Shown in pieces: positions 1 to 64,000 of a DNA stretch of 64,000 nucleotides. The position numbers and the translations under genes were made by a program. The DNA comes from Oscillospiraceae bacterium (lineage in GTDB: Bacteria > Bacillota > Clostridia > Oscillospirales > CAG-272). Below the pieces are notes generated by a model. The model was not told where the DNA came from and searched no databases. It was given only the letters and a program-made list of their open reading frames with translations. The number at the start of each line of letters is the position of its first letter. Position 1 is the first letter of the stretch. The DNA lies in NCBI GenBank assembly GCA_015063645.1, contig SVTS01000001.1, positions 23,578 through 87,577 on the forward strand, in the 5' to 3' direction.

Positions 1-1204
1 TCAGTTTATCAATGTTTTCATGATTTTCTGCATGGGCATCGGCATGGGTGCTTCCGTCCTTACCTCCCGTTTCTGGGGCATGAAGGATCTTGGATCACTG
101 AAAAAAGCGGTTACAATCATGCTGCGCTTCTGCTTTATTTTCAGTACAGTATTCACCGCAGCCACGATTATCTGTCCCTCACTGATCATGCAGATCTATT
201 CATCTGAGGCGGACATTATTGATTACGGAGTAACCTATCTGCGCTGGATCATTCCCACGTATTTCTGTATGGGATTTTCACTGACATGCACGATCGTGCT
301 CCGCAGTGTTGGGCAGGTGAAAATTCCGCTTACCAGTTCAATCATTGCATTTTTTGTAAATGTATTTTTTAACTGGGTATTCATTTTCGGTAAACTCGGT
401 GCGCCGCGCATGGAAATCGGCGGCGCAGCTCTCGGCACTCTGATCGCACGTATTTTTGAGCTTCTTTTTATCTGCGGTTATTTCTTTCTATTTGACAAAC
501 GAATCACTTACCGCTTCCGTGATCTTTTCACAAAGTGCCGGGACCTGCTCCGCGAATACATACGCATCAGCATCCCTGTACTGATTTCCGACGGACTGCT
601 CGCCCTCGGCAACAATGCCGTTGCCATGGTTATGGGAAGAATCGGCAAGGCATTTGTGGCAGCCAACTCAGTGACTGTTGTGGTACAGCAGCTCAGTTCC
701 GTTCTGACGCAGGGTATTTCCAATGCCAGCGGAATCATCACAGGTCACACCATGGGAGAAGGTGACTACAAAAAAGCGCAGCGTCAGGGATACACATTCC
801 TCATCATGGGATTCATTATCGGTGTTTTCGCCGCGCTTGTTATTCTTCTTCTGCGCAATCCCATTGTCAATTACTATGATGTATCTCCCGAGGCAAGGGA
901 GATTGCCTTCCAGCTGATGGATGCTATTTTGATTATTGTGATTTTCCAGTCCATGAACTCCATTCTCACCAAAGGTGTTCTCCGGGCGGGAGGCGATACA
1001 AAATTCCTGATGGCAGGCGATATTCTTTTCCTCTGGGTTGCGTCCGTTCCGCTCGGTGCGCTGGCAGGTCTTGTATTCCATTGGCCGGCATTCTGGGTAT
1101 ACACGTTCCTTAAGATCGACCAGATCATCAAATGTATTTGGTGTTATTTCCGTTTGAGAAGCGGAAAATGGCTGAAGAAAATCCATTCGGCAGGCAGTAA
1201 ATAA
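1..1204 (+). CDS. MATE family efflux transporter, 5'-truncated by window edge
   Basis: Frame of ORF 20..1204 stays open to base 2. Polytopic hydrophobic protein with MATE-like half-repeat motifs (SRFWGMKD, VLRAGGDTKF). A hairpin terminator follows. Confidence 0.75.
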   Translation, partial: QFINVFMIFCMGIGMGASVLTSRFWGMKDLGSLKKAVTIMLRFCFIFSTVFTAATIICPSLIMQIYSSEADIIDYGVTYLRWIIPTYFCMGFSLTCTIVLRSVGQVKIPLTSSIIAFFVNVFFNWVFIFGKLGAPRMEIGGAALGTLIARIFELLFICGYFFLFDKRITYRFRDLFTKCRDLLREYIRISIPVLISDGLLALGNNAVAMVMGRIGKAFVAANSVTVVVQQLSSVLTQGISNASGIITGHTMGEGDYKKAQRQGYTFLIMGFIIGVFAALVILLLRNPIVNYYDVSPEAREIAFQLMDAILIIVIFQSMNSILTKGVLRAGGDTKFLMAGDILFLWVASVPLGALAGLVFHWPAFWVYTFLKIDQIIKCIWCYFRLRSGKWLKKIHSAGSK

Positions 1205-1207
1205 AAC

Positions 1208-1241
1208 GGAGCCGCACTTCAAAAAGTGCGGCTCTTTCTTT
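1208..1241. terminator. Rho-independent terminator between convergent genes
   Basis: ggagccgcac / gtgcggctc stem with an 8-nt loop, followed by tttcttt. Lies between the stop of the MATE gene (+) and the stop of the ligase gene (-). Confidence 0.6.
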
Positions 1242-1249
1242 AATCATCT

Positions 1250-2944
1250 TTACTCGATCGTTGTGTCCAGCTTAAAACGCATGATTTTTCTCAGCGTATT
1301 TTTGGGGAATTCCGTCTTTCTGACTTTGATTACCGTGATTTTCTTATACGGCACGGTGTTTTTATTGTACTCCTCCACGTATTTGCGGAAGTGCTCTTTC
1401 ATATCTTCGACACCGTTTTTCTCCATATACTCCTTATCGGGATATATTTCTGCAACGATGGCATTGTGAGCGATTCCGCGTCTGCTCTGACCTTCATAAA
1501 CGATTATATCCTGGATACCGGGTGCAGCGATGAGGATATTCTCAATTTCCTCCGGATATACATTCTTACCGTTGGAAAGAATGATCAGGTTTTTCTTTCT
1601 GCCGGTGATCGTCAGAATATTATCGTCCAGTCTGCCGTAATCACCGGTGCGGAAAAATCCATCCTCGCCGATTGCTTCCGCGGTAGCGGCGGGATCGCGG
1701 TAATACCCCAGCATCACGTTCGGGCCTTTGACGCAGATCTCTCCCTCCCCGTCTTCATTGGGATCATCGATACGCACTGTATCGGAATCAATCACCGCAC
1801 CGACAGTTCCGGGAATATTACGGCGGCTGTGATTCACAGCAATAACGGGAGCACACTCTGTGATACCGTAACCGTTCAGCGTGGAGATACCGATCGCTTC
1901 AAAGAATTCGATAATTTCAGGATTGATCGGTGCACCGCCGGAAATAATCATACGAAGTTCTCCGCCGAATGCAGCACGGATGCTGGCAAACAGTTTTTTC
2001 CGCAGATCAATTCCGGCTTTGCGCATGGAATTGCTGAAACGGATCAGCTTGGCAAGGGCTTGTTCTTTCCCCTGATCTTTCACATTGGCAAGAATCTTTC
2101 TGTAGAAGGTTTCCAAATACAGGGGCACAAGGATCATATGACCTGGTTTCTGTTCTTTCAGTTCTTTCTGTACATAACGCAGTCCGGCAGAAATATACAC
2201 TTCGCATCCGATGCTTACATGTCCGAGAAGCATAACGGAAGAGCCGAAAGTATGATGAAGCGGAAGAACGCCGACAGTTTTTTCACTGAAATCCATATAG
2301 GGAATTACATCGGCGACATCACAGAGAACAGCATGCTGGGAAAGCATAACGCCTTTTCCCTTGCCGGTGGTGCCGGATGTAAATACAAGAAGAGACATAG
2401 CTTCCGGATCAACGGGCGCATTATTATACGCATCCGGATTCTCCCCGTACTTCACCCGACCGTTCTCAAGCCATGCGAACAAAGTGTTATCGGCTTCACG
2501 GTTCTGCATGTACACAGGCGGACACATAAGATTCACCGCATCTGCGATAGAAGCTGCTTTGTCCGCCAGATCCTTATCGCAGAACAAAAAATCAGCGTTC
2601 GCCGAATGGGCAGTATCGGCAAGATCTCCGGCAAGCCAGTCTCCGTCCAGCGGAACGATTACTGCGCCAACAGACAGACCTGCAAAATATGTCAAAACCC
2701 AATCATAGGAGAATTTTCCGATCACAACGCAGTGTTTTCCATCACATCCTCTGGCAAGCATTTCCGAGGCAAGGGCACGCACATCATCACGGAAACGGGT
2801 AAAGGGGATACGGATCACCTCACCGCTCATCGGTTTTTCTCGGAAAGAATAGGCAGTTCTGTCCGCATATTTCTCGCCTGCCCATTCCACAAGATCGCGC
2901 ACGCGGGGAAATTCGATTCTTTCATGCAGAACTTCTTTTTTCAT
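1250..2944 (-). CDS. AMP-dependent acyl-CoA synthetase (long-chain fatty acid-CoA ligase-like)
   Basis: 564 aa. AMP-binding signature VFTSGTTGKGKGVMLS, plus GYGITE, TGD and GRKKNLI motifs typical of the ANL superfamily. Confidence 0.85.
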   Translation of the reverse strand: MKKEVLHERIEFPRVRDLVEWAGEKYADRTAYSFREKPMSGEVIRIPFTRFRDDVRALASEMLARGCDGKHCVVIGKFSYDWVLTYFAGLSVGAVIVPLDGDWLAGDLADTAHSANADFLFCDKDLADKAASIADAVNLMCPPVYMQNREADNTLFAWLENGRVKYGENPDAYNNAPVDPEAMSLLVFTSGTTGKGKGVMLSQHAVLCDVADVIPYMDFSEKTVGVLPLHHTFGSSVMLLGHVSIGCEVYISAGLRYVQKELKEQKPGHMILVPLYLETFYRKILANVKDQGKEQALAKLIRFSNSMRKAGIDLRKKLFASIRAAFGGELRMIISGGAPINPEIIEFFEAIGISTLNGYGITECAPVIAVNHSRRNIPGTVGAVIDSDTVRIDDPNEDGEGEICVKGPNVMLGYYRDPAATAEAIGEDGFFRTGDYGRLDDNILTITGRKKNLIILSNGKNVYPEEIENILIAAPGIQDIIVYEGQSRRGIAHNAIVAEIYPDKEYMEKNGVEDMKEHFRKYVEEYNKNTVPYKKITVIKVRKTEFPKNTLRKIMRFKLDTTIE

Positions 2945-3004
2945 GGGGGGATTTTTCCTTTCAAATCATGTATTTACTGTATAATTTATTCCTGCAGTCC
3001 CATT

Positions 3005-3023
3005 GCAGCACACCGTGTGCTGC
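3005..3023. promoter_or_regulatory. Perfect 9+1+9 palindrome GCAGCACAC-c-GTGTGCTGC upstream of ligase gene (candidate TetR operator)
   Basis: Read directly from the sequence. A near-identical copy lies at 3654..3670, upstream of the TetR gene. Confidence 0.4.
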
Positions 3024-3031
3024 TTTAATTC

Positions 3032-3055
3032 AATCGGGAATTAACATTCCCGATT
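3032..3055 (-). terminator. Hairpin immediately after TetR stop (weak terminator candidate)
   Basis: aatcgggaat-taac-attcccgatt, a perfect 10-bp stem starting 3 nt after the stop codon. The U-run on the minus strand is poor. Confidence 0.35.
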
Positions 3056-3057
3056 AT

Positions 3058-3639
3058 TTATATTCTCATTCCGTCAAGAAGAATTCCGAAACTGTAGCGG
3101 AAATTCCTGACGGCTTCTTCCTTCGGTAAATTGCGTCCTACGGCATCTGCGTTATAACCGCGGCAGAAGCACCAGATCGCATAACTCATCACATCGGAAT
3201 CCACATCCCGTATATAACGCTGTTCTTTGGCGTAATCGATCAGTTTTTTGATCTCAGCCACCCACCATTCAAAATTTCCCGAGGAATTGGAATCGCTCTC
3301 AAATATGTACTGTGTAAAGTGCATTTTTGTATCGTAGGATATTTCAAGGGAACTGACAACAACGTCCTTCACGTATTCAAAGAAATCCTGCGATGTATCA
3401 AACTCACGCATGATACTCTGACGGACTTTCATGGAAATATTCTTATACACAATATCCAGCACTTCTTCAATATTGTGGAACCGGTTATAAAACACCCGGT
3501 TTGTTATTTCCATTTCTTTCAGAATCTGACGAACAGTCAGCATATGCGCTCCGTGGGTCAGAACAAGGTTTTCCGCTGTTTCAATAATTTTCTGCGACAT
3601 CTCATCGATGATCAGTTCTATATCTGCCTGTGCCACCAC
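3058..3639 (-). CDS. TetR/AcrR family transcriptional regulator
   Basis: 193 aa. N-terminal HTH region (LTVRQILKEMEITNRVFYNRFHNIEEVL) fits the TetR_N pattern, and the C-terminal part is a helical ligand-type domain. Confidence 0.8.
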   Translation of the reverse strand: MVAQADIELIIDEMSQKIIETAENLVLTHGAHMLTVRQILKEMEITNRVFYNRFHNIEEVLDIVYKNISMKVRQSIMREFDTSQDFFEYVKDVVVSSLEISYDTKMHFTQYIFESDSNSSGNFEWWVAEIKKLIDYAKEQRYIRDVDSDVMSYAIWCFCRGYNADAVGRNLPKEEAVRNFRYSFGILLDGMRI

Positions 3640-3653
3640 TGCACCTCCCGTTC

Positions 3654-3670
3654 CAGCACACTGTGTGCTG
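3654..3670. promoter_or_regulatory. 8+1+8 palindrome CAGCACAC-t-GTGTGCTG upstream of TetR start (candidate autoregulatory operator)
   Basis: Lies 15 nt upstream of the TetR start codon (3639, minus strand). Same core as 3005..3023. Confidence 0.4.
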
Positions 3671-3863
3671 CTATTATATCATACTATATGTGCTCTGTCA
3701 AGCCTCCTGCACCACATTATCTGAAAACCTTTTCAATAAATTTGCCTGCATCTATTGATTTCATGTAAATTATATGATATCATTAATGTAACTATGGCAT
3801 TCTGTTATATAATCGTATTATTTAATGCGATATACGGATGTTCTCAAGAAAGGATAAGTATCA

Positions 3864-4751
3864 ATGCAGAATTATGTTCTCAGCTGCTGCTCGACAGCGG
3901 ATCTCAGCCATGAGCATTTTGCTTCCCGCGATATTCAGTATATTTGTTTCCACTACACCATGGACGGTGTTGAGCGGCTGGATGACCTTGGACAGTCTCT
4001 GTCCTTCGAAAAATTCTATGCTGCCATGCAGGCAGGGGCTGACACCAAGACATCTCAGGTAAGCGCGGGCGAATACATAGCTCATTTTGAGAAGTTTCTA
4101 TCTCAGGGCAAGGATGTTCTCCATGTAACGCTTTCTTCCGGTCTTTCCGGCACGCACATGTCTGCCCGCGCAGCGGCACAGATGCTTGCGGAAAAATATC
4201 CGGAAAGAAAAATCCGTATTGTGGATTCCCTTGGCGCTTCTTCCGGTTTCGGTCTCATCATGGAAACGCTGGCAGATCTTCGCGACGGCGGAATGGAGAT
4301 GGATGCTCTTGCTGACTGGATTGAGGAAAACAAACTCAGAATGCATCACTGGTTCTTCTCCTCTGATCTGACGTTCTTCGTCAAGGGCGGCCGCGTATCC
4401 AAAACTGCAGGCGCTATCGGCGGTATGCTCGGTATCTGCCCGCTTCTGAACATGGATTTTGAAGGACATCTTATTCCCCGCGAAAAGATCCGTCCCAAAA
4501 AGAAAGTTATCAACCGGATCGTTGAAATGATGAAAGAACATGCGGAAAACGGGACGGATTACAGCGGAAAATGCTTCATCTGTCATTCAGCCTGCTTTGA
4601 AGATGCACGTGCTGTTGCCGATCTTGTTGAAGCAAATTTCCCCAAGCTGAACGGAAAGGTTGTTATCAACAACATTGGAACAACCATCGGAAGTCACACC
4701 GGTCCCGGTACTGTGGCACTCTTCTTCTGGGGCGATAAGAGAATAGACTGA
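3864..4751 (+). CDS. fakB: DegV family fatty-acid-binding protein (FakB-like)
   Basis: 295 aa, with DegV-like length and motifs (STADL..., VDSLGASSGFG, HTGPG). Immediately upstream of a DAK2/FakA-like gene. Confidence 0.7.
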   Translation: MQNYVLSCCSTADLSHEHFASRDIQYICFHYTMDGVERLDDLGQSLSFEKFYAAMQAGADTKTSQVSAGEYIAHFEKFLSQGKDVLHVTLSSGLSGTHMSARAAAQMLAEKYPERKIRIVDSLGASSGFGLIMETLADLRDGGMEMDALADWIEENKLRMHHWFFSSDLTFFVKGGRVSKTAGAIGGMLGICPLLNMDFEGHLIPREKIRPKKKVINRIVEMMKEHAENGTDYSGKCFICHSACFEDARAVADLVEANFPKLNGKVVINNIGTTIGSHTGPGTVALFFWGDKRID

Positions 4752-4775
4752 CTTTATAAGAGGTATGGGAACATC

Positions 4776-6503
4776 ATGAAGGAAACTGATAATAATGTAT
4801 CCCGCGATGCATCTGTACAGAATATGCCGGCAAATACCCATCCGGATGAATTTCTGGATGGAGAAATGTTCTCCAATATGGTACGGGGCGGAGCTGCACA
4901 GCTCCGTGCAAACGCGGAAGAAGTAAATAACCTCAATGTATTCCCTGTTCCGGACGGTGATACAGGCGATAATATGCGCATGACCATCGAGGGCGGCGTT
5001 GCCGCTCTGGATGGTGTGCATTCCAAGGATCTCGCGGCGGTTACGCAGAAGCTTTCAAAAGGCATGCTGCTCGGTGCACGCGGCAATTCCGGTGTTATTC
5101 TCTCCCAGTTTTTTGCCGGAATGACGAAAGGATTTGCCAAGCATCAGCGGGCTAATGCTGAGGTAGTCGGTGTTGCCATGCAGGAGGGCGTCAAGCAGGC
5201 ATATGCTTCCGTAATCACACCGACTGAGGGTACGATTCTCACCGTTGCCAGAGAAGCAGTGGAATATGCGGTCGGACGCATCACAGCGGCGAGCACCATC
5301 ACTTCTCTTTTCTCAGATCTTATCAAGGAGATGTACAATTCCCTGCAGCGAACCCCGGAGCTTCTCTCCGCACTGAAGGAAGCCAATGTCATCGACAGCG
5401 GCGGCGCAGGATTGTTTTACATCATGCAGGGTGCATACAAGATCCTGGTAGGGGAGGAGATCAAGAATCAGGACGATCTGCCGCTTGTACAGTCTCCCAC
5501 GGTAGATTTCTCCTCATTCGGTGCTGACAGCGAAATGACATTCGGTTACTGCACGGAGCTTCTGCTGCAGCTGATGAACGCTAAAGTGAATCCGGATACG
5601 TTTGATGAAAAGATCATCACCGAATATTTGCAGACCATCGGTGATTCCATTGTGGCTTTCAAAACGGACTCCATTATCAAGGTGCACGTACACACCCAGA
5701 CTCCGGAGAAGGTACTGGAATTCTGTCGGCGGTACGGTGAATTTTTGACAATCAAAATCGAAAACATGAGTGTTCAGCACTCTCAGGTTCTGACCGAAGA
5801 AAAATCCGACGAGCAGCGGGAGGTTCCTTCTGCTCCTTCCAAGGATTTCGGAACTGTAGCGGTTGCAAGCGGTGCAGGAATTGCCGATCTGTTCAAGCAG
5901 CTCGGTGTGGATGAGATCGTACACGGTGGTCAGACGCAGAATCCTTCTGCGCAGGATTTCCTGGCTGCATTTAAAAAAGTCAACGCAAAAAATATTTTCG
6001 TATTCCCCAACAACGGAAATATTGTCATGGCAGCCAAGCAGGCAGCGCAAATCTATGATGCAGGTACTGTTTACGTAATTGAAAGCAAGAATCTCGGTCA
6101 GGGTTATGCGGCAATTTCTTCACTGAATTTCCAGTCCGGTGATCCTGCGCAGATTACGGAAATGCTGACAGAAGCCATGTCCCTCGTGACGACCGGATGT
6201 ATTTCCACAGCTGTCCGCAGCGCAGATCTGAACGGTGTACACATTGAGTGCGGCGACTATATCGGATTTGTCGGAAAAGAAATGTTGGTCTCCGAGAAGG
6301 ACAAGCTTACTGCCGCGAAAGCTCTGATTGAGAAAATGGGCGGAGATGAGATGTATCTGATCACGGCATTTACCGGCAGTGAAGCCGCTCCTGAGGAAAC
6401 CGAAGCACTGAGTGATTGGCTTGCCGAAAAGTATCCCGATGTGGAATTCTACACGGTTGACGGCGGTCAGGATGTTTATCCGTTTATCTTTGTTGTCGAA
6501 TAA
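4776..6503 (+). CDS. fakA: DAK2 domain protein (fatty acid kinase FakA / YloV-like)
   Basis: 575 aa. DhaL-type motif FPVPDGDTGDNM near the N-terminus, followed by a YloV-like C-terminal extension. Starts 24 nt after the DegV gene. Confidence 0.7.
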   Translation: MKETDNNVSRDASVQNMPANTHPDEFLDGEMFSNMVRGGAAQLRANAEEVNNLNVFPVPDGDTGDNMRMTIEGGVAALDGVHSKDLAAVTQKLSKGMLLGARGNSGVILSQFFAGMTKGFAKHQRANAEVVGVAMQEGVKQAYASVITPTEGTILTVAREAVEYAVGRITAASTITSLFSDLIKEMYNSLQRTPELLSALKEANVIDSGGAGLFYIMQGAYKILVGEEIKNQDDLPLVQSPTVDFSSFGADSEMTFGYCTELLLQLMNAKVNPDTFDEKIITEYLQTIGDSIVAFKTDSIIKVHVHTQTPEKVLEFCRRYGEFLTIKIENMSVQHSQVLTEEKSDEQREVPSAPSKDFGTVAVASGAGIADLFKQLGVDEIVHGGQTQNPSAQDFLAAFKKVNAKNIFVFPNNGNIVMAAKQAAQIYDAGTVYVIESKNLGQGYAAISSLNFQSGDPAQITEMLTEAMSLVTTGCISTAVRSADLNGVHIECGDYIGFVGKEMLVSEKDKLTAAKALIEKMGGDEMYLITAFTGSEAAPEETEALSDWLAEKYPDVEFYTVDGGQDVYPFIFVVE

Positions 6504-6511
6504 AATATACA

Positions 6512-6546
6512 AAAAGGATTGCCGAATTGCGGCAATCCTTTTTGCA
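6512..6546. terminator. Rho-independent terminator between convergent genes
   Basis: aaaaggattgccg / cggcaatcctttt stem with a T-run. Lies between the fakA-like (+) and MATE (-) stops. Confidence 0.65.
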
Positions 6547-6580
6547 TTTTATCGAATTCCATTTGATTTCCGGTACAGCT

Positions 6581-7993
6581 TCATGCGTTATTTTCGTGCT
6601 TACTTACAATATTCTTTGCCCAGAATCCGGATGCCAGCAGGGGGATGGCGATACCCATTTTGATCAGGTCGGTAGCCTGCACAATTGCATAGCATGCAAC
6701 GACGGGCAAAACAGTAAAACGACAGAGCACTAAAGAAACTACAACAGGAACACACCATGTATAGAGACAGTCGAACAAAAACGTAACCACAGTTTTACCG
6801 CCGGATCGGATTGTAAAGTATGCTACATGCACATAGGAATGGACCGGAAGCACAAATCCCTGTACACGAAGCATGGCAGCGGCTATATCGCTTGTGCTGC
6901 GCTCCACGTCGTACAGCATGGGAATCAGATCTGCGGTAAGCAGAAGAACGATTCCGATACAAATGTGGATGACTTCCGTGACGAATATCAGCTTTTTATC
7001 GATTGCTTTTGCTTCATCAATTTTTCCGGCACCGAGTTTCTGACCGACCATGATGGACACGACGGAACCCATCGCAAACATGATGACGCAGAAAAGATTC
7101 CAGGCCGTAGCGGCAATATTCGAAGCTGCAACAACCGCCAGACCGCGGCTGGCGTAGTTTCCGTTGATTACGGTCATACCAAGCGACCAGAGAAGCTCAT
7201 TCAGCATCAGCGGTGTACCGGTTATGATGATCTGTTTACACAGTGATGCAGGAATACCGAATTTTCTGTATGCACCTTTGATAAACGGATACGCCTCTGC
7301 ATGACGGTGCGTATAAATAATCAAATAACCGGCTTCCAGAACACGCGCAGTCACTGTTGCGAGAGCCGCACCGGCGACTCCCATTTCCGGGAAGAAAAAT
7401 GCGCCGTAGATCAGGCAGTAATTCAGCACAAGATTGACAAAGATCGCAATAACGGAGGCGATCATGGGGTGAACGGTTTCCCCTGTTTTCCTGAGCAGAC
7501 CGGCATAAATCTGTGTAAACACAAAAGGAAGCAAGCCCCATACGGCGATACGCAGGTAGGATTCTGCACATTGCAGTGTAGCCGCCACCGCTTCGGGGGA
7601 ATTATTCTCATTTTCCAGGAACAGAAGAGCCAGCGAATCGCCCCACAGAAGAAACAGACTGACAGCAGCTGCGGTAGTGAAAATACCAAAATACATGCGG
7701 AATCGGAATGTATGCCGCATGCCCTGCCAGTCCCGTGTTCCGAAGAACTGCGCACCGAATATGGATGCACCGGAAAGACCGCCGAATATGGTCAGGTTAT
7801 ATACATTGACAAGCTGATTGATAATGGATACGCCGCTGAGTGGTTCTTCTCCCAGTGCCCCCACCATAAGATTATCCAGAAGGGTAACAAAACTTGTAAT
7901 GCCCTGCTGGATTACAAGGGGAATCGCAATTGCAAGTACCATGCGGTAAAATGCACGGTCACCGATATACTTCTGTCTGAACAAAGCGAGCAT
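6581..7993 (-). CDS. MATE family efflux transporter
   Basis: 470 aa polytopic protein. N-terminus (AIPLVIQQGITSFVTLLDNLMVG) and the second-half motif are typical of MATE/NorM-like exporters. Confidence 0.85.
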   Translation of the reverse strand: MLALFRQKYIGDRAFYRMVLAIAIPLVIQQGITSFVTLLDNLMVGALGEEPLSGVSIINQLVNVYNLTIFGGLSGASIFGAQFFGTRDWQGMRHTFRFRMYFGIFTTAAAVSLFLLWGDSLALLFLENENNSPEAVAATLQCAESYLRIAVWGLLPFVFTQIYAGLLRKTGETVHPMIASVIAIFVNLVLNYCLIYGAFFFPEMGVAGAALATVTARVLEAGYLIIYTHRHAEAYPFIKGAYRKFGIPASLCKQIIITGTPLMLNELLWSLGMTVINGNYASRGLAVVAASNIAATAWNLFCVIMFAMGSVVSIMVGQKLGAGKIDEAKAIDKKLIFVTEVIHICIGIVLLLTADLIPMLYDVERSTSDIAAAMLRVQGFVLPVHSYVHVAYFTIRSGGKTVVTFLFDCLYTWCVPVVVSLVLCRFTVLPVVACYAIVQATDLIKMGIAIPLLASGFWAKNIVSKHENNA

Positions 7994-8076
7994 AATAAAC
8001 CGTCCTTTTCTGAAAAAGCCGCACTGCGGCTGTGAGGGGTATTATACCATATTTATGCTGTAAAAGCAATAGAAAT

Positions 8077-8112
8077 TAAAATGCTGTTTCCTCCTGCGAG
8101 GAAACAGCATTT
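8077..8112 (-). terminator. Rho-independent terminator after GH78-like gene
   Basis: Stem gctgtttcctc-ctgc-gaggaaacagc with T-runs in both orientations. Starts 4 nt past the stop at 8116. Confidence 0.6.
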
Positions 8113-8115
8113 TTG

Positions 8116-10236
8116 TCAGTCAATATAACCGAGATAATCCATCCAAACCAGGACGTGTGAGGCAAACCCATGATTACAGCTCGCATAAGGCGTGATGTTC
8201 TCCCAGATTGTTCCCGTCATCAGTGCCATGTAGTCAAAATAGCCGCGAATATTTTCGTCCAGTTTTTCTTTCTCTCCTGTCATCCGCAGAAGATCGCAGC
8301 GCAGATAGTTTCCGATAAATGCATTGGAGGGATGGATTTCTTTCCACTTACCGCTTTCCGCTCTGTCCGGTCCAAAATCGTTCAGAAGGATATTCCAGAG
8401 TGTTTTGTCCTCCTCCGGTGTGGCAACGCCGGTAAAGAATGCGTAATACTGACAGGTTTCCGTGCGCTCACCGGAGAGGACTGCCTTTCCGTCCTCTCCG
8501 TACACGGAGTTATCGCAGAAGAAATCCCCCAACAGGCTCTTTGCGCGGATTACCTTTTTCAGCGCATCTGCCTCTCTGCCGAGTCCTTCATCCCCGTACA
8601 ACTCGCTCAGAACTCGCTTGAACTTACAGTAAAGCATATTGGTGGGATAATTGATATCCTGCACCAGATGATTGCATTCGGACCATTCAACAAAGACCCA
8701 TTTTTCCAGTTTTTCCAGAAGTCCGTCCGCATTTTCAAAGCCGCGGAAGTATGCGAGAAGATCGTACATACGTCCCTTTACTTCATCAATAAACTCACGG
8801 TCCCCGGTACGCTCCAGATATTCACCGAGTTCGATGCAGTACCACATCGCCCAGTTGGGAATGAAGTTGCCGTTGGGGTGATCGGAAGGATAGCACATGG
8901 GCAGCATGCCATTCGGCAGATCAGCATAGCTTTCCTCCATCATGAAGTTGGCAAGGAAAGCGTGCTCTACCGTACTCTTGCCGGTAAGCATATACTCAAC
9001 TCTGGAGGTAAAGAAGCTGTCGCACAGCCAGCCTGCCCTCTCTCTGGACGGGCAATCCATATAGATATCCAGTGTGTTCTGGCGGAAGGTCTGCACTGCG
9101 GCATCATAAATTCTGCGGATCTGTTCATCCGCTTTGCTGTTCGGTTTACGGATGATTTCAGACTCATTGAAATCCAGACGGATAATACCGGCATACCGAA
9201 TCTCTGCCGTACCGCCGACGGATGCGATATTGATATATTTATATGTATAGGGCTCCGCTGTGATCAGCGTATACTGCTTTCCGGCTTTCAGACGGTACAG
9301 AACAACGTTCCGGCAGGACATCCGGGTATGATCCACTTTGCCGTCCCTGAGTATTTCATCGAATGTCACGCGAAGCATGGTATCAGCAATGCACTTCACT
9401 TTCAGCTTAATGAATCCGCTCACATCGGTTTTCATCTCTGCTTCCACAAAGCTGCGGTCAAGCAGAACGGATTTGCCCTGAGGCACTTCTCCGCCGTATG
9501 TCAGAATGGTTCTGGCAGCTTCAAACTCGGTAATCACTTCCATTTCATTCATGAGAAAACCGGGATACTTCACGCCGTCGGATTTGAGCGCATGGCTGGG
9601 TTCGCATACCATTCCGGCATCATACTCCGCTTTTCCGGCGGAAACAAACCGAACGATTTCTTCCTCGGGAAGTGCCGGAAGACTTATTTCACGTTCGATA
9701 TAATTCCGGGGCTCCAGAACAGCCAGCGCAGTTTCATCCTTTCCGCTTGAGGATACGGGATCCCAACAGGTAAAATCGTACACCTCAGTAAAGATTCGCT
9801 GGAACGAATACCGCTGTACTTTCCGGACACGCTGATCGTATATATACGCCTTCCACGCATCCGAACCTGTCGGAGAAAAGACGGATGAACCGTCGACGAA
9901 CTCCGCACACAGAAAAGCCTGTTCATCGATCAGATAATAATTACTGCAGTGATATCCGCTGACGAGCACGGATACTTTGTTTTCGGTTTCCGTAAGATAC
10001 TTGCCGATGGGCAGTTTATCTACACGGTAATAACCTCTGCCTGCACGTGCAGGACCGAAGAAAATAAATGCTCCGTTAATATATACCTGATAGCAGGAAT
10101 GACCGGCAAGATGCATTTCCGTATGCTCTCCTGCAGATACAGTACATTCAAAAAGGACTGTACGGTTCATTTCACGCATACCGTCCCGAAGCCAGACAGC
10201 TTCTGCTTTATGGAATGAAACAGATTTATAGTACAT
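8116..10236 (-). CDS. Alpha-L-rhamnosidase-related (GH78-like, six-hairpin) glycosidase, cytoplasmic
   Basis: 706 aa with no signal peptide. The MDCPSRERAGWLCDSFF motif resembles the DCPxRE(R/K)xGWxGD signature at the start of the GH78 catalytic (alpha/alpha)6 domain. Confidence 0.6.
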   Translation of the reverse strand: MYYKSVSFHKAEAVWLRDGMREMNRTVLFECTVSAGEHTEMHLAGHSCYQVYINGAFIFFGPARAGRGYYRVDKLPIGKYLTETENKVSVLVSGYHCSNYYLIDEQAFLCAEFVDGSSVFSPTGSDAWKAYIYDQRVRKVQRYSFQRIFTEVYDFTCWDPVSSSGKDETALAVLEPRNYIEREISLPALPEEEIVRFVSAGKAEYDAGMVCEPSHALKSDGVKYPGFLMNEMEVITEFEAARTILTYGGEVPQGKSVLLDRSFVEAEMKTDVSGFIKLKVKCIADTMLRVTFDEILRDGKVDHTRMSCRNVVLYRLKAGKQYTLITAEPYTYKYINIASVGGTAEIRYAGIIRLDFNESEIIRKPNSKADEQIRRIYDAAVQTFRQNTLDIYMDCPSRERAGWLCDSFFTSRVEYMLTGKSTVEHAFLANFMMEESYADLPNGMLPMCYPSDHPNGNFIPNWAMWYCIELGEYLERTGDREFIDEVKGRMYDLLAYFRGFENADGLLEKLEKWVFVEWSECNHLVQDINYPTNMLYCKFKRVLSELYGDEGLGREADALKKVIRAKSLLGDFFCDNSVYGEDGKAVLSGERTETCQYYAFFTGVATPEEDKTLWNILLNDFGPDRAESGKWKEIHPSNAFIGNYLRCDLLRMTGEKEKLDENIRGYFDYMALMTGTIWENITPYASCNHGFASHVLVWMDYLGYID

Positions 10237-10294
10237 AAAACACCTCGCAAAAATATCCGGCAGTTTATTTCTTCCCGCCGCTTATTATGTACAT

Positions 10295-10323
10295 ATGGTA
10301 TCATGTCATCGGAAACTTGTCAA
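10295..10323 (-). promoter_or_regulatory. Sigma-70-type promoter for GH78-like gene
   Basis: Minus strand reads TTGACA-17 nt-TACCAT with TG at -15/-14. Located between the upstream terminator and the gene start. Confidence 0.4.
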
Positions 10324-10349
10324 TAGTTTTGGTTAAACAATATCCGGAA

Positions 10350-10387
10350 TAAAAATCCCGCTCTGTCATTGCAGGCAGAGCGGGATT
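10350..10387 (-). terminator. Rho-independent terminator after 831-aa gene
   Basis: aatcccgctctg / cagagcgggatt stem followed on the minus strand by TTTTTATT. Confidence 0.65.
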
Positions 10388-10395
10388 CCGAATGA

Positions 10396-12891
10396 TTATT
10401 TTTCCCAGAGGAAATCAAGTTTTTCATGTTCGCCGAAATGCTCTTTCTCCTGCCAGCCGATGTGCAGGACACCGGTTGCATGATGAGCAACGAAGCAATC
10501 ACGCTTTTCATCGTATTCCCAAGCCACATTGGAGCCCATATACATGGGAGCATTGGATCCGTGTTTTTCTGTGAGATAGAAGCACACCGAGCCGCCTTCA
10601 GTAGGATACACAGTAACTTCCGCATCATCCAGTCCTTCCAGAACGATCTTTTCATCGATATTATGATATGACTGGATATTTTCCTGGAAGCAGCGGACTC
10701 TTGTACGGTTCTTCTGCCTGACATAGATCCGGCAGTCGGTATGCATGGCTTTTTCCATAGGATAAGTACCGACACTGTCGCTTACGATGAAATCCATTCC
10801 CTTGGGCGCAGGAGCACCGTCGGGAGTTGTCATATGCATACGGACCGTGGTATCTTTGGCAAAGCTGTTCAGCCACAGGGCCCCACGGCAGCGGGAGAAG
10901 AGGATCAGCGGAAGCTTTGTGGTGATATCGAAGCAGTCAAAGCGCATCAAATAGCCGAATTTCGACATGGAAGCACGAAGAAGTATGGAGGGAACAAAAT
11001 TCTCTGCAGGATTGCGGTATGCCGGCTTGGAACTCTTGGAGGGAATATGCGGGAACGAGCCGCGCACCCATACGATCTGTCCGTCAGCACTGCATACTGC
11101 ATAGGTACGTTTCACACCGTTCTGCGATACTTCCGCGCATATATCTGCACCGGGCAATGCGCATTCCTTTACAGCACCGCCGGACAGCAGAGACTGATGA
11201 ATCAGTTTATTGCTGTAACCGTTGATTTCAGCGGTATCAAGAGGAAGCGAGGTGGTGATTTCCAGATCCCCCTCAATACCGTCTGCAAGTGTCACGCCGA
11301 TACGCGCACGCATTTCCGCAGAGGCAAATTCCGTGCTGCCGTATAAAATCACCCGTGCACCATGCTCCAGTGCATCCATCAGTGCTTTTTCCAGAGCAGT
11401 ACCGGCTTCCGGAACAGGCGTTACCAGAATTGTCTTCAAAAGCTTATTCTTATCCGCTGCGATGAAGTTTCTGTCAGAAATGACGGAGTTTACGGGGAAA
11501 CCGAAATCAACGGCACTCTCAATAAACCAGTCATCCATCATCAGCCTCTCCATCTTTCCCTCACGCAGACCGATGCGGCAGTATTCATCGAAAGGATACA
11601 CCCATGTCACAAGTCCGGGAGCATCCGGATAATCATTGAACGCACTCAGCAGATGCGGAATGACTTCCATATTACATCTATCGGGCATTTTCCCGAAGGA
11701 ATCATCGACGGACAGGAAATCCATTGCCCACGGCTTTGTTACGCCGCAGTTCTCATCCAGACGGGCGATGGACAATGGGAGATAAATATCGTGAGGGGAA
11801 CGTCCGTAGCGGTCAAACCAGGGAGAATTGTGCCACCAGGGATCGTGGATATAATAACGGAACGCATAACCCTTCTCCGGGATTTCCGCAATATGGGACA
11901 TATATCCCACAAGTTCCAGACCGAAACGGTGATCCAGCGCCGCCCAGGGAGAGTTGGGCGGGGACACCAGATTCTTTACTGCGTAGATATCGTCAATCGG
12001 ACAGCCGTGCGCGGCGATATCCATACCGGTGGACAGGTTGCTTCCGCGGGTCTCCACGCGTGTATCGCCAATCTCCCGGGTGAAATATTCCCAGAATTCA
12101 CGGATGCTTTCACGAACCTTTGCCGCGCCCTCAAAATCGTATTTTTCTCCGTCGAAAAGCTCACCTGTCCAGTTCCAGGACTGCAGGGAGAAGCCGAATC
12201 CGTTGGAAAGCCAGATATAATCAAAGCCAAGATCCCGTTTCATCGCCATGAACTGGCGTCCGAGAAATTCTCCCAGATGGGTTCCCTCGGGAATACCGTC
12301 CGGATATGCGGCATATGCTCTCTTTTCCGCATGCATGCGGGAAGCACAGTGCACCCATCTTTTCTTTCCCATGATCGTTCCGGAGGCAATTTCCGGATGA
12401 CGTTCGTACTTAAACCAGGAATAGGCGAATTCCGGTCCGGGATCAAACGTTTCCCCCACTTCGATATCCAGTCCGGTCTCTTCATGACCGACTTTCTTCA
12501 GGGCGGCGATTATATTCTTCAGATCACCGTAGGTCATCTCCGGCGGATTCTCCATATAGAGAAGCGGGAATTTATGAAGGTTGTAATCTGCCTTATTCTC
12601 ATCGGGGTTCTTCTTGAGAGAACGATCCCAGTTGCCGATGCCGATGTAGCGGCACCATTCAAACGCATCCTCCATGTTGCCGGTGTATTCGAGTATTTCA
12701 CTTCCGTCACTTGTCCACAGAAGAATTGCGCATCCGCTGGCATAACGGAGCAGAGGTTTCCATTTTTCAAACAACTCTCGCGCCACAGCTTCACATCCGA
12801 CGGGAGATTTATCGTATCCGAAAGGCTTTAGACTCAACTCAAAACAGACACGACCTACGTTTGTTTCCACACGGTAATCGTAATGATGCAT
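10396..12891 (-). CDS. Large cytoplasmic protein of unknown family (putative glycoside-active enzyme by context only)
   Basis: 831-aa uninterrupted ORF. GGAGG RBS 7 nt upstream of its ATG, and the gene starts 21 nt after the isomerase-like gene. No signal peptide and no motif I can assign. Confidence 0.65.
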   Translation of the reverse strand: MHHYDYRVETNVGRVCFELSLKPFGYDKSPVGCEAVARELFEKWKPLLRYASGCAILLWTSDGSEILEYTGNMEDAFEWCRYIGIGNWDRSLKKNPDENKADYNLHKFPLLYMENPPEMTYGDLKNIIAALKKVGHEETGLDIEVGETFDPGPEFAYSWFKYERHPEIASGTIMGKKRWVHCASRMHAEKRAYAAYPDGIPEGTHLGEFLGRQFMAMKRDLGFDYIWLSNGFGFSLQSWNWTGELFDGEKYDFEGAAKVRESIREFWEYFTREIGDTRVETRGSNLSTGMDIAAHGCPIDDIYAVKNLVSPPNSPWAALDHRFGLELVGYMSHIAEIPEKGYAFRYYIHDPWWHNSPWFDRYGRSPHDIYLPLSIARLDENCGVTKPWAMDFLSVDDSFGKMPDRCNMEVIPHLLSAFNDYPDAPGLVTWVYPFDEYCRIGLREGKMERLMMDDWFIESAVDFGFPVNSVISDRNFIAADKNKLLKTILVTPVPEAGTALEKALMDALEHGARVILYGSTEFASAEMRARIGVTLADGIEGDLEITTSLPLDTAEINGYSNKLIHQSLLSGGAVKECALPGADICAEVSQNGVKRTYAVCSADGQIVWVRGSFPHIPSKSSKPAYRNPAENFVPSILLRASMSKFGYLMRFDCFDITTKLPLILFSRCRGALWLNSFAKDTTVRMHMTTPDGAPAPKGMDFIVSDSVGTYPMEKAMHTDCRIYVRQKNRTRVRCFQENIQSYHNIDEKIVLEGLDDAEVTVYPTEGGSVCFYLTEKHGSNAPMYMGSNVAWEYDEKRDCFVAHHATGVLHIGWQEKEHFGEHEKLDFLWEK

Positions 12892-12912
12892 ACCATTTCC
12901 TCCGTTTAAAAA

Positions 12913-14346
12913 TTACAGAACTTTTATATGGCTGATCTGTGCCATGCGGGTAAAGATTTCAATCTCGCGGGAACGGTCACCGATTCCGAGGGCAAGATGA
13001 TGCGTTGGACCGGCTTCGCACCATTTTTCAACGAACTCCGTTACGGGAACTTTGAAGCGGCACTTCGTATTGGTATTTCCGGTCTGAGGAATCGCACCGG
13101 GGATGGACTCACCGGATGCGGAGATCAGCTTAAGACTGCCGTCACGAGCCACGGAACAGGAGAGGAGTGAAATCGGTCCGGTTTTCAGATTGAATTCCAC
13201 GGAAACGCCGGAACCGGATTTGCCGTGGAAACGCTTCAGCTTTCTGAGAATCGGTTTATTATCGCTGATATTGATATTATGCGGTCCGTCATGACCGATC
13301 AGAACGATATCATCGCAAACGTCAAACGGATGCAGTTCAGCAAAAGATCCGCCCCCGCCGATACGGTTCATGATCATCATAGCCGCAGCAGTTTTCAGAT
13401 CTGCCTCACCGGCGAGAGGGATTCCCCGGCTGGTCAGCAGCGAATTGCCGATGATCAGATTGGCAGCCACAGTTTCGTATTCGTTTCCTCCCTCACCTTT
13501 ATAGAAATACGCAAGTGCGCTGAGTCCGTTATTCTCCACCAGTTTATCCAGTGCCACGGAACAGCGAGCGGCAAGCAGGAGATCATTATCGTGTACATAA
13601 TCCGTCAGAGGATCGTTGGAGGGATCACATATACGGAAGGTGGATTTGATTTCGTCAATACGTGTTTTTACTTCCGCATCGGTTGCGGCATGAACGTAAT
13701 CAACCAGTTCACACATTTCCAGCATTTTCACATGAGCACCGAATGTACCCGCGAAAGCGGTTGCATCAGTGTTCATATCGTACATGCCGTCATAGGTGTG
13801 TCCGAGATAGCCGAATTTTGCATATTTGAAAGCTGCAAGGGCTGCAATTGCACGTTCATACACACCTACGCGTTCGGCGATTGCTTCTGTATGGGACGCG
13901 GTTTCCACAAGATAAAACGGCTTCGCTGCGCCGAGGCGTTCATATACACCGGCAAACTCGGGCATCGAGCAAATATCGTCGTTGCAGAGCTGCATATAGG
14001 TAGTGGTTTTGCCGTAATTCAGCTGATCCAGCGGCTGAATGCCAACAAGGATCTGGGGAACATGCAGATATTTTGCAAACGGGAACAGAACGGCAGATGT
14101 AATATAGGTTGCCATCAGGATGAACAGTGCATCCAGATCTTCCTTCTGAGCGCGTTTCAGGCAGATCGTGGATGAATCAATATCGTCAGCAAAGCCGAGA
14201 TCTATCACCTCACTGTCTGCGGAAAAGAACCTTGCAAAGTCTTTTTGTTTCTGCATCAGTTCCTCTTTCAGTCCGTCAAACTGAGGCCAGTATATGAAGT
14301 GCCCCATTCCGATCAGTCCGATACGCGGTTTTCTTGTATGTCGCAT
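12913..14346 (-). CDS. L-arabinose isomerase (AraA)-like / L-fucose isomerase superfamily protein
   Basis: 477 aa. Blocks GEADLKTAAAMMIM, IGHDGPHN and GPTHHLALG parallel E. coli AraA blocks GEGDWKTAA, GSHMLE and GGAHHTVFS. Confidence 0.65.
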   Translation of the reverse strand: MRHTRKPRIGLIGMGHFIYWPQFDGLKEELMQKQKDFARFFSADSEVIDLGFADDIDSSTICLKRAQKEDLDALFILMATYITSAVLFPFAKYLHVPQILVGIQPLDQLNYGKTTTYMQLCNDDICSMPEFAGVYERLGAAKPFYLVETASHTEAIAERVGVYERAIAALAAFKYAKFGYLGHTYDGMYDMNTDATAFAGTFGAHVKMLEMCELVDYVHAATDAEVKTRIDEIKSTFRICDPSNDPLTDYVHDNDLLLAARCSVALDKLVENNGLSALAYFYKGEGGNEYETVAANLIIGNSLLTSRGIPLAGEADLKTAAAMMIMNRIGGGGSFAELHPFDVCDDIVLIGHDGPHNINISDNKPILRKLKRFHGKSGSGVSVEFNLKTGPISLLSCSVARDGSLKLISASGESIPGAIPQTGNTNTKCRFKVPVTEFVEKWCEAGPTHHLALGIGDRSREIEIFTRMAQISHIKVL

Positions 14347-14462
14347 AGGAATCCTCCTGTTTTTTTCTTTATGGTATCACATTCTCGGCGAATGTGTAAA
14401 TGGAGGAATCAACCATCACGGTACTTTTCGACCATCTTTCCTCGTTTTTTCGCTCCGATCTA

Positions 14463-14491
14463 TTGACAGTATCCGGATTTGCCTGTATAAT
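14463..14491 (+). promoter_or_regulatory. Consensus sigma-70 promoter (TTGACA-17-TATAAT) for AraC gene
   Basis: TTGACA at 14463..14468, a 17-nt spacer, and TATAAT at 14486..14491. Confidence 0.55.
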
Positions 14492-14527
14492 GGCATCATG
14501 AAGGTATTGGGCAAGGAGGGGATACGG

Positions 14528-15343
14528 ATGCAGTTTTCTGATGTTGATTTTCAGATAGATGAGATTCTGCTGGTACACAAGAACTCCCTTGTTCCCCAAT
14601 TCAGATGGACCGGCTACCGCGGCGGCCGCAAGATGGACGGTCTGGTTTTCTCCGTCAGCGGAGAAGCACTTTTCGACTTTGGTGAAGAGAGATTCACTCT
14701 TCTGCCGGGCAACATGATTTTCCTTCCTTCAAACAGCAATTACACGGTGAAATGCGCAGGACAGGAATCTTTTCAGCATTACACGGTCAACTTCCGTCTC
14801 AGAGATATTCATGCCGAGGAAAATGCCTTTTCGGCGGAAATTCTCCGCGGAAACCTGCGTCATATAACGGATGCTTCCCTTTTCTCCCGCTACAGCGGTC
14901 ATTTTGAGCAGCTGCTTTCCGTATGGCAGGGGAAAAACGCTGGATACATGCTTATGGCAAAAGCGTACCTGTACGAGCTTCTGTATCTGTATCTGACAGA
15001 TGCGAACCGTTCTCTGCGTTCCCAGAACGGATATGCCCGGCTGCAGCCGGCACTGAAAATTCTGGATACAGCGTACACGGAAAACCAGAGTATCAACGAT
15101 CTGGCTGAGATCTGCGGAATGAGCGAGACGCATTTCAGACGGATGTTCCACCGGCTGTTCGGTCAGAGTCCGGCAGAATACCGGATTTCAAAACGCATTC
15201 TTCACGCAAAGGATCTGCTGACTGCCGGTCAGTACTCGGTGTCAGAGATCGCCCGTGCAACGGGATTTTCCGACCCCAGCTATTTCAGCCGCGTATTCCG
15301 CGCACACACGGGCATGTCGCCGGTTGAATTCATGCAGAGATGA
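14528..15343 (+). CDS. AraC family transcriptional regulator (cupin + HTH)
   Basis: Start chosen at ATG 14528, preceded by AAGGAGGGG. The ORF-track start at 14294 would overlap the divergent gene and the promoter. C-terminal AraC HTH (DLAEICGMSETHFRRMF..., GFSDPSYFSRVFRAHTGMSP). Confidence 0.85.
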   Translation: MQFSDVDFQIDEILLVHKNSLVPQFRWTGYRGGRKMDGLVFSVSGEALFDFGEERFTLLPGNMIFLPSNSNYTVKCAGQESFQHYTVNFRLRDIHAEENAFSAEILRGNLRHITDASLFSRYSGHFEQLLSVWQGKNAGYMLMAKAYLYELLYLYLTDANRSLRSQNGYARLQPALKILDTAYTENQSINDLAEICGMSETHFRRMFHRLFGQSPAEYRISKRILHAKDLLTAGQYSVSEIARATGFSDPSYFSRVFRAHTGMSPVEFMQR

Positions 15344-15379
15344 TATTAATAAATCAAATTTAATTTTATGGAGGCAATT

Positions 15380-16708
15380 ATGCAGGACATTATTCAGGCA
15401 GTGGAAAAACACAGAGAGCGGATTCTTGCCGCTGAGCGTTTTATCTGGAAACATCCGGAAACCGGATACAAAGAAGTAGAAACTTCCCGCTTCATGGAGG
15501 AATCTTTTATTGAGCTGGGCTATGAGATTGTCAAGCCGGAAAACATTACCGGATTTACCGCCACACTCGATACCGGACGTCCCGGTCCTACGGTGCTGAT
15601 TCTCGGTGAGCTGGACTCCATCATCTGCCCTACCCATCCTGAGGCAGATCCGGTGACAGGCGCGGTTCATTCCTGCGGCCATAATGCACAGTGTGCGGCG
15701 CTTCTCGGTGTTGCGGCTGCGCTGAAAGAACCCGGTATTCTGGACAAGTACTGCGGAAAGATTATGCTCTGCGCCGTACCGGCTGAGGAGCTTCTGGAGA
15801 TCGGTTACCGACGCAAGCTGAAGGAAGAAGGCATTATCCGTTACTTCGGCGGAAAGAGCGAATTCCTCTCCCGCGGTCTTTTTGACGGTGTGGATATGGC
15901 ATTCATGGTACACACATCAAGCAGTTATGCCGTGCGCGGCGGCTCCGTCGGATGCATTGCCAAGAATATCATCTATAAGGGACGCGCAGCACACGCCGGC
16001 GGAAGTCCCTGGGATGGAAAGAATGCGCTTTACGCGGCAACCTGCGGCATGAATGCCTGCAATGCACTCCGTGAAACGTTCCGCGAAGCAGATCTTATCC
16101 GTTTCCATCCGATCATCACCAATGGCGGTGAGATGGTAAATGCGATTCCCGAAGACGTTTATATGGAAAGTTATGTCCGCGGACGCACCTTTAAGGCAAT
16201 TGCAGAAGCCAACAGCAAAATGAACCGCGCGCTTACCGGTGCCGCTCTCTCCATTGGGACAAACATTGAGATCATCGACATTCCCGGCTATGCTCCGCTT
16301 GAAAATGACCGTAACATGATGGAAGTGTCCCGAGAGGCATATGCGCTGCTTTGTCCCGATAAGGAATTCTCTTTATCCAATGCTGTCGGTACGGGAAGTA
16401 CGGACATGGGCGACCTTTCCTGCATTATGCCGGTTGTTCATCCTTACGCAGGCGGCGGCAGGGGTACCGGTCACGGCAATGATTATTACATTGCTGATCC
16501 TGTTGCGGCATGTGTGGACTGTGCCAAGTGGCAGCTTGCCATGCTTCTGATTCTGCTCCGCGACGATGCAGCACGCGCCAAGCAAATCATTGCGGACTTC
16601 AAGCCGAAATTTGAAAGTGCTGCTGCGTATCTCGCTTATGTGGACACTCTTGCCACAGACGGAAACCGTATTGAATACAAAGACGGCGAAGCTGTTGTAA
16701 GACTGTAA
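15380..16708 (+). CDS. M20 family amidohydrolase/aminoacylase-like metallohydrolase
   Basis: The second ATG (15380) has a GGAGG 5 nt upstream. Motifs HPETGYKE, HSCGHNAQ and the overall size fit the M20D amidohydrolase pattern. Confidence 0.7.
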   Translation: MQDIIQAVEKHRERILAAERFIWKHPETGYKEVETSRFMEESFIELGYEIVKPENITGFTATLDTGRPGPTVLILGELDSIICPTHPEADPVTGAVHSCGHNAQCAALLGVAAALKEPGILDKYCGKIMLCAVPAEELLEIGYRRKLKEEGIIRYFGGKSEFLSRGLFDGVDMAFMVHTSSSYAVRGGSVGCIAKNIIYKGRAAHAGGSPWDGKNALYAATCGMNACNALRETFREADLIRFHPIITNGGEMVNAIPEDVYMESYVRGRTFKAIAEANSKMNRALTGAALSIGTNIEIIDIPGYAPLENDRNMMEVSREAYALLCPDKEFSLSNAVGTGSTDMGDLSCIMPVVHPYAGGGRGTGHGNDYYIADPVAACVDCAKWQLAMLLILLRDDAARAKQIIADFKPKFESAAAYLAYVDTLATDGNRIEYKDGEAVVRL

Positions 16709-16746
16709 AGTATCCTATCCGAGGATGGATTGAAAGGACATTTTTT

Positions 16747-18828
16747 ATGGAAAATATTGTATTCGGTCCGCTGACATTTCAGATAAGTGATCAACGGACA
16801 ATCGCTCTCATGCGCTGTTTCTCTCATGATTATTCGGAACGCAGCGGCGATTCCGCTGAATTTTCGCTCTGTGAGTTTGATATTGCCGGCGGCATTACCT
16901 CCGGAACGAACCGTATGCGCGGATCTGCGGAGGTCAGGAAGCTGCTTTATGCAGGTCATGAGCAGACCGGCAATGTTCTGCGCATAACGCAGCGTTCCGA
17001 TATCGTCGAAGTGATTTCAGAATACACAATTTATGACGACACCAATGCGGTACGGGTTATCCAGACGATCCGCAATATTTCCGATGGGGAAATCTGTCTG
17101 GAAATGGCAAACACCTTTGGTCTTCGTTTCGGTCACGATATGATTGCCGATCACAAAAAGTATTATTTTCACAAGTTCACCAATGCCCGTTATACGGAAG
17201 CGATGCCCGATGTACGCTCCCTCTACGATTTCGGCATGTACTGGCAGAATTCTGTTTTCCGCGTGGAAAACGTAGGCAACATGTCCTCGCCCGAGCATCT
17301 TCCCCAGGGAATTCTGGAAAACAGAGAGGAAAGCGATTTCCTCATGTTCCAGATCGAATCCTATTACGACTGGTTTTATGAGATTTCCTTTGTCAGGAAC
17401 CGTTTCCACCTGCAGATCGGCGGTCCTACGGCACGCCGCCACAGCTGGAACAAAATTCTGCAGCCGGGTGAGGCATACACCACTGTACCGGCAGCGCTTG
17501 CCGGAGGAAAATCGCTGAACGGTGTTCTGGCTGAGATGACACGGTACCGCCGGCATATCAAGCCGGACGGATGTGCTGCTGAGAAGCATCTTCCTTCCAT
17601 TTACAACGAGTACATGCATTATTCCTGGGACGATCCCTTTGAGGAGCGCGTACGCGAGACAGCTCCGTATATTGCAAAGAGCGGCTGTGAATATTATGTT
17701 GTTGACTGCGGATGGCACGATGCACGGGAAGTACATTCTACGGACAGCATGTACAAGCTGTTCGGCACGTGGTATGAAGATCGCGGACGCTTCCCGGATG
17801 GAATCCGTGCCACAACGGAATATGTACGCTCTCTCGGTATGAAATTCGGTCTGTGGATCGCGCCGGAGGCTGTGGGACATAAAAACAAGAAAATGCTGGA
17901 ATATTACGGGGACGAATGTTTCTTCCAGCGGAACGGTAAAAAGATCGCCCACGGTACGGAATATCTGCTGGATTACCGGCATCCCAAGGTACGGGATTAC
18001 ATGACCCGTACGCTGGACCGCATGATCGACGAATACGGCTGTGATTACATCAAATTTGACGGATGTCCCAATCCCGGTCCCGGTACGGATCTGAACGCCA
18101 CTTCCCTCGGTGACGGTCTGGAGAAACAGTCTGCTGCATTCCTGGACTGGGTCAAGGAGATGATGGCGAAGCATCCGGACGTTATATTCGAAGACTGTGC
18201 CGGCGGCGGACAGCGCATGGACTACAGTGCGCTCTCCATCTTCCATCTGATCTCCACTTCCGATCAGACGGAATACAACCGTTATCCCTACATTACGGCA
18301 AATATTTTCGCATCCGTTCTTCCGGAGCAGGCGGCTGTATGGAGTTATCCCGTTTCCAGGACTGTTTACAATGCCGCAGAAAATGATCAGGCGGTAAACG
18401 GACTCGTTTCCCGCGAACTTGTTGTTATCAACATGGTCAATGCGGTTCTCGGGCGTATTCATCTTGCCTCCCGCATTCATCTGCTGGATGAAGAAAAGCA
18501 GGGACTGATCCGCGAGGGAATTGATTTCTACAATCGGATTACGCCGGAGAAGATCACTGCAGTTCCCTATCTGCCTAGGGGATATGCACGGTTCGGTGAT
18601 ACTTTTGCGGCTGCCGGGCTGAAAACGGACAAGAAGGTCTATCTTGCTGTCTGGAATCTCGGCGGAGAGCGCCATGTCAAGCTGGAGCTTCCCGAAATTG
18701 ATGCGGCAGATATCTGTGTGGCATATCCGCGCAATCTTGACACGCATTACTCCTTTGACCGCACATCTGTCACGGTCGATTTCAGTGAGGATGAACAGGC
18801 AAGAATTTTTGAAATTACCCTGGCATAA
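16747..18828 (+). CDS. GH36-like alpha-galactosidase family protein, cytoplasmic
   Basis: 693 aa. YVVDCGWH, FGLWIAPE and YIKFDGC mirror the GH36 blocks (xDDGWF, GLWxEPE, KWDMN). No signal peptide. Confidence 0.6.
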   Translation: MENIVFGPLTFQISDQRTIALMRCFSHDYSERSGDSAEFSLCEFDIAGGITSGTNRMRGSAEVRKLLYAGHEQTGNVLRITQRSDIVEVISEYTIYDDTNAVRVIQTIRNISDGEICLEMANTFGLRFGHDMIADHKKYYFHKFTNARYTEAMPDVRSLYDFGMYWQNSVFRVENVGNMSSPEHLPQGILENREESDFLMFQIESYYDWFYEISFVRNRFHLQIGGPTARRHSWNKILQPGEAYTTVPAALAGGKSLNGVLAEMTRYRRHIKPDGCAAEKHLPSIYNEYMHYSWDDPFEERVRETAPYIAKSGCEYYVVDCGWHDAREVHSTDSMYKLFGTWYEDRGRFPDGIRATTEYVRSLGMKFGLWIAPEAVGHKNKKMLEYYGDECFFQRNGKKIAHGTEYLLDYRHPKVRDYMTRTLDRMIDEYGCDYIKFDGCPNPGPGTDLNATSLGDGLEKQSAAFLDWVKEMMAKHPDVIFEDCAGGGQRMDYSALSIFHLISTSDQTEYNRYPYITANIFASVLPEQAAVWSYPVSRTVYNAAENDQAVNGLVSRELVVINMVNAVLGRIHLASRIHLLDEEKQGLIREGIDFYNRITPEKITAVPYLPRGYARFGDTFAAAGLKTDKKVYLAVWNLGGERHVKLELPEIDAADICVAYPRNLDTHYSFDRTSVTVDFSEDEQARIFEITLA

Positions 18829-18837
18829 AACATGCGA

Positions 18838-18864
18838 AACCTCCCCGGAAGTTCCGGGGAGGTT
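18838..18864. terminator. Hairpin terminator between convergent genes
   Basis: aacctccccgga / tccggggaggtt stem between the GH36-like stop (+) and the AraC stop (-). The U-run is modest. Confidence 0.5.
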
Positions 18865-18869
18865 CAAAT

Positions 18870-19820
18870 TTATGTTTCATTTTTTCTTTCATCTGCCAGG
18901 TACCGTGTAATGCGCTGGCGGTAGGCGGACGGAGATTCTCCTGTGATTTTGGAAAATGCCCGGGAGAAATAGTGCGGATCGTCAAAGCCCACTGCCGCGC
19001 AGACATTTTTCAGAGACATATCCGGTGCATTCAGCATAATTTCCCGTGCGCGGTTGATACGGAATTCTATGATATACTGTGCGGGCGTTTTATCGAATTC
19101 GCTCCGGAAGAGGCGGATCAACTGGGATTTTGACAGATTGCTCACGCGGCACAACTCGTCAAGGGCGATCCGACGGGCATAATTCTGCCGCACATACCAG
19201 ACTGCTTTTTTCAGCGCGGCCGGGACACGGCGAAACTCCGTATAAGTTTCCCGATCGCGCAGCATACGGCAGCTTGCACGGGAGACGATCGAAAGGATCT
19301 GGCAGAAATACAGCATCAGCGGCAAAGCGTTATCCGCGCTGAGTCCGTTCAGCAAAGTCTCCATGCTGGCAGCCACATTACGCAGTTCCCCATTCGTATC
19401 TGTATAAAGCGGCATCAGGTACAGAGGATTTACGGAAAACAGAGAATCCGTTCTGTTCTTCATCAGCGCCGCTTCCGTCTCAGCACGCAGGCGGCTCACT
19501 TCATGTTCTGCTTCTTCAATTTCCAGTTCTCTGATTTTTTCCGATGGAGTGAAATGGATATACATCATTTTGCACATTCCGTCTCCTGCCGGAAAACGGC
19601 GGTAGGATTGCGCTGCCGGAATGAGCAAAGCACTTCCCGGGCTCAGTTCATACTGTTCAGAACCCATTTCCACGGAGCATTCTCCCTCCAGGACTACAAG
19701 GAGAATGGTATACGGATCCGCCACCTGCCAGACAGTACGGCGGACGACGATATACGCTTCCTCAATCTGCGGGAGTGTTTTTATAGAAAAACTGCTGATC
19801 ATTACACGCCTCCATGACAA
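18870..19820 (-). CDS. AraC family transcriptional regulator, divergent from GRE operon
   Basis: 316 aa. N-terminal cupin-like part and C-terminal AraC HTH (ELCRVSNLSKSQLIRLF..., GFDDPHYFSRAFSKITGESP). Confidence 0.85.
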   Translation of the reverse strand: MSWRRVMISSFSIKTLPQIEEAYIVVRRTVWQVADPYTILLVVLEGECSVEMGSEQYELSPGSALLIPAAQSYRRFPAGDGMCKMMYIHFTPSEKIRELEIEEAEHEVSRLRAETEAALMKNRTDSLFSVNPLYLMPLYTDTNGELRNVAASMETLLNGLSADNALPLMLYFCQILSIVSRASCRMLRDRETYTEFRRVPAALKKAVWYVRQNYARRIALDELCRVSNLSKSQLIRLFRSEFDKTPAQYIIEFRINRAREIMLNAPDMSLKNVCAAVGFDDPHYFSRAFSKITGESPSAYRQRITRYLADERKNET

Positions 19821-19850
19821 TTTTGTCCACCACTTCGCGCATTCTGTGTA

Positions 19851-19885
19851 TTTACAATTCTAACATAAAACTGTATAATTGTAAA
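19851..19885 (+). promoter_or_regulatory. Promoter TTTACA-17-TATAAT embedded in a perfect 9-bp inverted repeat (TTTACAATT...AATTGTAAA)
   Basis: -35 at 19851..19856 and -10 at 19874..19879. IR arms at 19851..19859 and 19877..19885. Confidence 0.5.
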
Positions 19886-19980
19886 TAGGAACTGCGGTAT
19901 TTTCTTTTTGATGTTTTTCCGTAAAAAAACATACTGCATAGTATTATCCGTCAATTTATACTGTCAAGGAGAATAGAATT

Positions 19981-21102
19981 ATGAGCAAACTGAGAGTCGC
20001 CGTTATCGGCACAGGTATGATTGCCAACAGTGCACATTTCCCGATTCTGAACATTCTGCGCGAGGAGGGACTTGTTGAAGTTATCGGCGTTGCCGATATT
20101 CGTCCAGAAGCTGCGGCAGAGACCGCCAAGCGCCATGCTGTTCCCAACTGGTATACGGATCCGCAGAAAATGCTGGATGAGCTGCACCCTGATTTTGTTG
20201 CGGTCTGTACGCCGAACATGTATCACAAAGAATGGACGATCAAGGCACTCCGTGCCGGCGCCCATGTTGCCTGCGAAAAGCCTCTGGCACTGACCGTTGC
20301 CGATGCTGCTGAAATGTGGCAGACCGCACGCGACTGCGGAAAGATGCTCTTCCCCTGCCAGTGCATGCGCTGGCGCAACTACATGCAGCAGTCCAAGATT
20401 CTGGTGGACAGCGGTGAGCTTGGTGACGTATATTTCTCTGACATCGCTTTTGTCCGCCGCATAGGCGTTCCTACGTGGGGCATGTTCCACATGAAAGAGC
20501 ACAACTACGGCGGTCCTTTCTGCGATCTGGGTGTTCATCTGATCGATTCTCTGCTCTGGATCGTCGGTGACAAAAAAGTGGAAGCTGTTTCAGGCAGCAC
20601 CTACACGAAGATAGCCAATCAGGGTGAGGACATTCTTCTCAGCATTGCGGAAAGCGGCGCCTACAGCGGCACTTTCACGCCCCGTCCGTACGATTACCGC
20701 GAATTCAACGTGGAGGATTTTTCCACCGGCTTCATGCGCCTTGAAGGCGGCATGAGTGTCAACTTCAAGTTCTCCTGGGCAATCAATCTGCCTACGACCA
20801 ATCTGGACATGGTGATCTGCGGTGACAAGGGTGGTCTGTCTGTAAACGGCGAAACGCTGTACAAGAATATCGGACGTTATCAGACAGAATGCCGGATGAA
20901 ATGGTTTGACAACGGTCAGTACAAAGGCGTTCCCTTTGAGCAGCACCGTTACATGTACCGTCATATTCTTGACGTTCTCGCGGGACGCGATGAATATCTG
21001 ATCCGCGAAGCACAGAATATGGAAGTTACCAAGGCAATTGAATGCTTCTACCGCTCTGCTGAGCTTGGACGCGAAGTCCGTGCCTCCGAGCTGAAAGGAT
21101 AA
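19981..21102 (+). CDS. Gfo/Idh/MocA family NAD(P)-dependent oxidoreductase
   Basis: 373 aa. Rossmann start KLRVAVIGTGMIANSAH and family EKP motif (ACEKPLALT). AAGGAG RBS. Confidence 0.85.
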   Translation: MSKLRVAVIGTGMIANSAHFPILNILREEGLVEVIGVADIRPEAAAETAKRHAVPNWYTDPQKMLDELHPDFVAVCTPNMYHKEWTIKALRAGAHVACEKPLALTVADAAEMWQTARDCGKMLFPCQCMRWRNYMQQSKILVDSGELGDVYFSDIAFVRRIGVPTWGMFHMKEHNYGGPFCDLGVHLIDSLLWIVGDKKVEAVSGSTYTKIANQGEDILLSIAESGAYSGTFTPRPYDYREFNVEDFSTGFMRLEGGMSVNFKFSWAINLPTTNLDMVICGDKGGLSVNGETLYKNIGRYQTECRMKWFDNGQYKGVPFEQHRYMYRHILDVLAGRDEYLIREAQNMEVTKAIECFYRSAELGREVRASELKG

Positions 21103-21110
21103 GGTGGATT

Positions 21111-22205
21111 ATGATTAAAGCTGTTATAATCGGATTCTCCCACATGCATGTGAATGAGATCGCGCAGTACATCAGCGAGCAGCCCGATTTTACTCTGTCG
21201 GCAATCGCTGAGGTCGCCGGAAGCGGTGAGGGGATTCCTCCGCTCCGCTACACGCCTGCATGGAATCTGGCAAATGTAAAAGAAAAATACTGCCGGAACG
21301 AATATGCGGATTACCGCGAGATGCTGGATCGCGAGAAGCCGGACATCGCATTCATTCTGACGGAAAACTGCCAGAAGCCCGATGTTGTGGAAGAATGTGC
21401 GAAGCGCGGTGTCAACGTCTGCATTGAAAAGCCGATGGCTGTTTCCTATGCGGAAGCGAAACGGATTGAAGCCGCTGTAAAGGCACACGGCATCACTGCC
21501 GTTGTGAACTGGCCGGTAATCTGGCGTCCGTATCTGCACAAGCTCTGTGCCGCTGTAGAAAGCGGTATCGTGGGCAAGCCGATCAAGATGCGGTACATAA
21601 ACGGTCACACCGGACCTCTTGGCAAGGGTGCCCGCCACCGCGGCGTTGCTGAAAGCGCGGAGGAAATGACGGATGAGATTCGGGGACGCACCTGGTGGCA
21701 CAATGCCTCCCACGGCGGCGGCGTATTCCTCGACATCAGCTGTTACGGCTGTCTGTTCACGCAGTGGCTCATGGGGGACGGTGCGGAAAGTGTACTGGCA
21801 TATGGCGCTGATCTGAACACTCCCTTCGGTGACACGGCAGACAATGCCGCTGCTATTGTCCGTTTTGCGGATAAGATGTCCGTTATCGAAGGAACCTGGA
21901 CTACGCCCCGCGCACTGATTCCCTCCGGTCCGATGGTCAACTGCACAGACGGTGTGGTCACCTGCACCGGCGGTGCAGAGGACACTCCCGACGTCAAAGC
22001 ATACGATATGTTCGGCAAGGAAGTTGCTCTGCCCGAATATCAGCCGCAGGACAGCATGCGCAACATGCCCTGGCATTGGGCTGCTCACGTACAGGAAGGC
22101 AAACCGTTTTGCCGTATGGTTACGCTGGAGGAGAATCTGCGCGTAATGGCGATTCTTGACGCTGTAATCCGTGCATCCGCCAGCGGAAAAGCAGAAAAAG
22201 TATGA
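21111..22205 (+). CDS. Gfo/Idh/MocA family oxidoreductase (divergent N-terminus)
   Basis: 364 aa. IKAVIIGFSHMH and CIEKPMAVS motifs. Starts 8 nt after the previous gene, with an AAGGTGG RBS. Confidence 0.8.
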   Translation: MIKAVIIGFSHMHVNEIAQYISEQPDFTLSAIAEVAGSGEGIPPLRYTPAWNLANVKEKYCRNEYADYREMLDREKPDIAFILTENCQKPDVVEECAKRGVNVCIEKPMAVSYAEAKRIEAAVKAHGITAVVNWPVIWRPYLHKLCAAVESGIVGKPIKMRYINGHTGPLGKGARHRGVAESAEEMTDEIRGRTWWHNASHGGGVFLDISCYGCLFTQWLMGDGAESVLAYGADLNTPFGDTADNAAAIVRFADKMSVIEGTWTTPRALIPSGPMVNCTDGVVTCTGGAEDTPDVKAYDMFGKEVALPEYQPQDSMRNMPWHWAAHVQEGKPFCRMVTLEENLRVMAILDAVIRASASGKAEKV

Positions 22206-22966
22206 CGGGAATTATTGCGGATATTCAGCGTGCATCCGTCCATGACGGTCCCGGACTGCGCACGACGGTGTTTTTCAAAGGCTGTCCTCTGCGCTGCAGT
22301 TGGTGCCACAATCCGGAATGCATCTCCCCGAAGCCTCAGACACTGTTTTATCCGGACAAATGCATTCACTGCGGCGGATGTGCACAGGGATGCTTTTCCG
22401 GGGCACGTGTTCTCTGCGGGAAGATCATGGACACAGATACGGTTCTCGGCGAGATTCTCGCGGACAAAGATTACTATGGGACGGAAGGCGGTGTTACGTT
22501 CTCCGGCGGCGAACCGCTTCTGCAGGCGGATTTCCTGGCAGAGCTGACTGACGCATGTATTGCCTCCGGAATCCGGTGTGCGATGGAAACGTCGCTCTGG
22601 TTCTTCCGGGAGGATATTTTCACCCGCATGCAGCTTATAATGGCGGATCTGAAAATCTGGGACGGCGAAACCCATCGCCGATACACGGGTGTGTCCAATG
22701 AGCGCATCAGGGAGAATTTCCGTCGTTTGAATGAGCTTGGTATTCCGATTATTGCCCGTACGCCGGTGATTCCGGAGATCAGCCAGGGAATTCCGGAGAT
22801 TTCAGAATTTCTCAGAGGACTTGAGAACGTGAAAAAGTATGAGCTTCTTCCCTATCATCCGCTGGGCAATGCAAAGCTGACGGCACTGGGAATGGGATCT
22901 CCCTCTTTCACCGTACCGGATAAGGAACTTATGAAGGAGTTAAATCAACATGTATTCATACGCTGA
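22202..22966 (+). CDS. Glycyl-radical enzyme activating protein (radical SAM)
   Basis: 254 aa. SVHDGPGLRTTVFFKGCPLRCSWCHNPE (CX3CX2C) and GGVTFSGGEPLLQ. One extra Cys cluster, CIHCGGCAQGC. Its start overlaps the upstream stop (ATGA). Confidence 0.9.
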   Translation: MTGIIADIQRASVHDGPGLRTTVFFKGCPLRCSWCHNPECISPKPQTLFYPDKCIHCGGCAQGCFSGARVLCGKIMDTDTVLGEILADKDYYGTEGGVTFSGGEPLLQADFLAELTDACIASGIRCAMETSLWFFREDIFTRMQLIMADLKIWDGETHRRYTGVSNERIRENFRRLNELGIPIIARTPVIPEISQGIPEISEFLRGLENVKKYELLPYHPLGNAKLTALGMGSPSFTVPDKELMKELNQHVFIR

Positions 22967-25166
22967 CAGACTGCGCGCCATGCGTGAGACGAAGATCCGT
23001 CACACGCTGGAAAAGCGCAAGCAGAACGGATGCACGGATCTGGACGATTTCGGCACGGTGCCGCTCTCGCCCGGTTACTGTGTCATTCCGTGGTACAACA
23101 GTGAAAACGGCAGTTTTTACGGGCTGGACGGCATGGCGGAGAATTTTGTCCGCGTTATCGGTGCACATGAGCCGTATATTGACAAGAATGAAATGCTCTG
23201 CGGACGCTGGCGTGACATGCTGGTCAACTATCGCGGCGATCTGCATTACATGCCTGACTGGCTGAAGAATAATCTGAAGAATCTGGAATTTATCCAGAAA
23301 GGTGCCACCAATCAGTGGAGCAAGCGCTGGGACGAACAGCGTTTCCCCTACGATCATCTGAAGCCGTGGCATGTGAAATACAATATCACCAGCGGTATTG
23401 ACAGTGATGCGCATTTCGCATGCGATTACCGGATCGGTTTTGCGCTCGGCTTCGGCGGTATGCTGGAGAAGATCCGGAAGTACCGTGCGGTAAATCCCGA
23501 CAAAGCTGCTTTTTATGATGCAGAAGAACGCTGCGTCAACGCAATTGTGGACTTTATCCAGCGGCACATTGACCGACTTCACACTATGATCGCTGAGGAA
23601 ACAGACCCCGCTGTTCGCGAAAATCTGAAAACAATGTGCGAGACCTGCGAAAATGTAAAACTCGGGGCTCCGGGCACTTTCCGGGAAGTCTGCCAGTGGA
23701 CTGCATTCTTCAACTGTGCTGCACGCATTTACACCCGTGACGGTGCGGGATTCCAGCTGGATACGCTTCTGCTTCCCTATTATGAGAAAGATGTCAAAGA
23801 CGGAATTCTGGATGATGAAACGGCGAAATTCCTCATTGCCAATCTTCTGCTGATCGATCCGCATTACTATCAGATCTCCGGTGTGGATGAAAATGACCGT
23901 GATGTCACAAACCACCTCTCCTATCTGATTCTCGACGCGGCGGATTCCATCAACATCTCCTGCAATCTGACTGTACGCGTCCATGACAACTGCGATCCGG
24001 CGTTTATCCGCAAAGCGGTCTATTATCTGTTCAAGAACAAGAACGGCTGGCCCCGTTTTGCCAATGATGAAGCCCTCTGCAGCGGATACATGCGCACGGG
24101 TGCCGACAAAAAGACAGCCCGGGAGCGCATTGCCGTAGGCTGCCATTGGATGTGCGTACCGGGCCGGGAATTCCCCATGAACGACACGGTGAAAATCAAC
24201 GTTGCCAAGGTTCTGGAAGAAGCTCTGAAGGATATGCGCGGTGAAAGCGATAAATCCACAGAAAAGCTGTTTGCGCTTTACGAGGCGCATCTGACAAAAG
24301 CTGTGGAAATCACTGCGGCGGGCATCAATCATCATCTGGATCACATCGCGGATGTTACTCCGGAGCTGATTATGAATCTGATGATGCACGGGACTCTGGA
24401 AAAGGGAGAAGACATTTCCCGCTGTGCGGAGCTTTATACGGTCGGTATTGACGGCGCCGGTCTTGCGGTTGTTGCCGATTCATTCGGCGCACTGCAGGCG
24501 CGCATTGAAAATGAACATCTGCTGTCCTGGGAGGATATGTACGCCGCGCTGGACGATAATTTCGCCAATGAGCGTACGCGCGCTATGATGCAGTCTGCCC
24601 CCCGTTACTGCGGCGGAAACACTGTTTCGGATGCTTGGGCGAAGCGTCTGACCGAAAGCTGGGTACGCATTGTCCGCGCACAGGCGATGCCGGAGGGACG
24701 CCAGATGGTTCCCGGCTGGTTCAGCTGGTCCAGAACGATCGAATACGGTTCCAAGGTTGGTGCTACGCCCAACGGACGCCGTGCCGGTGAGCCGATCTCC
24801 CACGGTGCGAATCCGAATCCGCATTTCCGGCAGGATGGTGCTGTCACAGCGCTCGCCGGCGGTATTGCGGCAGTTCAGTGCGGCTGGGGCAACACGGCTC
24901 CGCTGCAGCTTGAGTTTGATCCCCAAATCACAGTAGAAGAAGGCGGCGTTGAGCGCGTCACGGAGCTGCTTCTCTCTCATTTCCGGCAGGGCGGAACGTT
25001 GATCAACATCAACATTCTGGATGGTGAAAAGCTGCTTGCGGCGCACAGGGATCCCGATCTGTATCCGGATCTGGTAGTCCGCGTTACGGGATTCACGGCA
25101 TATTTCGCCAGCCTTTCCCCCGCATTCCGTCAACTGGTTGTCAACCGTTTTCTGGAAGGAATCTGA
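22950..25166 (+). CDS. Glycyl radical enzyme (PFL-like fold), function unknown, non-canonical Cys loop
   Basis: 738 aa. C-terminal fingerprint VVRVTGFTAYF (Gly714 codon at 25089..25091). Cys loop AVGCHWMCVPG (Cys398 codon at 24141..24143). AAGGAG RBS, and a 17-nt overlap with the activase gene. Confidence 0.9.
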   Translation: MYSYADRLRAMRETKIRHTLEKRKQNGCTDLDDFGTVPLSPGYCVIPWYNSENGSFYGLDGMAENFVRVIGAHEPYIDKNEMLCGRWRDMLVNYRGDLHYMPDWLKNNLKNLEFIQKGATNQWSKRWDEQRFPYDHLKPWHVKYNITSGIDSDAHFACDYRIGFALGFGGMLEKIRKYRAVNPDKAAFYDAEERCVNAIVDFIQRHIDRLHTMIAEETDPAVRENLKTMCETCENVKLGAPGTFREVCQWTAFFNCAARIYTRDGAGFQLDTLLLPYYEKDVKDGILDDETAKFLIANLLLIDPHYYQISGVDENDRDVTNHLSYLILDAADSINISCNLTVRVHDNCDPAFIRKAVYYLFKNKNGWPRFANDEALCSGYMRTGADKKTARERIAVGCHWMCVPGREFPMNDTVKINVAKVLEEALKDMRGESDKSTEKLFALYEAHLTKAVEITAAGINHHLDHIADVTPELIMNLMMHGTLEKGEDISRCAELYTVGIDGAGLAVVADSFGALQARIENEHLLSWEDMYAALDDNFANERTRAMMQSAPRYCGGNTVSDAWAKRLTESWVRIVRAQAMPEGRQMVPGWFSWSRTIEYGSKVGATPNGRRAGEPISHGANPNPHFRQDGAVTALAGGIAAVQCGWGNTAPLQLEFDPQITVEEGGVERVTELLLSHFRQGGTLININILDGEKLLAAHRDPDLYPDLVVRVTGFTAYFASLSPAFRQLVVNRFLEGI

Positions 25167-25177
25167 TGGATATACAA

Positions 25178-25207
25178 AAACGCGCTTGCAAAGCAAGTGC
25201 GTTTTTT
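25178..25207. terminator. Rho-independent terminator after GRE operon
   Basis: acgcgcttgc-aaa-gcaagtgcgt stem (one mismatch) followed by TTTTTT. Confidence 0.55.
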
Positions 25208-25217
25208 CATACTTTTA

Positions 25218-26036
25218 TTAAACATATCTGCCGTTTTCAAGGTCACGGATCACTTGGGCTATCGCATGTTCTTCATTACTTACGGTTACATAATCGGCTG
25301 CCTCACGGGCTTCAGGACATGCATTGGCGACGGCTATACCGAGTCCGGCTGATTTAAACATGGAAATGTCGTTATTGTAATCGCCTATGGCGACGGTTTT
25401 ACTCATATCCACATGCAGATACTGTGCAAGTTTTTCGATTACCGTTCCTTTACCGATTCCTTTCGGCAGAATCTCAAACAGCGTTCTCTCAGAGCGGATA
25501 AAGTCAAACTGATCTGCCAGCGGATGTGCGCCCAGCGTCCGGGCAATCTCTCCGATCGTCTCCCCGCTTTCGCTTCCGAAGACAATTTTAGCAATCGGCT
25601 CTTTTACCTCGCGGTATGGACAGACGAGATTCGGCAGACGTGTCACTTCTCTGAAATGCTGCATGGTCTTATTTTCCCGACAGAAATATGTTTTATAAAA
25701 CGTATTGACCTGAATACCCACGTCGGAAAAAGCATCATCTATGCACTGTATCAGCTCTGTAACCGCCTCCGGCATGGTGCTTGTCCATATATATTTCTGA
25801 TTAGCATAGTCGTACAGACCGCCTCCGTTCACACATCCGATAGGCGCGTTCGGGTGTATTCTGTCATGAATCTTCGAGACAAAAAACGGCATACGTCCTG
25901 TAACGAATGTGAAATAACCGCCTTCGCTTTTGAAGTAGTCGATTGCGTACAGATTCTCGTCGGAAATGGTTTTATCTTTTCGCAGAAGCGTTCCGTCCAG
26001 ATCTGTGCAAAACAAAAAACCGTCAAAAATCCCCAT
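25218..26036 (-). CDS. Cof-type HAD-IIB family phosphatase
   Basis: 272 aa. Motif I FCTDLDGTLL and motif IV GDYNNDISMF. Overlaps the upstream AraC gene by 14 nt. Confidence 0.8.
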   Translation of the reverse strand: MGIFDGFLFCTDLDGTLLRKDKTISDENLYAIDYFKSEGGYFTFVTGRMPFFVSKIHDRIHPNAPIGCVNGGGLYDYANQKYIWTSTMPEAVTELIQCIDDAFSDVGIQVNTFYKTYFCRENKTMQHFREVTRLPNLVCPYREVKEPIAKIVFGSESGETIGEIARTLGAHPLADQFDFIRSERTLFEILPKGIGKGTVIEKLAQYLHVDMSKTVAIGDYNNDISMFKSAGLGIAVANACPEAREAADYVTVSNEEHAIAQVIRDLENGRYV

Positions 26037-26856
26037 ATGTATCTGTTTCCTTTTTATTATCTGATTCTTTATCGGTCAGTGTTTTTTTGAATTCTCTGGG
26101 TGACACGCCGATGCATTTTCTGAACACGGATGAAAAATACAGCGGATCGGTAAAGCCAGAAAGGAACGCTACATTTTTCACAGAATCGATCCCGCGTTCA
26201 AACAGAGCCACCGCATATTTGATACGCAGAGTACGGATATAATCCGAATAGTTCATCCCCATTTTCTGTTTGAAGAGATGGGAAAGATATTTTGAATTAT
26301 ACGAAAGTTCCTGAGCAACGGACGTGATCGTCAGCATGGGATCGGAGAAATTCTCCTCGGAAATCTCCACGATCCGAGTAAGCAGATCATTCTGCAGCGG
26401 ATTTTTCACACTGAGACGGGAGAATGTATACAAAAGCATACTCTCGGCGGCAAGATCCACATTCTGTCCGGAGGCACTTGCCAGGCTCTCATTCCACATG
26501 GGAATGAGTCCTGCAAATCCGGTAAAGACGCGGTTTTGCGGCGTGATACCGAATCTCCTGAACAACTCCCCGCTTCTGACTCCGCTGAAATCAATATACA
26601 TATAGGCAGTTTCCTGCTGTGTCTGCGCACGGCAGCTCTCGCACTCAAATCCGAACACCAATGTGCCGGGAGAATACGGTACAGTTCTGCTCTCCAGCAG
26701 AAATTCCCCATCGCCCTGTGTCACCAGAATCATGCGGTGTTTCTTCAGTGTCCAGGTATTCCGGATTATTTCCTGATTCGATTCAAGTACGAAGCAGGAA
26801 ACCGTCAGCACATCTTCAGCGCGGGCATCTATGAATTTGCATATATTTCTGTCCAT
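26023..26856 (-). CDS. AraC family transcriptional regulator
   Basis: 277 aa. C-terminal HTH (VAQELSYNSKYLSHLFKQKMG..., GFTDPLYFSSVFRKCIGVSP). Confidence 0.8.
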   Translation of the reverse strand: MDRNICKFIDARAEDVLTVSCFVLESNQEIIRNTWTLKKHRMILVTQGDGEFLLESRTVPYSPGTLVFGFECESCRAQTQQETAYMYIDFSGVRSGELFRRFGITPQNRVFTGFAGLIPMWNESLASASGQNVDLAAESMLLYTFSRLSVKNPLQNDLLTRIVEISEENFSDPMLTITSVAQELSYNSKYLSHLFKQKMGMNYSDYIRTLRIKYAVALFERGIDSVKNVAFLSGFTDPLYFSSVFRKCIGVSPREFKKTLTDKESDNKKETDTYGDF

Positions 26857-27081
26857 GTTCGCAGTGCCTCCCGTTTATTCCTTTATACTATACATCATTT
26901 CACCGGCAAAAGCAAGTGATTGCGGTTTTTTTCGATATTTTCATGGGAATTATCTATTATACGATATGTACAGCGATTGATTTTAAGGAAATTTTCAAAA
27001 AAATATCACTAATATAATGACAAAAAGGCGGATATCTGATATAATTAATTTATACACACATCAATCTCCAAGGAGTGCATC

Positions 27082-28554
27082 ATGTATCTGAAAGACACAC
27101 ATAAAATATGGCTTGCCACCGGTGAAAACCGCGTTTATCTGGAACCGTCCATGGCAAACCGGCACGGACTTATTGCAGGAGCAACCGGTACAGGTAAGAC
27201 GGTCACACTGAAAGTATTGGCTGAATCATTCAGCGATATGGGTGTTCCGGTATTTATTGCCGACATCAAGGGCGATCTTTCCGGTATGTGCACACCCGGA
27301 AAGGAAAACAAACACATCCGCCGCAGTATCGACACGATGGGGCTTGACGGATTTGACTACTGCAAATATCCGGTACAGTTCTGGGATGTGTACGGCAAAC
27401 AGGGACTGCCTGTACGGACAACAATCTCCGAAATGGGCCCGGAGCTTCTGTCCCGGCTTCTGGGGCTGAATGATACGCAGAGCGGTATTATGCGTATTGT
27501 CTTCCGCATTGCGGACGACAAGGGGCTTCTGCTGATCGACCTGAAGGATCTTCGGTCCATGGTGCAGTATGTAGGCGATAATGCCAAGGAATACAAGCTG
27601 ACATACGGCAATATTGCGCCGCAGTCTGTCGGTGCGATCCAGCGTGCTCTTCTGGCACTTGAGGATGAGGGCGGCAATATCTTCTTCGGTGAGCCGTCTC
27701 TGGATCTGTCCGACTGGGTAGACTGGGATGCCGATGGACGCGGCATGATGAATATTCTGGAATGTGCTGAATTGTTCCAGCATCCGCTGCTTTACGGAAC
27801 GTTTCTTCTCTGGATGCTCTCAGAGCTGTATGACATGCTGCCTGAGGCAGGCGATCTGGATAAGCCGAAGCTTGCATTCTTCTTTGATGAAGCGCATCTT
27901 CTCTTTGACGATGCACCGAAGGCGTTGATTGAGAAAGTAGAACAGGTTGTGCGTCTGATCCGCTCCAAGGGTGTCAGCGTATGGTTCATCACGCAGAATC
28001 CCACCGATATTCCCGACAGTGTTCTGGGACAGATCGGCAACCGTGTACAGCATGCGCTGCGTGCCTACACCCCAAACGATCAGAAAGCGCTGAATGCGGC
28101 TGCACGCTCTTTCCGTGTGAATCCTGCGTTCAATACGGCGGATGCTATTCAGGCGCTTGGAGTCGGCGAAGCGCTGGTCTCCGTTCTGGACGGTGACGGT
28201 GTTCCATCCATCGTAGAACGAGCCAATATTCTGCCGCCGCGAAGCAGTATGTCTGCTGTGGATCCGGTTCTGCTGCAGAGTGTGGTTCTTGCCAGTTCCC
28301 TGCGTGACAAGTATTCCAGGGAAGAGGATCGTGAATCCGCTTACGAACAGCTGAGTGAGGAGCAGGAAAAGAAAGAGAAACAGGAAGAGCTTGACAAAGT
28401 AATCCGGGAAAAAGAAGCTGCTCAGAAGAAATCGTCGTCCACGCGCCGCAAATCCACCATACTGGAGAAGACCCTTTCCAGCACTGCCAACACCATCGGA
28501 CGGGAAATCGGCAAGAAGATTGTCCGCGGATTCTTTGATACATTTCTGAAATGA
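27082..28554 (+). CDS. HerA-like / DUF853 (YjgR-type) P-loop ATPase
   Basis: 490 aa. Walker A GATGTGKT, Walker B-like FFFDEAHLLF, and a lysine/glutamate-rich C-terminal tail. Confidence 0.7.
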   Translation: MYLKDTHKIWLATGENRVYLEPSMANRHGLIAGATGTGKTVTLKVLAESFSDMGVPVFIADIKGDLSGMCTPGKENKHIRRSIDTMGLDGFDYCKYPVQFWDVYGKQGLPVRTTISEMGPELLSRLLGLNDTQSGIMRIVFRIADDKGLLLIDLKDLRSMVQYVGDNAKEYKLTYGNIAPQSVGAIQRALLALEDEGGNIFFGEPSLDLSDWVDWDADGRGMMNILECAELFQHPLLYGTFLLWMLSELYDMLPEAGDLDKPKLAFFFDEAHLLFDDAPKALIEKVEQVVRLIRSKGVSVWFITQNPTDIPDSVLGQIGNRVQHALRAYTPNDQKALNAAARSFRVNPAFNTADAIQALGVGEALVSVLDGDGVPSIVERANILPPRSSMSAVDPVLLQSVVLASSLRDKYSREEDRESAYEQLSEEQEKKEKQEELDKVIREKEAAQKKSSSTRRKSTILEKTLSSTANTIGREIGKKIVRGFFDTFLK

Positions 28555-28604
28555 TCTTTTACGCAGGTGATATCAGGTGCCTGTCTCAGATTGAAGCTAA
28601 TATA

Positions 28605-28637
28605 AAAACGCACAGCTGTCGGAGCTGTGCGTTTTTT
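28605..28637. terminator. Rho-independent terminator between convergent genes
   Basis: aaaacgcacagct-gtcgg-agctgtgcgtttt stem followed by a T-run. Confidence 0.65.
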
Positions 28638-28640
28638 CTG

Positions 28641-29705
28641 TTATGCGTTACTCAATCCAAGTCCACGGAGATCTGCCAGTTTATTATTCTCCTCCGCATC
28701 ATACAGCGCCCAGATTACGCGCAGCCCCTGCAGGGCTGCTCTGCCGCTGGTGAGAGGTGTTTTATCCTGCAGAACGCATTCTACGAAGTGCTTTATCTCA
28801 TGCTGTGTTTCCTTGGATGTAGCGCCGTCCCGTTTCCAGACAACATTATAGGACTGCTTCTCCGTTGCACCGCCGGGTTTATGCTCACCGCTGCCGCTGT
28901 ACACACGGACTTCACCGGTATTATGCTCATATTCAAGCATGGCTTTTTCCGTCTGGATCTGGAAATCATAGGCAAGCCGGGTACCTCTTGCGCCCCAGGT
29001 TGCTCCGTGATAACCAACTGAGCCGTTGGCGAATTTGATTGTCACGGCACTGGTACCCTCGCGGAGCATCCACGGTGTACCGTTACGCGTTCCGAAATGC
29101 GCACCGTTTACGGGATCCCCCAGGAACCAGAGCATCAGATCGATATAGTGACAGCCATGGCTGAACAACTGTCCGCCGCCCAGTCTTCCGGTGAGAAGCC
29201 AGTTGGATTCCTTATCATCATATTGGAACTGTGCACCGGTAAGCTGTTCCGTCCATACGGACATCTGGATAATCTCCCCGTATTCACCGCTGTCCATAAG
29301 TTCTTTCAGTTTCTCAATGCCCTTCCAGAACCGCACGGGATAGGCGCACATGAGTTTCAGTTTACGGCTCTCGCAGGTTTCTATCAGACGCAGGCATTCC
29401 TCTTCTGTATTGCAGAGCGGTTTTTCCATGAGGATATGCTTATTGTGCATCGCAAAGAACATACCGCACTCAAAGTGCAGATCATGAGGCAACGCGATCA
29501 TAACAGCATCCACATAGTCTGTCATTTCGCGGAAATTGGTGAACACGGTGGGATTATTGCCCAACTCCTGTGCGACCCTGCGTGCTTTTTCTTCGATAAT
29601 ATCGCACACTGCCACAATTTCCACGTTATCTACATATTTGACGCCCTTCACGTGAGTTCCCATCATTTTGCCGCATCCAATAAGTCCAAGTCTGATAGTA
29701 TCCAT
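28641..29705 (-). CDS. Gfo/Idh/MocA family oxidoreductase
   Basis: 354 aa. IRLGLIGCGKMMGTH Rossmann start and LMEKPLCNT motif. Confidence 0.85.
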   Translation of the reverse strand: MDTIRLGLIGCGKMMGTHVKGVKYVDNVEIVAVCDIIEEKARRVAQELGNNPTVFTNFREMTDYVDAVMIALPHDLHFECGMFFAMHNKHILMEKPLCNTEEECLRLIETCESRKLKLMCAYPVRFWKGIEKLKELMDSGEYGEIIQMSVWTEQLTGAQFQYDDKESNWLLTGRLGGGQLFSHGCHYIDLMLWFLGDPVNGAHFGTRNGTPWMLREGTSAVTIKFANGSVGYHGATWGARGTRLAYDFQIQTEKAMLEYEHNTGEVRVYSGSGEHKPGGATEKQSYNVVWKRDGATSKETQHEIKHFVECVLQDKTPLTSGRAALQGLRVIWALYDAEENNKLADLRGLGLSNA

Positions 29706-29755
29706 ACTGTATCCTTTCCGCTGCGCTGCAGCTGAACGGCAGTGATCTGCTGTTC

Positions 29756-29784
29756 TTGACTTTTTTCGTTAAATGGATTATAAT
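29756..29784 (+). promoter_or_regulatory. Promoter TTGACT-17-TATAAT for AraC gene
   Basis: -35 at 29756..29761 and -10 at 29779..29784. It would give a leader of about 130 nt. Confidence 0.45.
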
Positions 29785-29919
29785 AATGCTGACTGCCAGC
29801 CGTCCGCATCACTGTCACTATTGTAGCACAGTCATGCGTCGGTGTCTATAGACAATCAGGCAAAAATTTGCACAATCGGGTTAAATTCATCGGATTTTAT
29901 GTGCAGGAGGCGGAAGAAG

Positions 29920-30762
29920 ATGTATATCAGCAGCGATTTTCCGGCAACTTTTACCGTTGAGGGAATCTTTTCCGTTCTGCTCCACACGTTCGACAGGCTT
30001 CCACGTTCAGGTGGGGAAGCCCACGATTTTCCCGAAATAATCTACATACTGCGCGGCAGGCATACTCTGTATGTGGACGGAAAGGAATACGCTCTGTCCG
30101 CGGGACAGATGATGATATATGCGCCCGGGGCGTTCCACGAGGGAAAAGACATCACCGGGGCTCAGGCTTATATTCTCAGCTTCAAAGTCGGGGCCGGCTT
30201 TCTTGATCCGCTGTACAATCGTGTGATCACACTGAACGAGGCACACAGGCAGCTGTTCTGCCGCATCATGGAGGACGGTCAGCGCTGTTTCATGCGCACT
30301 TCTCCGGGGCTTATGATCAGAGAAGGAACGGATACCTCCGTTCTGCAGAGGATGAAGAAACAGCTGGAATTTTTTCTCGCAGATATTCTTGTTGAATATG
30401 CAAGGCAGATAAACCGGGAGATTCCCGCCGGATGGGATGCTGATTTTGAAAAAGCTGTCCGATATCTGCATGAACATATCTGTCAGCCGCTCTCGCTGGA
30501 GGAGATTGCGTCAGGATGTTCCATGAGTGTTTCCAAGCTGAAAATGCTGTTCCGTGAGATGAGCGGATGCGGACCTGTCCATTACAGCAACGGACTGAAA
30601 ATTGAGTATGCAAAACAGCTCATTGCGGAAGGTGATTTGAATTTTACGGAGATTGCCGAAGCGCTTGGATTTTCCTCGCTGCATTATTTTTCCCGACTGT
30701 TCAGAAAGACAGCCGGAATATCCCCTTCAGAATATGCACGCACATGCCAGAGCAGTAAATAA
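29920..30762 (+). CDS. AraC family transcriptional regulator (cupin + HTH)
   Basis: Start moved to ATG 29920, with AGGAGG 9 nt upstream. C-terminal HTH (EIASGCSMSVSKLKMLF..., GFSSLHYFSRLFRKTAGISP). Confidence 0.85.
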   Translation: MYISSDFPATFTVEGIFSVLLHTFDRLPRSGGEAHDFPEIIYILRGRHTLYVDGKEYALSAGQMMIYAPGAFHEGKDITGAQAYILSFKVGAGFLDPLYNRVITLNEAHRQLFCRIMEDGQRCFMRTSPGLMIREGTDTSVLQRMKKQLEFFLADILVEYARQINREIPAGWDADFEKAVRYLHEHICQPLSLEEIASGCSMSVSKLKMLFREMSGCGPVHYSNGLKIEYAKQLIAEGDLNFTEIAEALGFSSLHYFSRLFRKTAGISPSEYARTCQSSK

Positions 30763-30800
30763 CAGAAACCGCAGGAAAATTCATTCCTGCGGTTTGCTGT
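30761..30800. terminator. Hairpin terminator between convergent genes
   Basis: aacagaaaccgcagga / tcctgcggtttgctgtt long stem with one mismatch. Confidence 0.55.
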
Positions 30801-30802
30801 TA

Positions 30803-33505
30803 TCACTGAACAGGCGGGATCATCCAGCCGTATTCGCCGATAAGTACCTGGCTGAGACCAAGGGAAATAAATGCATCCGGATCTTTTATCCATCCGGCAC
30901 TGCCGGCTGTAATGCGCATTTTGAACGGGCGGGCTTTTTCAAGTCCGAAGTTTCGCAGATCAATATGGAGTCGCCAACCGTTCGCAAGTTTCTCCTTATT
31001 GGCATACTTTTGCAGTTCTGCATTCCACTTATCGCCGAAGATGGAATTATATAATTTTGTGTCCTGTTCGCTTCCGAATTTCACGGTTCCGTCCGGATGA
31101 ATTGCGATTGCCGGATTCGGAGTAAAGAGCTGATACTCCGGACAGATTCGGAACACGGTTGGTGTCTGTGCACACAAATCCAGAGTCAGTTCCGTTCCAC
31201 TGACTGCACCGCGGAACTGTGCACCGGTACCGATCATCTCCCAGGGGGCGGTTTCGATATCGCTGCTCAATTCATAGCGGGCACCGTCCCCCTCTCCGAG
31301 GTAATAGGCAAGCGGTGCTTTTCCATCAGCAATGCGTGCGCGGACACGGGGGAATTCCTCTGCAAGCAGTTTTTCAAGCTGGGCAATGCGATCGAGAATT
31401 TTTTCCGTGAAGAATTTGTAGCCCTCTCCCTCGGAATGATAGCCGAGACGCCCGTCCTCTTCGCAGAGCGGGATCATGGCACGGCTGTTTTCTATTTCTG
31501 CGTATACCAGCGTTTCCATGGACTTCAAGATTTCCCAAGGATTTCGCTGCTGTGTACCGAGTTCATCACGGAGTTTATAGAATGCAAGAATATTCCGACC
31601 ACCGCTGAAGAGAATGCCGATGGCTTTCGCTACAGAGATCTGTTCGGTCATATCTTCCCCTGATGCGGAAAGGGATGTCAGGGCGGCAAGTCCTTCCGCC
31701 CATGCTTCACACATACCGTTCAGGAGCGTAAGGGCTTCATCCAGTGTATGTCCCTGCAGCAGGCTCTCGCCGATTCTGTCGCCGTCGATAGGATCCAGCG
31801 TCTGCCAGGTACGGGGGAGTTTATTATTCTTCGGTTCCAGATACAGCTTCCAGACAACGCTGTCATGCATGGGTCCGTAATAGCTGAACATGATGTTCAT
31901 AGGGTACATACGGTAGGATTTTTCAAAAAGCTTCCAGGCGAGTACAACCTGCGAGGCTCTGGAACGTCCCCAATAGATAGCCGCAAGCGAGGTGAGGAAT
32001 GCATCCTCATCTTCGTATTTCTCCACAAACGCCAATTCTCCGGCAGCTTTACTCATCATGGAGGGATAATTGCCGAAGTACCAGCACTGCATTACACCCT
32101 CCACACCGTATGCACGGGCTGCTGCATATTTCTTATAGATAATTCCGGGCACGGGGATATAGGGCACGCTGGCGATCTCGTGAGAACAGCACACCTGCAT
32201 TTTGGCAAACATATGCTTGCCGCACTGCTGTGCTTTTTCTGCGGTAACGGTAAACAATTCAGACGGTCCGACATAGGAAAGCCAGTAATCCACGCACTGA
32301 CGCATGACACCAAGCTGCTCCTCGTAGCCCATATCATCAAAATTCTGCATCAGCATAACATCCACGGGAGCACGCTCCACATAATCAAGGATATCGCTAT
32401 ACTCCCATACGCGGTGTCCATATGTCCAGCTGATCACTTCACAGGCGGGATTTACGCTGTGCATGCCGGAGCGCAGTGCTTCCACGTCATCGGCAAGCAG
32501 CTGACCGCTGCATGCGGCAGGACAAGTGCCCTTCGGGCATTGACGATTCTTGACAGATGCGCAGGAAGTCGGGCGTTCGCCCATGGTGATACTGATAAAT
32601 CCACGGATTCCGGGAGCGTTCTCCAACAGCCGTCTGCCGGCTTCATAGACAAACTTCTTTCCTTCTTCGGATTCCACGCAGATACAGTGATGCTTTACCG
32701 GCTCTGCATCGCGGGCAACAAGCGGTTTATATGTTCCGGTGGATACGCCCTGAATTTCCGGGCAGTTTGCAAAATCATTTTCCGGCATGGATGTCGGTTC
32801 GATAGCAAATACATACACACCGATACCGTACCGGGCGCATTTCTCCACGACACGGTTCAGTTTTGCGACGCGGGCATCTTTGCCCTTGCCCCACGACGGA
32901 ACAAAAGAGGAGTCAACAAGATCGGAGAAACGGGTATAGATCCACACGCCGTTGACGCCGTCGTGCATGAGACGGTTCAGATATTCGTCAGGGTAGTAAT
33001 CGATTTCATCGGACAATTCGTCGCCGTATTTGGGGGCGCGATTGATGGGACTGAAGAAACAGCGTGTAATCCTGGAACGGATCACTGCATGGCGTTCTGT
33101 AACGCCGGGCATAAGATACGGCGCTTCCGCACGGCGGAGTTCATCCTCCAGCCACACAAGCGCGCGGCGGATTCCTTCGGTATCACCGCTGATCCGGATT
33201 CCATCCGAGGATATTTCCGCTTTCCAGGATTCAGTGCGCTCTGTTGCTGTCAGGGTAACGAATACGGGATATCGACTGCCCTGTATATGATAAATCTGCA
33301 GAAAGCGGTTCAGGGATTCCCAGGAAGTCTTCAGAATGTCATCCGGACATTCTGTCGCCAGATACATGCCGGAGGCATCGATTTCACCTGGCTCCACCGG
33401 GCGTTTGCCCCAATCCGTCGGAGCGTTCCGGTACATGGGGATTTTTAATTCTTCGATAAAGGTAAAAGGCGGCTGTTTGTCAAAAAAAGGATCCAAGCGG
33501 GGCAT
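30803..33505 (-). CDS. Large cytoplasmic protein of unknown family (900 aa)
   Basis: Uninterrupted 900-aa ORF starting 18 nt after the upstream gene. No signal peptide. Contains a Cys-rich stretch CASVKNRQCPKGTCPAAC. I cannot assign a family. Confidence 0.65.
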   Translation of the reverse strand: MPRLDPFFDKQPPFTFIEELKIPMYRNAPTDWGKRPVEPGEIDASGMYLATECPDDILKTSWESLNRFLQIYHIQGSRYPVFVTLTATERTESWKAEISSDGIRISGDTEGIRRALVWLEDELRRAEAPYLMPGVTERHAVIRSRITRCFFSPINRAPKYGDELSDEIDYYPDEYLNRLMHDGVNGVWIYTRFSDLVDSSFVPSWGKGKDARVAKLNRVVEKCARYGIGVYVFAIEPTSMPENDFANCPEIQGVSTGTYKPLVARDAEPVKHHCICVESEEGKKFVYEAGRRLLENAPGIRGFISITMGERPTSCASVKNRQCPKGTCPAACSGQLLADDVEALRSGMHSVNPACEVISWTYGHRVWEYSDILDYVERAPVDVMLMQNFDDMGYEEQLGVMRQCVDYWLSYVGPSELFTVTAEKAQQCGKHMFAKMQVCCSHEIASVPYIPVPGIIYKKYAAARAYGVEGVMQCWYFGNYPSMMSKAAGELAFVEKYEDEDAFLTSLAAIYWGRSRASQVVLAWKLFEKSYRMYPMNIMFSYYGPMHDSVVWKLYLEPKNNKLPRTWQTLDPIDGDRIGESLLQGHTLDEALTLLNGMCEAWAEGLAALTSLSASGEDMTEQISVAKAIGILFSGGRNILAFYKLRDELGTQQRNPWEILKSMETLVYAEIENSRAMIPLCEEDGRLGYHSEGEGYKFFTEKILDRIAQLEKLLAEEFPRVRARIADGKAPLAYYLGEGDGARYELSSDIETAPWEMIGTGAQFRGAVSGTELTLDLCAQTPTVFRICPEYQLFTPNPAIAIHPDGTVKFGSEQDTKLYNSIFGDKWNAELQKYANKEKLANGWRLHIDLRNFGLEKARPFKMRITAGSAGWIKDPDAFISLGLSQVLIGEYGWMIPPVQ

Positions 33506-33523
33506 TATGCTATTCCTCCCTAA

Positions 33524-34645
33524 TCAGTATCTTCCGTAATTCTGGATTGCTGCCATAACGGTACGCATACTTGTCAGAAGCGAGCCGTTATTGATGGAAC
33601 CTGCGGTGCTCAGATTCAGACCGCGGGCATCGTTTTCCCGCGCCATTTCACAGTCGCGCTTTACTTCTGCGATAATATCTGCTTCGTTATTGCGCATGAA
33701 GGTGAACGGTGCCAGTTGTCCGTCAATACGTGTATGCGGCATATATTTCCGGATATGGGAAACGGTTACGGTTGGACCGAAATTGCAGCCTGTCAGATGC
33801 AGGCGGGCAAGGATCGGCACAAGGTGACCCATCGCAGAATCGGAATGCTGGAAACGGTTATCATCCGGATTCGGAGAAACACGCTCAAAGACGGATTTCA
33901 GAATGGGATAGCCGAACGCTTCATACATTTCGGGAGTCATCAGGTTGCTGTCATCGTCATAAAAACTGAATCCGTGGGAGAAATTCTCTTCACTATGCCC
34001 GGATTCCTCGATGAAGATACTGATGTATTCATGCACAACGCGAAGGATCGTCTCGGAGAAACGACGGAAAAGATCAGGATTATCATAGTAAAGGAACAGA
34101 AGATTTTCGGTACCGTATACAGAGGATGCCAGTGTTACGGGACCGCGGATACTTTTGAATTGCCCGGGACGTTTTCCATACTTCTCATAGAGACGCTTCT
34201 TTTCAGACTCCCAGTTAGCAGGCAGAATGAAGGAGCGCAGATCCAAATGATCGATCTCATCCAGTTTCTTTGCGAGGGATTCTTCATCGGTAAGCGTTCC
34301 CTTCAGCCATGTTGTCTTTCCGTCAAACACATACTGACCGCCGAAAACTTCGCCGATCTGGCGGAACGCCGGGAAAAAGCTGTCTGCGGGAGCAGGAGGA
34401 TTTTCACGCAGGAGTTTGCGTCCCACTATCTTCAGCGCTTTTTCGTTGTAACGCTTATTCAGCTCCAGTCTGCGCTCGGGCGGTGTATAGCCCCATGGTT
34501 CGCCCTCTTCTCCAAGTTCGGCGAAGACGCATTCATCACTCATACGGATGCCCAGCGCGACCTGCGGGGCCTCTTTGGAAAAACAGTTTTCCCTATGTGC
34601 CAGTTCATCATCTTTCCAGAACTGTTCGATATCCAGATCCAGCAT
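33524..34645 (-). CDS. Cytoplasmic protein of unknown function (373 aa)
   Basis: Uninterrupted ORF apparently co-transcribed with the 900-aa gene. No reliable motif recognised. Confidence 0.6.
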   Translation of the reverse strand: MLDLDIEQFWKDDELAHRENCFSKEAPQVALGIRMSDECVFAELGEEGEPWGYTPPERRLELNKRYNEKALKIVGRKLLRENPPAPADSFFPAFRQIGEVFGGQYVFDGKTTWLKGTLTDEESLAKKLDEIDHLDLRSFILPANWESEKKRLYEKYGKRPGQFKSIRGPVTLASSVYGTENLLFLYYDNPDLFRRFSETILRVVHEYISIFIEESGHSEENFSHGFSFYDDDSNLMTPEMYEAFGYPILKSVFERVSPNPDDNRFQHSDSAMGHLVPILARLHLTGCNFGPTVTVSHIRKYMPHTRIDGQLAPFTFMRNNEADIIAEVKRDCEMARENDARGLNLSTAGSINNGSLLTSMRTVMAAIQNYGRY

Positions 34646-34802
34646 AACAACCTCTCACAACCTGTATTTTTTATATTATATCATTTCCGTATTGCAAAAG
34701 CAATGTCTTTCGGAGGATTCTGGATGTTTTCAGCTAAAAATCTCTTCTGCAGTGCAGCCTATATATGGAAAGTGAGAGGAATCAAACCTCTCACTTTCGT
34801 TT

Positions 34803-36146
34803 TTACTTGATTTTCACAGTTACCTTACCGGTGTAAGCATAAAGTACAAGATCTCCCTCTGCAATATCCTCCTCAATCAGATATGCTACCTTCCACTGGT
34901 TATTACCGAGATATTCACGGTATATGATCTCGCTGCTGTCGGCACGAGATTCCGGCTTTCTGTCAACTACGGTATCAGGCGGGGAGATAAAATCGATTAT
35001 GCCATCTGTAACCGTGTAGCTGTAAATATCGTACCCGTTTACACAGGCCTGAAGCATTCCCTCACGGTCTTCTTCGTCGAAGCTCTCAAAATTGAGTTCC
35101 GACATCGTCATCGTAACAACGACCAGCTTTTTCTGCGACAGGACGGTGTCACCAAACTGCAGGTTCCAATGATTGCCTTCCCGAACGATAAGCTTCTCCG
35201 TGCGATTGTATGGAATAAGATTTCCCGCATCATCGACAAATTTGTTGACAAAATCCTTCCGGAGGATGCATCCTGGTTTCAGTACATTGATGTTATCGAA
35301 AAATTCGGCTTTATTTACAGTAATAGTGTACAAGTCGGTGGCGGCACGCCTCGACTCACCGATTTCGATAAGATCTGTCTCATAAACCGGATCTACTTCA
35401 TAATAGTACACCTTCTGTTCATCATTGCCTGAAGTATCGCCCACCTCATTTATAATCGGAAGTGCAAGAAGAACGTCGGTCGTTTCTTCAACGGTCATCG
35501 TAGAAACAAGCGTGGTCAATTCGTCATCTGTGATACCGTAGCTGACCCACAGCTTCAGAACAAGTTCTTCTTTTTCAAACAGAATAAAAGCAGTACGGTT
35601 ATAGTACGCGGCATCACTGTTTGAACCAATCACAAACATGGTTTTTCCGCCAACATCGATCTGTTTTGCTTCATCTCCACCGCCAATAATCTGATCAAGG
35701 TCGCTCCGGCGCAGATCGATGCCGTTGATGGTCATGGAACGGGAGCTGTCTTCGCTGTAATACTTACCGTTTGTGTTTTCTCTTTCGCGCATATCGGAGG
35801 GCAAATCGGGGATATTCAGGCGGATACTGATTTCGCCTTCTTTTGCATTCCAGCTTCTGACAGGCTTTTCCTCAGCATCATCATTCTCACCGGTTTCATT
35901 CAGACTTGCGTGAATACGAACTTCATCACCGTTCTGCTCCATGCGGAAGTCGATCCATTGTACTGCAGCATATACGCTGACTGTCAGCACAGACAAAATA
36001 GCGACAGAAGCTATAATTTTGATTGGGATACGGGTATAGAAGCAGTTTTTTTTCTCCGCTTTGAGAGTTTCTTCACGCCGCAGAGCATGGAGTACCGTTT
36101 CTTTACGTTCAGTGTAAGATTTTGAAAAGATATGTTTATCTCTCAT
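34803..36146 (-). CDS. Single-pass membrane protein, anti-sigma-factor-like partner
   Basis: 447 aa. Short cytoplasmic N-terminus, one TM helix (IKIIASVAILSVLTVSVYAAV) and a large external domain. Overlaps the sigma-factor gene by 11 nt. Confidence 0.55.
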   Translation of the reverse strand: MRDKHIFSKSYTERKETVLHALRREETLKAEKKNCFYTRIPIKIIASVAILSVLTVSVYAAVQWIDFRMEQNGDEVRIHASLNETGENDDAEEKPVRSWNAKEGEISIRLNIPDLPSDMRERENTNGKYYSEDSSRSMTINGIDLRRSDLDQIIGGGDEAKQIDVGGKTMFVIGSNSDAAYYNRTAFILFEKEELVLKLWVSYGITDDELTTLVSTMTVEETTDVLLALPIINEVGDTSGNDEQKVYYYEVDPVYETDLIEIGESRRAATDLYTITVNKAEFFDNINVLKPGCILRKDFVNKFVDDAGNLIPYNRTEKLIVREGNHWNLQFGDTVLSQKKLVVVTMTMSELNFESFDEEDREGMLQACVNGYDIYSYTVTDGIIDFISPPDTVVDRKPESRADSSEIIYREYLGNNQWKVAYLIEEDIAEGDLVLYAYTGKVTVKIK

Positions 36147-36657
36147 GGTGTCTCTCCTTTTTCAGATTTATCGGTGTCGACTTCAAGAATTTACGAGCAC
36201 GCTCACACCGTTTTCTTACAAGATCTTCGCTGATCTTCAGTACGGCTGCTGTTTCCCTGATATTTAGCCCGTCAAGAAACAGACACCGCATAACGGAGGC
36301 GTACTTGGGTGGAAGATCAGATATCAAGGACAACGGCAGGTTCACAAGTGTTTCTTCTTCCGATATAATCGTATTTTCGATAGCTTCATCCATCTCCACA
36401 CAGTGCTCCCGCTGCTTCTTTTGTCGGCGATATATATCCAGAGCAGTACTGTTTACTGTTTTGTAGACATATCTCCGAACTGCAGCAGAATTGGGATCCA
36501 CAATCTTTTTTCGATTTCGTATCAACCTCAGAAATGCTTCATGTACTGCATCTTCCGCAAGATATTCGTCATGCAATATCTTGTATGCTTCGAAATACAT
36601 CGGCTGTTCGTAAAGCCTGTACAGCACGTCAATTATATCCTCGTTTGTATATGGCAT
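36136..36657 (-). CDS. Sigma-70 family (ECF-like) RNA polymerase sigma factor
   Basis: Start set at ATG 36657 (AAGGAG 6 nt upstream) rather than 36750. Region 2-like AEDAVHEAFLRL and region 4 HTH ETAAVLKISEDLVRKRCERARKFL. Confidence 0.75.
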   Translation of the reverse strand: MPYTNEDIIDVLYRLYEQPMYFEAYKILHDEYLAEDAVHEAFLRLIRNRKKIVDPNSAAVRRYVYKTVNSTALDIYRRQKKQREHCVEMDEAIENTIISEEETLVNLPLSLISDLPPKYASVMRCLFLDGLNIRETAAVLKISEDLVRKRCERARKFLKSTPINLKKERHHER

Positions 36658-36767
36658 ACTATACTCCTTTCCCTGTTTTTTCGTCCGGACATTAACCATA
36701 ACGATAAAATAGGTGGATTTGTGACAAAGCCGCAAGAGTTTTTTCCGCATATTCTTTTGGGTATATT

Positions 36768-36800
36768 ATAAAAAGCCGCAAATCGCGTGATTTGCGGCTT
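36768..36800 (-). terminator. Rho-independent terminator after second GRE gene
   Basis: aagccgcaaatc-gcgt-gatttgcggctt stem followed on the minus strand by TTTTTA. Confidence 0.65.
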
Positions 36801-36837
36801 AAGTAAATGATATTGGCAGCGCAGCGGGGATTATTCT

Positions 36838-39024
36838 TTACAATTCAATTTCAGTACGGGCGATAATATTATCCTGCAGTCCTTCTGAAAGGGCTGTGAA
36901 ATAATCGCTGTAGCCGCCTACGCGGACGATGAGATTTCCGTGGTTTTCCGGATGGATTTTTGCATCGAGAAGTTCTTCATGGGAGATCGCGTTGATCGAA
37001 AGCTGCTGACCGCCGCCGGCAAAATAGGTTTTTGCCAATGCGATAAATGCCTGCTGACCGCGCTCTGTACCGAGAATGCTCTTTGAGAACTTCATCTGCA
37101 TGACGTTGCCGCTCTTGGCAAGCGACTGATCTGCGATAAGCACGGAATTGAGCAGAGCTGTAGGACCGTTTTTGTCACAGCCGGGTACTGCACCGATACT
37201 GTCAGCGAGGAGAGATTCGCCTCTCTTTTTTCCGTTGGGCAATGCGCCGATCGCTCCGCCGTATGTGGCAGCGCGGGAGAAGGTACTGCATCCACCGCCG
37301 AACTGACCACCGCGATACGGATGCTTGGTCAGCAGATATCCGTAGAAATGATCGGTGACATTCCGGTAGATTTCATCCACATAGGCACAGTCGTTGCCGA
37401 ATTTATCAAAACTCCTGAAGTCGCGGTACATCCCGTCCCAGCCCTCGAAGTTATTATCCAGCGCATCCATCAGATCCGTCATGGAATATTTATGGGTATC
37501 AAAAACAAAATGACGTACTGCTGCCAGAGAGTCCACAGCATCTGCAAGTCCCTCTGCCAGAATCTGCGCACCGGCATACAGGGGACCGCGGTTTTTCATA
37601 TCAGCACCGCGCTCGATACATCCGAGGATCAGGTTGGAACGGTGGGGATTGGGGGCAATGCGGGACATGATCTCCTGAGTACGGCTTGCCACATCTGTAA
37701 CGGAATCAGTTACATATTCCACCTGCCGGCAATATGCTGCATAAAGGGCTTCATAATCCGCAAACTGTCTCGGATCTCCTGTATCAACGCCAACCTGTTT
37801 GCCACTAAGGGGACATTTACCGCGGTAGAGCGCCATCTCCAGACATTTGGCAAGGCACACTTCCCCGTCTTCCAGTCCCATATGGGATTTGCCGAAAATA
37901 TCGATCTGATTACAGCCGTTCATACAGTAATCGTGGGCATCTTCCGACGGGATCCCAAGTGCTTCCAGCGCGGGACAAACGCATTCGTCATTATACAGAG
38001 CGGGCATGCCGCATCCGGTTGCTATTGCCGCAGCAGCGCTTTTCCAGAGAGCCTCAGGCGTCCCTTTATGGACACGCATGGTTACGTTGGGAGCATCACA
38101 GGCGAATTCACGCACAAGATCCAATACTGCATAGGATACTTCATTGGTCTCGTCATTACCGGCTGCGTCGGAGCCGCTGATGCACAGATTCCACGCTCTT
38201 GTTTTCTTGAACAGATGCCACAGGGCACGCAGGCATTCGCGCCGGTCTTTTTCCTCGGATTTCCGCCAGTACGGGATCATAAACTGATCAAAACGTCCGG
38301 GTGAATCAATTCCGTCTGTACAGAATACAAGCCAGAACATCTGGCATGCTTCAAAGAAATCCTTCGGCGGATTCTGCGGAACACGGGTAAGGGCATCGGC
38401 AATACGTGCAAGACGTGCGCGGTCAGCATCACTCGTGCTCTTCTCCTCCATTTCGGCGGCAAGAGCCTGATAACGTGCAGCGATTGTATCTACGGCATCC
38501 AGCGCGAGCAGAAGTCCGTCGTAGAATACATCTTTTCCGTTATTGACCGTACGGTAATGTGCAATCTTTTTACGCAGACCGTCTGTTCCGTTTTCAAGGA
38601 GAATATCGTATCCTGGATTGGAATGTCCGCCGGTCCAGGCACGCAAGCCGCCTCCCCAACCTGCCTCACACCGGGAAATATTCCATTCTGCCTCGGTTAT
38701 ATGCTCACGCACAGAGGCAACTGTATCTATATTGGCACATTTATCCAGAATCTCTGCCAGTTCTTCGGCGTATTCCGGGTACTGTTCCATATTGCGGCGG
38801 AGTTTATCCTGCTTCACAACAATGCCAATACCGTATTCGAACTTTACGCCGCACGGGTCATTTTCATTGTACCAGCCGGCAAACATATGATCATCCGGGA
38901 TACTGATGGGCATATGCTGGGCGCGGCGGAGAAGTCCGGAAGCGATACGATAGCCAACATCGTCCTTTTCCGCTTCCAGATAGCCGACAGCAAAAGGTTC
39001 TATGGTATTCATATACTTTTTCAT
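36838..39024 (-). CDS. Glycyl radical enzyme (PFL-like fold), second divergent copy, function unknown
   Basis: 728 aa. C-terminal fingerprint LIVRVGGYSDYF (Gly704 codon at 36913..36915). Cys loop CMNGCNQIDIFGK (Cys371 codon at 37912..37914). AAAGGAG RBS. Confidence 0.9.
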   Translation of the reverse strand: MKKYMNTIEPFAVGYLEAEKDDVGYRIASGLLRRAQHMPISIPDDHMFAGWYNENDPCGVKFEYGIGIVVKQDKLRRNMEQYPEYAEELAEILDKCANIDTVASVREHITEAEWNISRCEAGWGGGLRAWTGGHSNPGYDILLENGTDGLRKKIAHYRTVNNGKDVFYDGLLLALDAVDTIAARYQALAAEMEEKSTSDADRARLARIADALTRVPQNPPKDFFEACQMFWLVFCTDGIDSPGRFDQFMIPYWRKSEEKDRRECLRALWHLFKKTRAWNLCISGSDAAGNDETNEVSYAVLDLVREFACDAPNVTMRVHKGTPEALWKSAAAAIATGCGMPALYNDECVCPALEALGIPSEDAHDYCMNGCNQIDIFGKSHMGLEDGEVCLAKCLEMALYRGKCPLSGKQVGVDTGDPRQFADYEALYAAYCRQVEYVTDSVTDVASRTQEIMSRIAPNPHRSNLILGCIERGADMKNRGPLYAGAQILAEGLADAVDSLAAVRHFVFDTHKYSMTDLMDALDNNFEGWDGMYRDFRSFDKFGNDCAYVDEIYRNVTDHFYGYLLTKHPYRGGQFGGGCSTFSRAATYGGAIGALPNGKKRGESLLADSIGAVPGCDKNGPTALLNSVLIADQSLAKSGNVMQMKFSKSILGTERGQQAFIALAKTYFAGGGQQLSINAISHEELLDAKIHPENHGNLIVRVGGYSDYFTALSEGLQDNIIARTEIEL

Positions 39025-39057
39025 AGGCGCTCCTTTTGATTCTGCAGTATTTTTATA

Positions 39058-39111
39058 ATAGACAAATTCTCTTACTGTCTATATTATAGCAGGTACTTCT
39101 TTATTTGTAAA
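39058..39111 (-). promoter_or_regulatory. Promoter TTTACA-17-TATAAT followed by 7-bp inverted repeat ATAGACA-n11-TGTCTAT
   Basis: On the minus strand, -35 is at 39106..39111 and -10 at 39083..39088. The IR at 39058..39082 covers the predicted transcription start. Confidence 0.45.
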
Positions 39112-39159
39112 CTGAAAATAATGTATTTTGTCATTATTTTTACCATTAATTGCACACAT

Positions 39160-39205
39160 GCAAATAAATCCCGCTGAAGACCGTTTTACGGTGTCAGCGG
39201 GATTT
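39160..39205 (-). terminator. Rho-independent terminator after oxidoreductase gene
   Basis: aaatcccgctga ... tcagcgggattt long hairpin followed on the minus strand by TTTATTT. It separates the oxidoreductase from the GRE gene. Confidence 0.6.
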
Positions 39206-39211
39206 GAAATT

Positions 39212-40222
39212 TTATTCGGCTGCAGCCTGGATGGTAAGGACTTCGCGGGAAGTACGGATCACTTCTGCCGTATCGATAAGCAGATCGGTTTCGCCGTTGA
39301 TCTCACGGACAAATTCCCCGAGACCGGTGACATTATAGGATTTCAGTTCTACGGGAGCAAATCCGCTGCTGCCCTCAAGGGCAACCTGAAGAAGGACTGC
39401 CGTATCGGAATCGATACCTGCCTTGCCGGCACCTTTCATCTTATATTCAGCAACGCCCTTGGTACCCCAGAAGGTCATACGCCAATAGGTTTCCAGGGAG
39501 AATCCGCAGCTGGCGGGAGCAGCATAGGAAACGTCAGCTGTAAAGCCTGCACCGTTCTCCAATTCTGCCATAAACTGTCCGCAGTCACGGAAATCCGGTT
39601 CTTCCTTGGCAAAGTGGTTCCATGTACGGGCTGCGGTTACGTTTTTCACGCCCATACCGGTAACAAAACGGACAAGATCCACGCCGTGGATTGCGATATC
39701 ATTGATCGTGCCGCCGTGCTTGCCTTCTTCAAAATACCACATGGGGCGGGAGCCGTACTGCAGGGGATGCTGTGCGGTCATATTGATACAGCCGATTTCA
39801 CCAAGCATACCGTCGGCGATCATCTCGCGGAGGTTACGGATACCTGCGGAGAAGCGCAGCGTCAGATAGCAGCCGACTTTGAGATTCTTCTCTTTTGCCA
39901 GCTTCTCGATCTCATCAATTTCGGCAAGGGATGTGCAGACAGGCTTATCCGCATACACATGTTTGCCGGCACGCAGAGCGGCAATTGCCTCTCCGCCCCG
40001 CTCACCGAAGGAGCCGCCCAGGCAGATGGCATCTACTTTTTCATCTGCGAGAACGGATTCGAGCGTAGGATAATTGAATTCCAGTCCGAGACCGTCTGCC
40101 AGTGCCTTACCGTCATCGGTATCTTCCCATGCACCAAGAACGGTGATGTTGGGGTCTTTCATTGCTTCCTGATAAATTGCTCCGGTATGTCTGTGTTTGA
40201 AGCCGACAAATGCCAAATTCAT
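39212..40222 (-). CDS. Gfo/Idh/MocA family oxidoreductase
   Basis: 336 aa. MNLAFVGFKHRH start and YADKPVCTS (an EKP-motif variant). A TTGCAT-17-TATAAT promoter lies upstream. Confidence 0.8.
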   Translation of the reverse strand: MNLAFVGFKHRHTGAIYQEAMKDPNITVLGAWEDTDDGKALADGLGLEFNYPTLESVLADEKVDAICLGGSFGERGGEAIAALRAGKHVYADKPVCTSLAEIDEIEKLAKEKNLKVGCYLTLRFSAGIRNLREMIADGMLGEIGCINMTAQHPLQYGSRPMWYFEEGKHGGTINDIAIHGVDLVRFVTGMGVKNVTAARTWNHFAKEEPDFRDCGQFMAELENGAGFTADVSYAAPASCGFSLETYWRMTFWGTKGVAEYKMKGAGKAGIDSDTAVLLQVALEGSSGFAPVELKSYNVTGLGEFVREINGETDLLIDTAEVIRTSREVLTIQAAAE

Positions 40223-40341
40223 AAGTAAATCTCCTGTTCTGATTCCAATTCCGGGAAACCTGCGGCGTCCCGTGATACGGGTATATTATAACACACTTCC
40301 CTGTATTATGCAAGCAAAAATACGGTTTAAGCGGTACAGTC

Positions 40342-41196
40342 TCAGAATATATACATATATTTTTTCCGGTATTCTTTTGGGGTCATGCCTGTTCTCGCTT
40401 TGAACAGGCGACGCATTTGAGCGGAATCGGAAAAACCTGTTTTGTTGATGATTTCCTCAACGGTACTGTCCGTACTTCGCAGATATTCACATACTTTCCC
40501 GATTTTGATCGCGTTGATATACTGTTTGGGAGTCATTCCCTTCTGTTGAGTGAAAACACGGATCAGATGCTCCACGGACACATGACACTGCTCTGCAACA
40601 TCATTTACGGTCAGATACGGATTGAATGCATCCGCCTCTATGATCCCTATAGCTTCAAGCAGAAAGGACGGGGGTTTCTGCTGCACCATTTTACTTTGCT
40701 GTTCGCGACTCTCCGCATAGGCATGGATAAACATCCAGATCAGCGAGAGCGTGCGGCTTCTCATGTTCACCTTCCAACCGGGATCTTTCCGCATGAAGAT
40801 GCCATATGCCTCTTTTATTTTCCTTTCTGCCTCCGGGTAATCCTCCGGCGCTGCCAGAAGAGAGGTATTCAGGGAAAAATCCAGTGGAAGCGGATCCCGT
40901 GTGAAGAATCCAACAAGATAGTACCGAAATGGAAGCATGTCTGAGGTATGTTCAAAAAAATCATCCGTCAGTTTTTTCAGAACAAACGTGCCAGCGGGTG
41001 CTGTCAAGGGCTTGCAGTCCCGGAAATGGATGATAAAACTCCCCTCCGTCACCAGCATAAGCGTGTACTTATGCAATCCCTTCGGTAATTGTCCCTGCCG
41101 GGCAATTCCGCAATCCCATGGATACGCACGGTAAACCGTATGACATTTGGGTATATGTTCCAGAACAACATCCATTTCACTTAGCACTTTATCCAT
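40342..41196 (-). CDS. AraC family transcriptional regulator
   Basis: 284 aa. C-terminal HTH (DVAEQCHVSVEHLIRVF..., GFSDSAQMRRLFKARTGMTP). Confidence 0.85.
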   Translation of the reverse strand: MDKVLSEMDVVLEHIPKCHTVYRAYPWDCGIARQGQLPKGLHKYTLMLVTEGSFIIHFRDCKPLTAPAGTFVLKKLTDDFFEHTSDMLPFRYYLVGFFTRDPLPLDFSLNTSLLAAPEDYPEAERKIKEAYGIFMRKDPGWKVNMRSRTLSLIWMFIHAYAESREQQSKMVQQKPPSFLLEAIGIIEADAFNPYLTVNDVAEQCHVSVEHLIRVFTQQKGMTPKQYINAIKIGKVCEYLRSTDSTVEEIINKTGFSDSAQMRRLFKARTGMTPKEYRKKYMYIF

Positions 41197-41400
41197 GAGC
41201 TCTCTTATCCTCTTTCAATCTTTGTATGAGTATTATACTCGATTCTTCTCGCTATGTCAATGATGTTCCCCTTTATTCAAGATAATTCTTTGTTTTTTTT
41301 TGCAGTATATCAATTACATCCTCTTTTCCATCAATTTCCCACCTGTTGTATCATACCAAGAGATGATATACTAAAATAAAAAATATTGAGGAGAATCGAC

Positions 41401-42906
41401 ATGAAACACACAAAACGTACTGCCCTGCTTCTCAGCATCCTTATGCTGTCTTCCGCACTGCTTGCTTCCTGTTCATCGGAAGAACATCCGTCGGATGACA
41501 CCTCCGTATCCGCCGAAACGACATCCGCACCCATTGCAGAAACCACCGCCGCACCGGAACCGGAAATTCCCTATGACTACATCGAAAAAACCTACGACGG
41601 ACGCACATACACGATGGCAACGCCGGCGGACGGCAGCCGCAGCATCCCCGGTATCTTCATCATGGAGGAAGAAACGGGCGATGTTGTCAATGATGCCGTC
41701 TACCGCCGCAATCTGACAGTCAAAGATAAGCTGGATGTGAAGCTGGCACACGTTATGCCCGCTCCGAAGTCCGGTTTCGCTGCCGCTATCCGCAGCGAAA
41801 TCCAGGCAATGAACACCAATTACGATCACACCACCAGCTTCTTCACCACTGTAGTCCCTCTGGTGACAGAAAGACTATTCACCCCCAGCACAGAACTTCC
41901 CTATCAGAAAAATATTTCCGGCAAGAGCTGGTACGGTGATAAACTGAACGATCCACTGAAAGTGAACGGTATGCAATACATGTTTCTCTCTGATATGGTT
42001 GCAATGCCCAATGCTATGTACGGCATGTTCTTTAATGTATCCCTCGGTGAGCGCAACGGTATCAAGGGGGTGGAGCAGGTGGTTTTTGATGGCAAATGGA
42101 CGCTGGATAAACTCTTTGAATACACAAATGACTTCACCAAGGATCTGAACGGCAACGGAACGATTTATGCAGACGATCTGCATGCACTCGGTCACTACGG
42201 AAATCTAAAGTCTGCAAAAAATGACACAGCCATGACTTACCAGTACGGGTTCGGTCAGATGACCGCCGTATTGAATAATCAAGGTGAAGTGGAACTGACA
42301 CTGAACAGCGATAAAATGCAGAGCATTGTTGAACGCTTGAACGATCTGTTTTTCACCGGTACTCGTACCGCCAATGTAATTACTGGTGCTACCTCCGCCG
42401 AGACCTTCGCTGAGGGCAGAATTCTGTTCTGGAATGCGATTCTCTTCCACGCAAGCAATTACATGCGCGAAATGGAAGACATTTATTATGCCCTCCCTAT
42501 GCCCAAGTGGGATGAGACGCAGGAGGAATATTACACTGCGTTGACTAATAGTTCTACGTTTATCACAGCAATTCCTTCCACTGCAAAAGATAAGGAATTT
42601 GCTTCCGCCGTATTCGATGCACTCTCTTATGAGGGGGAGCAGAACGTATATCCCGCTGTCTTTGAGATCACGATGAAATCCAAACTCTCCGCTGACAGCA
42701 CGGCATCCAAGCTGTTTGATCTGATCTGCTCGAATGCAGTCATTGATTTCGGTATGATGTATGACGGAGACTGCGGTATGTATACGCTGATCGCAAAGCT
42801 GATGTCGCAAAAATCCACTAATTTCGCCTCTGAATTTGCTGCAATCAAGGACAAAACCACCGCGCATTACAAAGAAGTTCTTGATATGTTTGCAAAACTC
42901 AGCTGA
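41401..42906 (+). CDS. Extracellular solute-binding lipoprotein (ABC-type, family-1-like), no adjacent permeases
   Basis: Start at ATG 41401 with a GAGGAG RBS. Signal peptide with lipobox LLASC. About 500 aa, the size and composition of sugar-binding lipoproteins. Confidence 0.7.
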   Translation: MKHTKRTALLLSILMLSSALLASCSSEEHPSDDTSVSAETTSAPIAETTAAPEPEIPYDYIEKTYDGRTYTMATPADGSRSIPGIFIMEEETGDVVNDAVYRRNLTVKDKLDVKLAHVMPAPKSGFAAAIRSEIQAMNTNYDHTTSFFTTVVPLVTERLFTPSTELPYQKNISGKSWYGDKLNDPLKVNGMQYMFLSDMVAMPNAMYGMFFNVSLGERNGIKGVEQVVFDGKWTLDKLFEYTNDFTKDLNGNGTIYADDLHALGHYGNLKSAKNDTAMTYQYGFGQMTAVLNNQGEVELTLNSDKMQSIVERLNDLFFTGTRTANVITGATSAETFAEGRILFWNAILFHASNYMREMEDIYYALPMPKWDETQEEYYTALTNSSTFITAIPSTAKDKEFASAVFDALSYEGEQNVYPAVFEITMKSKLSADSTASKLFDLICSNAVIDFGMMYDGDCGMYTLIAKLMSQKSTNFASEFAAIKDKTTAHYKEVLDMFAKLS

Positions 42907-42914
42907 CAATATCC

Positions 42915-42947
42915 AACCGGCAGTATTTCATACTGCCGGTTTTATTT
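42915..42947 (+). terminator. Rho-independent terminator
   Basis: aaccggcagta-tttca-tactgccggtt stem followed by TTTATTT. Confidence 0.65.
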
Positions 42948-43028
42948 ATCTGTGCCCTTCTGTTGACAAATCCGGAATTCTGTGATACCATATTACAGGT
43001 ATTCAGAGACAAAACGAGGTACAAAAAT

Positions 43029-43664
43029 ATGAAGAATTTTATAATTTTCGGTGACAGTTATTCCACGTTCCGCGGATACATTCCGAAGGGTTACGGTCCC
43101 TATTATTCCGAGGATGAAACGGAGCGGACCGACGTACGCCATGTGGAAGAGACATGGTGGCATCAGCTGATGACGGAAAGCGGTGCGAATCTGGTACTGA
43201 ACGACAGTTGGTCTGGTTCCACCATCTGCTATACCGGGTATGAAAACAGAGACTGTTCTACTTCTTCGTCGTTCATTTACCGTCTGAACAAGCTGATTGA
43301 CAGCGGATTCTTCAATGAAAACGAAATCGACACCGTTCTGGTTTTCGGCGGGACAAACGACAGCTGGGCAGGTGCGCCTGTCGGTACTCTGCAGTATTCC
43401 GCGTGGAAAAAGGAAGATCTGCATGCGGTTCTGCCCGCCGTTTGCTGTTTTATTGACAAGCTGAAAGAAACGCTCCCGCAGGCGCGTATCATTGTGATCA
43501 TCAACAGCGGACTGAAGGGGGAAATCACTGAGGGCATGAAGGAAGCCTGCGAGCATTACGGGGTGGAGTCCCTGCAGCTTGTCAATGTGGACAAAAGTCA
43601 CTCGCATCCTACCGTTCAGGGCATGAAGGATATCAGGGAACAGGTTGCGGCTAAAATCGGCTGA
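43029..43664 (+). CDS. SGNH/GDSL family hydrolase (esterase)
   Basis: Start at ATG 43029. Block I IIFGDSYS, block II SWSGST, block III FGGTNDSW, block V DKSH. No signal peptide. Confidence 0.7.
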   Translation: MKNFIIFGDSYSTFRGYIPKGYGPYYSEDETERTDVRHVEETWWHQLMTESGANLVLNDSWSGSTICYTGYENRDCSTSSSFIYRLNKLIDSGFFNENEIDTVLVFGGTNDSWAGAPVGTLQYSAWKKEDLHAVLPAVCCFIDKLKETLPQARIIVIINSGLKGEITEGMKEACEHYGVESLQLVNVDKSHSHPTVQGMKDIREQVAAKIG

Positions 43665-43691
43665 AATATGCAGTGACTGAAAGGATACGCC

Positions 43692-44750
43692 ATGCTGAAC
43701 GAACTTATTACGGAACGAAAGCTTCCCGCGCTTCCCTCTTTGCCGGCAGAACGGCAGGAGGTACTGCATCTGCTTGCAGAAAATGAATACGGATTCACGC
43801 CCTCCTTTGAGGGGGAGGTATCCGGCTTTACGGAATCTCACGAAATAACGTACGGCGGAAAAGCGCTGAGCGAGCGGATTCTGCTCAGCTTTCCCACACC
43901 TCACGGTACTTTTTCTTTCCGCGTCCGTGTATTATTGCCTGTCGAAGTAAAACCGGCGCCGGTATTTCTGCACATTTCTTTCCACACGGAGGAAAACAAA
44001 GCAGTAAACGATCACCGGATCGTGGAACACGTTCCGGAAGAGGAAATTCTGGATCACGGGTACGGAATTGTCTCCTTCTGCTATGAAGATGTGACCAGCG
44101 ACAGCGGAAGATGGGACGGATTGGCGCTTGCGTATCCCTCTGGCGGAGACAGCGGATGGGGCAAGATCGGCATGTGGGCTTTTGCGGCAAGCCGGGTTAT
44201 GGATTATCTCCTCACCCGGGAGGATGTGGATTCCACCCGCATTTCCGTCAGCGGATGGTCCCGGCTGGGCAAAACGGCACTCTGGTGCGCCGCGCAGGAT
44301 GAACGTTTCTCCCTCGCCATTTCCACGGAATCCGGATGCAGCGGTGCTGCGCTTCAGCGCGGCAAAGGCGGAGAGACGGTTCGCGACATCACAAGCCGTT
44401 TTCCCTATTGGTTCTGCCGGAAATACGCTTCTTTTGCCGGATGCGAGGACAAGCTTCCCTTTGACCAGCATTATCTGCTGGCGCTGATTGCTCCCCGGAC
44501 AGTTTTTGTCGGTTCGGCGGAAAAGGATCTCTGGGCGGATCCGGTATCGGAATTCCTCTGTGCAAAAGCGGCATCTTCTGCTTTTGAGCAAATAGGAGTT
44601 CCGGGGCTTATCACACCGGATGTACTTCCCTCTGCGGAATGTGATCTGTATGACGGACGCATCGGCTATCTTCTGCGCCGCGGTGAACACTGGCTAATGC
44701 GCCGCGACTGGCTTGCACATATCCGTTTCCGTGATCTGCATCATGTATAA
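43692..44750 (+). CDS. CE15-like (glucuronoyl esterase-like) alpha/beta hydrolase
   Basis: 352 aa. SVSGWSRLGKTALW resembles the CE15 nucleophile motif G-C-S-R-x-G-K, and the C-terminal RRGEHWLMRRDW resembles the CE15 His block. No signal peptide. Confidence 0.5.
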   Translation: MLNELITERKLPALPSLPAERQEVLHLLAENEYGFTPSFEGEVSGFTESHEITYGGKALSERILLSFPTPHGTFSFRVRVLLPVEVKPAPVFLHISFHTEENKAVNDHRIVEHVPEEEILDHGYGIVSFCYEDVTSDSGRWDGLALAYPSGGDSGWGKIGMWAFAASRVMDYLLTREDVDSTRISVSGWSRLGKTALWCAAQDERFSLAISTESGCSGAALQRGKGGETVRDITSRFPYWFCRKYASFAGCEDKLPFDQHYLLALIAPRTVFVGSAEKDLWADPVSEFLCAKAASSAFEQIGVPGLITPDVLPSAECDLYDGRIGYLLRRGEHWLMRRDWLAHIRFRDLHHV

Positions 44751-44844
44751 GTACAATGTCTGTTCTGATGTGACATCCGGTTGGTCTGTCTCCGCGGGAA
44801 ACCTCCGCTCACCGGGACAGTATTACAGATTCTGAACAAGCGAA

Positions 44845-44890
44845 ACACCGGTATATCCGCCTTAGCGGATATACCGGTGTGTTTTTTTTA
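44845..44890. terminator. Strong hairpin terminator between convergent genes
   Basis: Perfect 16-bp stem acaccggtatatccgc-ctta-gcggatataccggtgt followed by G + T8. Confidence 0.7.
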
Positions 44891-44918
44891 TTGGGATATT
44901 GATTAATTTATCTTTGCA

Positions 44919-45536
44919 TTATCCGGGGAACGCGGAAAGCCATGCATCGGCTATAATCTGGTGACCCGCAATGGAGGGATGCACGCCGTCCGGTGTAATC
45001 AGTTCAGGATGCTCTCCTGCTGCCTCTGTCAGACGTTTCTGAAGAGGAATCCAGACAGCATTATATTTTTCAGCCAAACGCGCAGCAATGGCGGCACGCA
45101 GAGCGGTTTCCTTTTCGAACTCCTCCCAGTGAGCGGTTGTTGCCGTTCCGGGGAGAACGAAAGGCTCCATAATCATAAAACGGACATCCGGCAGTATTTC
45201 TTTTGTATCGGAAAGAAGAGTATCATACATACGTTCAAAACGGTCTGCTTCCACACCATTCTGGTGGTTTATATCGTGCCACACATCGTTTACGCCGATA
45301 AGAATACTGATCAGATCCGGATTATAATTCCAGCAGTCCCGTTTGATACGTGCATACAGATCCACGATACGGTTTCCGCTGATGCCCTGGTTTACAAATT
45401 CATACTTTCCCGGATTGTCTGCGGCAAGACGGGCTGCTGTCAGCATAACATAGCTTTGACCGATTGCAAGCATGCTTCCGGCACTGGTATTCTTTCCGCA
45501 ATCAGTAATGGAATCGCCAAGATACAGAATTTTCAT
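44919..45536 (-). CDS. SGNH/GDSL family hydrolase (esterase)
   Basis: 205 aa. KILYLGDSITDCG (block I), GISGN, GVNDVWH, and DGVHPS (block V). Confidence 0.8.
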   Translation of the reverse strand: MKILYLGDSITDCGKNTSAGSMLAIGQSYVMLTAARLAADNPGKYEFVNQGISGNRIVDLYARIKRDCWNYNPDLISILIGVNDVWHDINHQNGVEADRFERMYDTLLSDTKEILPDVRFMIMEPFVLPGTATTAHWEEFEKETALRAAIAARLAEKYNAVWIPLQKRLTEAAGEHPELITPDGVHPSIAGHQIIADAWLSAFPG

Positions 45537-45599
45537 ATATATTCACCTTTACTGTTATTCTGCCGCCTGACGGCGGGCTTGCTCAATGGTACGTGCCGA

Positions 45600-46262
45600 T
45601 CAGATGGAATACATCAGGAATGCGGCGATCTTATCCGCAAGGATGGAATGACCGGCATTATTGGGATGGAGTCCATCGTTCATGTACTTTTCCTTGATAA
45701 TCGGCACGGCAGGCTGGAGACCGCTGGTTGCATACAGATCCAGAAGCGGCAGACCGTAGTATTCTGCTGTCTGACGGATCAGATTTACGTAATCCTTAAA
45801 CACAGCGGTACCGTCCGGCTTTCTGCCAGCCACGGTAGGATCGTCTTCCGCTCTGCGGTGGAGAGGCGTTGCAACAACAATCTTTGCTGACGGGTATTTT
45901 TCGATAAGTTTCAGGCAGAGAACGTGAAGAGAACCTGCAAAGGTATCCGCTGTTCTGTCGGAGAATTCGCCAAGCGGTGCATCACCGTGACCGAAGTCAT
46001 TGGTGCCGCCGAACACAACGACGATATCGGCATCCGGATCCATTTCATCCACACGGCCGATGAAATCTCTGTCCCAGCGGGGTTCTTTGGAAGGTTCTTT
46101 CTGGGGGGCGATTCTGGTACCGCCGATGCCGTAGTTGCGGCAGACCGCGCCGTAGCGGCTTGCAATCAGTCCGACAAAACCGAGCACATCGCGATCTGTT
46201 GCGGCATAGCCCTGCGTGATACTGTCACCGAGAAAATTGATTTTCAGTCCTTTGAGTTCCAT
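45600..46262 (-). CDS. SGNH/GDSL family hydrolase (esterase)
   Basis: 220 aa. INFLGDSITQGY, GIGGT, FGGTNDFGH, and NDGLHPN blocks. Confidence 0.8.
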   Translation of the reverse strand: MELKGLKINFLGDSITQGYAATDRDVLGFVGLIASRYGAVCRNYGIGGTRIAPQKEPSKEPRWDRDFIGRVDEMDPDADIVVVFGGTNDFGHGDAPLGEFSDRTADTFAGSLHVLCLKLIEKYPSAKIVVATPLHRRAEDDPTVAGRKPDGTAVFKDYVNLIRQTAEYYGLPLLDLYATSGLQPAVPIIKEKYMNDGLHPNNAGHSILADKIAAFLMYSI

Positions 46263-46294
46263 GATAATTTATCCTTTCTAAAACAGCTGTTTTT

Positions 46295-47905
46295 TTACTG
46301 CATCCAGCTGAGCTGGGAACGGGATCCGTCATAGACGGCTGTCCAATCGAATTCACGGCGTTCACCGTTTCCTTCAAAAATCTCCGGCAGGGAGGTTTTC
46401 TCAAAGTTAACAATGCCGTAATGCTTCTCGTTCTGATCGGCGATCTGATAAATCTGCCGGATACGTTTCATCTGTTCCGGTGTCAGAATACCGGGAGTTA
46501 CGGACGCAAGTGTTGTCACACCGGTAATGGCGCACATTTCAAGGAAGTCCAGATTAGCTTCGGGGGATACTTTTTCCGTGAATGCGGCGCAGTCGGGGTC
46601 GATCATGAAGAAATTACCGTTCTGCGGCAGGCGCATCATGGCGTTTACGCCGTTACGTACTGTATGCTCATAGCTTCGTCCGCTGGTATCACCGCCTACG
46701 CGCTGCATGGAGTGGATTCCGGCAGAAAGATGACCGATAACATTACACCCGATGATATCTGTATCGCCCGCGCCTGTCTGGATGGCTTTATACAGATTTT
46801 TGATGATCGTTGCCATGGTTTTTGTCTTGTCATAAAACTTCCGACCGCCGCCCATGAGATTGACGCCATGGGTTGATGCCAGAACGGAAGACTCAAAAAG
46901 GTCATGGGATGTAAAGTCATGCTTGATCAGTTCATATCCCCAGCCGCTGATGCGCGCGGCATCTGTCTGCACGCGTTCCAGTGTATACGGATGGGAGGGA
47001 TCCATGATCTGACCGCCGGCGTTCAGCCACAAGCGTGCTTCATCGGGAATTCTGCCAAGAGTCAGAAGCGGACGGAACCAGATACCTGCTTTTGCCCCTT
47101 TTTCGTGAATGGAAGCTGCTGTCTTTTCCATATCGCCGAAATGCTCGCCTGCATACCAGGGACCTCCGATATATGCGGGACTGCTGGTGGTGCGGTTAAA
47201 CTGCCAGCCATCATCGATGATCATATACGGACGGTTCTTTGTGTCTCCGACCATCTCCATAAGATAATCTGTTTCCACCATAACACTGTCATGGGTAATT
47301 CTTCCGTATGCCCAGTACCAGTTATTCACGCCGTACACGGGCGCCTTGGGCAGAACAGGATGCTCACACATTACGCCGGCAAAAGCGGCGGCAGCTTCAT
47401 ACGGTGTCTCACCTTCCGGGGCAATCCGCTCCACCACTTCGCATGCAACCAACCCGGACTGCAGATCCGTGCCGGAGTTTCCGTTCATCAGATTCAGAAA
47501 CAGTGTCAGTCCGTGGGTATCTGCCTGCCAGAATGCAAAACAGTCTGCGCCGGTTTTAACGCCGTAGCAGCCAAGCTGCTGTCCGCTTCTCAGATAGCAG
47601 AACCAGGGCAGACGGCGATGATTCATCATGGAACGCCATTCGATCGGACCGCCGGAACCGCATCTTTCCCATTCGTCGCCGCAAACGGCTTCCACGAAGG
47701 AAAGATCCGCCCGGAAACGGAGTTTCAGAAATTTCACCGGTGCGCCGGAGGGATACACGATCACTTTGGCGGAGTTCTTTTCCACACGGTACTCATACTG
47801 CACAGGGCATTCAGCCTGCAGATCTTCCTCAAAACGGTACGGGCTTTCATCCGTTGCGCCCATAACGCGATCCGGCTGTCTCAGCACGGTAGGAAACATT
47901 GCCAT
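46295..47905 (-). CDS. Clan GH-D (alpha-galactosidase/melibiase-like) glycosidase, cytoplasmic
   Basis: 536 aa. YMIIDDGWQ, GIWFRPL and YELIKHDF blocks parallel the GH27/GH36 catalytic barrel blocks. No signal peptide. Confidence 0.5.
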   Translation of the reverse strand: MAMFPTVLRQPDRVMGATDESPYRFEEDLQAECPVQYEYRVEKNSAKVIVYPSGAPVKFLKLRFRADLSFVEAVCGDEWERCGSGGPIEWRSMMNHRRLPWFCYLRSGQQLGCYGVKTGADCFAFWQADTHGLTLFLNLMNGNSGTDLQSGLVACEVVERIAPEGETPYEAAAAFAGVMCEHPVLPKAPVYGVNNWYWAYGRITHDSVMVETDYLMEMVGDTKNRPYMIIDDGWQFNRTTSSPAYIGGPWYAGEHFGDMEKTAASIHEKGAKAGIWFRPLLTLGRIPDEARLWLNAGGQIMDPSHPYTLERVQTDAARISGWGYELIKHDFTSHDLFESSVLASTHGVNLMGGGRKFYDKTKTMATIIKNLYKAIQTGAGDTDIIGCNVIGHLSAGIHSMQRVGGDTSGRSYEHTVRNGVNAMMRLPQNGNFFMIDPDCAAFTEKVSPEANLDFLEMCAITGVTTLASVTPGILTPEQMKRIRQIYQIADQNEKHYGIVNFEKTSLPEIFEGNGERREFDWTAVYDGSRSQLSWMQ

Positions 47906-48007
47906 AACTAATCTCCTTATATTTGGAATATTCCTCTGCTTTGTACATTATATCACAGCTTTTCCAGCTTGTAAATATAAATATTTTATTTTCTTTTCCC
48001 TAAGGAC

Positions 48008-48036
48008 TTGACACCATCTCGACCCTGATTTATAAT
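48008..48036 (+). promoter_or_regulatory. Consensus sigma-70 promoter (TTGACA-17-TATAAT)
   Basis: TTGACA at 48008..48013 and TATAAT at 48031..48036. GGAGG RBS at 48057..48061 ahead of ATG 48069. Confidence 0.55.
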
Positions 48037-48068
48037 GAATTCAGTCAAAAAATGTTGGAGGAATCGCT

Positions 48069-48926
48069 ATGGAACTGTCTGTCAATGCCAAATACCTGAT
48101 GAAATCCCTGCCCCAGGACGAGAAGCGCACGCACTACGAATGCATGAAAATCTTTGCTGATGCAGGCTTCCGTTATCTGGATTATACACCGAACACCGCC
48201 GGAGAGGACTGGGAAGCCCAGACTGATGCGGTCATGGATGCGGCAGCGCGCTGCGGCATGACGCTGGAGCAATCACATGCCCCGTACAACCGGTACACCA
48301 AGCGTCCCATTGAGGAGTATTCGAAACATATCAGCCGTGCGCTGCAGGCTGCCGCGAAGATGGGCAACAAACAGATCGCGGTGCATGCGGACGACTACAA
48401 CATGGAACCGGATGGCTCCTACAATGCGGAGCACGCCATGGCACAGATGTATGAATTCTGGGCACCGTTTGCGGAGCAGGCTGCATCCCTCGGTGTAAAT
48501 CTCGCCATGGAAACCGTATTTGAAGACCGCAACGGTGTGCCGAAATCCCGTTTCACTTCCCGCATTGAAGAGTTGATGGGGATCATTGACCGCTTCCATT
48601 CTTCGCACGTTGTCTGCTGCTGGGATTCCGGTCACGCTTATCTTGCATTCAAAAACGGCATGCTGGATGCAATGAAGACGCTGGGCAGCCGTATTACCTG
48701 CACGCACATTCACGACAATTATTACGGTAAAGATCTGCATCTGATGCCGTATGAAGGAGAGATTGACTGGACAGCGCACATGCGCACGATGAAGGAGATC
48801 GGATACAAGGGCAATCTGACCTATGAATTTGTCTACGGATGCCGTCCTGCCTGTCTGATTGAGGATTTTGCCGCTATGGCGTACAAGACCGGCATGTATC
48901 TGAAGAACATTTTTGACGAGGAATGA
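48069..48926 (+). CDS. Sugar phosphate isomerase/epimerase (xylose-isomerase-like TIM barrel)
   Basis: 285 aa. Metal-site blocks typical of the family are present: SHAPY, IAVHADD, LAMETVFE, WDSGHAY, THIHDN, LTYEF. Confidence 0.8.
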   Translation: MELSVNAKYLMKSLPQDEKRTHYECMKIFADAGFRYLDYTPNTAGEDWEAQTDAVMDAAARCGMTLEQSHAPYNRYTKRPIEEYSKHISRALQAAAKMGNKQIAVHADDYNMEPDGSYNAEHAMAQMYEFWAPFAEQAASLGVNLAMETVFEDRNGVPKSRFTSRIEELMGIIDRFHSSHVVCCWDSGHAYLAFKNGMLDAMKTLGSRITCTHIHDNYYGKDLHLMPYEGEIDWTAHMRTMKEIGYKGNLTYEFVYGCRPACLIEDFAAMAYKTGMYLKNIFDEE

Positions 48927-48928
48927 AA

Positions 48929-48952
48929 GAGAGCCGTCCGCAGGACGGCTCT
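48929..48952. terminator. Hairpin terminator between convergent genes
   Basis: gagagccgtcc-gca-ggacggctct stem directly after the stop codon. Confidence 0.5.
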
Positions 48953-48957
48953 TCTCA

Positions 48958-50226
48958 TTATTTCCGATAGCTTGCGGGATTCTTTTCGAAGCGGTAAACA
49001 CCGTGGCAGTCAGCGGCTGCGGAACCTACGGACAGCCACCAAACACGTGTTTTCTTACTCAGATCGATCGTGCAGGAAGCAACGGACATATCTTCGGCTG
49101 TATCAGCAAGAACGATACCGTTGGGATCGATAATACGTGCGGGTTTCCAGCCTTCCCAGGGATACTTTTCATAGGTGGAACTGGAATTATTGCCGGCAAC
49201 GGCTACATAGACACCGCCGAAAATAGCATGAGCAGTAGACTTTTCGCGGGCATCACCTGCGGTGGGAACAAAGATGATCTCAGCACCCTTGCTGATCAGA
49301 TCCATTGCCGGCTCGGGGAAGTACTGGTCGAAGCAGGTCAGCGTACCGATGCGGCCGAAATCCAGATCAAATACGGGATGCTCATGTCCGGGCGTCAGAC
49401 CGTGCTCTATCTCTCCGACGGTCAAATGAGTCTTATGATACGTGCCGATCACGCTGCCGGTGCGGTCGATGATAGCGGAACTGTTATAGTACTCCGTGTC
49501 TTTTCTCTCCACGAAGTTATAGATGATATTTGTATGATGCTCGACAGCCTTGGCGCGTACCTGCATAATGATAGGACCGTCAACGGTTTCGGCACGTTCC
49601 GGATACTTCATAGGCAGACCGCGACCATACATGGATTCACTGAGAACAACGACATCGGGTTTGCACTCCGCACATTTATCGATAATTTCCAGAATACGTT
49701 CCACGTGCGCTTCTTTGGAATCTGCACGGGGGCGGAAATAACCGATGGCAATTGTTACGGGACGGGCTGCCGGTGCTTCACCGGGAGTAAGAACGGGGGC
49801 ATCCCACACAACATCGGCGATATAGCCTTTCAGGTACAGCTCAACTCTGAGTTTTACACCCTCTTCAGCCACGTCAACCTTATCGGTAAAGAGGTATCCG
49901 TCCTCTGTTTTTTCCGCATAGCGGGCATGATCACGGATGATCATATTACCGTTTTCTTTATAAACGGTATAGAGCACCCACAGATCCGTCTCCTCCTGTG
50001 CCGAATGGCACTTTACGGAGAAATCGTACCAGCCGGGTTTAATATCAATGACCGTCTCCCATTTACCGACAGCATACACATCAGGATTATTTACGCTGAT
50101 GGACAGAGTACCGTTCTCTTCACTTGCGGAAAATTCGGCATACTGCTTGAAGGAAGGAGTGTCGGTCGTCCAGGCAGAGGAACCGGGTGCCGGGAAAAGG
50201 TTCTTGGAATTACAGCAACAAGACAT
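48958..50226 (-). CDS. Carbon-nitrogen hydrolase (nitrilase superfamily) with about 150-aa N-terminal extra domain, paralog A
   Basis: 422 aa. Glu/Lys/Cys triad contexts VVVLSESMY, YHKTHLTVGE and GTLTCFDQYFPE. The N-terminal region (GWYDFSVKCH...) is not part of the canonical fold. Confidence 0.75.
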   Translation of the reverse strand: MSCCCNSKNLFPAPGSSAWTTDTPSFKQYAEFSASEENGTLSISVNNPDVYAVGKWETVIDIKPGWYDFSVKCHSAQEETDLWVLYTVYKENGNMIIRDHARYAEKTEDGYLFTDKVDVAEEGVKLRVELYLKGYIADVVWDAPVLTPGEAPAARPVTIAIGYFRPRADSKEAHVERILEIIDKCAECKPDVVVLSESMYGRGLPMKYPERAETVDGPIIMQVRAKAVEHHTNIIYNFVERKDTEYYNSSAIIDRTGSVIGTYHKTHLTVGEIEHGLTPGHEHPVFDLDFGRIGTLTCFDQYFPEPAMDLISKGAEIIFVPTAGDAREKSTAHAIFGGVYVAVAGNNSSSTYEKYPWEGWKPARIIDPNGIVLADTAEDMSVASCTIDLSKKTRVWWLSVGSAAADCHGVYRFEKNPASYRK

Positions 50227-50261
50227 ACAGGTGCACCTGCTTTCATAAAATTGTTGGTTCC

Positions 50262-50290
50262 ATTATACATGACGCGCAAATATTTGTCAA
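50262..50290 (-). promoter_or_regulatory. Consensus sigma-70 promoter (TTGACA-17-TATAAT) for C-N hydrolase paralog A
   Basis: On the minus strand, -35 is at 50285..50290 and -10 at 50262..50267. It lies just outside the foldback element. Confidence 0.5.
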
Positions 50291-50337
50291 CACCGATAAT
50301 TGATTTCCTTGAACCTCTTTTTGACCTCTGTGATACA

Positions 50338-50758
50338 AAAAAGCACCGCATTATGATAATCAATGTCATTAACTTAAGGATGTAGATACATCAAAATAAA
50401 CAAATTCAGCTTTTTCCGCGGCGAATGCCGCGGGCAGGGGAAAGGACCATCTCAGGCGCCGAAGTTCCTTTCCCCTGCACCCCAATCTCCTTGGCTTGAT
50501 AGCCGATTTAGGACAACATGCATAAATTTTCGCCCGAAACTTCACCATAGGTGAAGTTTCGGGCGTATTTTTGTTGAAGATATCCATAGGATTCGGCAGA
50601 GGCAAGGAGACAGGGGTGGCGGGGGAGGAAACTTCGCCGTGTGAGATGGTTCCTCCCCCGCCTCGCCGCGTTAGCGGCGAAAAAAGCTGCACTTGTGCAT
50701 ATTGTATACAGTATGTGCTTAAGTTAATGACATTGATTATGATAATGCGGTGCTTTTT
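50338..50758. repeat. 421-bp foldback (MITE-like) element: 41-bp terminal inverted repeats, imperfect palindrome throughout, perfect central hairpin
   Basis: 50338..50378 is the reverse complement of 50718..50758 with 1 mismatch. The inner arms are also recognisably reverse-complementary. The central 16-bp stem at 50531..50565 is centred at 50548, which is the exact midpoint of the element. Confidence 0.65.
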
Positions 50759-50762
50759 GGGA

Positions 50763-51992
50763 TCAGTAGCTTTTCGGATTCTTTTCGAAACGGTAGACGG
50801 AACGTGCTTCAGTCATATTGGCACCTGTGGAGAGCCAATGGCGGCGTACCTTTCTTGAAAGATCGATCACGGCAAACACAACTGCTTCGTCCTCACCGCT
50901 TTGTGCAAGGATTTCTCCGTCAGGCGCGATGATACGGGACGGTGCCCAGCCGTACGGATTCTCCATATTCATACCGCCGACGCAGAAATAGAATCCGCCG
51001 TCCAGTGCGCGGGCGTGACATTTCTCTCTCGCGTCTCCGGCTGTAGGGATAAAGACGATCTCGGCTCCTTTCTTTGCAAGTTCATTTGCCGGTTCCGGGA
51101 AATACTGATCGTAACAGGTCAGAAGTCCGATTCGACCGAAATCCACGTCAAACACGGGATGCTCCCTGCCGGGTGTCATGCCCATTTCAAGTTCGGCCAC
51201 AGTCAGATGTGTTTTGAAATATCTGCCGGCAATTTTCCCTTCGCGGTCAATCAGCAGAGACGAATTATAGATCTCGCCCTCATATTTTTCGTGGAAGTTG
51301 TAGATCAGGTAGCTGTGATACTGCGCCGCTTTTTCGCACATAGCACGGATCATCACGCCGTCTTCTGCAGATTCCGCCTTTTCATGCAGAGGCAAATCGA
51401 CACCGCGTTCATACATGCCTTCGCTCATGAGGATTACATCGGGGTTATATGCACCGCATTTATCCACAATCCGGGTATACACTTCCCTGTTGGATTCCAG
51501 CGTAGCGGCACGGGGTTTCATATAACCGATTGCCACACGCACCTCTCGGGGCGCGGGTACTACGGCAGGTGTGATCACGGGAAGCTCCCAGATGACCTGA
51601 CCGGTATAGCCTTTAAACCACAATTCGGTTTTGCATTTGTGTGCATTTTCCGGCACTTCGATGCGGTCGGTAAAGCGCCAACCGTCCGGTGTTCTCTCCT
51701 CATGCTCCGCGTGATCCCGGATATCGGTTCTGTTGGAATCGGTGTAAATATCGTGGAGTACATATACGTCATGCATATCCGCATCTGTATGGCAGACGAC
51801 GGAGAAATCGTACCAGCCGGGAGCAAGCGTATATTCTGCTTCCCAACGACCTACGCCGTAATGGATGGGATCACTGACAGTAATGGAAAACGTACCGGCA
51901 GCGGAATCAAGAGTTCCGACGGCATAGTTTCTGCATTCAGGTGTAACAAAGCGCCATGCGCCGCTGTCTGCGGCAGGGATCAAATTTTTCAT
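50763..51992 (-). CDS. Carbon-nitrogen hydrolase (nitrilase superfamily) with N-terminal extra domain, paralog B
   Basis: 409 aa, colinear with paralog A. Triad contexts VILMSEGMY, YFKTHLTVAE and GLLTCYDQYFPE. N-terminal GWYDFSVVCH. Confidence 0.75.
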   Translation of the reverse strand: MKNLIPAADSGAWRFVTPECRNYAVGTLDSAAGTFSITVSDPIHYGVGRWEAEYTLAPGWYDFSVVCHTDADMHDVYVLHDIYTDSNRTDIRDHAEHEERTPDGWRFTDRIEVPENAHKCKTELWFKGYTGQVIWELPVITPAVVPAPREVRVAIGYMKPRAATLESNREVYTRIVDKCGAYNPDVILMSEGMYERGVDLPLHEKAESAEDGVMIRAMCEKAAQYHSYLIYNFHEKYEGEIYNSSLLIDREGKIAGRYFKTHLTVAELEMGMTPGREHPVFDVDFGRIGLLTCYDQYFPEPANELAKKGAEIVFIPTAGDAREKCHARALDGGFYFCVGGMNMENPYGWAPSRIIAPDGEILAQSGEDEAVVFAVIDLSRKVRRHWLSTGANMTEARSVYRFEKNPKSY

Positions 51993-52053
51993 AGTTCTTT
52001 CCTCTTTTTATGAAAACCGGAGGATTTCAATAGTTGGAATCCTCCGGTTATTT

Positions 52054-53523
52054 TTACGGCATTGCTTTTACTTTTTCAACAAAGTCCTTGATGATCTTGT
52101 TGACGGAAGAGGTCAGGGAGGTCAGCGTGGAGACGAGATTATCGCCCTGGTTCTGGTATACTTCGTTGATGGGGTTATTGATCTCGAGTTCCCAGCACAC
52201 ACGACCTGCGTCAAATGCAACGGAGCGGAATACGTAATCCAGCATATCGGAGGATTCGTTATCGCGTGCGAGACGGGCTTTCAGAAGAACTTCCTTATAA
52301 GCGGGAAGCAGATTCCACTGAGAATCAAAGCTCAGAGCCTCAAGAAGGATACCGACGTTTTCATAGTGCTTTGCATCTGCGGAACGGGGCAGCGTTGCAA
52401 TCTCACCGATGGAGGAACGGGTCAGATACTGGGATTGTTCTTCGTTCAGTTTCGGTGTGGGCAGGATAGCGAAATCAACGTCCTTATCACGGTAGTCGGC
52501 AATATTGATCAGGTAAATCTCGCTGAAGAGGCAGTCGCCCTCGGCGAAATCGATACCGGTATCGCCTCCATGGATGGACTGACCGTTGGAGGAATAGATC
52601 GTGGGCTCGCTCTTATACAGTTCCAGAAGATCCTGCATATAGTTTATCAGGCTTTCATTCTTCAGAACTTCGAAAACAGGATAGCCTTCTTTATCTTTAG
52701 TAACCAGCGTGTAGCCGGCGCCCTGCGTCAGTGCACCGACATATGCCTTCAGAGAAGATGCGCCGGTACCGATACGGTCGGTCTTACCGTCACCGTCCAG
52801 ATCAGCTACTGCCTTGCGGCAGATCTCGAAGAACTTATCCTGCGTCCATTTTCCGTCCTTGACAAGCTGGTACACATCATCCTTCAGCTGGAGGTTCTTA
52901 TAAATATCCTTATTCATCATCCATGCGGAGGTACCGGAGATGTAGCTGAGAGAAAGGTTGCCGGCTATGGCGATCTGTTTGTCACCCACACGGAAAACAT
53001 CCGTTGCAGGAGGGTTCCACCATTCCTTATCCAGGGAGAGATGCGGAATTGAATCCATATCGGCAAGGTAATCCACGTTGCCGAAGGTGTTTACGCCGTA
53101 CAGATAGATAATATCATACGTTGCGTCGCCCGACTGCACGATACTGGCAACCATACCGGAGGGAGTTTTTTCTCCGGTCACCTTGATCTTTGCGTTGAAG
53201 CGGTTCTGGATCTTATCGTTGCGGGTATAGATCGCGTCGTTGATCAGATCGGAAGTCATTTCCTCGGCATCAAGCTGGGTCACGGTCCACGTGAGCCATT
53301 CTGTATTATGGTGCAGAATGTTCATGGTGAAACCGTCCATATTGACGTCGCCCAGTCCGTCTGTGAGTTCTGTTTCCGCTGCGGTGGTTTCCTCAGCTGT
53401 AGTGGTATCTGCAGCAGCTGAGGTATCGTCAGCAGGTGCGGGAGCGTCCGAGCATGCAGCCATGGACGGAAGAACCATCATTGCTGCCAGCAAAAGGGAT
53501 AGGATTGAGTTTCTGCGTTTCAT
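52054..53523 (-). CDS. Extracellular solute-binding lipoprotein (ABC-type), no adjacent permeases
   Basis: 489 aa. Signal peptide with lipobox SMAAC followed by an Ala/Thr/Glu-rich linker. AAGGAG RBS. Confidence 0.7.
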   Translation of the reverse strand: MKRRNSILSLLLAAMMVLPSMAACSDAPAPADDTSAAADTTTAEETTAAETELTDGLGDVNMDGFTMNILHHNTEWLTWTVTQLDAEEMTSDLINDAIYTRNDKIQNRFNAKIKVTGEKTPSGMVASIVQSGDATYDIIYLYGVNTFGNVDYLADMDSIPHLSLDKEWWNPPATDVFRVGDKQIAIAGNLSLSYISGTSAWMMNKDIYKNLQLKDDVYQLVKDGKWTQDKFFEICRKAVADLDGDGKTDRIGTGASSLKAYVGALTQGAGYTLVTKDKEGYPVFEVLKNESLINYMQDLLELYKSEPTIYSSNGQSIHGGDTGIDFAEGDCLFSEIYLINIADYRDKDVDFAILPTPKLNEEQSQYLTRSSIGEIATLPRSADAKHYENVGILLEALSFDSQWNLLPAYKEVLLKARLARDNESSDMLDYVFRSVAFDAGRVCWELEINNPINEVYQNQGDNLVSTLTSLTSSVNKIIKDFVEKVKAMP

Positions 53524-53580
53524 GTTTATTCTCCTTTTCTACATGCATACATGTTCATATAGGGGTCAATTAACGATTTT

Positions 53581-53610
53581 ATTATACAACTCCATATAAG
53601 TTTTTGTCAA
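53581..53610 (-). promoter_or_regulatory. Promoter TTGACA-18-TATAAT for SBP gene
   Basis: On the minus strand, -35 is at 53605..53610 and -10 at 53581..53586. Confidence 0.45.
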
Positions 53611-53654
53611 CACAAAATAATAATATTTTGGGGATTTTATGCCTAATATTCATA

Positions 53655-53683
53655 TTGACATAGGTTTTTCGATCGTGTATAAT
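53655..53683 (+). promoter_or_regulatory. Consensus sigma-70 promoter (TTGACA-17-TATAAT) for regulator gene
   Basis: TTGACA at 53655..53660 and TATAAT at 53678..53683. A 12-bp palindrome TATACATGTATA at 53683..53694 overlaps the predicted start site. Confidence 0.55.
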
Positions 53684-53714
53684 ATACATGTATACCACAT
53701 CATGGGAGGATAAC

Positions 53715-54830
53715 ATGGAACATCACAACGGTTACAGGCAGATTTATGAAGAATTACGCCGGAGAATTGAAAACGGTACATACAAGCCGGGAGATCTTCT
53801 GCCTCCGGAACGGCTTCTGCAGGAAGAATGGAATGTGGAGAGGACAACCATACGGCGCGCGCTGACTCTCCTTGTGAGGGACGGACTGATCCTGAAACGA
53901 GCAGGCATCGGTTCTGTGGTTACCTCATCCATGCCGTTTTCACACAGCGAGCAGGCAGTCCCCCAGCATGATAATTCCTCCCAGCTTCTCGGAATGGTTG
54001 TTGCCAACGGCGGAGGAAGATCCGCAAAAGCACTGCGCACCCACAATTTTATCGGTCCCGTCAGCAATGCGTTCTCATATCTCGGACTTGAGCAGGGATT
54101 TCAGGTTTTCACTACAGTCACCACCTATCCGACAGCGGACATAGGACTGCTGGATCTTCTGAAAGCGTGCCGGGGGATCATCTGGGCGGACAATGTTCCG
54201 CAGAAAATGCTGGAGGAAGCGAGAAGACGGCAAATCCCCTCCGTTCTGATGTCCCAGCGCCTGCGCGGATTCCGCAGTGTGGTCATTGACAACGAGGACG
54301 GAATGCGGCAGATTGTTGCTCATCTGCACGGACTCGGTCACCGGAATATCGCATACATCGGCGGTGACTCCATGTTTTACAACAGTATCGAGCGGCGCAA
54401 AGCGTTTATTGCGGCGATGAATGCCTGCGGACTGCCCGCGCGGGAAGAATTGATCAGCACGTTCGGCTGGTCTGAGCAGGAAGCAGCCAGAATGGCGGAA
54501 ATCATTCTGATGAAACATCCGGAGGTAACTGCTATCTGTGCGGCAAACGACAGAATGGCGGATGCAGTTATCCGCACTCTGCGGGCACGGGGAACACGGA
54601 TTCCTGAGGATATTTCCGTAACCGGCTTCGGTGCTGCGGACTTCTCTGCCCTGCTTCCCATTCCGCCTACAACAATAAAAACGGATTATATGCATTTCGC
54701 ACGCGAACTCTTCAATGCGCTTCTGCTTGAAATGGAAAATCCTTGGCAGAATCCGTCCACTGTTTTCGTGGAGACAGAATTGCTTCCCCGCGCATCTACC
54801 GGAAGCGTTTCTCCGTATGCACTGCGCTGA
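53715..54830 (+). CDS. GntR-type HTH fused to LacI/PBP1-type sugar-binding domain regulator
   Basis: Start at ATG 53715 with a GGGAGGA RBS. N-terminal GntR winged helix (YRQIYEELRRRIENGTYKPGDLLPPERLLQEEWNVERTTIRRAL). The C-terminal part resembles a periplasmic-binding-protein fold. Confidence 0.75.
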   Translation: MEHHNGYRQIYEELRRRIENGTYKPGDLLPPERLLQEEWNVERTTIRRALTLLVRDGLILKRAGIGSVVTSSMPFSHSEQAVPQHDNSSQLLGMVVANGGGRSAKALRTHNFIGPVSNAFSYLGLEQGFQVFTTVTTYPTADIGLLDLLKACRGIIWADNVPQKMLEEARRRQIPSVLMSQRLRGFRSVVIDNEDGMRQIVAHLHGLGHRNIAYIGGDSMFYNSIERRKAFIAAMNACGLPAREELISTFGWSEQEAARMAEIILMKHPEVTAICAANDRMADAVIRTLRARGTRIPEDISVTGFGAADFSALLPIPPTTIKTDYMHFARELFNALLLEMENPWQNPSTVFVETELLPRASTGSVSPYALR

Positions 54831-54944
54831 AGGAGGATTCGAATTGTGCACATTGTACAATTTATATAATTTTCCATATTTTTTTATTCAACCTATTTCC
54901 TTTTTTATTAAGATATGATACAATGAATAAAGTATTATCTGCAT

Positions 54945-57308
54945 TTGAATTCGGGGGTGGACTCTATAAAAAGAAAGTATTTATCCTGTTTATTTGTCAT
55001 CTGTTTTCTTCTTTGCATGCTTTGTGCGTGCGGCAGAGATTCAAAATCCGATCAGGCAAAGGACGGTACTGTCCGCGTGATGGTTGCAGTCGATGAAGGA
55101 ATCACTGTGATGCCGGATGCGGTTCTGGATCTGAATCCCGGTGAGGATGCTGTGTTCACGCTGCAATTCGCCGAGGGATTTGCCTTTGAGTCGGCAACGT
55201 GCGGTGAGTTCGATGCTGAAAGCGGCACACTGACGCTGCGCGCGGTGGAAAAAGCAACGCTTATCACGGTGAAATCTCAGACAGCTAAAATTCCTGAGGA
55301 AGCAGATATCCGTTTTCTGCTGAAAAGCACCAGCGATGATGACAAGGCTTCGGTTTCCGGGTACGGTTTTGTCCGGGACGGTGAGCAGATCCGCGTATAT
55401 GCCGGCAACAACCGGCGGAAGTTCGAGGGATGGTCCTTTGGATCAGACGGTGAAATTGTTTCCACCGATCGGAAATTCATTTTCAAAGTTGACCGTGACC
55501 TGGCAGAAGACGGTGTGTTCATTGTCCGTCCTCACTACAGCAGTGTAAGCAAGTTTTATTATGATGCCAACGGCGGCGTAATTGACAAAACCACTGACAA
55601 TGCCAAAGGCAACAATTATACCAGAGCCATTGTCAGCGGAAACCGGATAGAAATTACGCTGACTTCCTCGTATCTTGAGAAGATGAGTTGTGCCACGGCG
55701 TTCTGGAACGACGGAACGTTTTCCAGAGAAGGATATATATTAAAGGAATACAACACGTCTCCCGACGGCAAGGGGGAAGCATATCAGCCCGGTTCCAAGG
55801 TATATGCCTACACCGGTGATGACAGCGATTTCGTTCTCTACTGCATCTGGGAAAAAGTTTCGGAAGCGGATTTTACCTATGAACCGTATTCCATGCCACT
55901 TCCCTCCGGCGTCAAGAAACAGCATGCGCCTGACTGGCGTACCGACGGTGTGATCATAACGGAATACAAGGGAAATGCCGATACGCTGATTATTCCGGAA
56001 TATCTGGAAGGCAAGCCCGTCATTGCCATCCGCAGCGGTGCGGTGAGCAACAAGAAATTCACCACGCTCTATCTCTCCCGTACTCTGCAGGAAGTACAGG
56101 ACGGTGCGTTCAGCGGTTGTTCCTCTTTGAAAACGCTGTACTTCCCCGGCGGAATCTGGAATATGGGCAACGATGCATTTGACGCTGCCACCTACAAAAA
56201 CTGGACGAAGTTCTACGTATACGCCAGCATTGCGCCGCGGTATTCCACAGCGGAGGCGGGAGCGTTCGGCATCCGGCTCTCCAGAATTATTTCCACAGCA
56301 GACGAGAACCGCCTGGTGGCTATCGCCGGTTCTTCCATGTATCAGAGTCTCGGATCCGCCTATCTGGAGGCGCTTCTGGATTACGATTATGCGGTCATCA
56401 ATTTCGGAACGATCCGCATGACGCACGGTCCATTGTATATGGAAGCCATGCAGCATTATCTGGGAGACGGGGACATTGTTCTCTTCGCTCCGGAAAACAG
56501 CATTTACATGATGGGTGACAACGGACTGCGCACCAGCACGATCCGGGATATGGAATGCATGTATGAGCTGTTCCAGCATGTGGATATTTCCAAGTACACC
56601 AACGTATTCGGTGCGTTCCGGGATCAGAATCAGGAGAATTCCTACAAGCGCGCTCCCGGTTTTTATGACAATGTTGCCGGGTATGCGGGCATGAATGCCC
56701 ACGGTGACGATGTCAAGAAGGCAAAAGCCGGTTATGTGGGCACCACAGGCGTCACATACAATGAAGCATATTACATCCTGTTCAGCAGCCGGTACAAATC
56801 CACCGGCGAGGGAACGTGGAAAAATGCCAAGGATCAGCTGGACTACACGGACGACCGTTACTGGGTGGATATCAATACTTCCCCCTATATGGATATGATG
56901 AACCGTATCATCCGTACGGTACAGGCTGACGGCACCAAGGTCTTCTTCGGATTTGCTCCTTCGGATGAATACCGTACTTTTGATGTGGCGAAAAACAGAG
57001 ACTGGCTCGCCGCTTATGACAAGCTGATGAAGGAAACGTACTGTTTTGACGGTATTCTCGGTTCCTGCCACGAGTACATTTACAACCATCAGTACTTCTA
57101 TGACTGTGCTTATCACACGAACAATTACGGCAGAACCTGGCACACATACAATTTCTACACCGATCTCTGTCCGCTGCTCGGTCGTGAAATTCTGTATCAG
57201 AACGGCGAAGTCGGCACTTATTTCGAGGGTTGTCTCTTCGAAAAGGACGCGGACGGAAATCTGCTTACTTCCCCAAAATTCCCCGTGGAATTTTTAAGCG
57301 GCAAGTAA
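54945..57308 (+). CDS. Surface lipoprotein P1: B-repeat (Listeria/Bacteroides-repeat-like) + LRR-like segment + SGNH/DltD-like domain
   Basis: 787 aa. The start is uncertain (TTG 54945 or GTG 54957, no good RBS). Lipobox MLCAC. B-repeat-like GYILKEYNTSPDGKGEAY...LYCIWEK. Conserved GSS (AIAGSSMYQ) and DCAYHTNNYG motifs. Confidence 0.65.
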   Translation: MNSGVDSIKRKYLSCLFVICFLLCMLCACGRDSKSDQAKDGTVRVMVAVDEGITVMPDAVLDLNPGEDAVFTLQFAEGFAFESATCGEFDAESGTLTLRAVEKATLITVKSQTAKIPEEADIRFLLKSTSDDDKASVSGYGFVRDGEQIRVYAGNNRRKFEGWSFGSDGEIVSTDRKFIFKVDRDLAEDGVFIVRPHYSSVSKFYYDANGGVIDKTTDNAKGNNYTRAIVSGNRIEITLTSSYLEKMSCATAFWNDGTFSREGYILKEYNTSPDGKGEAYQPGSKVYAYTGDDSDFVLYCIWEKVSEADFTYEPYSMPLPSGVKKQHAPDWRTDGVIITEYKGNADTLIIPEYLEGKPVIAIRSGAVSNKKFTTLYLSRTLQEVQDGAFSGCSSLKTLYFPGGIWNMGNDAFDAATYKNWTKFYVYASIAPRYSTAEAGAFGIRLSRIISTADENRLVAIAGSSMYQSLGSAYLEALLDYDYAVINFGTIRMTHGPLYMEAMQHYLGDGDIVLFAPENSIYMMGDNGLRTSTIRDMECMYELFQHVDISKYTNVFGAFRDQNQENSYKRAPGFYDNVAGYAGMNAHGDDVKKAKAGYVGTTGVTYNEAYYILFSSRYKSTGEGTWKNAKDQLDYTDDRYWVDINTSPYMDMMNRIIRTVQADGTKVFFGFAPSDEYRTFDVAKNRDWLAAYDKLMKETYCFDGILGSCHEYIYNHQYFYDCAYHTNNYGRTWHTYNFYTDLCPLLGREILYQNGEVGTYFEGCLFEKDADGNLLTSPKFPVEFLSGK

Positions 57309-57363
57309 TCTGTTCCCTTTATATGCAAACGGGTAATCCGTAAAAAGAAAGAGGTAACCGTAC

Positions 57364-59724
57364 ATGAAAAAGCATCGTTTTCTTCCATTTATTGCGATCC
57401 TCGTCCTCTTGTGCATGACATTTTCAGCTTGCAATTCTACCTCTGATACAATCGGTTCTGACGTTCCCGGCGATACTGCTTCCGCAGAAACAGTCCGTGT
57501 TATGGTAAGTGCTTCCGAGGGTATTACGGTTCTGCCCCAGGCAGTACTGGACGTTGCTCCCGGAGAAGATGCAGTCTTTACGCTCCAGTTTGCCGAGAAT
57601 TATGTATTCACCAGCGCGGATGCCGGGGTTTATAATGCCGACAGCGGCACACTTACACTGGCTGATGTAACAAAGGCGACCATGATCACGGTTGTGGCGG
57701 AAAAACTGGAATTCGACACCAGTGTAAAAGTGGATTACGTACTGAAGAGTTCCGCTTCTGCAGATGTATCCTCTGTCCCCAGCGGTTCTCAGGTAAATCT
57801 CGGCACGGTGATCACGGTCACCGCAGGAGATCTGGCAAGACATTTCACAGGATGGTCTCTCGGCACAAGCGACGAGATTGTTTCTACGGACCGTTCCTAC
57901 ACGTTCCGTGTTACGCCTGATATTGTCAAGGATTCCGCGCTGCACATCAAGCCCAACTACACCTCCATGAACGTATTCAGCTACAACGCCAACGGCGGCA
58001 CAATCAACAAGAATACGGTCAACGCCAAGGGTAACAAGCTGTCCACCACAACGATTGCGGGAGACAAGCTCACTGTCAGCCTTGCGACCAATTATCTGGC
58101 GAAGATCAGCTGTGCTACCGCCTTTTGGAATGACGGTACGTTTACCCGCGACGGTTATGTTCTGAAAGAGTACAACACCAAAGCGGACGGAAGCGGCACT
58201 ACGGTTCTTCCCGGCGACAAGTTCTATCAGGTTAATCCCGATGGCGGCGAATATATTCTGTACTGCATCTGGGAAAAAGCCGACACCGCCGGTTTTACCT
58301 TTGACAACTATACCATGGCGCTGCCGAAAGGCATCAAGGCATCCAATGCCCCGGACTGGAAGACAGACGGTGTAATTATCACCGGCTATATCGGATCGGC
58401 TGAAACGCTGGTTATTCCCGAATACATCAACGGAAAGCCTGTTATCGCCATTCAGAAGGGTGCCATCAAGAATCAGAAATTTACAACGCTGTATCTGTCC
58501 CGCACTCTGCAGGAAGTACAGGATGGTGCGATTGTCGGCTGTTCTTCCATGAAGCGTCTCTACTTCCCTTCCGGCATCTGGTCCATGAAAGATGAGGCTT
58601 TTGATGACGGCACATATTCCAAGTGGAGAGAGTTTTATGTATACGCCAGCATCGCCCCCCGCTACTCCAATGCAGAAGCGGGAGCTTACGGTCTGAAGCT
58701 TTCCCGCATTCTCGCCTCCCAGGATCGGAACCGCATTATTGCTATTGCAGGTTCCTCCACGCTTCAGGGTCTCGGAACGGAGTATCTGGAAGCACTGCTG
58801 GATCATGAGTATGTGGTTGTCAACTTCGGCACGACCCGTACGACCCACGGTTCCCTCTATCTGGAAGCCATGCAGAACTTCGCGCACAAGAACGATATCG
58901 TTATCTTTGCACCGGAGAACAGTATCTACATGATGGGTGACACCGCTCTGTACTGGAAGACCATCCGCGACATGGAGTCCCTGTATCAGCTGTTCCGCTA
59001 TGTGGATATTTCCGAATACAGTGATGTTTTTGATGCATTCTGTGAGCAGAATCAGGAATATGCCTACAAACGCGGTCCCCGCAGCTACGAGGACAGTGTC
59101 AATGTCGGCGGCATGAACATGTACGGCGACGATGTGAAAAAGAACAAGAACGGTTATGTCAACTCTTCTTCAACAAAATTCATTGAAGCATACAACCTGA
59201 CGTTCAACAACCGCTTCAAATCCGTCAATGAAGGACAGTGGGAGAACGCCGGTTTCCAGAACGATTACACGCATGACAGCTACTGGGTCAGCATTGATCA
59301 GTCCCCCTATGTGGATCAGATCAACCGCGTGGCGGATCTTGTCAAGAAGACCGGTGCCAAGGTGTACTTCGGTTTCGCGCCGTCCGATGCCAAGGCTGTT
59401 ATTGAGGAAGCGAAGAGCACAACCTGGCTGGATGCCTATGACAAGCTGATCAAAGAAGCATTCACCTTCGACGGTATTGTGGGTTCCTGCAAGAATTACA
59501 TTTATGCACATGAGTATTTCTTTGACTGTGCATTCCACACCAACAACTACGGCAGAAGCTGGCGTACTTACTATCTCTACACCGATCTCTGTGATATTCT
59601 CGGCAAGGAAGTGAAGTACAAGAACGGTGATCTTGGCACGGATTTCGATCAGTGTCTCTTTGAAAAGGGATCCGACGGCAAGGTTCTCACCGAACCCAAG
59701 TACAAAGTGGATTTTGTTAACTGA
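57364..59724 (+). CDS. Surface lipoprotein P2, tandem paralog of P1
   Basis: 786 aa with a GAAAGAGG RBS and lipobox TFSAC. Colinear with P1 (for example TLYLSRTLQEVQDGA and FYVYASIAPRYS are identical in both). AIAGSSTLQ and DCAFHTNNYG motifs. Confidence 0.75.
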   Translation: MKKHRFLPFIAILVLLCMTFSACNSTSDTIGSDVPGDTASAETVRVMVSASEGITVLPQAVLDVAPGEDAVFTLQFAENYVFTSADAGVYNADSGTLTLADVTKATMITVVAEKLEFDTSVKVDYVLKSSASADVSSVPSGSQVNLGTVITVTAGDLARHFTGWSLGTSDEIVSTDRSYTFRVTPDIVKDSALHIKPNYTSMNVFSYNANGGTINKNTVNAKGNKLSTTTIAGDKLTVSLATNYLAKISCATAFWNDGTFTRDGYVLKEYNTKADGSGTTVLPGDKFYQVNPDGGEYILYCIWEKADTAGFTFDNYTMALPKGIKASNAPDWKTDGVIITGYIGSAETLVIPEYINGKPVIAIQKGAIKNQKFTTLYLSRTLQEVQDGAIVGCSSMKRLYFPSGIWSMKDEAFDDGTYSKWREFYVYASIAPRYSNAEAGAYGLKLSRILASQDRNRIIAIAGSSTLQGLGTEYLEALLDHEYVVVNFGTTRTTHGSLYLEAMQNFAHKNDIVIFAPENSIYMMGDTALYWKTIRDMESLYQLFRYVDISEYSDVFDAFCEQNQEYAYKRGPRSYEDSVNVGGMNMYGDDVKKNKNGYVNSSSTKFIEAYNLTFNNRFKSVNEGQWENAGFQNDYTHDSYWVSIDQSPYVDQINRVADLVKKTGAKVYFGFAPSDAKAVIEEAKSTTWLDAYDKLIKEAFTFDGIVGSCKNYIYAHEYFFDCAFHTNNYGRSWRTYYLYTDLCDILGKEVKYKNGDLGTDFDQCLFEKGSDGKVLTEPKYKVDFVN

Positions 59725-59744
59725 TTTGAGGGTATAAACTGCCT

Positions 59745-60020
59745 ATGACTGTACTGCTTACTGTATTACTCATTGCCGTTTCTGCGGCGATCATCGTGCT
59801 GCACGCTCTGTCTGTTTTCGGACAGAGCCGTACGGCACGCATCTCCACGTATTTTTCCCTCGCCATGCACATCATTCTGTTCACGGTGATGCTGCTGATG
59901 GCGCTTCCCATGGATGCGGCTGTACTCATTTTCCTGTCATCCGTACTCATTTATTCCTCGCTGCACGCTTTGCGGTATTTCCGCAAAGAAAGCGGGAAAA
60001 AGGAGGGTGAGGAAGCATGA
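59745..60020 (+). CDS. Small 3-TM membrane protein, translationally coupled to MBOAT gene
   Basis: 91 aa with three hydrophobic helices and a charged C-terminal tail. Its stop overlaps the MBOAT start (ATGA at 60017..60020). Confidence 0.5.
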   Translation: MTVLLTVLLIAVSAAIIVLHALSVFGQSRTARISTYFSLAMHIILFTVMLLMALPMDAAVLIFLSSVLIYSSLHALRYFRKESGKKEGEEA

Positions 60021-61474
60021 CATTCAACTCCTGGGAATTTCTGATTTTCTATCCTCTTGTGGCGCTGCTCTATTTTGTACTTCCCAAAAAACTCGTCTGG
60101 CCGATGCTGCTGGCGGCAAGCTACTACTTCTACATGTGCTATCAGCCGGATCTGGTTTTTCTGATTGTCGGAACAACGCTGATCTCCTGGATCGCCTCCC
60201 ATATTATCACCAGAAGTGCAAATCAGAAAGTCAGAAAAATCTGGCTTGCTCTCACGCTGATTGTATGTCTCGGCGTACTGTTCTTCTACAAGTATTTCAA
60301 TTTCCTCGCCGGCAGTGTGGTGGGCATTATTGAAATGTTCGGCGGAACGCCGTCCCCCATCGCACTGAATCTGATTCTGCCGGTGGGTATTTCGTTCTAC
60401 ACCTTCCAGACGCTTTCTTATGTAATCGATGTATACCGCGGCGACGTACAGCCGGAGAAGAACTTCTTCTTCTATGCACTGTTCGTGTCCTTCTTCCCGC
60501 AGTTGGTTGCAGGTCCGATTGAACGTCCCGATAATCTGATTCCTCAGCTCCGCGAGCGTCATGCGTGGGATAATGACAATGCGGTCAAGGGTGCCAAGCA
60601 CATGATCGTCGGTTTCTTCAAGAAAATCATTGTCGCCGACGGCATTTCGATCTATGTGGATGCGGTTTACAACAATACGGAAAACGCCTCCGCTTTTGCC
60701 GTTATTATCGCAACGATGCTCTTTGCGGTACAGATTTACTGCGATTTCTCCGGCTATACGGACATCGCCATCGGCTGTGCGCGCATCATGGGCATCCGTC
60801 TGATGCAGAACTTTGACCATCCTTACATGGCTACGTCCATCAAGGAATTCTGGTCCAGATGGCACATCTCCCTGTCCTCCTGGTTCAAGGATTATCTGTA
60901 CTTTCCTCTGGGCGGAAGCCGCTGTGCTCTTCCCCGTGCGCTTATGAATCTGATGATCGTGTTCCTCGTCTCCGGTCTGTGGCACGGTGCCGCATGGACC
61001 TATGTGATCTGGGGCGGCATTCACGGCATTTATCAGATCATCGGCAGACTTACATGGAAAAAGCGCAATGCTCTTCTGGCAAAGCGCGGTCTCAGCGAGA
61101 ATTCGCCTGTAATTGCGTGGATCAGACGCTTTAACGTATTCCTGCTTGTTTGCTTTGCATGGATGTTCTTCCGCGCGAACAGCACGGCGGATGCGTTCTA
61201 TCTGGTCGGCAGACTGTTTACCGGCTGGGATGTCGGTCTCGGCGGCGCACTTGCCGCCATGGAGCTTACGCCCGTTGCTGTTCTGACGGTTCTCGTTTCC
61301 ATTCTTACGCTGATCATCATTGACAGACTTCTGACTTATGATGATGCACCGGACGGTTCCGGCATGCTCGTGCAGAACGGTGCATTCATGTACTATGTCT
61401 GGGTGATCCTGTTCTTCTGGGGACTGCTCCTCTCGAAGAATCTGACCAGCACATTTATCTATTTCCAGTTCTGA
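60017..61474 (+). CDS. MBOAT family membrane-bound O-acyltransferase (AlgI/DltB/PatA-like)
   Basis: 485 aa. Typical N-terminus MTFNSWEFLIFYPL, FYTFQTLSYVIDVYRG, and the invariant-His block VSGLWHGAAW (His323 codon at 60983..60985). Confidence 0.9.
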   Translation: MTFNSWEFLIFYPLVALLYFVLPKKLVWPMLLAASYYFYMCYQPDLVFLIVGTTLISWIASHIITRSANQKVRKIWLALTLIVCLGVLFFYKYFNFLAGSVVGIIEMFGGTPSPIALNLILPVGISFYTFQTLSYVIDVYRGDVQPEKNFFFYALFVSFFPQLVAGPIERPDNLIPQLRERHAWDNDNAVKGAKHMIVGFFKKIIVADGISIYVDAVYNNTENASAFAVIIATMLFAVQIYCDFSGYTDIAIGCARIMGIRLMQNFDHPYMATSIKEFWSRWHISLSSWFKDYLYFPLGGSRCALPRALMNLMIVFLVSGLWHGAAWTYVIWGGIHGIYQIIGRLTWKKRNALLAKRGLSENSPVIAWIRRFNVFLLVCFAWMFFRANSTADAFYLVGRLFTGWDVGLGGALAAMELTPVAVLTVLVSILTLIIIDRLLTYDDAPDGSGMLVQNGAFMYYVWVILFFWGLLLSKNLTSTFIYFQF

Positions 61475-61484
61475 GGAGGGCCGC

Positions 61485-62960
61485 ATGAAAAAGAATATTA
61501 TCCGAATCATCGCGGCACTTCTTGTGCTGATTATGCCGCTGGGCATTCTTGTGCTTGCGGCTTACGCGACGCCGTCCGTCTACGATGCCACGTTTGTCGG
61601 AGCGCTGGATGAAAAATTTGACAGACTCACTTCCCTTGAGGGAAAGAAGATCGTCATAGTTGGCGGTTCTTCCGCCGCATTCGGTATCGACAGCGCCATG
61701 ATTGAGAAATACACAGGGTTGCCTGTGGTGAATTTCGGTCTGTATGCCGCGCTGGGTACAAAGATCATGATGGATATCTCACGTCCCGGCATCGGTGCGG
61801 GTGACGTTGTCGTTCTTGCACCTGAAATGGATCCGCAGACTTTATCGCTGTATTTCAACTCCGATTCTGCACTGACGGCGATGGACGGCAATTTCTCCAT
61901 GGCACGCTACATCCGCGGAGACAACAAGCTGTCACTGCTCGGTGCGACCTGGCGATTCGGCGCTGAAAAGCTGCAGTATCTGCTCACGGATACCCGTCCC
62001 GCTGCCAGCGGCGCCTATGATTCATCTTACTTCAATGAATACGGTGATCTGACGTATCCCCGTGCGGAAAACGTAATGGGCATGTATTATGATCCAAACA
62101 CGCCAATCGATCTGCGTGCCGAGACGGTGGATGCAGAATTCATTGACTATGTGAATGAGTACATCCGTTACTGCGAAAAGCAGGGTGCCACGGTCTACTT
62201 CGGATTCTGTCCGATGAATGAGATGGCACTTACTGAGGAAACCACGGCTGAAAGCATCTCTGCATTCGAGAAATTCCTTGCTGATTCGCTCACATGTCCG
62301 ATACTCGGGTCTGCATCCGACCACATCTACACGGCAGAATACTTTTACGACAGCAATTTCCACTGCAATGATGTCGGTGTGAAGCTGCACACCGTTGCGC
62401 TGGTCAAGGAACTTCTCCTTGCTCTGGGAATTCCTGCATTTGTCAAAGAAGAGATTCCGGAAGCCCCTGCTCTGCCGGACATCGACATCCGCTACTTCGG
62501 CGATGCAGATGAGAATGCAGTGTATTTTACCTATGAGATGACGGACTTCGGTTACCGGATCACCGGGCTGACCGAACTGGGCAAACAGCAGAAAACGCTG
62601 ACAATGCCCATCTGTTATGAGGGTTACCGAGTTTCCCTGCTGGGCGCCAATGCGCTGTCGGGCGGTATATGCGAGAAGTTCATTATTCCTGCGGCATTTG
62701 AGCAGTTTATTTCCGAGGTCACATCTTCCATGATGACCATCGAAAATGACGCGTTTATCGGTGCCTCTGCGCTGAAAGAGCTTTGGATTTACAACCGCCA
62801 CGAAGCTACGGTTATGCCTCCGGTTTCCTTTGAAGGCGTACACAAGGATTTCGTTGTTCATGTTCCTGACGGATCCAGTTACGGCGAAGGGTATTTCTGG
62901 GGTGAAAGAAAGCTGAACGGTGTGAATCTTGTCTTTATCCAGGATATCATAATGGAATAA
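61485..62960 (+). CDS. N-terminally membrane-anchored SGNH/DltD-like protein P3 with C-terminal LRR-like segment
   Basis: 491 aa with a GAGGAGGG RBS. One N-terminal TM helix. VIVGGSSAAFG and DSNFHCNDVG motifs align with the C-terminal domains of P1/P2. The C-terminal part is LRR-like (IENDAFIGASALKELWIYN). Confidence 0.7.
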   Translation: MKKNIIRIIAALLVLIMPLGILVLAAYATPSVYDATFVGALDEKFDRLTSLEGKKIVIVGGSSAAFGIDSAMIEKYTGLPVVNFGLYAALGTKIMMDISRPGIGAGDVVVLAPEMDPQTLSLYFNSDSALTAMDGNFSMARYIRGDNKLSLLGATWRFGAEKLQYLLTDTRPAASGAYDSSYFNEYGDLTYPRAENVMGMYYDPNTPIDLRAETVDAEFIDYVNEYIRYCEKQGATVYFGFCPMNEMALTEETTAESISAFEKFLADSLTCPILGSASDHIYTAEYFYDSNFHCNDVGVKLHTVALVKELLLALGIPAFVKEEIPEAPALPDIDIRYFGDADENAVYFTYEMTDFGYRITGLTELGKQQKTLTMPICYEGYRVSLLGANALSGGICEKFIIPAAFEQFISEVTSSMMTIENDAFIGASALKELWIYNRHEATVMPPVSFEGVHKDFVVHVPDGSSYGEGYFWGERKLNGVNLVFIQDIIME

Positions 62961-62965
62961 AAAAG

Positions 62966-62992
62966 CGTGGATCCCTTTCCCGGGGATCCACG
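62966..62992. terminator. Hairpin terminator between convergent genes
   Basis: cgtggatccc / gggatccacg stem followed by TTATTTTA. Confidence 0.6.
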
Positions 62993-62997
62993 TTATT

Positions 62998-64000
62998 TTA
63001 TGCCTCTTCTTTGGGAATATAAACGGCAACGCCGTTGATCTCTACGCCTTCGCTTACAGGGATCATCAGATACTTCCGTCCGTCGATCACGCGGGTTTCT
63101 ACCATATAGCTGGCTTCTGGCGCGACGGAGATTTTCACCTGGGGCATGGTCAGGTTGAATTTTTTCACATCTACGATATTGCCCGGATTCAGCGGTGCGC
63201 CTGCACCGAATGCTTCGGTACATTTCTCCTGGAATTTCTCGATCCGCTCCGCAGGCACTTCCAGCGATCGAAGCATATCGCCCACTTCCCTGCCGCTCAA
63301 TTCCAGCGGATCAGGTTCTTTGGCTTCCTTATGCTGTTCAAGACGCTCACGGATCTGTTCGTGAACAGTCTGCACTACCTCAAAGCTGCAGGATTCTTCC
63401 AGCGTTTCGGTCAGGATACTCTCAAACGTATCCCGCTGAATACCGGCGGACATGGGGGCATCGGTGTGGAAGAAGGATTCAATAAAGCTCTGATGAACAT
63501 CCGCGGTATTCCGGGAGTAATACAGGGCGCTGTAGATATTGGCACGGCGTCCGTCAAATGCGGGAAACATGAATCCCATCTCCGGTGCGCTGACACCCTG
63601 TGCGGATGTACAGTTCTGGAATGTTTTTTCACCTGCTACATAGCCGAGTTCTGTTTTCCCCTCATGCACCGGACAGATGCTGCAGAGAAGATAGGTGAAC
63701 ATCGTATCGGACTGACGATCCGTTTCCTCTCCGTCTTTCGATCTCCATGGAACATCATATGTATCCGCCGCAAGAAGGATCAGATAATTGGTATCTTTCA
63801 GATCCACGCCTGCGATGATACGGCGGAAGAAATCCTTGCGGGCCTCCTCATCCGCACAAAGCGTGGAACGGAGTTTTGTCAGAAGAGCATGCTCTTCGCT
63901 CGTTTCCACCTGTACGGTGGAGAATGGGATATCAAGCAGAGACCGCCCGATACCGCCGGACAGGGATTTTTTGAAAAGAGCCAGGAAACGCTCCACTTCA
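62998..64000 (-). CDS. Hypothetical cytoplasmic protein, 5' end probably outside window
   Basis: The ORF runs to the window edge: the frame is still open upstream of the GTG at 63996. No family recognised. Confidence 0.5.
   Translation of the reverse strand, partial: EVERFLALFKKSLSGGIGRSLLDIPFSTVQVETSEEHALLTKLRSTLCADEEARKDFFRRIIAGVDLKDTNYLILLAADTYDVPWRSKDGEETDRQSDTMFTYLLCSICPVHEGKTELGYVAGEKTFQNCTSAQGVSAPEMGFMFPAFDGRRANIYSALYYSRNTADVHQSFIESFFHTDAPMSAGIQRDTFESILTETLEESCSFEVVQTVHEQIRERLEQHKEAKEPDPLELSGREVGDMLRSLEVPAERIEKFQEKCTEAFGAGAPLNPGNIVDVKKFNLTMPQVKISVAPEASYMVETRVIDGRKYLMIPVSEGVEINGVAVYIPKEEA

Follow-up and report, generated by a model that had tools for sequence, protein, structure and literature searches.

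The locus comprises two tandem C-N hydrolase paralogs on the minus strand of the window (the whole 64-kb stretch of DNA analysed), with a long foldback element lodged between them (Table 1). Pfam annotation of the neighbouring genes returned a regulator with GntR and periplasmic-binding domains, a solute-binding protein, C-N hydrolases, a TIM-barrel protein and a GDSL lipase, and no recombinase was found among these annotated neighbours. The original prediction placed the palindrome 4 nt from the stop codon of the upstream gene and 47 nt from the TTGACA-17-TATAAT promoter of the downstream gene, and both spacings are correct. It had also seen no credible ORF; the ORF list does contain frames of 107 and 95 aa that overlap the element, but neither has a Pfam match and the 46-nt and 45-nt indels between element copies argue against coding, which we consider unlikely.

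Table 1. Features of the element and its flanks, in window coordinates
Feature	Position	Strand	Remarks
Downstream C-N hydrolase paralog, 422 aa	48958-50226	minus	about 50% identical to the upstream paralog
Consensus promoter TTGACA-17-TATAAT of the downstream paralog	50290..50262	minus	outside the element; conserved in empty-site relatives
Predicted host terminator, distal half AAAAAAGCACCGC	50337-50349	minus	minus strand reads GCGGUGC then UUUUUU
Target-site duplication, left copy ATTATGATAAT	50350-50360		11/11 direct repeat of 50736-50746
Proposed MITE proper, 375 bp, non-coding foldback	50361-50735		perfect 18-bp terminal inverted repeats
Left terminal inverted repeat CAATGTCATTAACTTAAG	50361-50378	plus	18-mer also ends a Treponema IS (L022) and IS1675
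Left-arm sub-hairpins 1 and 2	50416-50433 and 50434-50478		from folding and repeat search
Central perfect 16-bp hairpin, loop ATA	50531-50546 / 50550-50565	plus	TATTTTTGTT follows it on the plus strand and not on the minus
Right-arm sub-hairpins 2 and 1	50618-50662 and 50663-50680		homologous to the left-arm ones
Right terminal inverted repeat	50718-50735	minus	reverse complement of the left, 18/18
Target-site duplication, right copy ATTATGATAAT	50736-50746		central G same on both sides
Predicted host terminator, proximal half GCGGTGCTTTTT	50747-50758	minus	minus strand reads AAAAAGCACCGC; 4 nt past the stop codon
Upstream C-N hydrolase gene, 409 aa	50763-51992	minus	stop codon 50763-50765

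The region forms a near-complete palindrome from 50331 to 50765. A repeat search resolved it into an outer inverted repeat (50331-50378 / 50718-50765; 48 nt, 94% complementary), which includes an exact inverted repeat of 23 nt, and inner arms (50392-50496 / 50600-50704; 105 nt, 74% complementary), and it placed one sub-hairpin in each arm at 50434-50478 and 50613-50667, as had been predicted. RNA folding gave -236.5 kcal/mol for the minus strand and -248.6 for the plus strand, compared with about -116 and -124 for shuffled sequences (z = -20.5 and -20.6), and none of 100 shuffles folded as well. Repeat search and folding on both strands thus bear out the predicted palindrome, and its centre is indeed a perfect 16-bp hairpin whose ATA loop is centred on 50548. 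The indels that had been described between the arms were not recovered: the left half aligns with the reverse complement of the right half over 218 columns without any gap.

Such a palindrome clearly defeats short-read assemblers. An exact-protein look-up yielded seven contigs from five other JGI samples that match the genes of the locus at 99.9-100% nucleotide identity, and each runs from one flank into one arm and ends inside the element, at window positions 50332, 50452, 50464 (twice), 50548, 50615 and 50639. Given that all other short-read assemblies of the locus break in this way and that the centre is spanned by just one contig of this exact strain, the palindrome could be an artefact that arose by chimeric fold-back joining when the source contig of the window was assembled. 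We give this next to no credence: fold-back artefacts are exact, whereas the arms are just 68% identical; both diverged arms are confirmed by independent assemblies, each matching one of them at 99.9-100% identity; and two complete copies from elsewhere, L039 and L040, show the same arm-centre-arm order.

The original prediction took the element to span 50338-50758 and noted no obvious target-site duplication. We found that a perfect 11-nt direct repeat, ATTATGATAAT, abuts both termini, which confines the mobile part to 50361-50735 and leaves the outer 23 nt on each side as duplication plus host terminator. Because ATTATGATAAT is nearly its own reverse complement, the duplication had been mistaken for inverted repeat, and this near-palindromic duplication together with the flanking stem halves accounts for the apparent palindrome of 421-435 bp. 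The one mismatch reported in the 41-nt terminus is real, but it is the central G of the quasi-palindromic duplication and not a change in the inverted repeat. That G stands on both sides, as a direct repeat would have it; an inverted repeat would show C on one of them. It is the only base that separates the direct-repeat from the inverted-repeat reading of the 11 bp. A Fur-type operator in the outer repeat (TGATAAT-N-ATTATCA-like) was considered and dropped, as the sequence consists of duplication and IS terminus; a dif/Xer site, a retron msd and an attC site were set aside because by eye the element does not match the sequences typical of them and no associated gene lies nearby.

Removal of the element together with one copy of the duplication reconstructs an empty site that reads UGA UCCC AAAAAGCACCGC AUUAUCAUAAU GCGGUGC UUUUUU on the gene strand. 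This sequence forms a stem (GCACCGCAUUA / UAAUGCGGUGC) with a 3-nt loop followed by UUUUUU, and it folds at -25.4 kcal/mol (z = -7.2), suggesting that the host flank is the intrinsic (Rho-independent) terminator of the upstream C-N hydrolase gene and predates the insertion. Homolog searches and contig look-ups recovered orthologous loci that retain both paralogs in tandem at about 84-88% nucleotide identity (L027, L030 and L031). Their alignments jump from window position 50738 to 50360, and the block that they lack, 50361-50737, equals the element plus one duplication copy. The intergenic region of these relatives contains only AAAAAATGCACCTC-ATTTTTATACA-GAGGTGCATTTTT and then the conserved promoter, and the loop of the orthologous empty terminator is 11 nt long, equal to the 11-bp duplication, which supports reading the repeat as a target-site duplication. 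A terminator stands at the same place in L027, L030, L031 and L028, with L028 having a different terminator, likewise free of the insert, and the orthologous empty sites fold like the reconstruction. The more distant orthologs L025 and L026 have another gene upstream and do not carry the element. Empty sites, which the original prediction had proposed to look for, are therefore present in L027, L030 and L031, with L028 also lacking the element.

The window itself holds one copy of the element. With the 107-aa ORF inside it as a protein query, we retrieved called "proteins" on four short ENA metagenome contigs. L039 and L040 each contain a complete 468-bp copy with the same termini in unrelated flanks, and L041 and L042 contain a copy truncated at one end, again in unrelated flanks, which indicates an element family present at several loci. 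Over their aligned bases, L039, L040 and L041/L042 match the window copy at 92-95% identity and the window arms at 89-98%, and in every copy an "R-type" arm is paired with an "L-type" arm. In the 468-bp forms, sub-hairpin 2 of either arm has an additional hairpin nested in its loop (46 nt and 45 nt), and in L041 just one of the arms has such an insert. No target-site duplication could be recognised around L039 or L040, which may reflect chimeric assembly across the repeat or later rearrangement; chimeric flanks are plausible because the contigs are short around a repeat longer than the k-mer. Pfam gave nothing useful for the genes beside these copies. Whole-element BLASTN against phage and plasmid collections gave no match, and viral scans with 25-mers from each arm gave 0 matches. 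Two metagenome pattern scans were empty, but the JGI contigs L001-L003, which carry the first pattern, were missed as well; the collection evidently does not contain this organism, and these negatives carry little weight.

These empty sites and additional copies bear on the possibility that the region is a locus-specific structured RNA or insulator which evolved in place to separate the paralogs and is not mobile. Such an origin would suit the extreme stability of the fold on both strands, the position exactly between stop codon and promoter, and the compensatory changes that maintain the sub-hairpins (see below). It is nevertheless very improbable, as the element is missing here in relatives whose two paralogs, terminator and promoter are all retained, occurs at unrelated loci, and has IS4-family ends flanked by a duplication. 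An Rfam 15 search of the window region (E<=10) returned at best miRNA models far below threshold (28.9 against 110 bits), and a search with the copies L039-L041 (E<=0.01) returned nothing save a partial tRNA in the flank of L039. The structured-RNA alternative of the original prediction therefore found no support, and the element is neither single-copy everywhere nor conserved at this locus.

We then considered the termini of the proposed MITE. The 23-mer common to both ends, ATAATCAATGTCATTAACTTAAG, which combines duplication and terminus, occurs exactly in 16 species-representative genomes from Nitrospirae, Desulfobacteria/Desulfobacterales, Lentibacillus, Niallia, Coprococcus (Bacillota), Bacteroidota, Treponema and Tenericutes/Acholeplasmatales, and the similarity around these matches ends after 23-32 nt. 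In a Treponema MAG (L022), an intact gene for a 431-aa DDE transposase (PF01609) starts 55 nt downstream of the motif, and its product scores 167.5 bits against the NCBIfam model NF033592, "IS4 family transposase" (cut-off 115). At its opposite end, this IS bears the same 18-mer with 2 mismatches, and its flanks form a 9/10 direct repeat. At L008 and L021 the motif is followed by degraded relatives of the L022 transposase, which is itself 35-40% identical to transposases annotated as "IS4-like element IS1675 family". IS1675 from a Lactococcus plasmid (L037) has CAATGTCATTAAGTTAAG at both ends, with 1 mismatch to the window 18-mer, next to a perfect 10-bp duplication, GAGTATACCC. These termini also occur as closely spaced pairs that enclose no transposase, with perfect 10-bp duplications at L014 and L016 and with 8/10 duplications at L023 and L011. 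From these comparisons, the terminus proper is predicted to be the 18-mer CAATGTCATTAACTTAAG. Elements of the IS4 subgroup have the end signature -AATR--------WTW---- and generate duplications of 10-13 bp, roughly one turn of the helix (PMC2266710, Table 1). By eye, CAATGTCATTAACTTAAG fits both this signature, with AATG at positions 2-5 and TTA at 14-16 (PMC2266710), and the 5'-NA terminus of the subgroup, and the 11-bp duplication in the window lies inside the 10-13-bp range.

The termini are thus common to transposase-bearing ISs of other phyla (L022 and IS1675), and the host lineage (Oscillospiraceae/Ruminococcaceae MAG) yielded no autonomous partner IS. The IS4 subgroup is marked by a DDE transposase with a YREK motif; a tblastn search of the 64-kb window detected no IS4 transposase homolog (best E = 0.58), as expected for a non-autonomous derivative. 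The terminal 18-mer gave five viral matches, all near the ends of retrieved loci. Neither 14-mer of the terminus was found in the literature searched, where 12-mer matches fell in unrelated papers and IS1675 received passing mention only. Most of the insertions of this IS group that we examined lie in ordinary AT-rich DNA and not in hairpins. A general preference of the group for hairpin loops found no support: the reconstructed empty sites of six other elements with identifiable duplications are not unusually structured, with z values of -1.7 to +1.2.

The internal anatomy of the element suggests how it arose and how it has changed. The two 188-nt halves of the 375 bp are 68% identical (128/188) without gaps, whereas the end-to-end homology of the autonomous ISs amounts to just 18-26 bp, which argues for inverted duplication of one half and against simple internal deletion of an IS. 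The predicted folds of the two arms have 23 base pairs in common, of which 16 are identical and 7 differ at both partner positions but remain paired; no pair differs at one position only. A random scatter of the 58 arm differences would be expected to produce about 11 one-sided changes, and the probability of none is about 5 in a million. The central stem likewise shows a compensatory A-T to G-C change from copy to copy (GAAAC/GTTTC vs GGAAC/GTTCC), and its loop varies among TAT, ATA and TTC. This compensatory pattern would be expected under selection on structure as well as under hairpin-templated correction during replication. In one reading direction, from the left arm to the right arm, the central hairpin looks like a terminator; L039 has the same feature with a stronger T-run, TCTTTTTTTG.

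A sister MAG (GCA_045586085.1), with about 96% nucleotide identity in the flanking genes, carries the element in the same loop in the opposite orientation. This is seen from both sides of the locus. In L024, which extends from the upstream gene, the sequence past the terminus is 93.5% identical to the window left arm on the plus strand and just 78% identical to the arm that holds that position in the window, and L029, which extends from the downstream gene, starts with the window right arm read on the plus strand (97.5%). The T-run of the central hairpin, read from the left arm to the right arm, is consequently antisense to the genes in the window and sense in the sister strain. The sister junctions read GCACCGT-ATTATCATAA/CAATG and CATTG/ATTATCATAA-T-GCGGTGC (slash, junction), exactly as fits a 10-bp duplication of ATTATCATAA from a separate insertion into the same loop. 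The arm identities of the sister copy (95.7% and 99.2%, against 96% for the flanks) do not discriminate between a flip and a second insertion. A second insertion, or excision and re-insertion, is slightly more likely than a flip in place, and whichever route was taken the element has been dynamic since the two strains diverged.

The two orientations also raise the possibility of a reversible DNA switch, in which the segment between the repeats flips in place and its orientation decides, through the one-sided T-run of the central hairpin, whether transcription from the upstream paralog stops inside the element or reads on to the downstream paralog. The sister MAG, inverted relative to identical flanks when viewed independently from either side, would be explained by such a switch, as would the directional, terminator-like central hairpin conserved among copies; recombination could use the exact inverted repeat of 23 nt (48 nt at 94%), the 3-nt central loop is TAT in some copies but ATA in another, a difference that small hairpin-mediated inversions would produce, and a passage in PMC10969869 reports Correia MITEs inverting in place. 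However, all seven contigs of the window strain, from five samples, show the single window orientation, the opposite one occurring only in the strain about 4% diverged, and a flip would need an extra 1-nt deletion precisely at the junction boundary that an insertion with a 10-bp duplication does not. Moreover, the element contains no promoter-like site, no recombinase is annotated among the neighbours, and the downstream gene is served by a consensus promoter of its own that lies beyond the element. We consequently regard a switch as unlikely. The invertible segment envisaged in the original prediction gains some weak encouragement from the opposite orientation in the sister strain, but the junctions fit a second insertion at least equally well. 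Equally doubtful is a composite scenario in which selection or hairpin-templated correction keeps the hairpins, the element grows by nesting new hairpins in its own loops, and in-place inversion couples and uncouples the paralogs through the one-way central terminator, which would make it an orientation switch borne by a MITE in an uncultured Oscillospiraceae of gut or rumen.

Collectively, these findings favor, with a probability of roughly 90%, a 375-bp MITE at 50361-50735 that has 18-bp IS4/IS1675-type termini, arose by inverted duplication and was inserted into the terminator loop, presumably by a transposase acting in trans. The element is short (<500 bp) and non-coding, with terminal repeats, a direct repeat, empty sites and copies at several loci, and the non-autonomous foldback/MITE reading put forward at the outset is thereby supported by its IS4-family termini, the 11-bp duplication, the empty sites and the copies at unrelated loci. 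Judged on sequence, it appears to be an undescribed MITE family tied to IS4/IS1675-type ends. In the mechanism that we propose, inverted duplication of one half would have given rise to the element, and a transposase supplied from elsewhere would then have moved it by the cut-and-paste route of the IS4 family. It would have entered the intrinsic terminator of the upstream C-N hydrolase gene at its AT-rich loop, duplicating 11 bp of the loop and leaving the stem halves to flank the insert. In the transcript, the self-complementary insert is predicted to zip up and rejoin the terminator stem halves just before the U-run, such that the upstream gene may still terminate largely as before. With the downstream promoter retained and the terminator geometry perhaps intact, the insertion would be nearly neutral, which fits the persistence of the element in two strains.

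The element explains why every short-read assembly breaks at this locus, and it carries a warning for annotation: the "proteins" of 107-169 aa called inside it are spurious. The insertion provides a clean, datable strain marker for uncultured Oscillospiraceae and a case of a foldback insert in a terminator loop that may leave the terminator geometry intact. The element also supplies a small natural data set on the evolution of palindromic DNA, with 7 double and 0 single changes, nested hairpins and loop flips. Current understanding is not overturned; the element is ordinary in kind, yet unusually well documented by its empty sites, its other copies and a sister copy in the opposite orientation.

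Among known systems, the IS4 subgroup and IS1675-like elements share with this element the terminal 18 bp, the end signature, the length of the duplication and an AT-rich target (PMC2266710). They differ in that the element has no transposase and measures 375 bp as opposed to 1.4-1.65 kb, and its halves are homologous throughout, whereas autonomous ends share 18-26 bp. Prokaryotic MITEs are defined as elements of <500 bp with terminal repeats, with direct repeats in young copies, an intergenic location and a stable stem-loop transcript (PMC10969869). Chunjie of Geobacter, Correia/CREE of Neisseria and ERIC of enterobacteria are, like the element described here, non-coding and intergenic with terminal and direct repeats, have a very stable stem-loop transcript (predicted in our case) and show size variants among copies (PMC10969869). 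Chunjie further resembles it in lying between co-oriented genes that are left intact, and Correia in being found in both orientations at one site (PMC10969869). Unlike all three, the present element derives from a different IS group, and its terminal repeats are shorter than its total self-complementarity, the whole being a foldback with nested hairpins; unlike Correia, it has no detected internal promoter.

The MIC231/IS231-derived cassettes of the Bacillus cereus group are also non-autonomous, with IS4-family ends and mobilisation in trans, a step that would apply by analogy to our element. The IS231-derived MICs differ in having passenger genes and in lacking the foldback structure. The IS231 end, CAT-------AA--TAA---, has a AACTTAAG-like block, as does the window terminus, although the window termini fit the IS4 subgroup better, with A and not T at position 3. 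IS1397/ISKpn1 and IS110-type elements insert into REP/BIME hairpins with strict hairpin specificity. They resemble the present case in that they enter an extragenic palindrome at its loop or stem and leave its halves on either side, and they differ in belonging to other transposase families. A passage in PMC12288879 describes ISPpu9 as likewise inserting in REPs. SPRITE is comparable as a small repeat tied to a terminator-like structure; SPRITE is itself terminator-like, whereas here a host terminator appears to have been split by an element that adds a directional, terminator-like central hairpin of its own.

The two 468-bp MITE copies found at other loci, L039 and L040, carry additional 46-nt and 45-nt blocks, one per arm, within the loop of sub-hairpin 2. 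These blocks are themselves composed of small hairpins, and in L041, a copy truncated at one end, the additional block is present in one arm only. The MITE seems to grow through palindromes that nest within its own loops. At the centre of the element, the 3-nt hairpin loop, read in the gene-strand orientation of the window, has the sequence TAT in both the window copy and L039; in L041 it is ATA, and L040 has TTC. TAT being the reverse complement of ATA, this pair fits the expectation of a hairpin-mediated micro-inversion.

No recognisable target-site duplication was observed in the flanks of L039 or L040, though both copies are otherwise intact, and chimeric assembly or post-insertion rearrangement may account for the missing duplications. 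The flanks of L040 pair with each other and lead into a T-run, a terminator-like arrangement, and a partial tRNA gene (Rfam tRNA, 31.7 bits) lies at the contig edge 86 nt from the L039 copy. Contigs end inside the MITE region (window 50332-50639) in all independent short-read assemblies of the locus (L001-L007 from the window's strain, L024 and L029 from the sister MAG GCA_045586085.1), one of which breaks precisely at the MITE centre, 50548. The foldback MITE is a systematic contig-breaker, and TIR-bearing matches from viral and genome collections likewise tend towards the ends of the retrieved loci.

In other Clostridia, many homologs of both C-N hydrolases flanking the MITE (among proteins P0007-P0038) are fusions of ~680 aa that combine PF01261 with PF00795, the partner domain being an AP_endonuc_2/xylose-isomerase-like TIM barrel. 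A separate TIM-barrel gene adjoins the downstream paralog in the window, and this fusion/fission pattern suggests that the C-N hydrolase and the TIM-barrel protein act together. The N-terminal ~150 aa of both paralogs gave no Pfam match. In GCA_052832705.1, a relative without the element, the upstream paralog aligns to the window over its 3' 555 nt only; this stretch overlaps a gene called on the opposite strand, and the paralog appears to be truncated there.

Coordinates of features in the window and in related loci
Feature	Location	Strand	Remark
Additional blocks	L039:231-276 and 467-511; L040 equivalents		alignment A2 columns 103-148 and 339-383
Central hairpin	window 50531-50565; L039:357-391; L040:496-530; L041:360-394		
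Partial tRNA gene	L039:1-52		
Separate TIM-barrel gene	window 48069-48926	+	opposite strand to downstream paralog
Two C-N hydrolase paralogs	window 48958-51992	-	
Upstream paralog, GCA_052832705.1	L028:1669-2223		
Terminus-like CTTAAGTAAATGATATTG	window 36798-36815		
Terminator hairpin of gene 36838-39024	GCCGCAAATC-ACGC-GATTTGCGGC + TTTTT	-	
Inward hairpin + T-run	L037:201-290; L038:230-320; L009, L010, L015, L017		just inside terminus in L009, L010, L015, L017

Elsewhere in the window, CTTAAGTAAATGATATTG differs from the IS4-type terminus by 2 mismatches, against a chance expectation that we estimate at ~0.003 such matches per 64 kb. It lies just 3' of the stop (36838) of a minus-strand gene and directly precedes the terminator hairpin of that gene, with no partner terminus close by. 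CTTAAGTAAATGATATTG may represent a solitary remnant left by a further element of this terminus group.

Sixteen genomes from several phyla (loci L008-L023) share an identical 18-bp terminus, although the transposases associated with it are only 35-42% identical. The ATAAT beside the terminus in every match is a product of the search pattern, which included it, so the real count of elements with this terminus is far larger than the 16-genome set. In the Lactococcus-plasmid element IS1675, in a Paenibacillus IS and in several loci that lack a transposase, a hairpin and T-run pointing inward lie within a few bases of the left terminus, on its inner side, and may constitute a built-in terminator protecting the transposase gene from external transcription.

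Follow-up and report, generated by a model that had tools for sequence, protein, structure and literature searches.

An MBOAT operon of uncultured Clostridia resembles bacterial acylation systems and encodes partner proteins from a large unannotated family

Genes and boundaries of the operon

Five co-directional, closely packed genes occupy positions 54945-62960 of the window, the 64,000-nucleotide stretch of an Oscillospiraceae contig analysed here. In order, they encode P1, P2, a 91-residue protein with three transmembrane (TM) segments, an MBOAT and P3, all on the forward strand, with intergenic gaps of 55, 20, -4 (an ATGA overlap) and 10 nt. The coordinates and lengths of the five reading frames in the original prediction were all reproduced from the sequence, and the motifs it quoted (GSS, D-x3-H-x-N-x2-G and LWHGAAW) are found exactly as written. 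The terminator it placed after P3 is also present, as a GC-rich hairpin with a 13-bp stem at 62964-62994. Having T-rich tails on both strands, this hairpin is likely a bidirectional terminator common to the operon and to an annotated convergent DUF4317 gene (62998-63996, reverse strand). At the other end, the 114-nt gap downstream of a GntR-type regulator gene holds a candidate promoter region (54853-54870, forward strand), read directly from the sequence as a TATAAT at 54865-54870 with the perfect palindrome TTGTACAA upstream at 54853-54860. The evidence for it is weak; it has no good -35 element and is absent from the consensus scan list. The annotated flanks in the window contain no AMP-ligase or carrier-protein gene. 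The window is also rich in plant-polysaccharide esterase genes, namely two GDSL esterases and one CE15 glucuronyl esterase.

P1 (787 aa; 54945-57308) and P2 (786 aa; 57364-59724) are tandem paralogues with 55% identity and identical architecture. Both are lipoproteins by their lipoboxes, LCAC in P1 (Cys29, at 55029) and FSAC in P2 (Cys23), and the lipobox is kept in 44 of 46 P1-like homologues. An alternative P1 start is the GTG at 54957, behind a GGGGG run. The predicted structure of P1 comprises three beta-rich modules (about residues 43-304), a BspA-type LRR module (about 310-426) and a C-terminal SGNH-fold domain (430-750, nt 56232-57194), the last delimited also by alignment. Conserved in this domain are Ser463 (56331), Asn486/Gly488, Pro516-Glu517, Asp720 and His724 (57114). 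The corresponding predicted catalytic domain of P2 (nt 58654-59619) retains Ser464 (58753), Asp721 and His725 (59536). Both lipoproteins had been credited with LRR and B-repeat binding modules. By Pfam, P1, and only P1, exceeds the LRR_5 cutoff of 27.7 (28.1 bits as a whole protein, 31.9 as a fragment), and the B-repeat matches, to Flg_new and Flg_new_2, are sub-threshold (E=0.02-0.04).

The 91-residue microprotein (59745-60020) contains three hydrophobic segments and ends in a charged tail, and its stop codon lies within the 4-nt overlap with the MBOAT start. Its sequence is so poorly conserved among related loci that the protein is unlikely to have a specific catalytic role. A DltX analogue was considered here and ruled out, as the FxYxxF motif is not present.

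P3 (491 aa; 61485-62960) begins with a TM anchor (residues 2-28), and a TM helix is present in 80 of 82 P3-like proteins. Immediately after the anchor, predicted structure and alignment place an SGNH-fold domain (residues 28-320, nt 61566-62444) with conserved Ser62 (61668), Asn83/Gly85, Pro113-Glu114, Asp289 (62349) and His293 (62361). A BspA-type LRR module is predicted at the C-terminus (about residues 340-491).

The MBOAT and its SGNH-fold partners

The 485-residue product of the fourth gene (60017-61474) matches the Pfam MBOAT model at E=6.9e-27 and has an invariant, putatively catalytic His323 (60983-60985) within GLWHGAAW, which bears out its identification. Two extra hydrophobic segments, from about residues 406 and 454, lie beyond the DltB-homologous core, and the protein terminates in the hexapeptide FIYFQF (61454-61471), with Tyr482 at 61460-61462. 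Of 77 orthologues, 75 share this terminus and two end in FIYFAF; even the distant MBOATs of loci L085 and L086 end in FIYFQF. PatA auto-acetylates the Tyr of its FxYxxF motif with an acetyl group from acetyl-CoA, PatB uses the acetyl-Tyr as donor, and MBOATs with their own FxYxxF motif work without DltX and DltC (PMC12148441). FIYFQF is the FxYxxF acyl-shuttle motif of the acyl-CoA-using PatA/AlgI-type MBOATs, and DltA, DltC and DltX would therefore not be needed. Assignment of the 485-residue protein to the PatA/AlgI type is strongly supported.

The domain of about 300 residues that P1, P2 and P3 had been said to share is genuine rather than a chance resemblance. BLASTP aligns residues 433-746 of P1 to residues 33-315 of P3 at E=4e-17, and across 182 homologues of both families the motifs G-S-S, N-F-G, P-E and Y..D...H.N..G are invariant or almost so. 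The domain has no sequence match in Pfam, NCBIfam or the PDB, and sequence-profile comparisons linked it to no SGNH family; the Pfam ALGX and DHHW models likewise gave no match. The partners belong to a large family without existing annotation.

Predicted structures nevertheless place the domain. The AlphaFold model of P3 (pLDDT 92.9) has only SGNH proteins as its top structural matches, namely RGAE (6.9e-5), YxiM, DltD (2.2e-3), Iah1 and PatB, the last a weak fold match to structure 8tlb (E=0.12). An independent model of P1 (pLDDT 90.1) matches all four DltD structures, followed by RGAE and YxiM. These statistics are marginal, 6.9e-5 being the best for P3 and none falling below 1e-3 for P1, and the TM-scores are low because the query models are multi-domain. 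In the P3 model, G-S62-S comes right after the first strand, 56-60, N83-x-G85 after strand 81-85 and P113-E114 after strand 108-112, while D289/H293 lie just before the last helix. On these models, a common SGNH-fold domain in P1, P2 and P3, with the conserved Ser and Asp/His as putative catalytic residues, is strongly supported. The original label "DltD-like" thus holds at the level of fold and fails by sequence, where the Pfam DltD model gave no match to the partner domain and hhalign against DltD was not significant (E=0.14).

Block III of the domain lacks the canonical Asn, having P-E instead, and the Asp of block V is at His-4 rather than His-3 (D-x3-H). That both P1 and P3 families share these unusual blocks suggests the same chemistry. 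The two families differ consistently beside the motifs, at F66/Q, L86/T, A88/R, N245/D and N291/A.

Distribution and relation to known systems

The operon is conserved across hundreds of Clostridia, uncultured and from gut or rumen. Among about 77 species-level loci, derived from 295 matching species genomes, essentially all have the cassette P1-like, small 3-TM ORF, MBOAT and P3-like, in a fixed order despite differing genomic contexts. A small ORF is found at the equivalent position in 76 of 77 loci, although the L058 copy, which lacks a TM segment, is probably spurious. The P1-like gene varies from one to five copies per locus, P3 stays single, and P1 and P2 are a local duplication of one partner type. 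Co-occurrence of the four gene types in nearly every related genome is strongly supported, and in the window one component of this conserved four-component cassette is duplicated. Distant family members (~25% identity) also adjoin an MBOAT. In L086, P0250, P0253, P0254, P0257, P0259 and P0272, a single TM-anchored protein unites the P3-type domain with a second one; fusion of P1-type and P3-type in several genomes argues for complementary partners and against alternatives. Rhamnosidases and a GH3 are encoded on the flanks of the L085 cassette. Our literature search found no paper describing this cassette, in keeping with the original remark that the architecture was not recognised as described.

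The operon resembles known bacterial acylation systems, yet with helper enzymes from a large unannotated family. The earlier statement that such systems normally have one partner was too strong, since AlgI/J/F/X, WssFGHI and PatA/PatB/Ape1 each have two (PMC4148444, PMC12148441). Alginate (AlgI/J/F/X) and cellulose (WssF/G/H/I) acetylation in Pseudomonas each combine one MBOAT with two SGNH-type proteins, one membrane-associated and one free, and with an accessory protein (PMC4148444). The TM-anchored AlgJ would correspond to P3, AlgX with its CBM to P1/P2 with their LRR and beta modules, and the small accessory AlgF to the 91-residue protein; AlgI-type MBOATs also carry a C-terminal FxYxxF (PMC12148441). 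However, AlgJ and AlgX are SGNH-like proteins with a circular permutation (DxH before Ser, H-S-G-Y order), whereas here the order is the canonical Ser, Gly, Asp/His. AlgF is soluble and periplasmic, unlike the 3-TM microprotein, and the Alg and Wss genes lie inside polysaccharide synthesis operons, while the present cassette lies outside any such operon. Its hosts are Gram-positive-lineage Clostridia, and its second partner is a lipoprotein.

The Gram-negative peptidoglycan system PatA/PatB/Ape1, with one MBOAT and two SGNH proteins, shares the C-terminal FxYxxF tyrosine shuttle (acetyl-CoA-using in PatA), an SGNH transferase with N-terminal TM anchor and canonical motif order, and, encoded in that operon too, another SGNH protein to which a binding module is appended (PMC12148441). 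By contrast, P1, P2 and P3 have no detectable sequence similarity to PatB or Ape1, and both partner types come from a single family, in which blocks III and V are atypical in the same way. The present cassette adds the 3-TM microprotein and has LRR and putative B-repeat modules instead of CBM35. The partners of Gram-positive PatA1/PatB1 and CcsH/CcsI belong to the AlgX/AlgJ-like class. These systems, for SCWP acetylation in Bacillus and clostridial cellulose acetylation, are likewise an MBOAT with an extracytoplasmic SGNH-type partner acetylating wall-associated polysaccharides in Firmicutes, but are simple pairs as described where cited, compared with a microprotein and two types of partner, both from an unannotated family, here (PMC12148441).

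A proposed acyl relay and its alternatives

An O-acyl transfer system centred on the MBOAT with extracytoplasmic partners, as originally proposed, is well supported by the SGNH fold and the conserved Ser and Asp/His. Most likely, the operon serves to pass acetyl groups, or acyl groups of another kind, through the membrane to a polymer at the cell surface. We tentatively favour, at slightly less than an even chance, a self-contained machine for envelope O-acylation, most likely O-acetylation, in which the acyl group is relayed from MBOAT Tyr482 to P3 Ser62, then to P1/P2 and the wall polymer. His323 of the MBOAT would load Tyr482, at the outer face of the membrane, with the acyl group of a cytoplasmic acyl-CoA, which is probably acetyl-CoA. 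P3, expected at the membrane surface because its catalytic domain starts directly after the TM anchor, would dock on the MBOAT and accept the group onto Ser62. P1 and P2, whose predicted catalytic domain is at the distal end of a stalk of ~400 residues of adhesin-like beta and LRR modules, would receive it from P3 and deposit it on wall polymer at a greater distance from the membrane, a hand-over like that proposed between AlgJ and AlgX. The duplicates would act on different acceptor sites or polymers, and the translationally coupled microprotein may be a subunit that serves assembly or docking in the MBOAT complex. We infer the P3-to-P1 step from architecture and from analogy to AlgJ/AlgX, for which the order of the relay is itself unproven; alternatively, the MBOAT tyrosine could acylate P1/P2 directly, or P1/P2 could be esterases. 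The cassette is often found among housekeeping genes, without a glycan-synthesis cluster, which points to a core envelope polymer as acceptor, for example peptidoglycan, teichoic acid or a secondary wall polysaccharide.

If P1/P2 are esterases, the operon would pair a writer with erasers as in PatA/PatB/Ape1, with P3 as the only transferase, charged from Tyr482, and P1/P2 as de-O-acylases for wall remodelling or turnover. The Gram-negative OAP operon offers the precedent, comprising the MBOAT PatA, the SGNH transferase PatB and the SGNH esterase Ape1 with a carbohydrate-binding module (PMC12148441). P1/P2 likewise bear appended LRR and beta modules, hold their catalytic domain distal to the lipid anchor, and diverge from P3 at the family-specific positions near the motifs. 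Appended modules do not discriminate, however, as P3 too has an LRR module, and the atypical blocks III and V are common to P1 and P3, unlike the noncanonical oxyanion hole of PatB beside the typical SGNH fold of Ape1 (PMC12148441). Writer and eraser fused in one polypeptide would also make a futile cycle, and we consider this reading rather unlikely. The original prediction instead had three alternative acceptor-side transferases; on this reading each would dock on the MBOAT independently, take the acyl group directly from Tyr482 and modify a different acceptor. Retention of the putative catalytic residues in all three proteins fits this, as does the variable P1-like copy number, expected of paralogues diversifying in acceptor specificity. 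The comparative norm, however, is two partner types, a single P3-type with one or more P1-type proteins, whose near-obligatory co-occurrence and fusions suggest interdependence, and about 400 residues separate the lipid anchor of P1 from its catalytic domain, whereas the shuttle tyrosine sits at the membrane surface. Parallel transfer is in our judgement unlikely.

Two further readings fare worse than the proposed relay. Dlt-like aminoacylation, such as D-alanylation with ligase and carrier protein encoded elsewhere in the genome, would account for DltB being the MBOAT's best NCBIfam match and its closest relative of solved structure (E=5e-27). DltD is also a best or near-best fold match of the partners, with similar local motifs (GSS(E), [AS]P[EQ], P-x-N, YF..D..H), and a membrane microprotein gene adjoins the MBOAT gene in both systems. 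Yet the DltB model (TIGR04091) scores 162 bits, far below its cutoff of 375, and AMP-ligase or PP-binding genes are lacking in the flanks here and in L001, L003 and L085-L087. DltB has neither the extra C-terminal helices nor the fused FxYxxF, the motif being supplied in trans by single-pass DltX (PMC12148441), whereas here the MBOAT carries its own and the three-TM microprotein has none. A Dlt system, which the original prediction had already discounted, is very improbable. The SGNH-like proteins might also be secreted dietary-polysaccharide esterases beside an unrelated MBOAT by chance, as the esterase genes of the window and the glycosidase flanks of L085 could suggest, but cassette conservation effectively refutes this: the order is fixed in about 77 loci of varied context, with gaps of 4 to 20 nt and translational coupling, and P3 is TM-anchored and encoded directly next to the MBOAT.

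The operon and its MBOAT

The operon occupies 54945-62960, and an ORF check finds its five genes just where they had been predicted, all on the plus strand. Two lipoproteins, P1 (54945-57308, 787 aa) and P2 (57364-59724, 786 aa), are followed by a 91-aa microprotein (59745-60020), a 485-aa MBOAT (60017-61474) and P3 (61485-62960, 491 aa), which has an N-terminal hydrophobic helix. Intergenic distances from P1 to P3 are 55, 20, -4 and 10 nt, and the end of the 91-aa frame meets the MBOAT start in an ATGA overlap of the kind typical of translational coupling. The true P1 start may be a GTG at 54957, behind a GGGGG run, instead of the mechanically called TTG. A hairpin at 62964-62994, with a 13-bp stem and T-rich tails on both strands, lies 3' of P3, and a convergent DUF4317 gene is annotated downstream.

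The 485-aa protein matches the Pfam MBOAT model PF03062 (95 bits, cutoff 27, E=6.9e-27) and MBOAT_2 (33.2 bits, cutoff 25), and it finds DltB structures with E about 5e-27. Its predicted catalytic His323 lies within GLWHGAAW, and WHGxxW is present in 71 of 77 orthologues. The last six residues of the protein, FIYFQF, fit the hexapeptide FxYxxF, a C-terminal acyl-shuttle motif (PMC12148441). The same 77 orthologues have FIYFQF in 75 cases and FIYFAF in two, and the MBOATs beside distant family members also terminate in FIYFQF. Homology to DltB stops at about residues 378-385, and hydropathy places further hydrophobic segments from about residues 406 and 454. Two extra transmembrane helices that bear the shuttle motif are thereby predicted past the DltB-like core, as in MBOATs of the PatA/AlgI type.

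PatA passes acetyl from acetyl-CoA to the Tyr of its own motif, an auto-acetylation, and PatB then takes up the acetyl-Tyr (PMC12148441). DltB is without the extra helices and has the motif supplied in trans by the microprotein DltX, and MBOATs with a fused motif require neither DltX nor DltC (PMC12148441). Carrier-protein and ligase genes had been described as absent here, and the annotated flanks of the window bear this out: dltA (ligase), dltC (carrier) and dltX are missing from these flanks and from those of five related loci in other genomes (L001, L003 and L085-L087). In our view the fused FxYxxF motif of the MBOAT itself explains why neither a carrier nor a ligase gene accompanies it. 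By the same motif, an acyl-CoA is the likely donor, probably acetyl-CoA, to judge from sequence.

The partner domain and its attached modules

P1 and P2 share 55% identity from end to end, and residues 433-746 of P1 align with residues 33-315 of P3 at 23% identity (E=4e-17). Across an alignment of 182 sequences from both families, the invariant or nearly invariant residues (P3 numbering) are G61-S62-S63, N83-F-G85, D107, P113-E114, G187-D188, G234, P243, Y286, D289, H293, N295 and G298. The GSS and D-x3-H-x-N-x2-G motifs picked out in the original prediction are thus true family signatures.

Judged by sequence, this shared domain of about 300 residues is an orphan. Pfam and NCBIfam searches of the full proteins find no family for it; Pfam at E up to 10 on 22 isolated domains returns Lipase_GDSL_2 once (1.4e-3) and DUF459 (0.13); and phmmer and profile searches of the whole PDB sequence set give nothing for the catalytic domain and only LRR matches, to the P3 C-terminus. 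The DltD and DHHW models named for a follow-up HMM search do not match, with PF04914 (DltD) hitting none of the 22 domains at E up to 10, and neither does the ALGX Pfam model; a profile search of PDB sequences with the domain likewise does not find DltD. Alignment of the 182-sequence profile by hhalign is not significant against four PDB DltD sequences, pulled from PDB alignments with a bait sequence (E=0.14, probability 0.4%), nor against the two canonical GDSL esterases of the window (E=0.21). Local pairings within these non-significant alignments (APE with SPQ or GxND, CPMN with PPVN, His with His) are consistent with the fold described next and do not count as evidence.

Predicted structure points to an SGNH alpha/beta/alpha fold, with modest statistics. 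The P3 model (pLDDT 92.9, pTM 0.88) has only SGNH proteins as its top Foldseek matches (3c1u at 6.9e-5, 1deo, 2o14, the DltD entries 7dxm and 6o93, 3mil and 8tlb); by name, its matches include rhamnogalacturonan acetylesterase (6.9e-5), YxiM, DltD (2.2e-3), Iah1 and PatB. The full-length P1 model, made independently (pLDDT 90.1), matches BspA-type LRR proteins first, through its LRR module, and then, through its catalytic domain, all four DltD structures, rhamnogalacturonan acetylesterase, YxiM and TesA. Of the SGNH/DltD-like partners originally proposed, the SGNH fold and the likeness to DltD in shape are therefore supported; membership in the DltD family is not, as PF04914 and hhalign both fail.

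In the P3 model, the conserved residues appear to occupy the expected SGNH block positions in canonical order, with blocks III and V atypical. The putative nucleophile Ser62 of block I (G61-S62-S63) comes right behind strand 1 (residues 56-60), and Gly85 of block II (N83-F-G85) terminates strand 2 (residues 81-85); both motifs are invariant across the 182 sequences. The block III Asn of GxND is missing from the 182-sequence alignment, where an invariant P113-E114, within A-P-E, follows strand 3; the DltD counterpart reads S-P-Q. Block V does not match DxxH, its Asp standing invariantly at His-4 instead of His-3 (D289-x-x-x-H293), and it continues N-x-x-G, as in Lipase_GDSL_2 proteins. By secondary-structure position, D289 and H293 lie in a loop ahead of the last helix.

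Pattern-based lipobox assignment, together with a signal peptide, marks P1 (CMLCAC29, Cys29) and P2 (MTFSAC23, Cys23) as predicted bacterial lipoproteins, and a lipobox is found in 44 of 46 P1-like homologues. The LRR-like module that had been noted is confirmed in P1, where LRR_5 (PF13306) scores 28.1 and 31.9 bits, above the gathering cutoff of 27.7; P2 stays under threshold at 19.3 bits. The P1 model resembles TpLRR and 4gt6, and the P3 C-terminus is related by profile to BspA-like LRR structures (4fs7, 2.4e-5). B-repeat models are all sub-threshold on the window proteins (Flg_new, E=0.022 and 0.041; Flg_new_2, E=0.027), and some homologues have precomputed PF09479 or PF18998 matches.

The cassette in other genomes

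P3 recurs unchanged, as a hypothetical protein, in a Ruminococcaceae/Oscillospiraceae MAG, and P3 and P1 each have hundreds of unannotated homologues. A domain-only profile run against 1.84 billion proteins yields 5,140 cluster representatives (50% identity) at E≤1e-3, of which 3,540 remain at E≤1e-10; the best 150 matches are all clearly in-family and lead to no named family. When species-representative genomes are scanned, 295 match, nearly all of them uncultured gut or rumen Clostridia. The complete cassette also occurs at L082, in a Candidatus Gastranaerophilales gut MAG of the Melainabacteria lineage, and at L018, in a bin labelled Coriobacteriaceae, which could reflect horizontal transfer or mis-binning.

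Gene order (P1-like, small ORF, MBOAT, P3-like) is essentially constant in the retrieved loci, and even distant members of the P1 family, at about 25% identity, adjoin an MBOAT. P3 is single in every locus. The P1-like gene is present once in most genomes, twice in the window, L051 and L087, three times in L079 and five times in L038, and domain-model matches place these tandem arrays upstream of one MBOAT (L038:63-8086; L079:2058-8177; L051:4210-8228; L087:8001-13735), which suggests that the lipoprotein partner has diversified repeatedly. In other genomes both partner types are fused into proteins of about 980-1050 aa (L086:3387-6320, and the profile-search homologues P0250, P0253, P0254, P0257, P0259 and P0272). 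These run from an N-terminal transmembrane anchor through a P3-type domain and LRR and B-repeat modules to a second SGNH-like domain, in which the Asp-His spacing of some members looks like D-x-H. The L086 operon consists of the small ORF, the MBOAT and the fusion protein.

In 76 of 77 loci a small ORF comes after the P1-like gene and ahead of the MBOAT. It typically encodes three transmembrane segments and a charged tail, and its sequence is poorly conserved; the L058 version, with no predicted transmembrane segment, is probably spurious. We considered the 91-aa protein of the window as a DltX analogue and rejected this, as it has no FxYxxF and three transmembrane segments, and the MBOAT bears its own motif. 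Most simply, the microprotein is an assembly or docking subunit.

Some loci depart from this layout or add to it. The distant cassette L085:6392-10191 has a P1-like gene that overlaps the MBOAT start with no small ORF between them, a 158-aa multi-TM protein ahead of the P1-like gene, and rhamnosidase and GH3 genes flanking the locus. In many genomes (L087:7476-7955 and 16918-17418; L001:5420-5899; 18 loci) the cassette is bordered by small lipoproteins that match nothing in Pfam, each about 160-180 aa long, just upstream of the P1-like gene, just downstream of P3, or both; the window has none.

Probable acyl transfer and the wider setting

Very probably the cassette acylates the envelope, as an MBOAT-SGNH system that works by the PatA/AlgI type of mechanism. 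The catalytic domain of P3 begins straight after the transmembrane helix, which would hold it next to the MBOAT at the surface of the membrane, in a placement like that of PatB, DltD and AlgJ, and so P3 is probably the protein to which Tyr482 first hands the acyl group. The P1/P2 domain is distal: some 400 residues, made up of beta-rich and LRR modules, separate it from the lipid anchor, and it would act deeper in the wall. We tentatively propose, with somewhat less than even confidence, that P3 relays the acyl group to P1 and P2, which would pass it to a wall polymer, much as has been proposed for AlgJ and AlgX. A relay fits the obligatory co-occurrence of P1-type and P3-type partners, their fusion in some genomes, the atypical active-site blocks common to both, and a P1-like gene count that varies while P3 stays single. 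Family-specific substitutions beside the motifs are in keeping with a different donor or acceptor for each type. The original prediction was that all three partners draw acyl groups straight from the MBOAT and serve separate acceptors; its acylation system stands, and its three independent transferases become a rival to the relay that we think rather improbable. Slightly better placed, and still unlikely, is the reading of P1 and P2 as de-O-acylases, for which Ape1 in PatA/PatB/Ape1 offers a parallel.

Other readings of the locus carry much less weight. Aminoacylation of the Dlt kind, with the missing genes supplied in trans, is very improbable: for all its resemblance to DltB structures, the MBOAT scores 162.4 bits on the TIGR04091 DltB equivalog model, below the cutoff of 375. 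We give hardly any credence to dietary esterases lying next to an MBOAT by chance. The window does hold a carbohydrate-esterase cluster at 43692-46262, with a CE15-like glucuronyl esterase (43692-44750, plus strand) and two canonical cytoplasmic-type GDSL/SGNH esterases (44919-45536 and 45600-46262, minus strand), and these have no sequence relation to the P1/P2/P3 domain. A bolder and quite doubtful possibility is that P3 and the microprotein form an obligatory hub feeding one to five stalked, adhesin-like lipoprotein transferases, with targets beyond the cell's own classical wall glycans. Candidates would include proteins of the surface or S-layer, and glycans of host or dietary origin to which the LRR and B-repeat modules bind. 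If true, this would be a new class of MBOAT machine, a programmable acyl relay to distant acceptors for which Alg, Pat and Dlt offer no counterpart.

In pathogens, MBOAT-SGNH systems set how well cells resist lysozyme and antimicrobial peptides, how autolysins are controlled and how the immune system recognises the cell, and their common tyrosine-shuttle mechanism was elucidated only in 2023-2025. The architecture of an MBOAT with two SGNH proteins has precedents, among them the OAP operon (PMC12148441). AlgJ and AlgX are circularly permuted, with DxH upstream of the Ser (PMC4148444), whereas the partner domain here has the canonical order, its Ser about 230-260 residues upstream of Asp/His. 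What is new is a partner domain that belongs to no described family, is SGNH by predicted fold only and is nearest to DltD in shape; the mutual paralogy of both partner types; a conserved 3-TM microprotein as the accessory protein; and a host range of many uncultured Clostridia. A literature search of incomplete coverage found no publication on the cassette.

A specialist might find the system unsurprising in principle, yet the family is widespread and wholly unannotated. With 295 species-level genomes from one scan, the cassette carries the MBOAT-SGNH paradigm into uncultured gut and rumen Clostridia, and its partner domain, with some 5,000 clusters (50% identity), lacks Pfam, NCBIfam or structural annotation. 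A family definition is merited, as it would turn thousands of 'hypothetical' or 'leucine-rich repeat' proteins of gut metagenomes into probable envelope acyltransferases. We also see a natural, tractable system in which to ask what makes a second SGNH partner necessary for some MBOAT machines, that of alginate among them, since the partners are paralogous, variable in copy number and sometimes fused.

We sought conserved neighbours that might name the acceptor. Around the cassette loci these are housekeeping genes (radical-SAM YgiQ-like, PcrA, HAD, YlmH, PrsA, RsmF) or, in the window, unrelated sugar-utilisation genes, and a glycan-synthesis cluster is never nearby. Upstream in the window, a 536-aa ORF (46295-47905, minus strand) has no Pfam match at E≤1e-3. 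Two paralogous carbon-nitrogen hydrolases (48958-50226 and 50763-51992, minus strand), both extended at the N-terminus by about 150 unannotated residues, adjoin a divergent sugar-binding ABC lipoprotein gene (52054-53523, minus strand). Upstream of P1 lies the gene for a GntR-HTH regulator (53688-54830, plus strand) that has a sugar-binding domain. Between this gene and P1, at 54853-54870, a perfect palindrome, TTGTACAA, stands directly 5' of a TATAAT box; it could be an operator, in which case the operon would be under sugar-responsive control.
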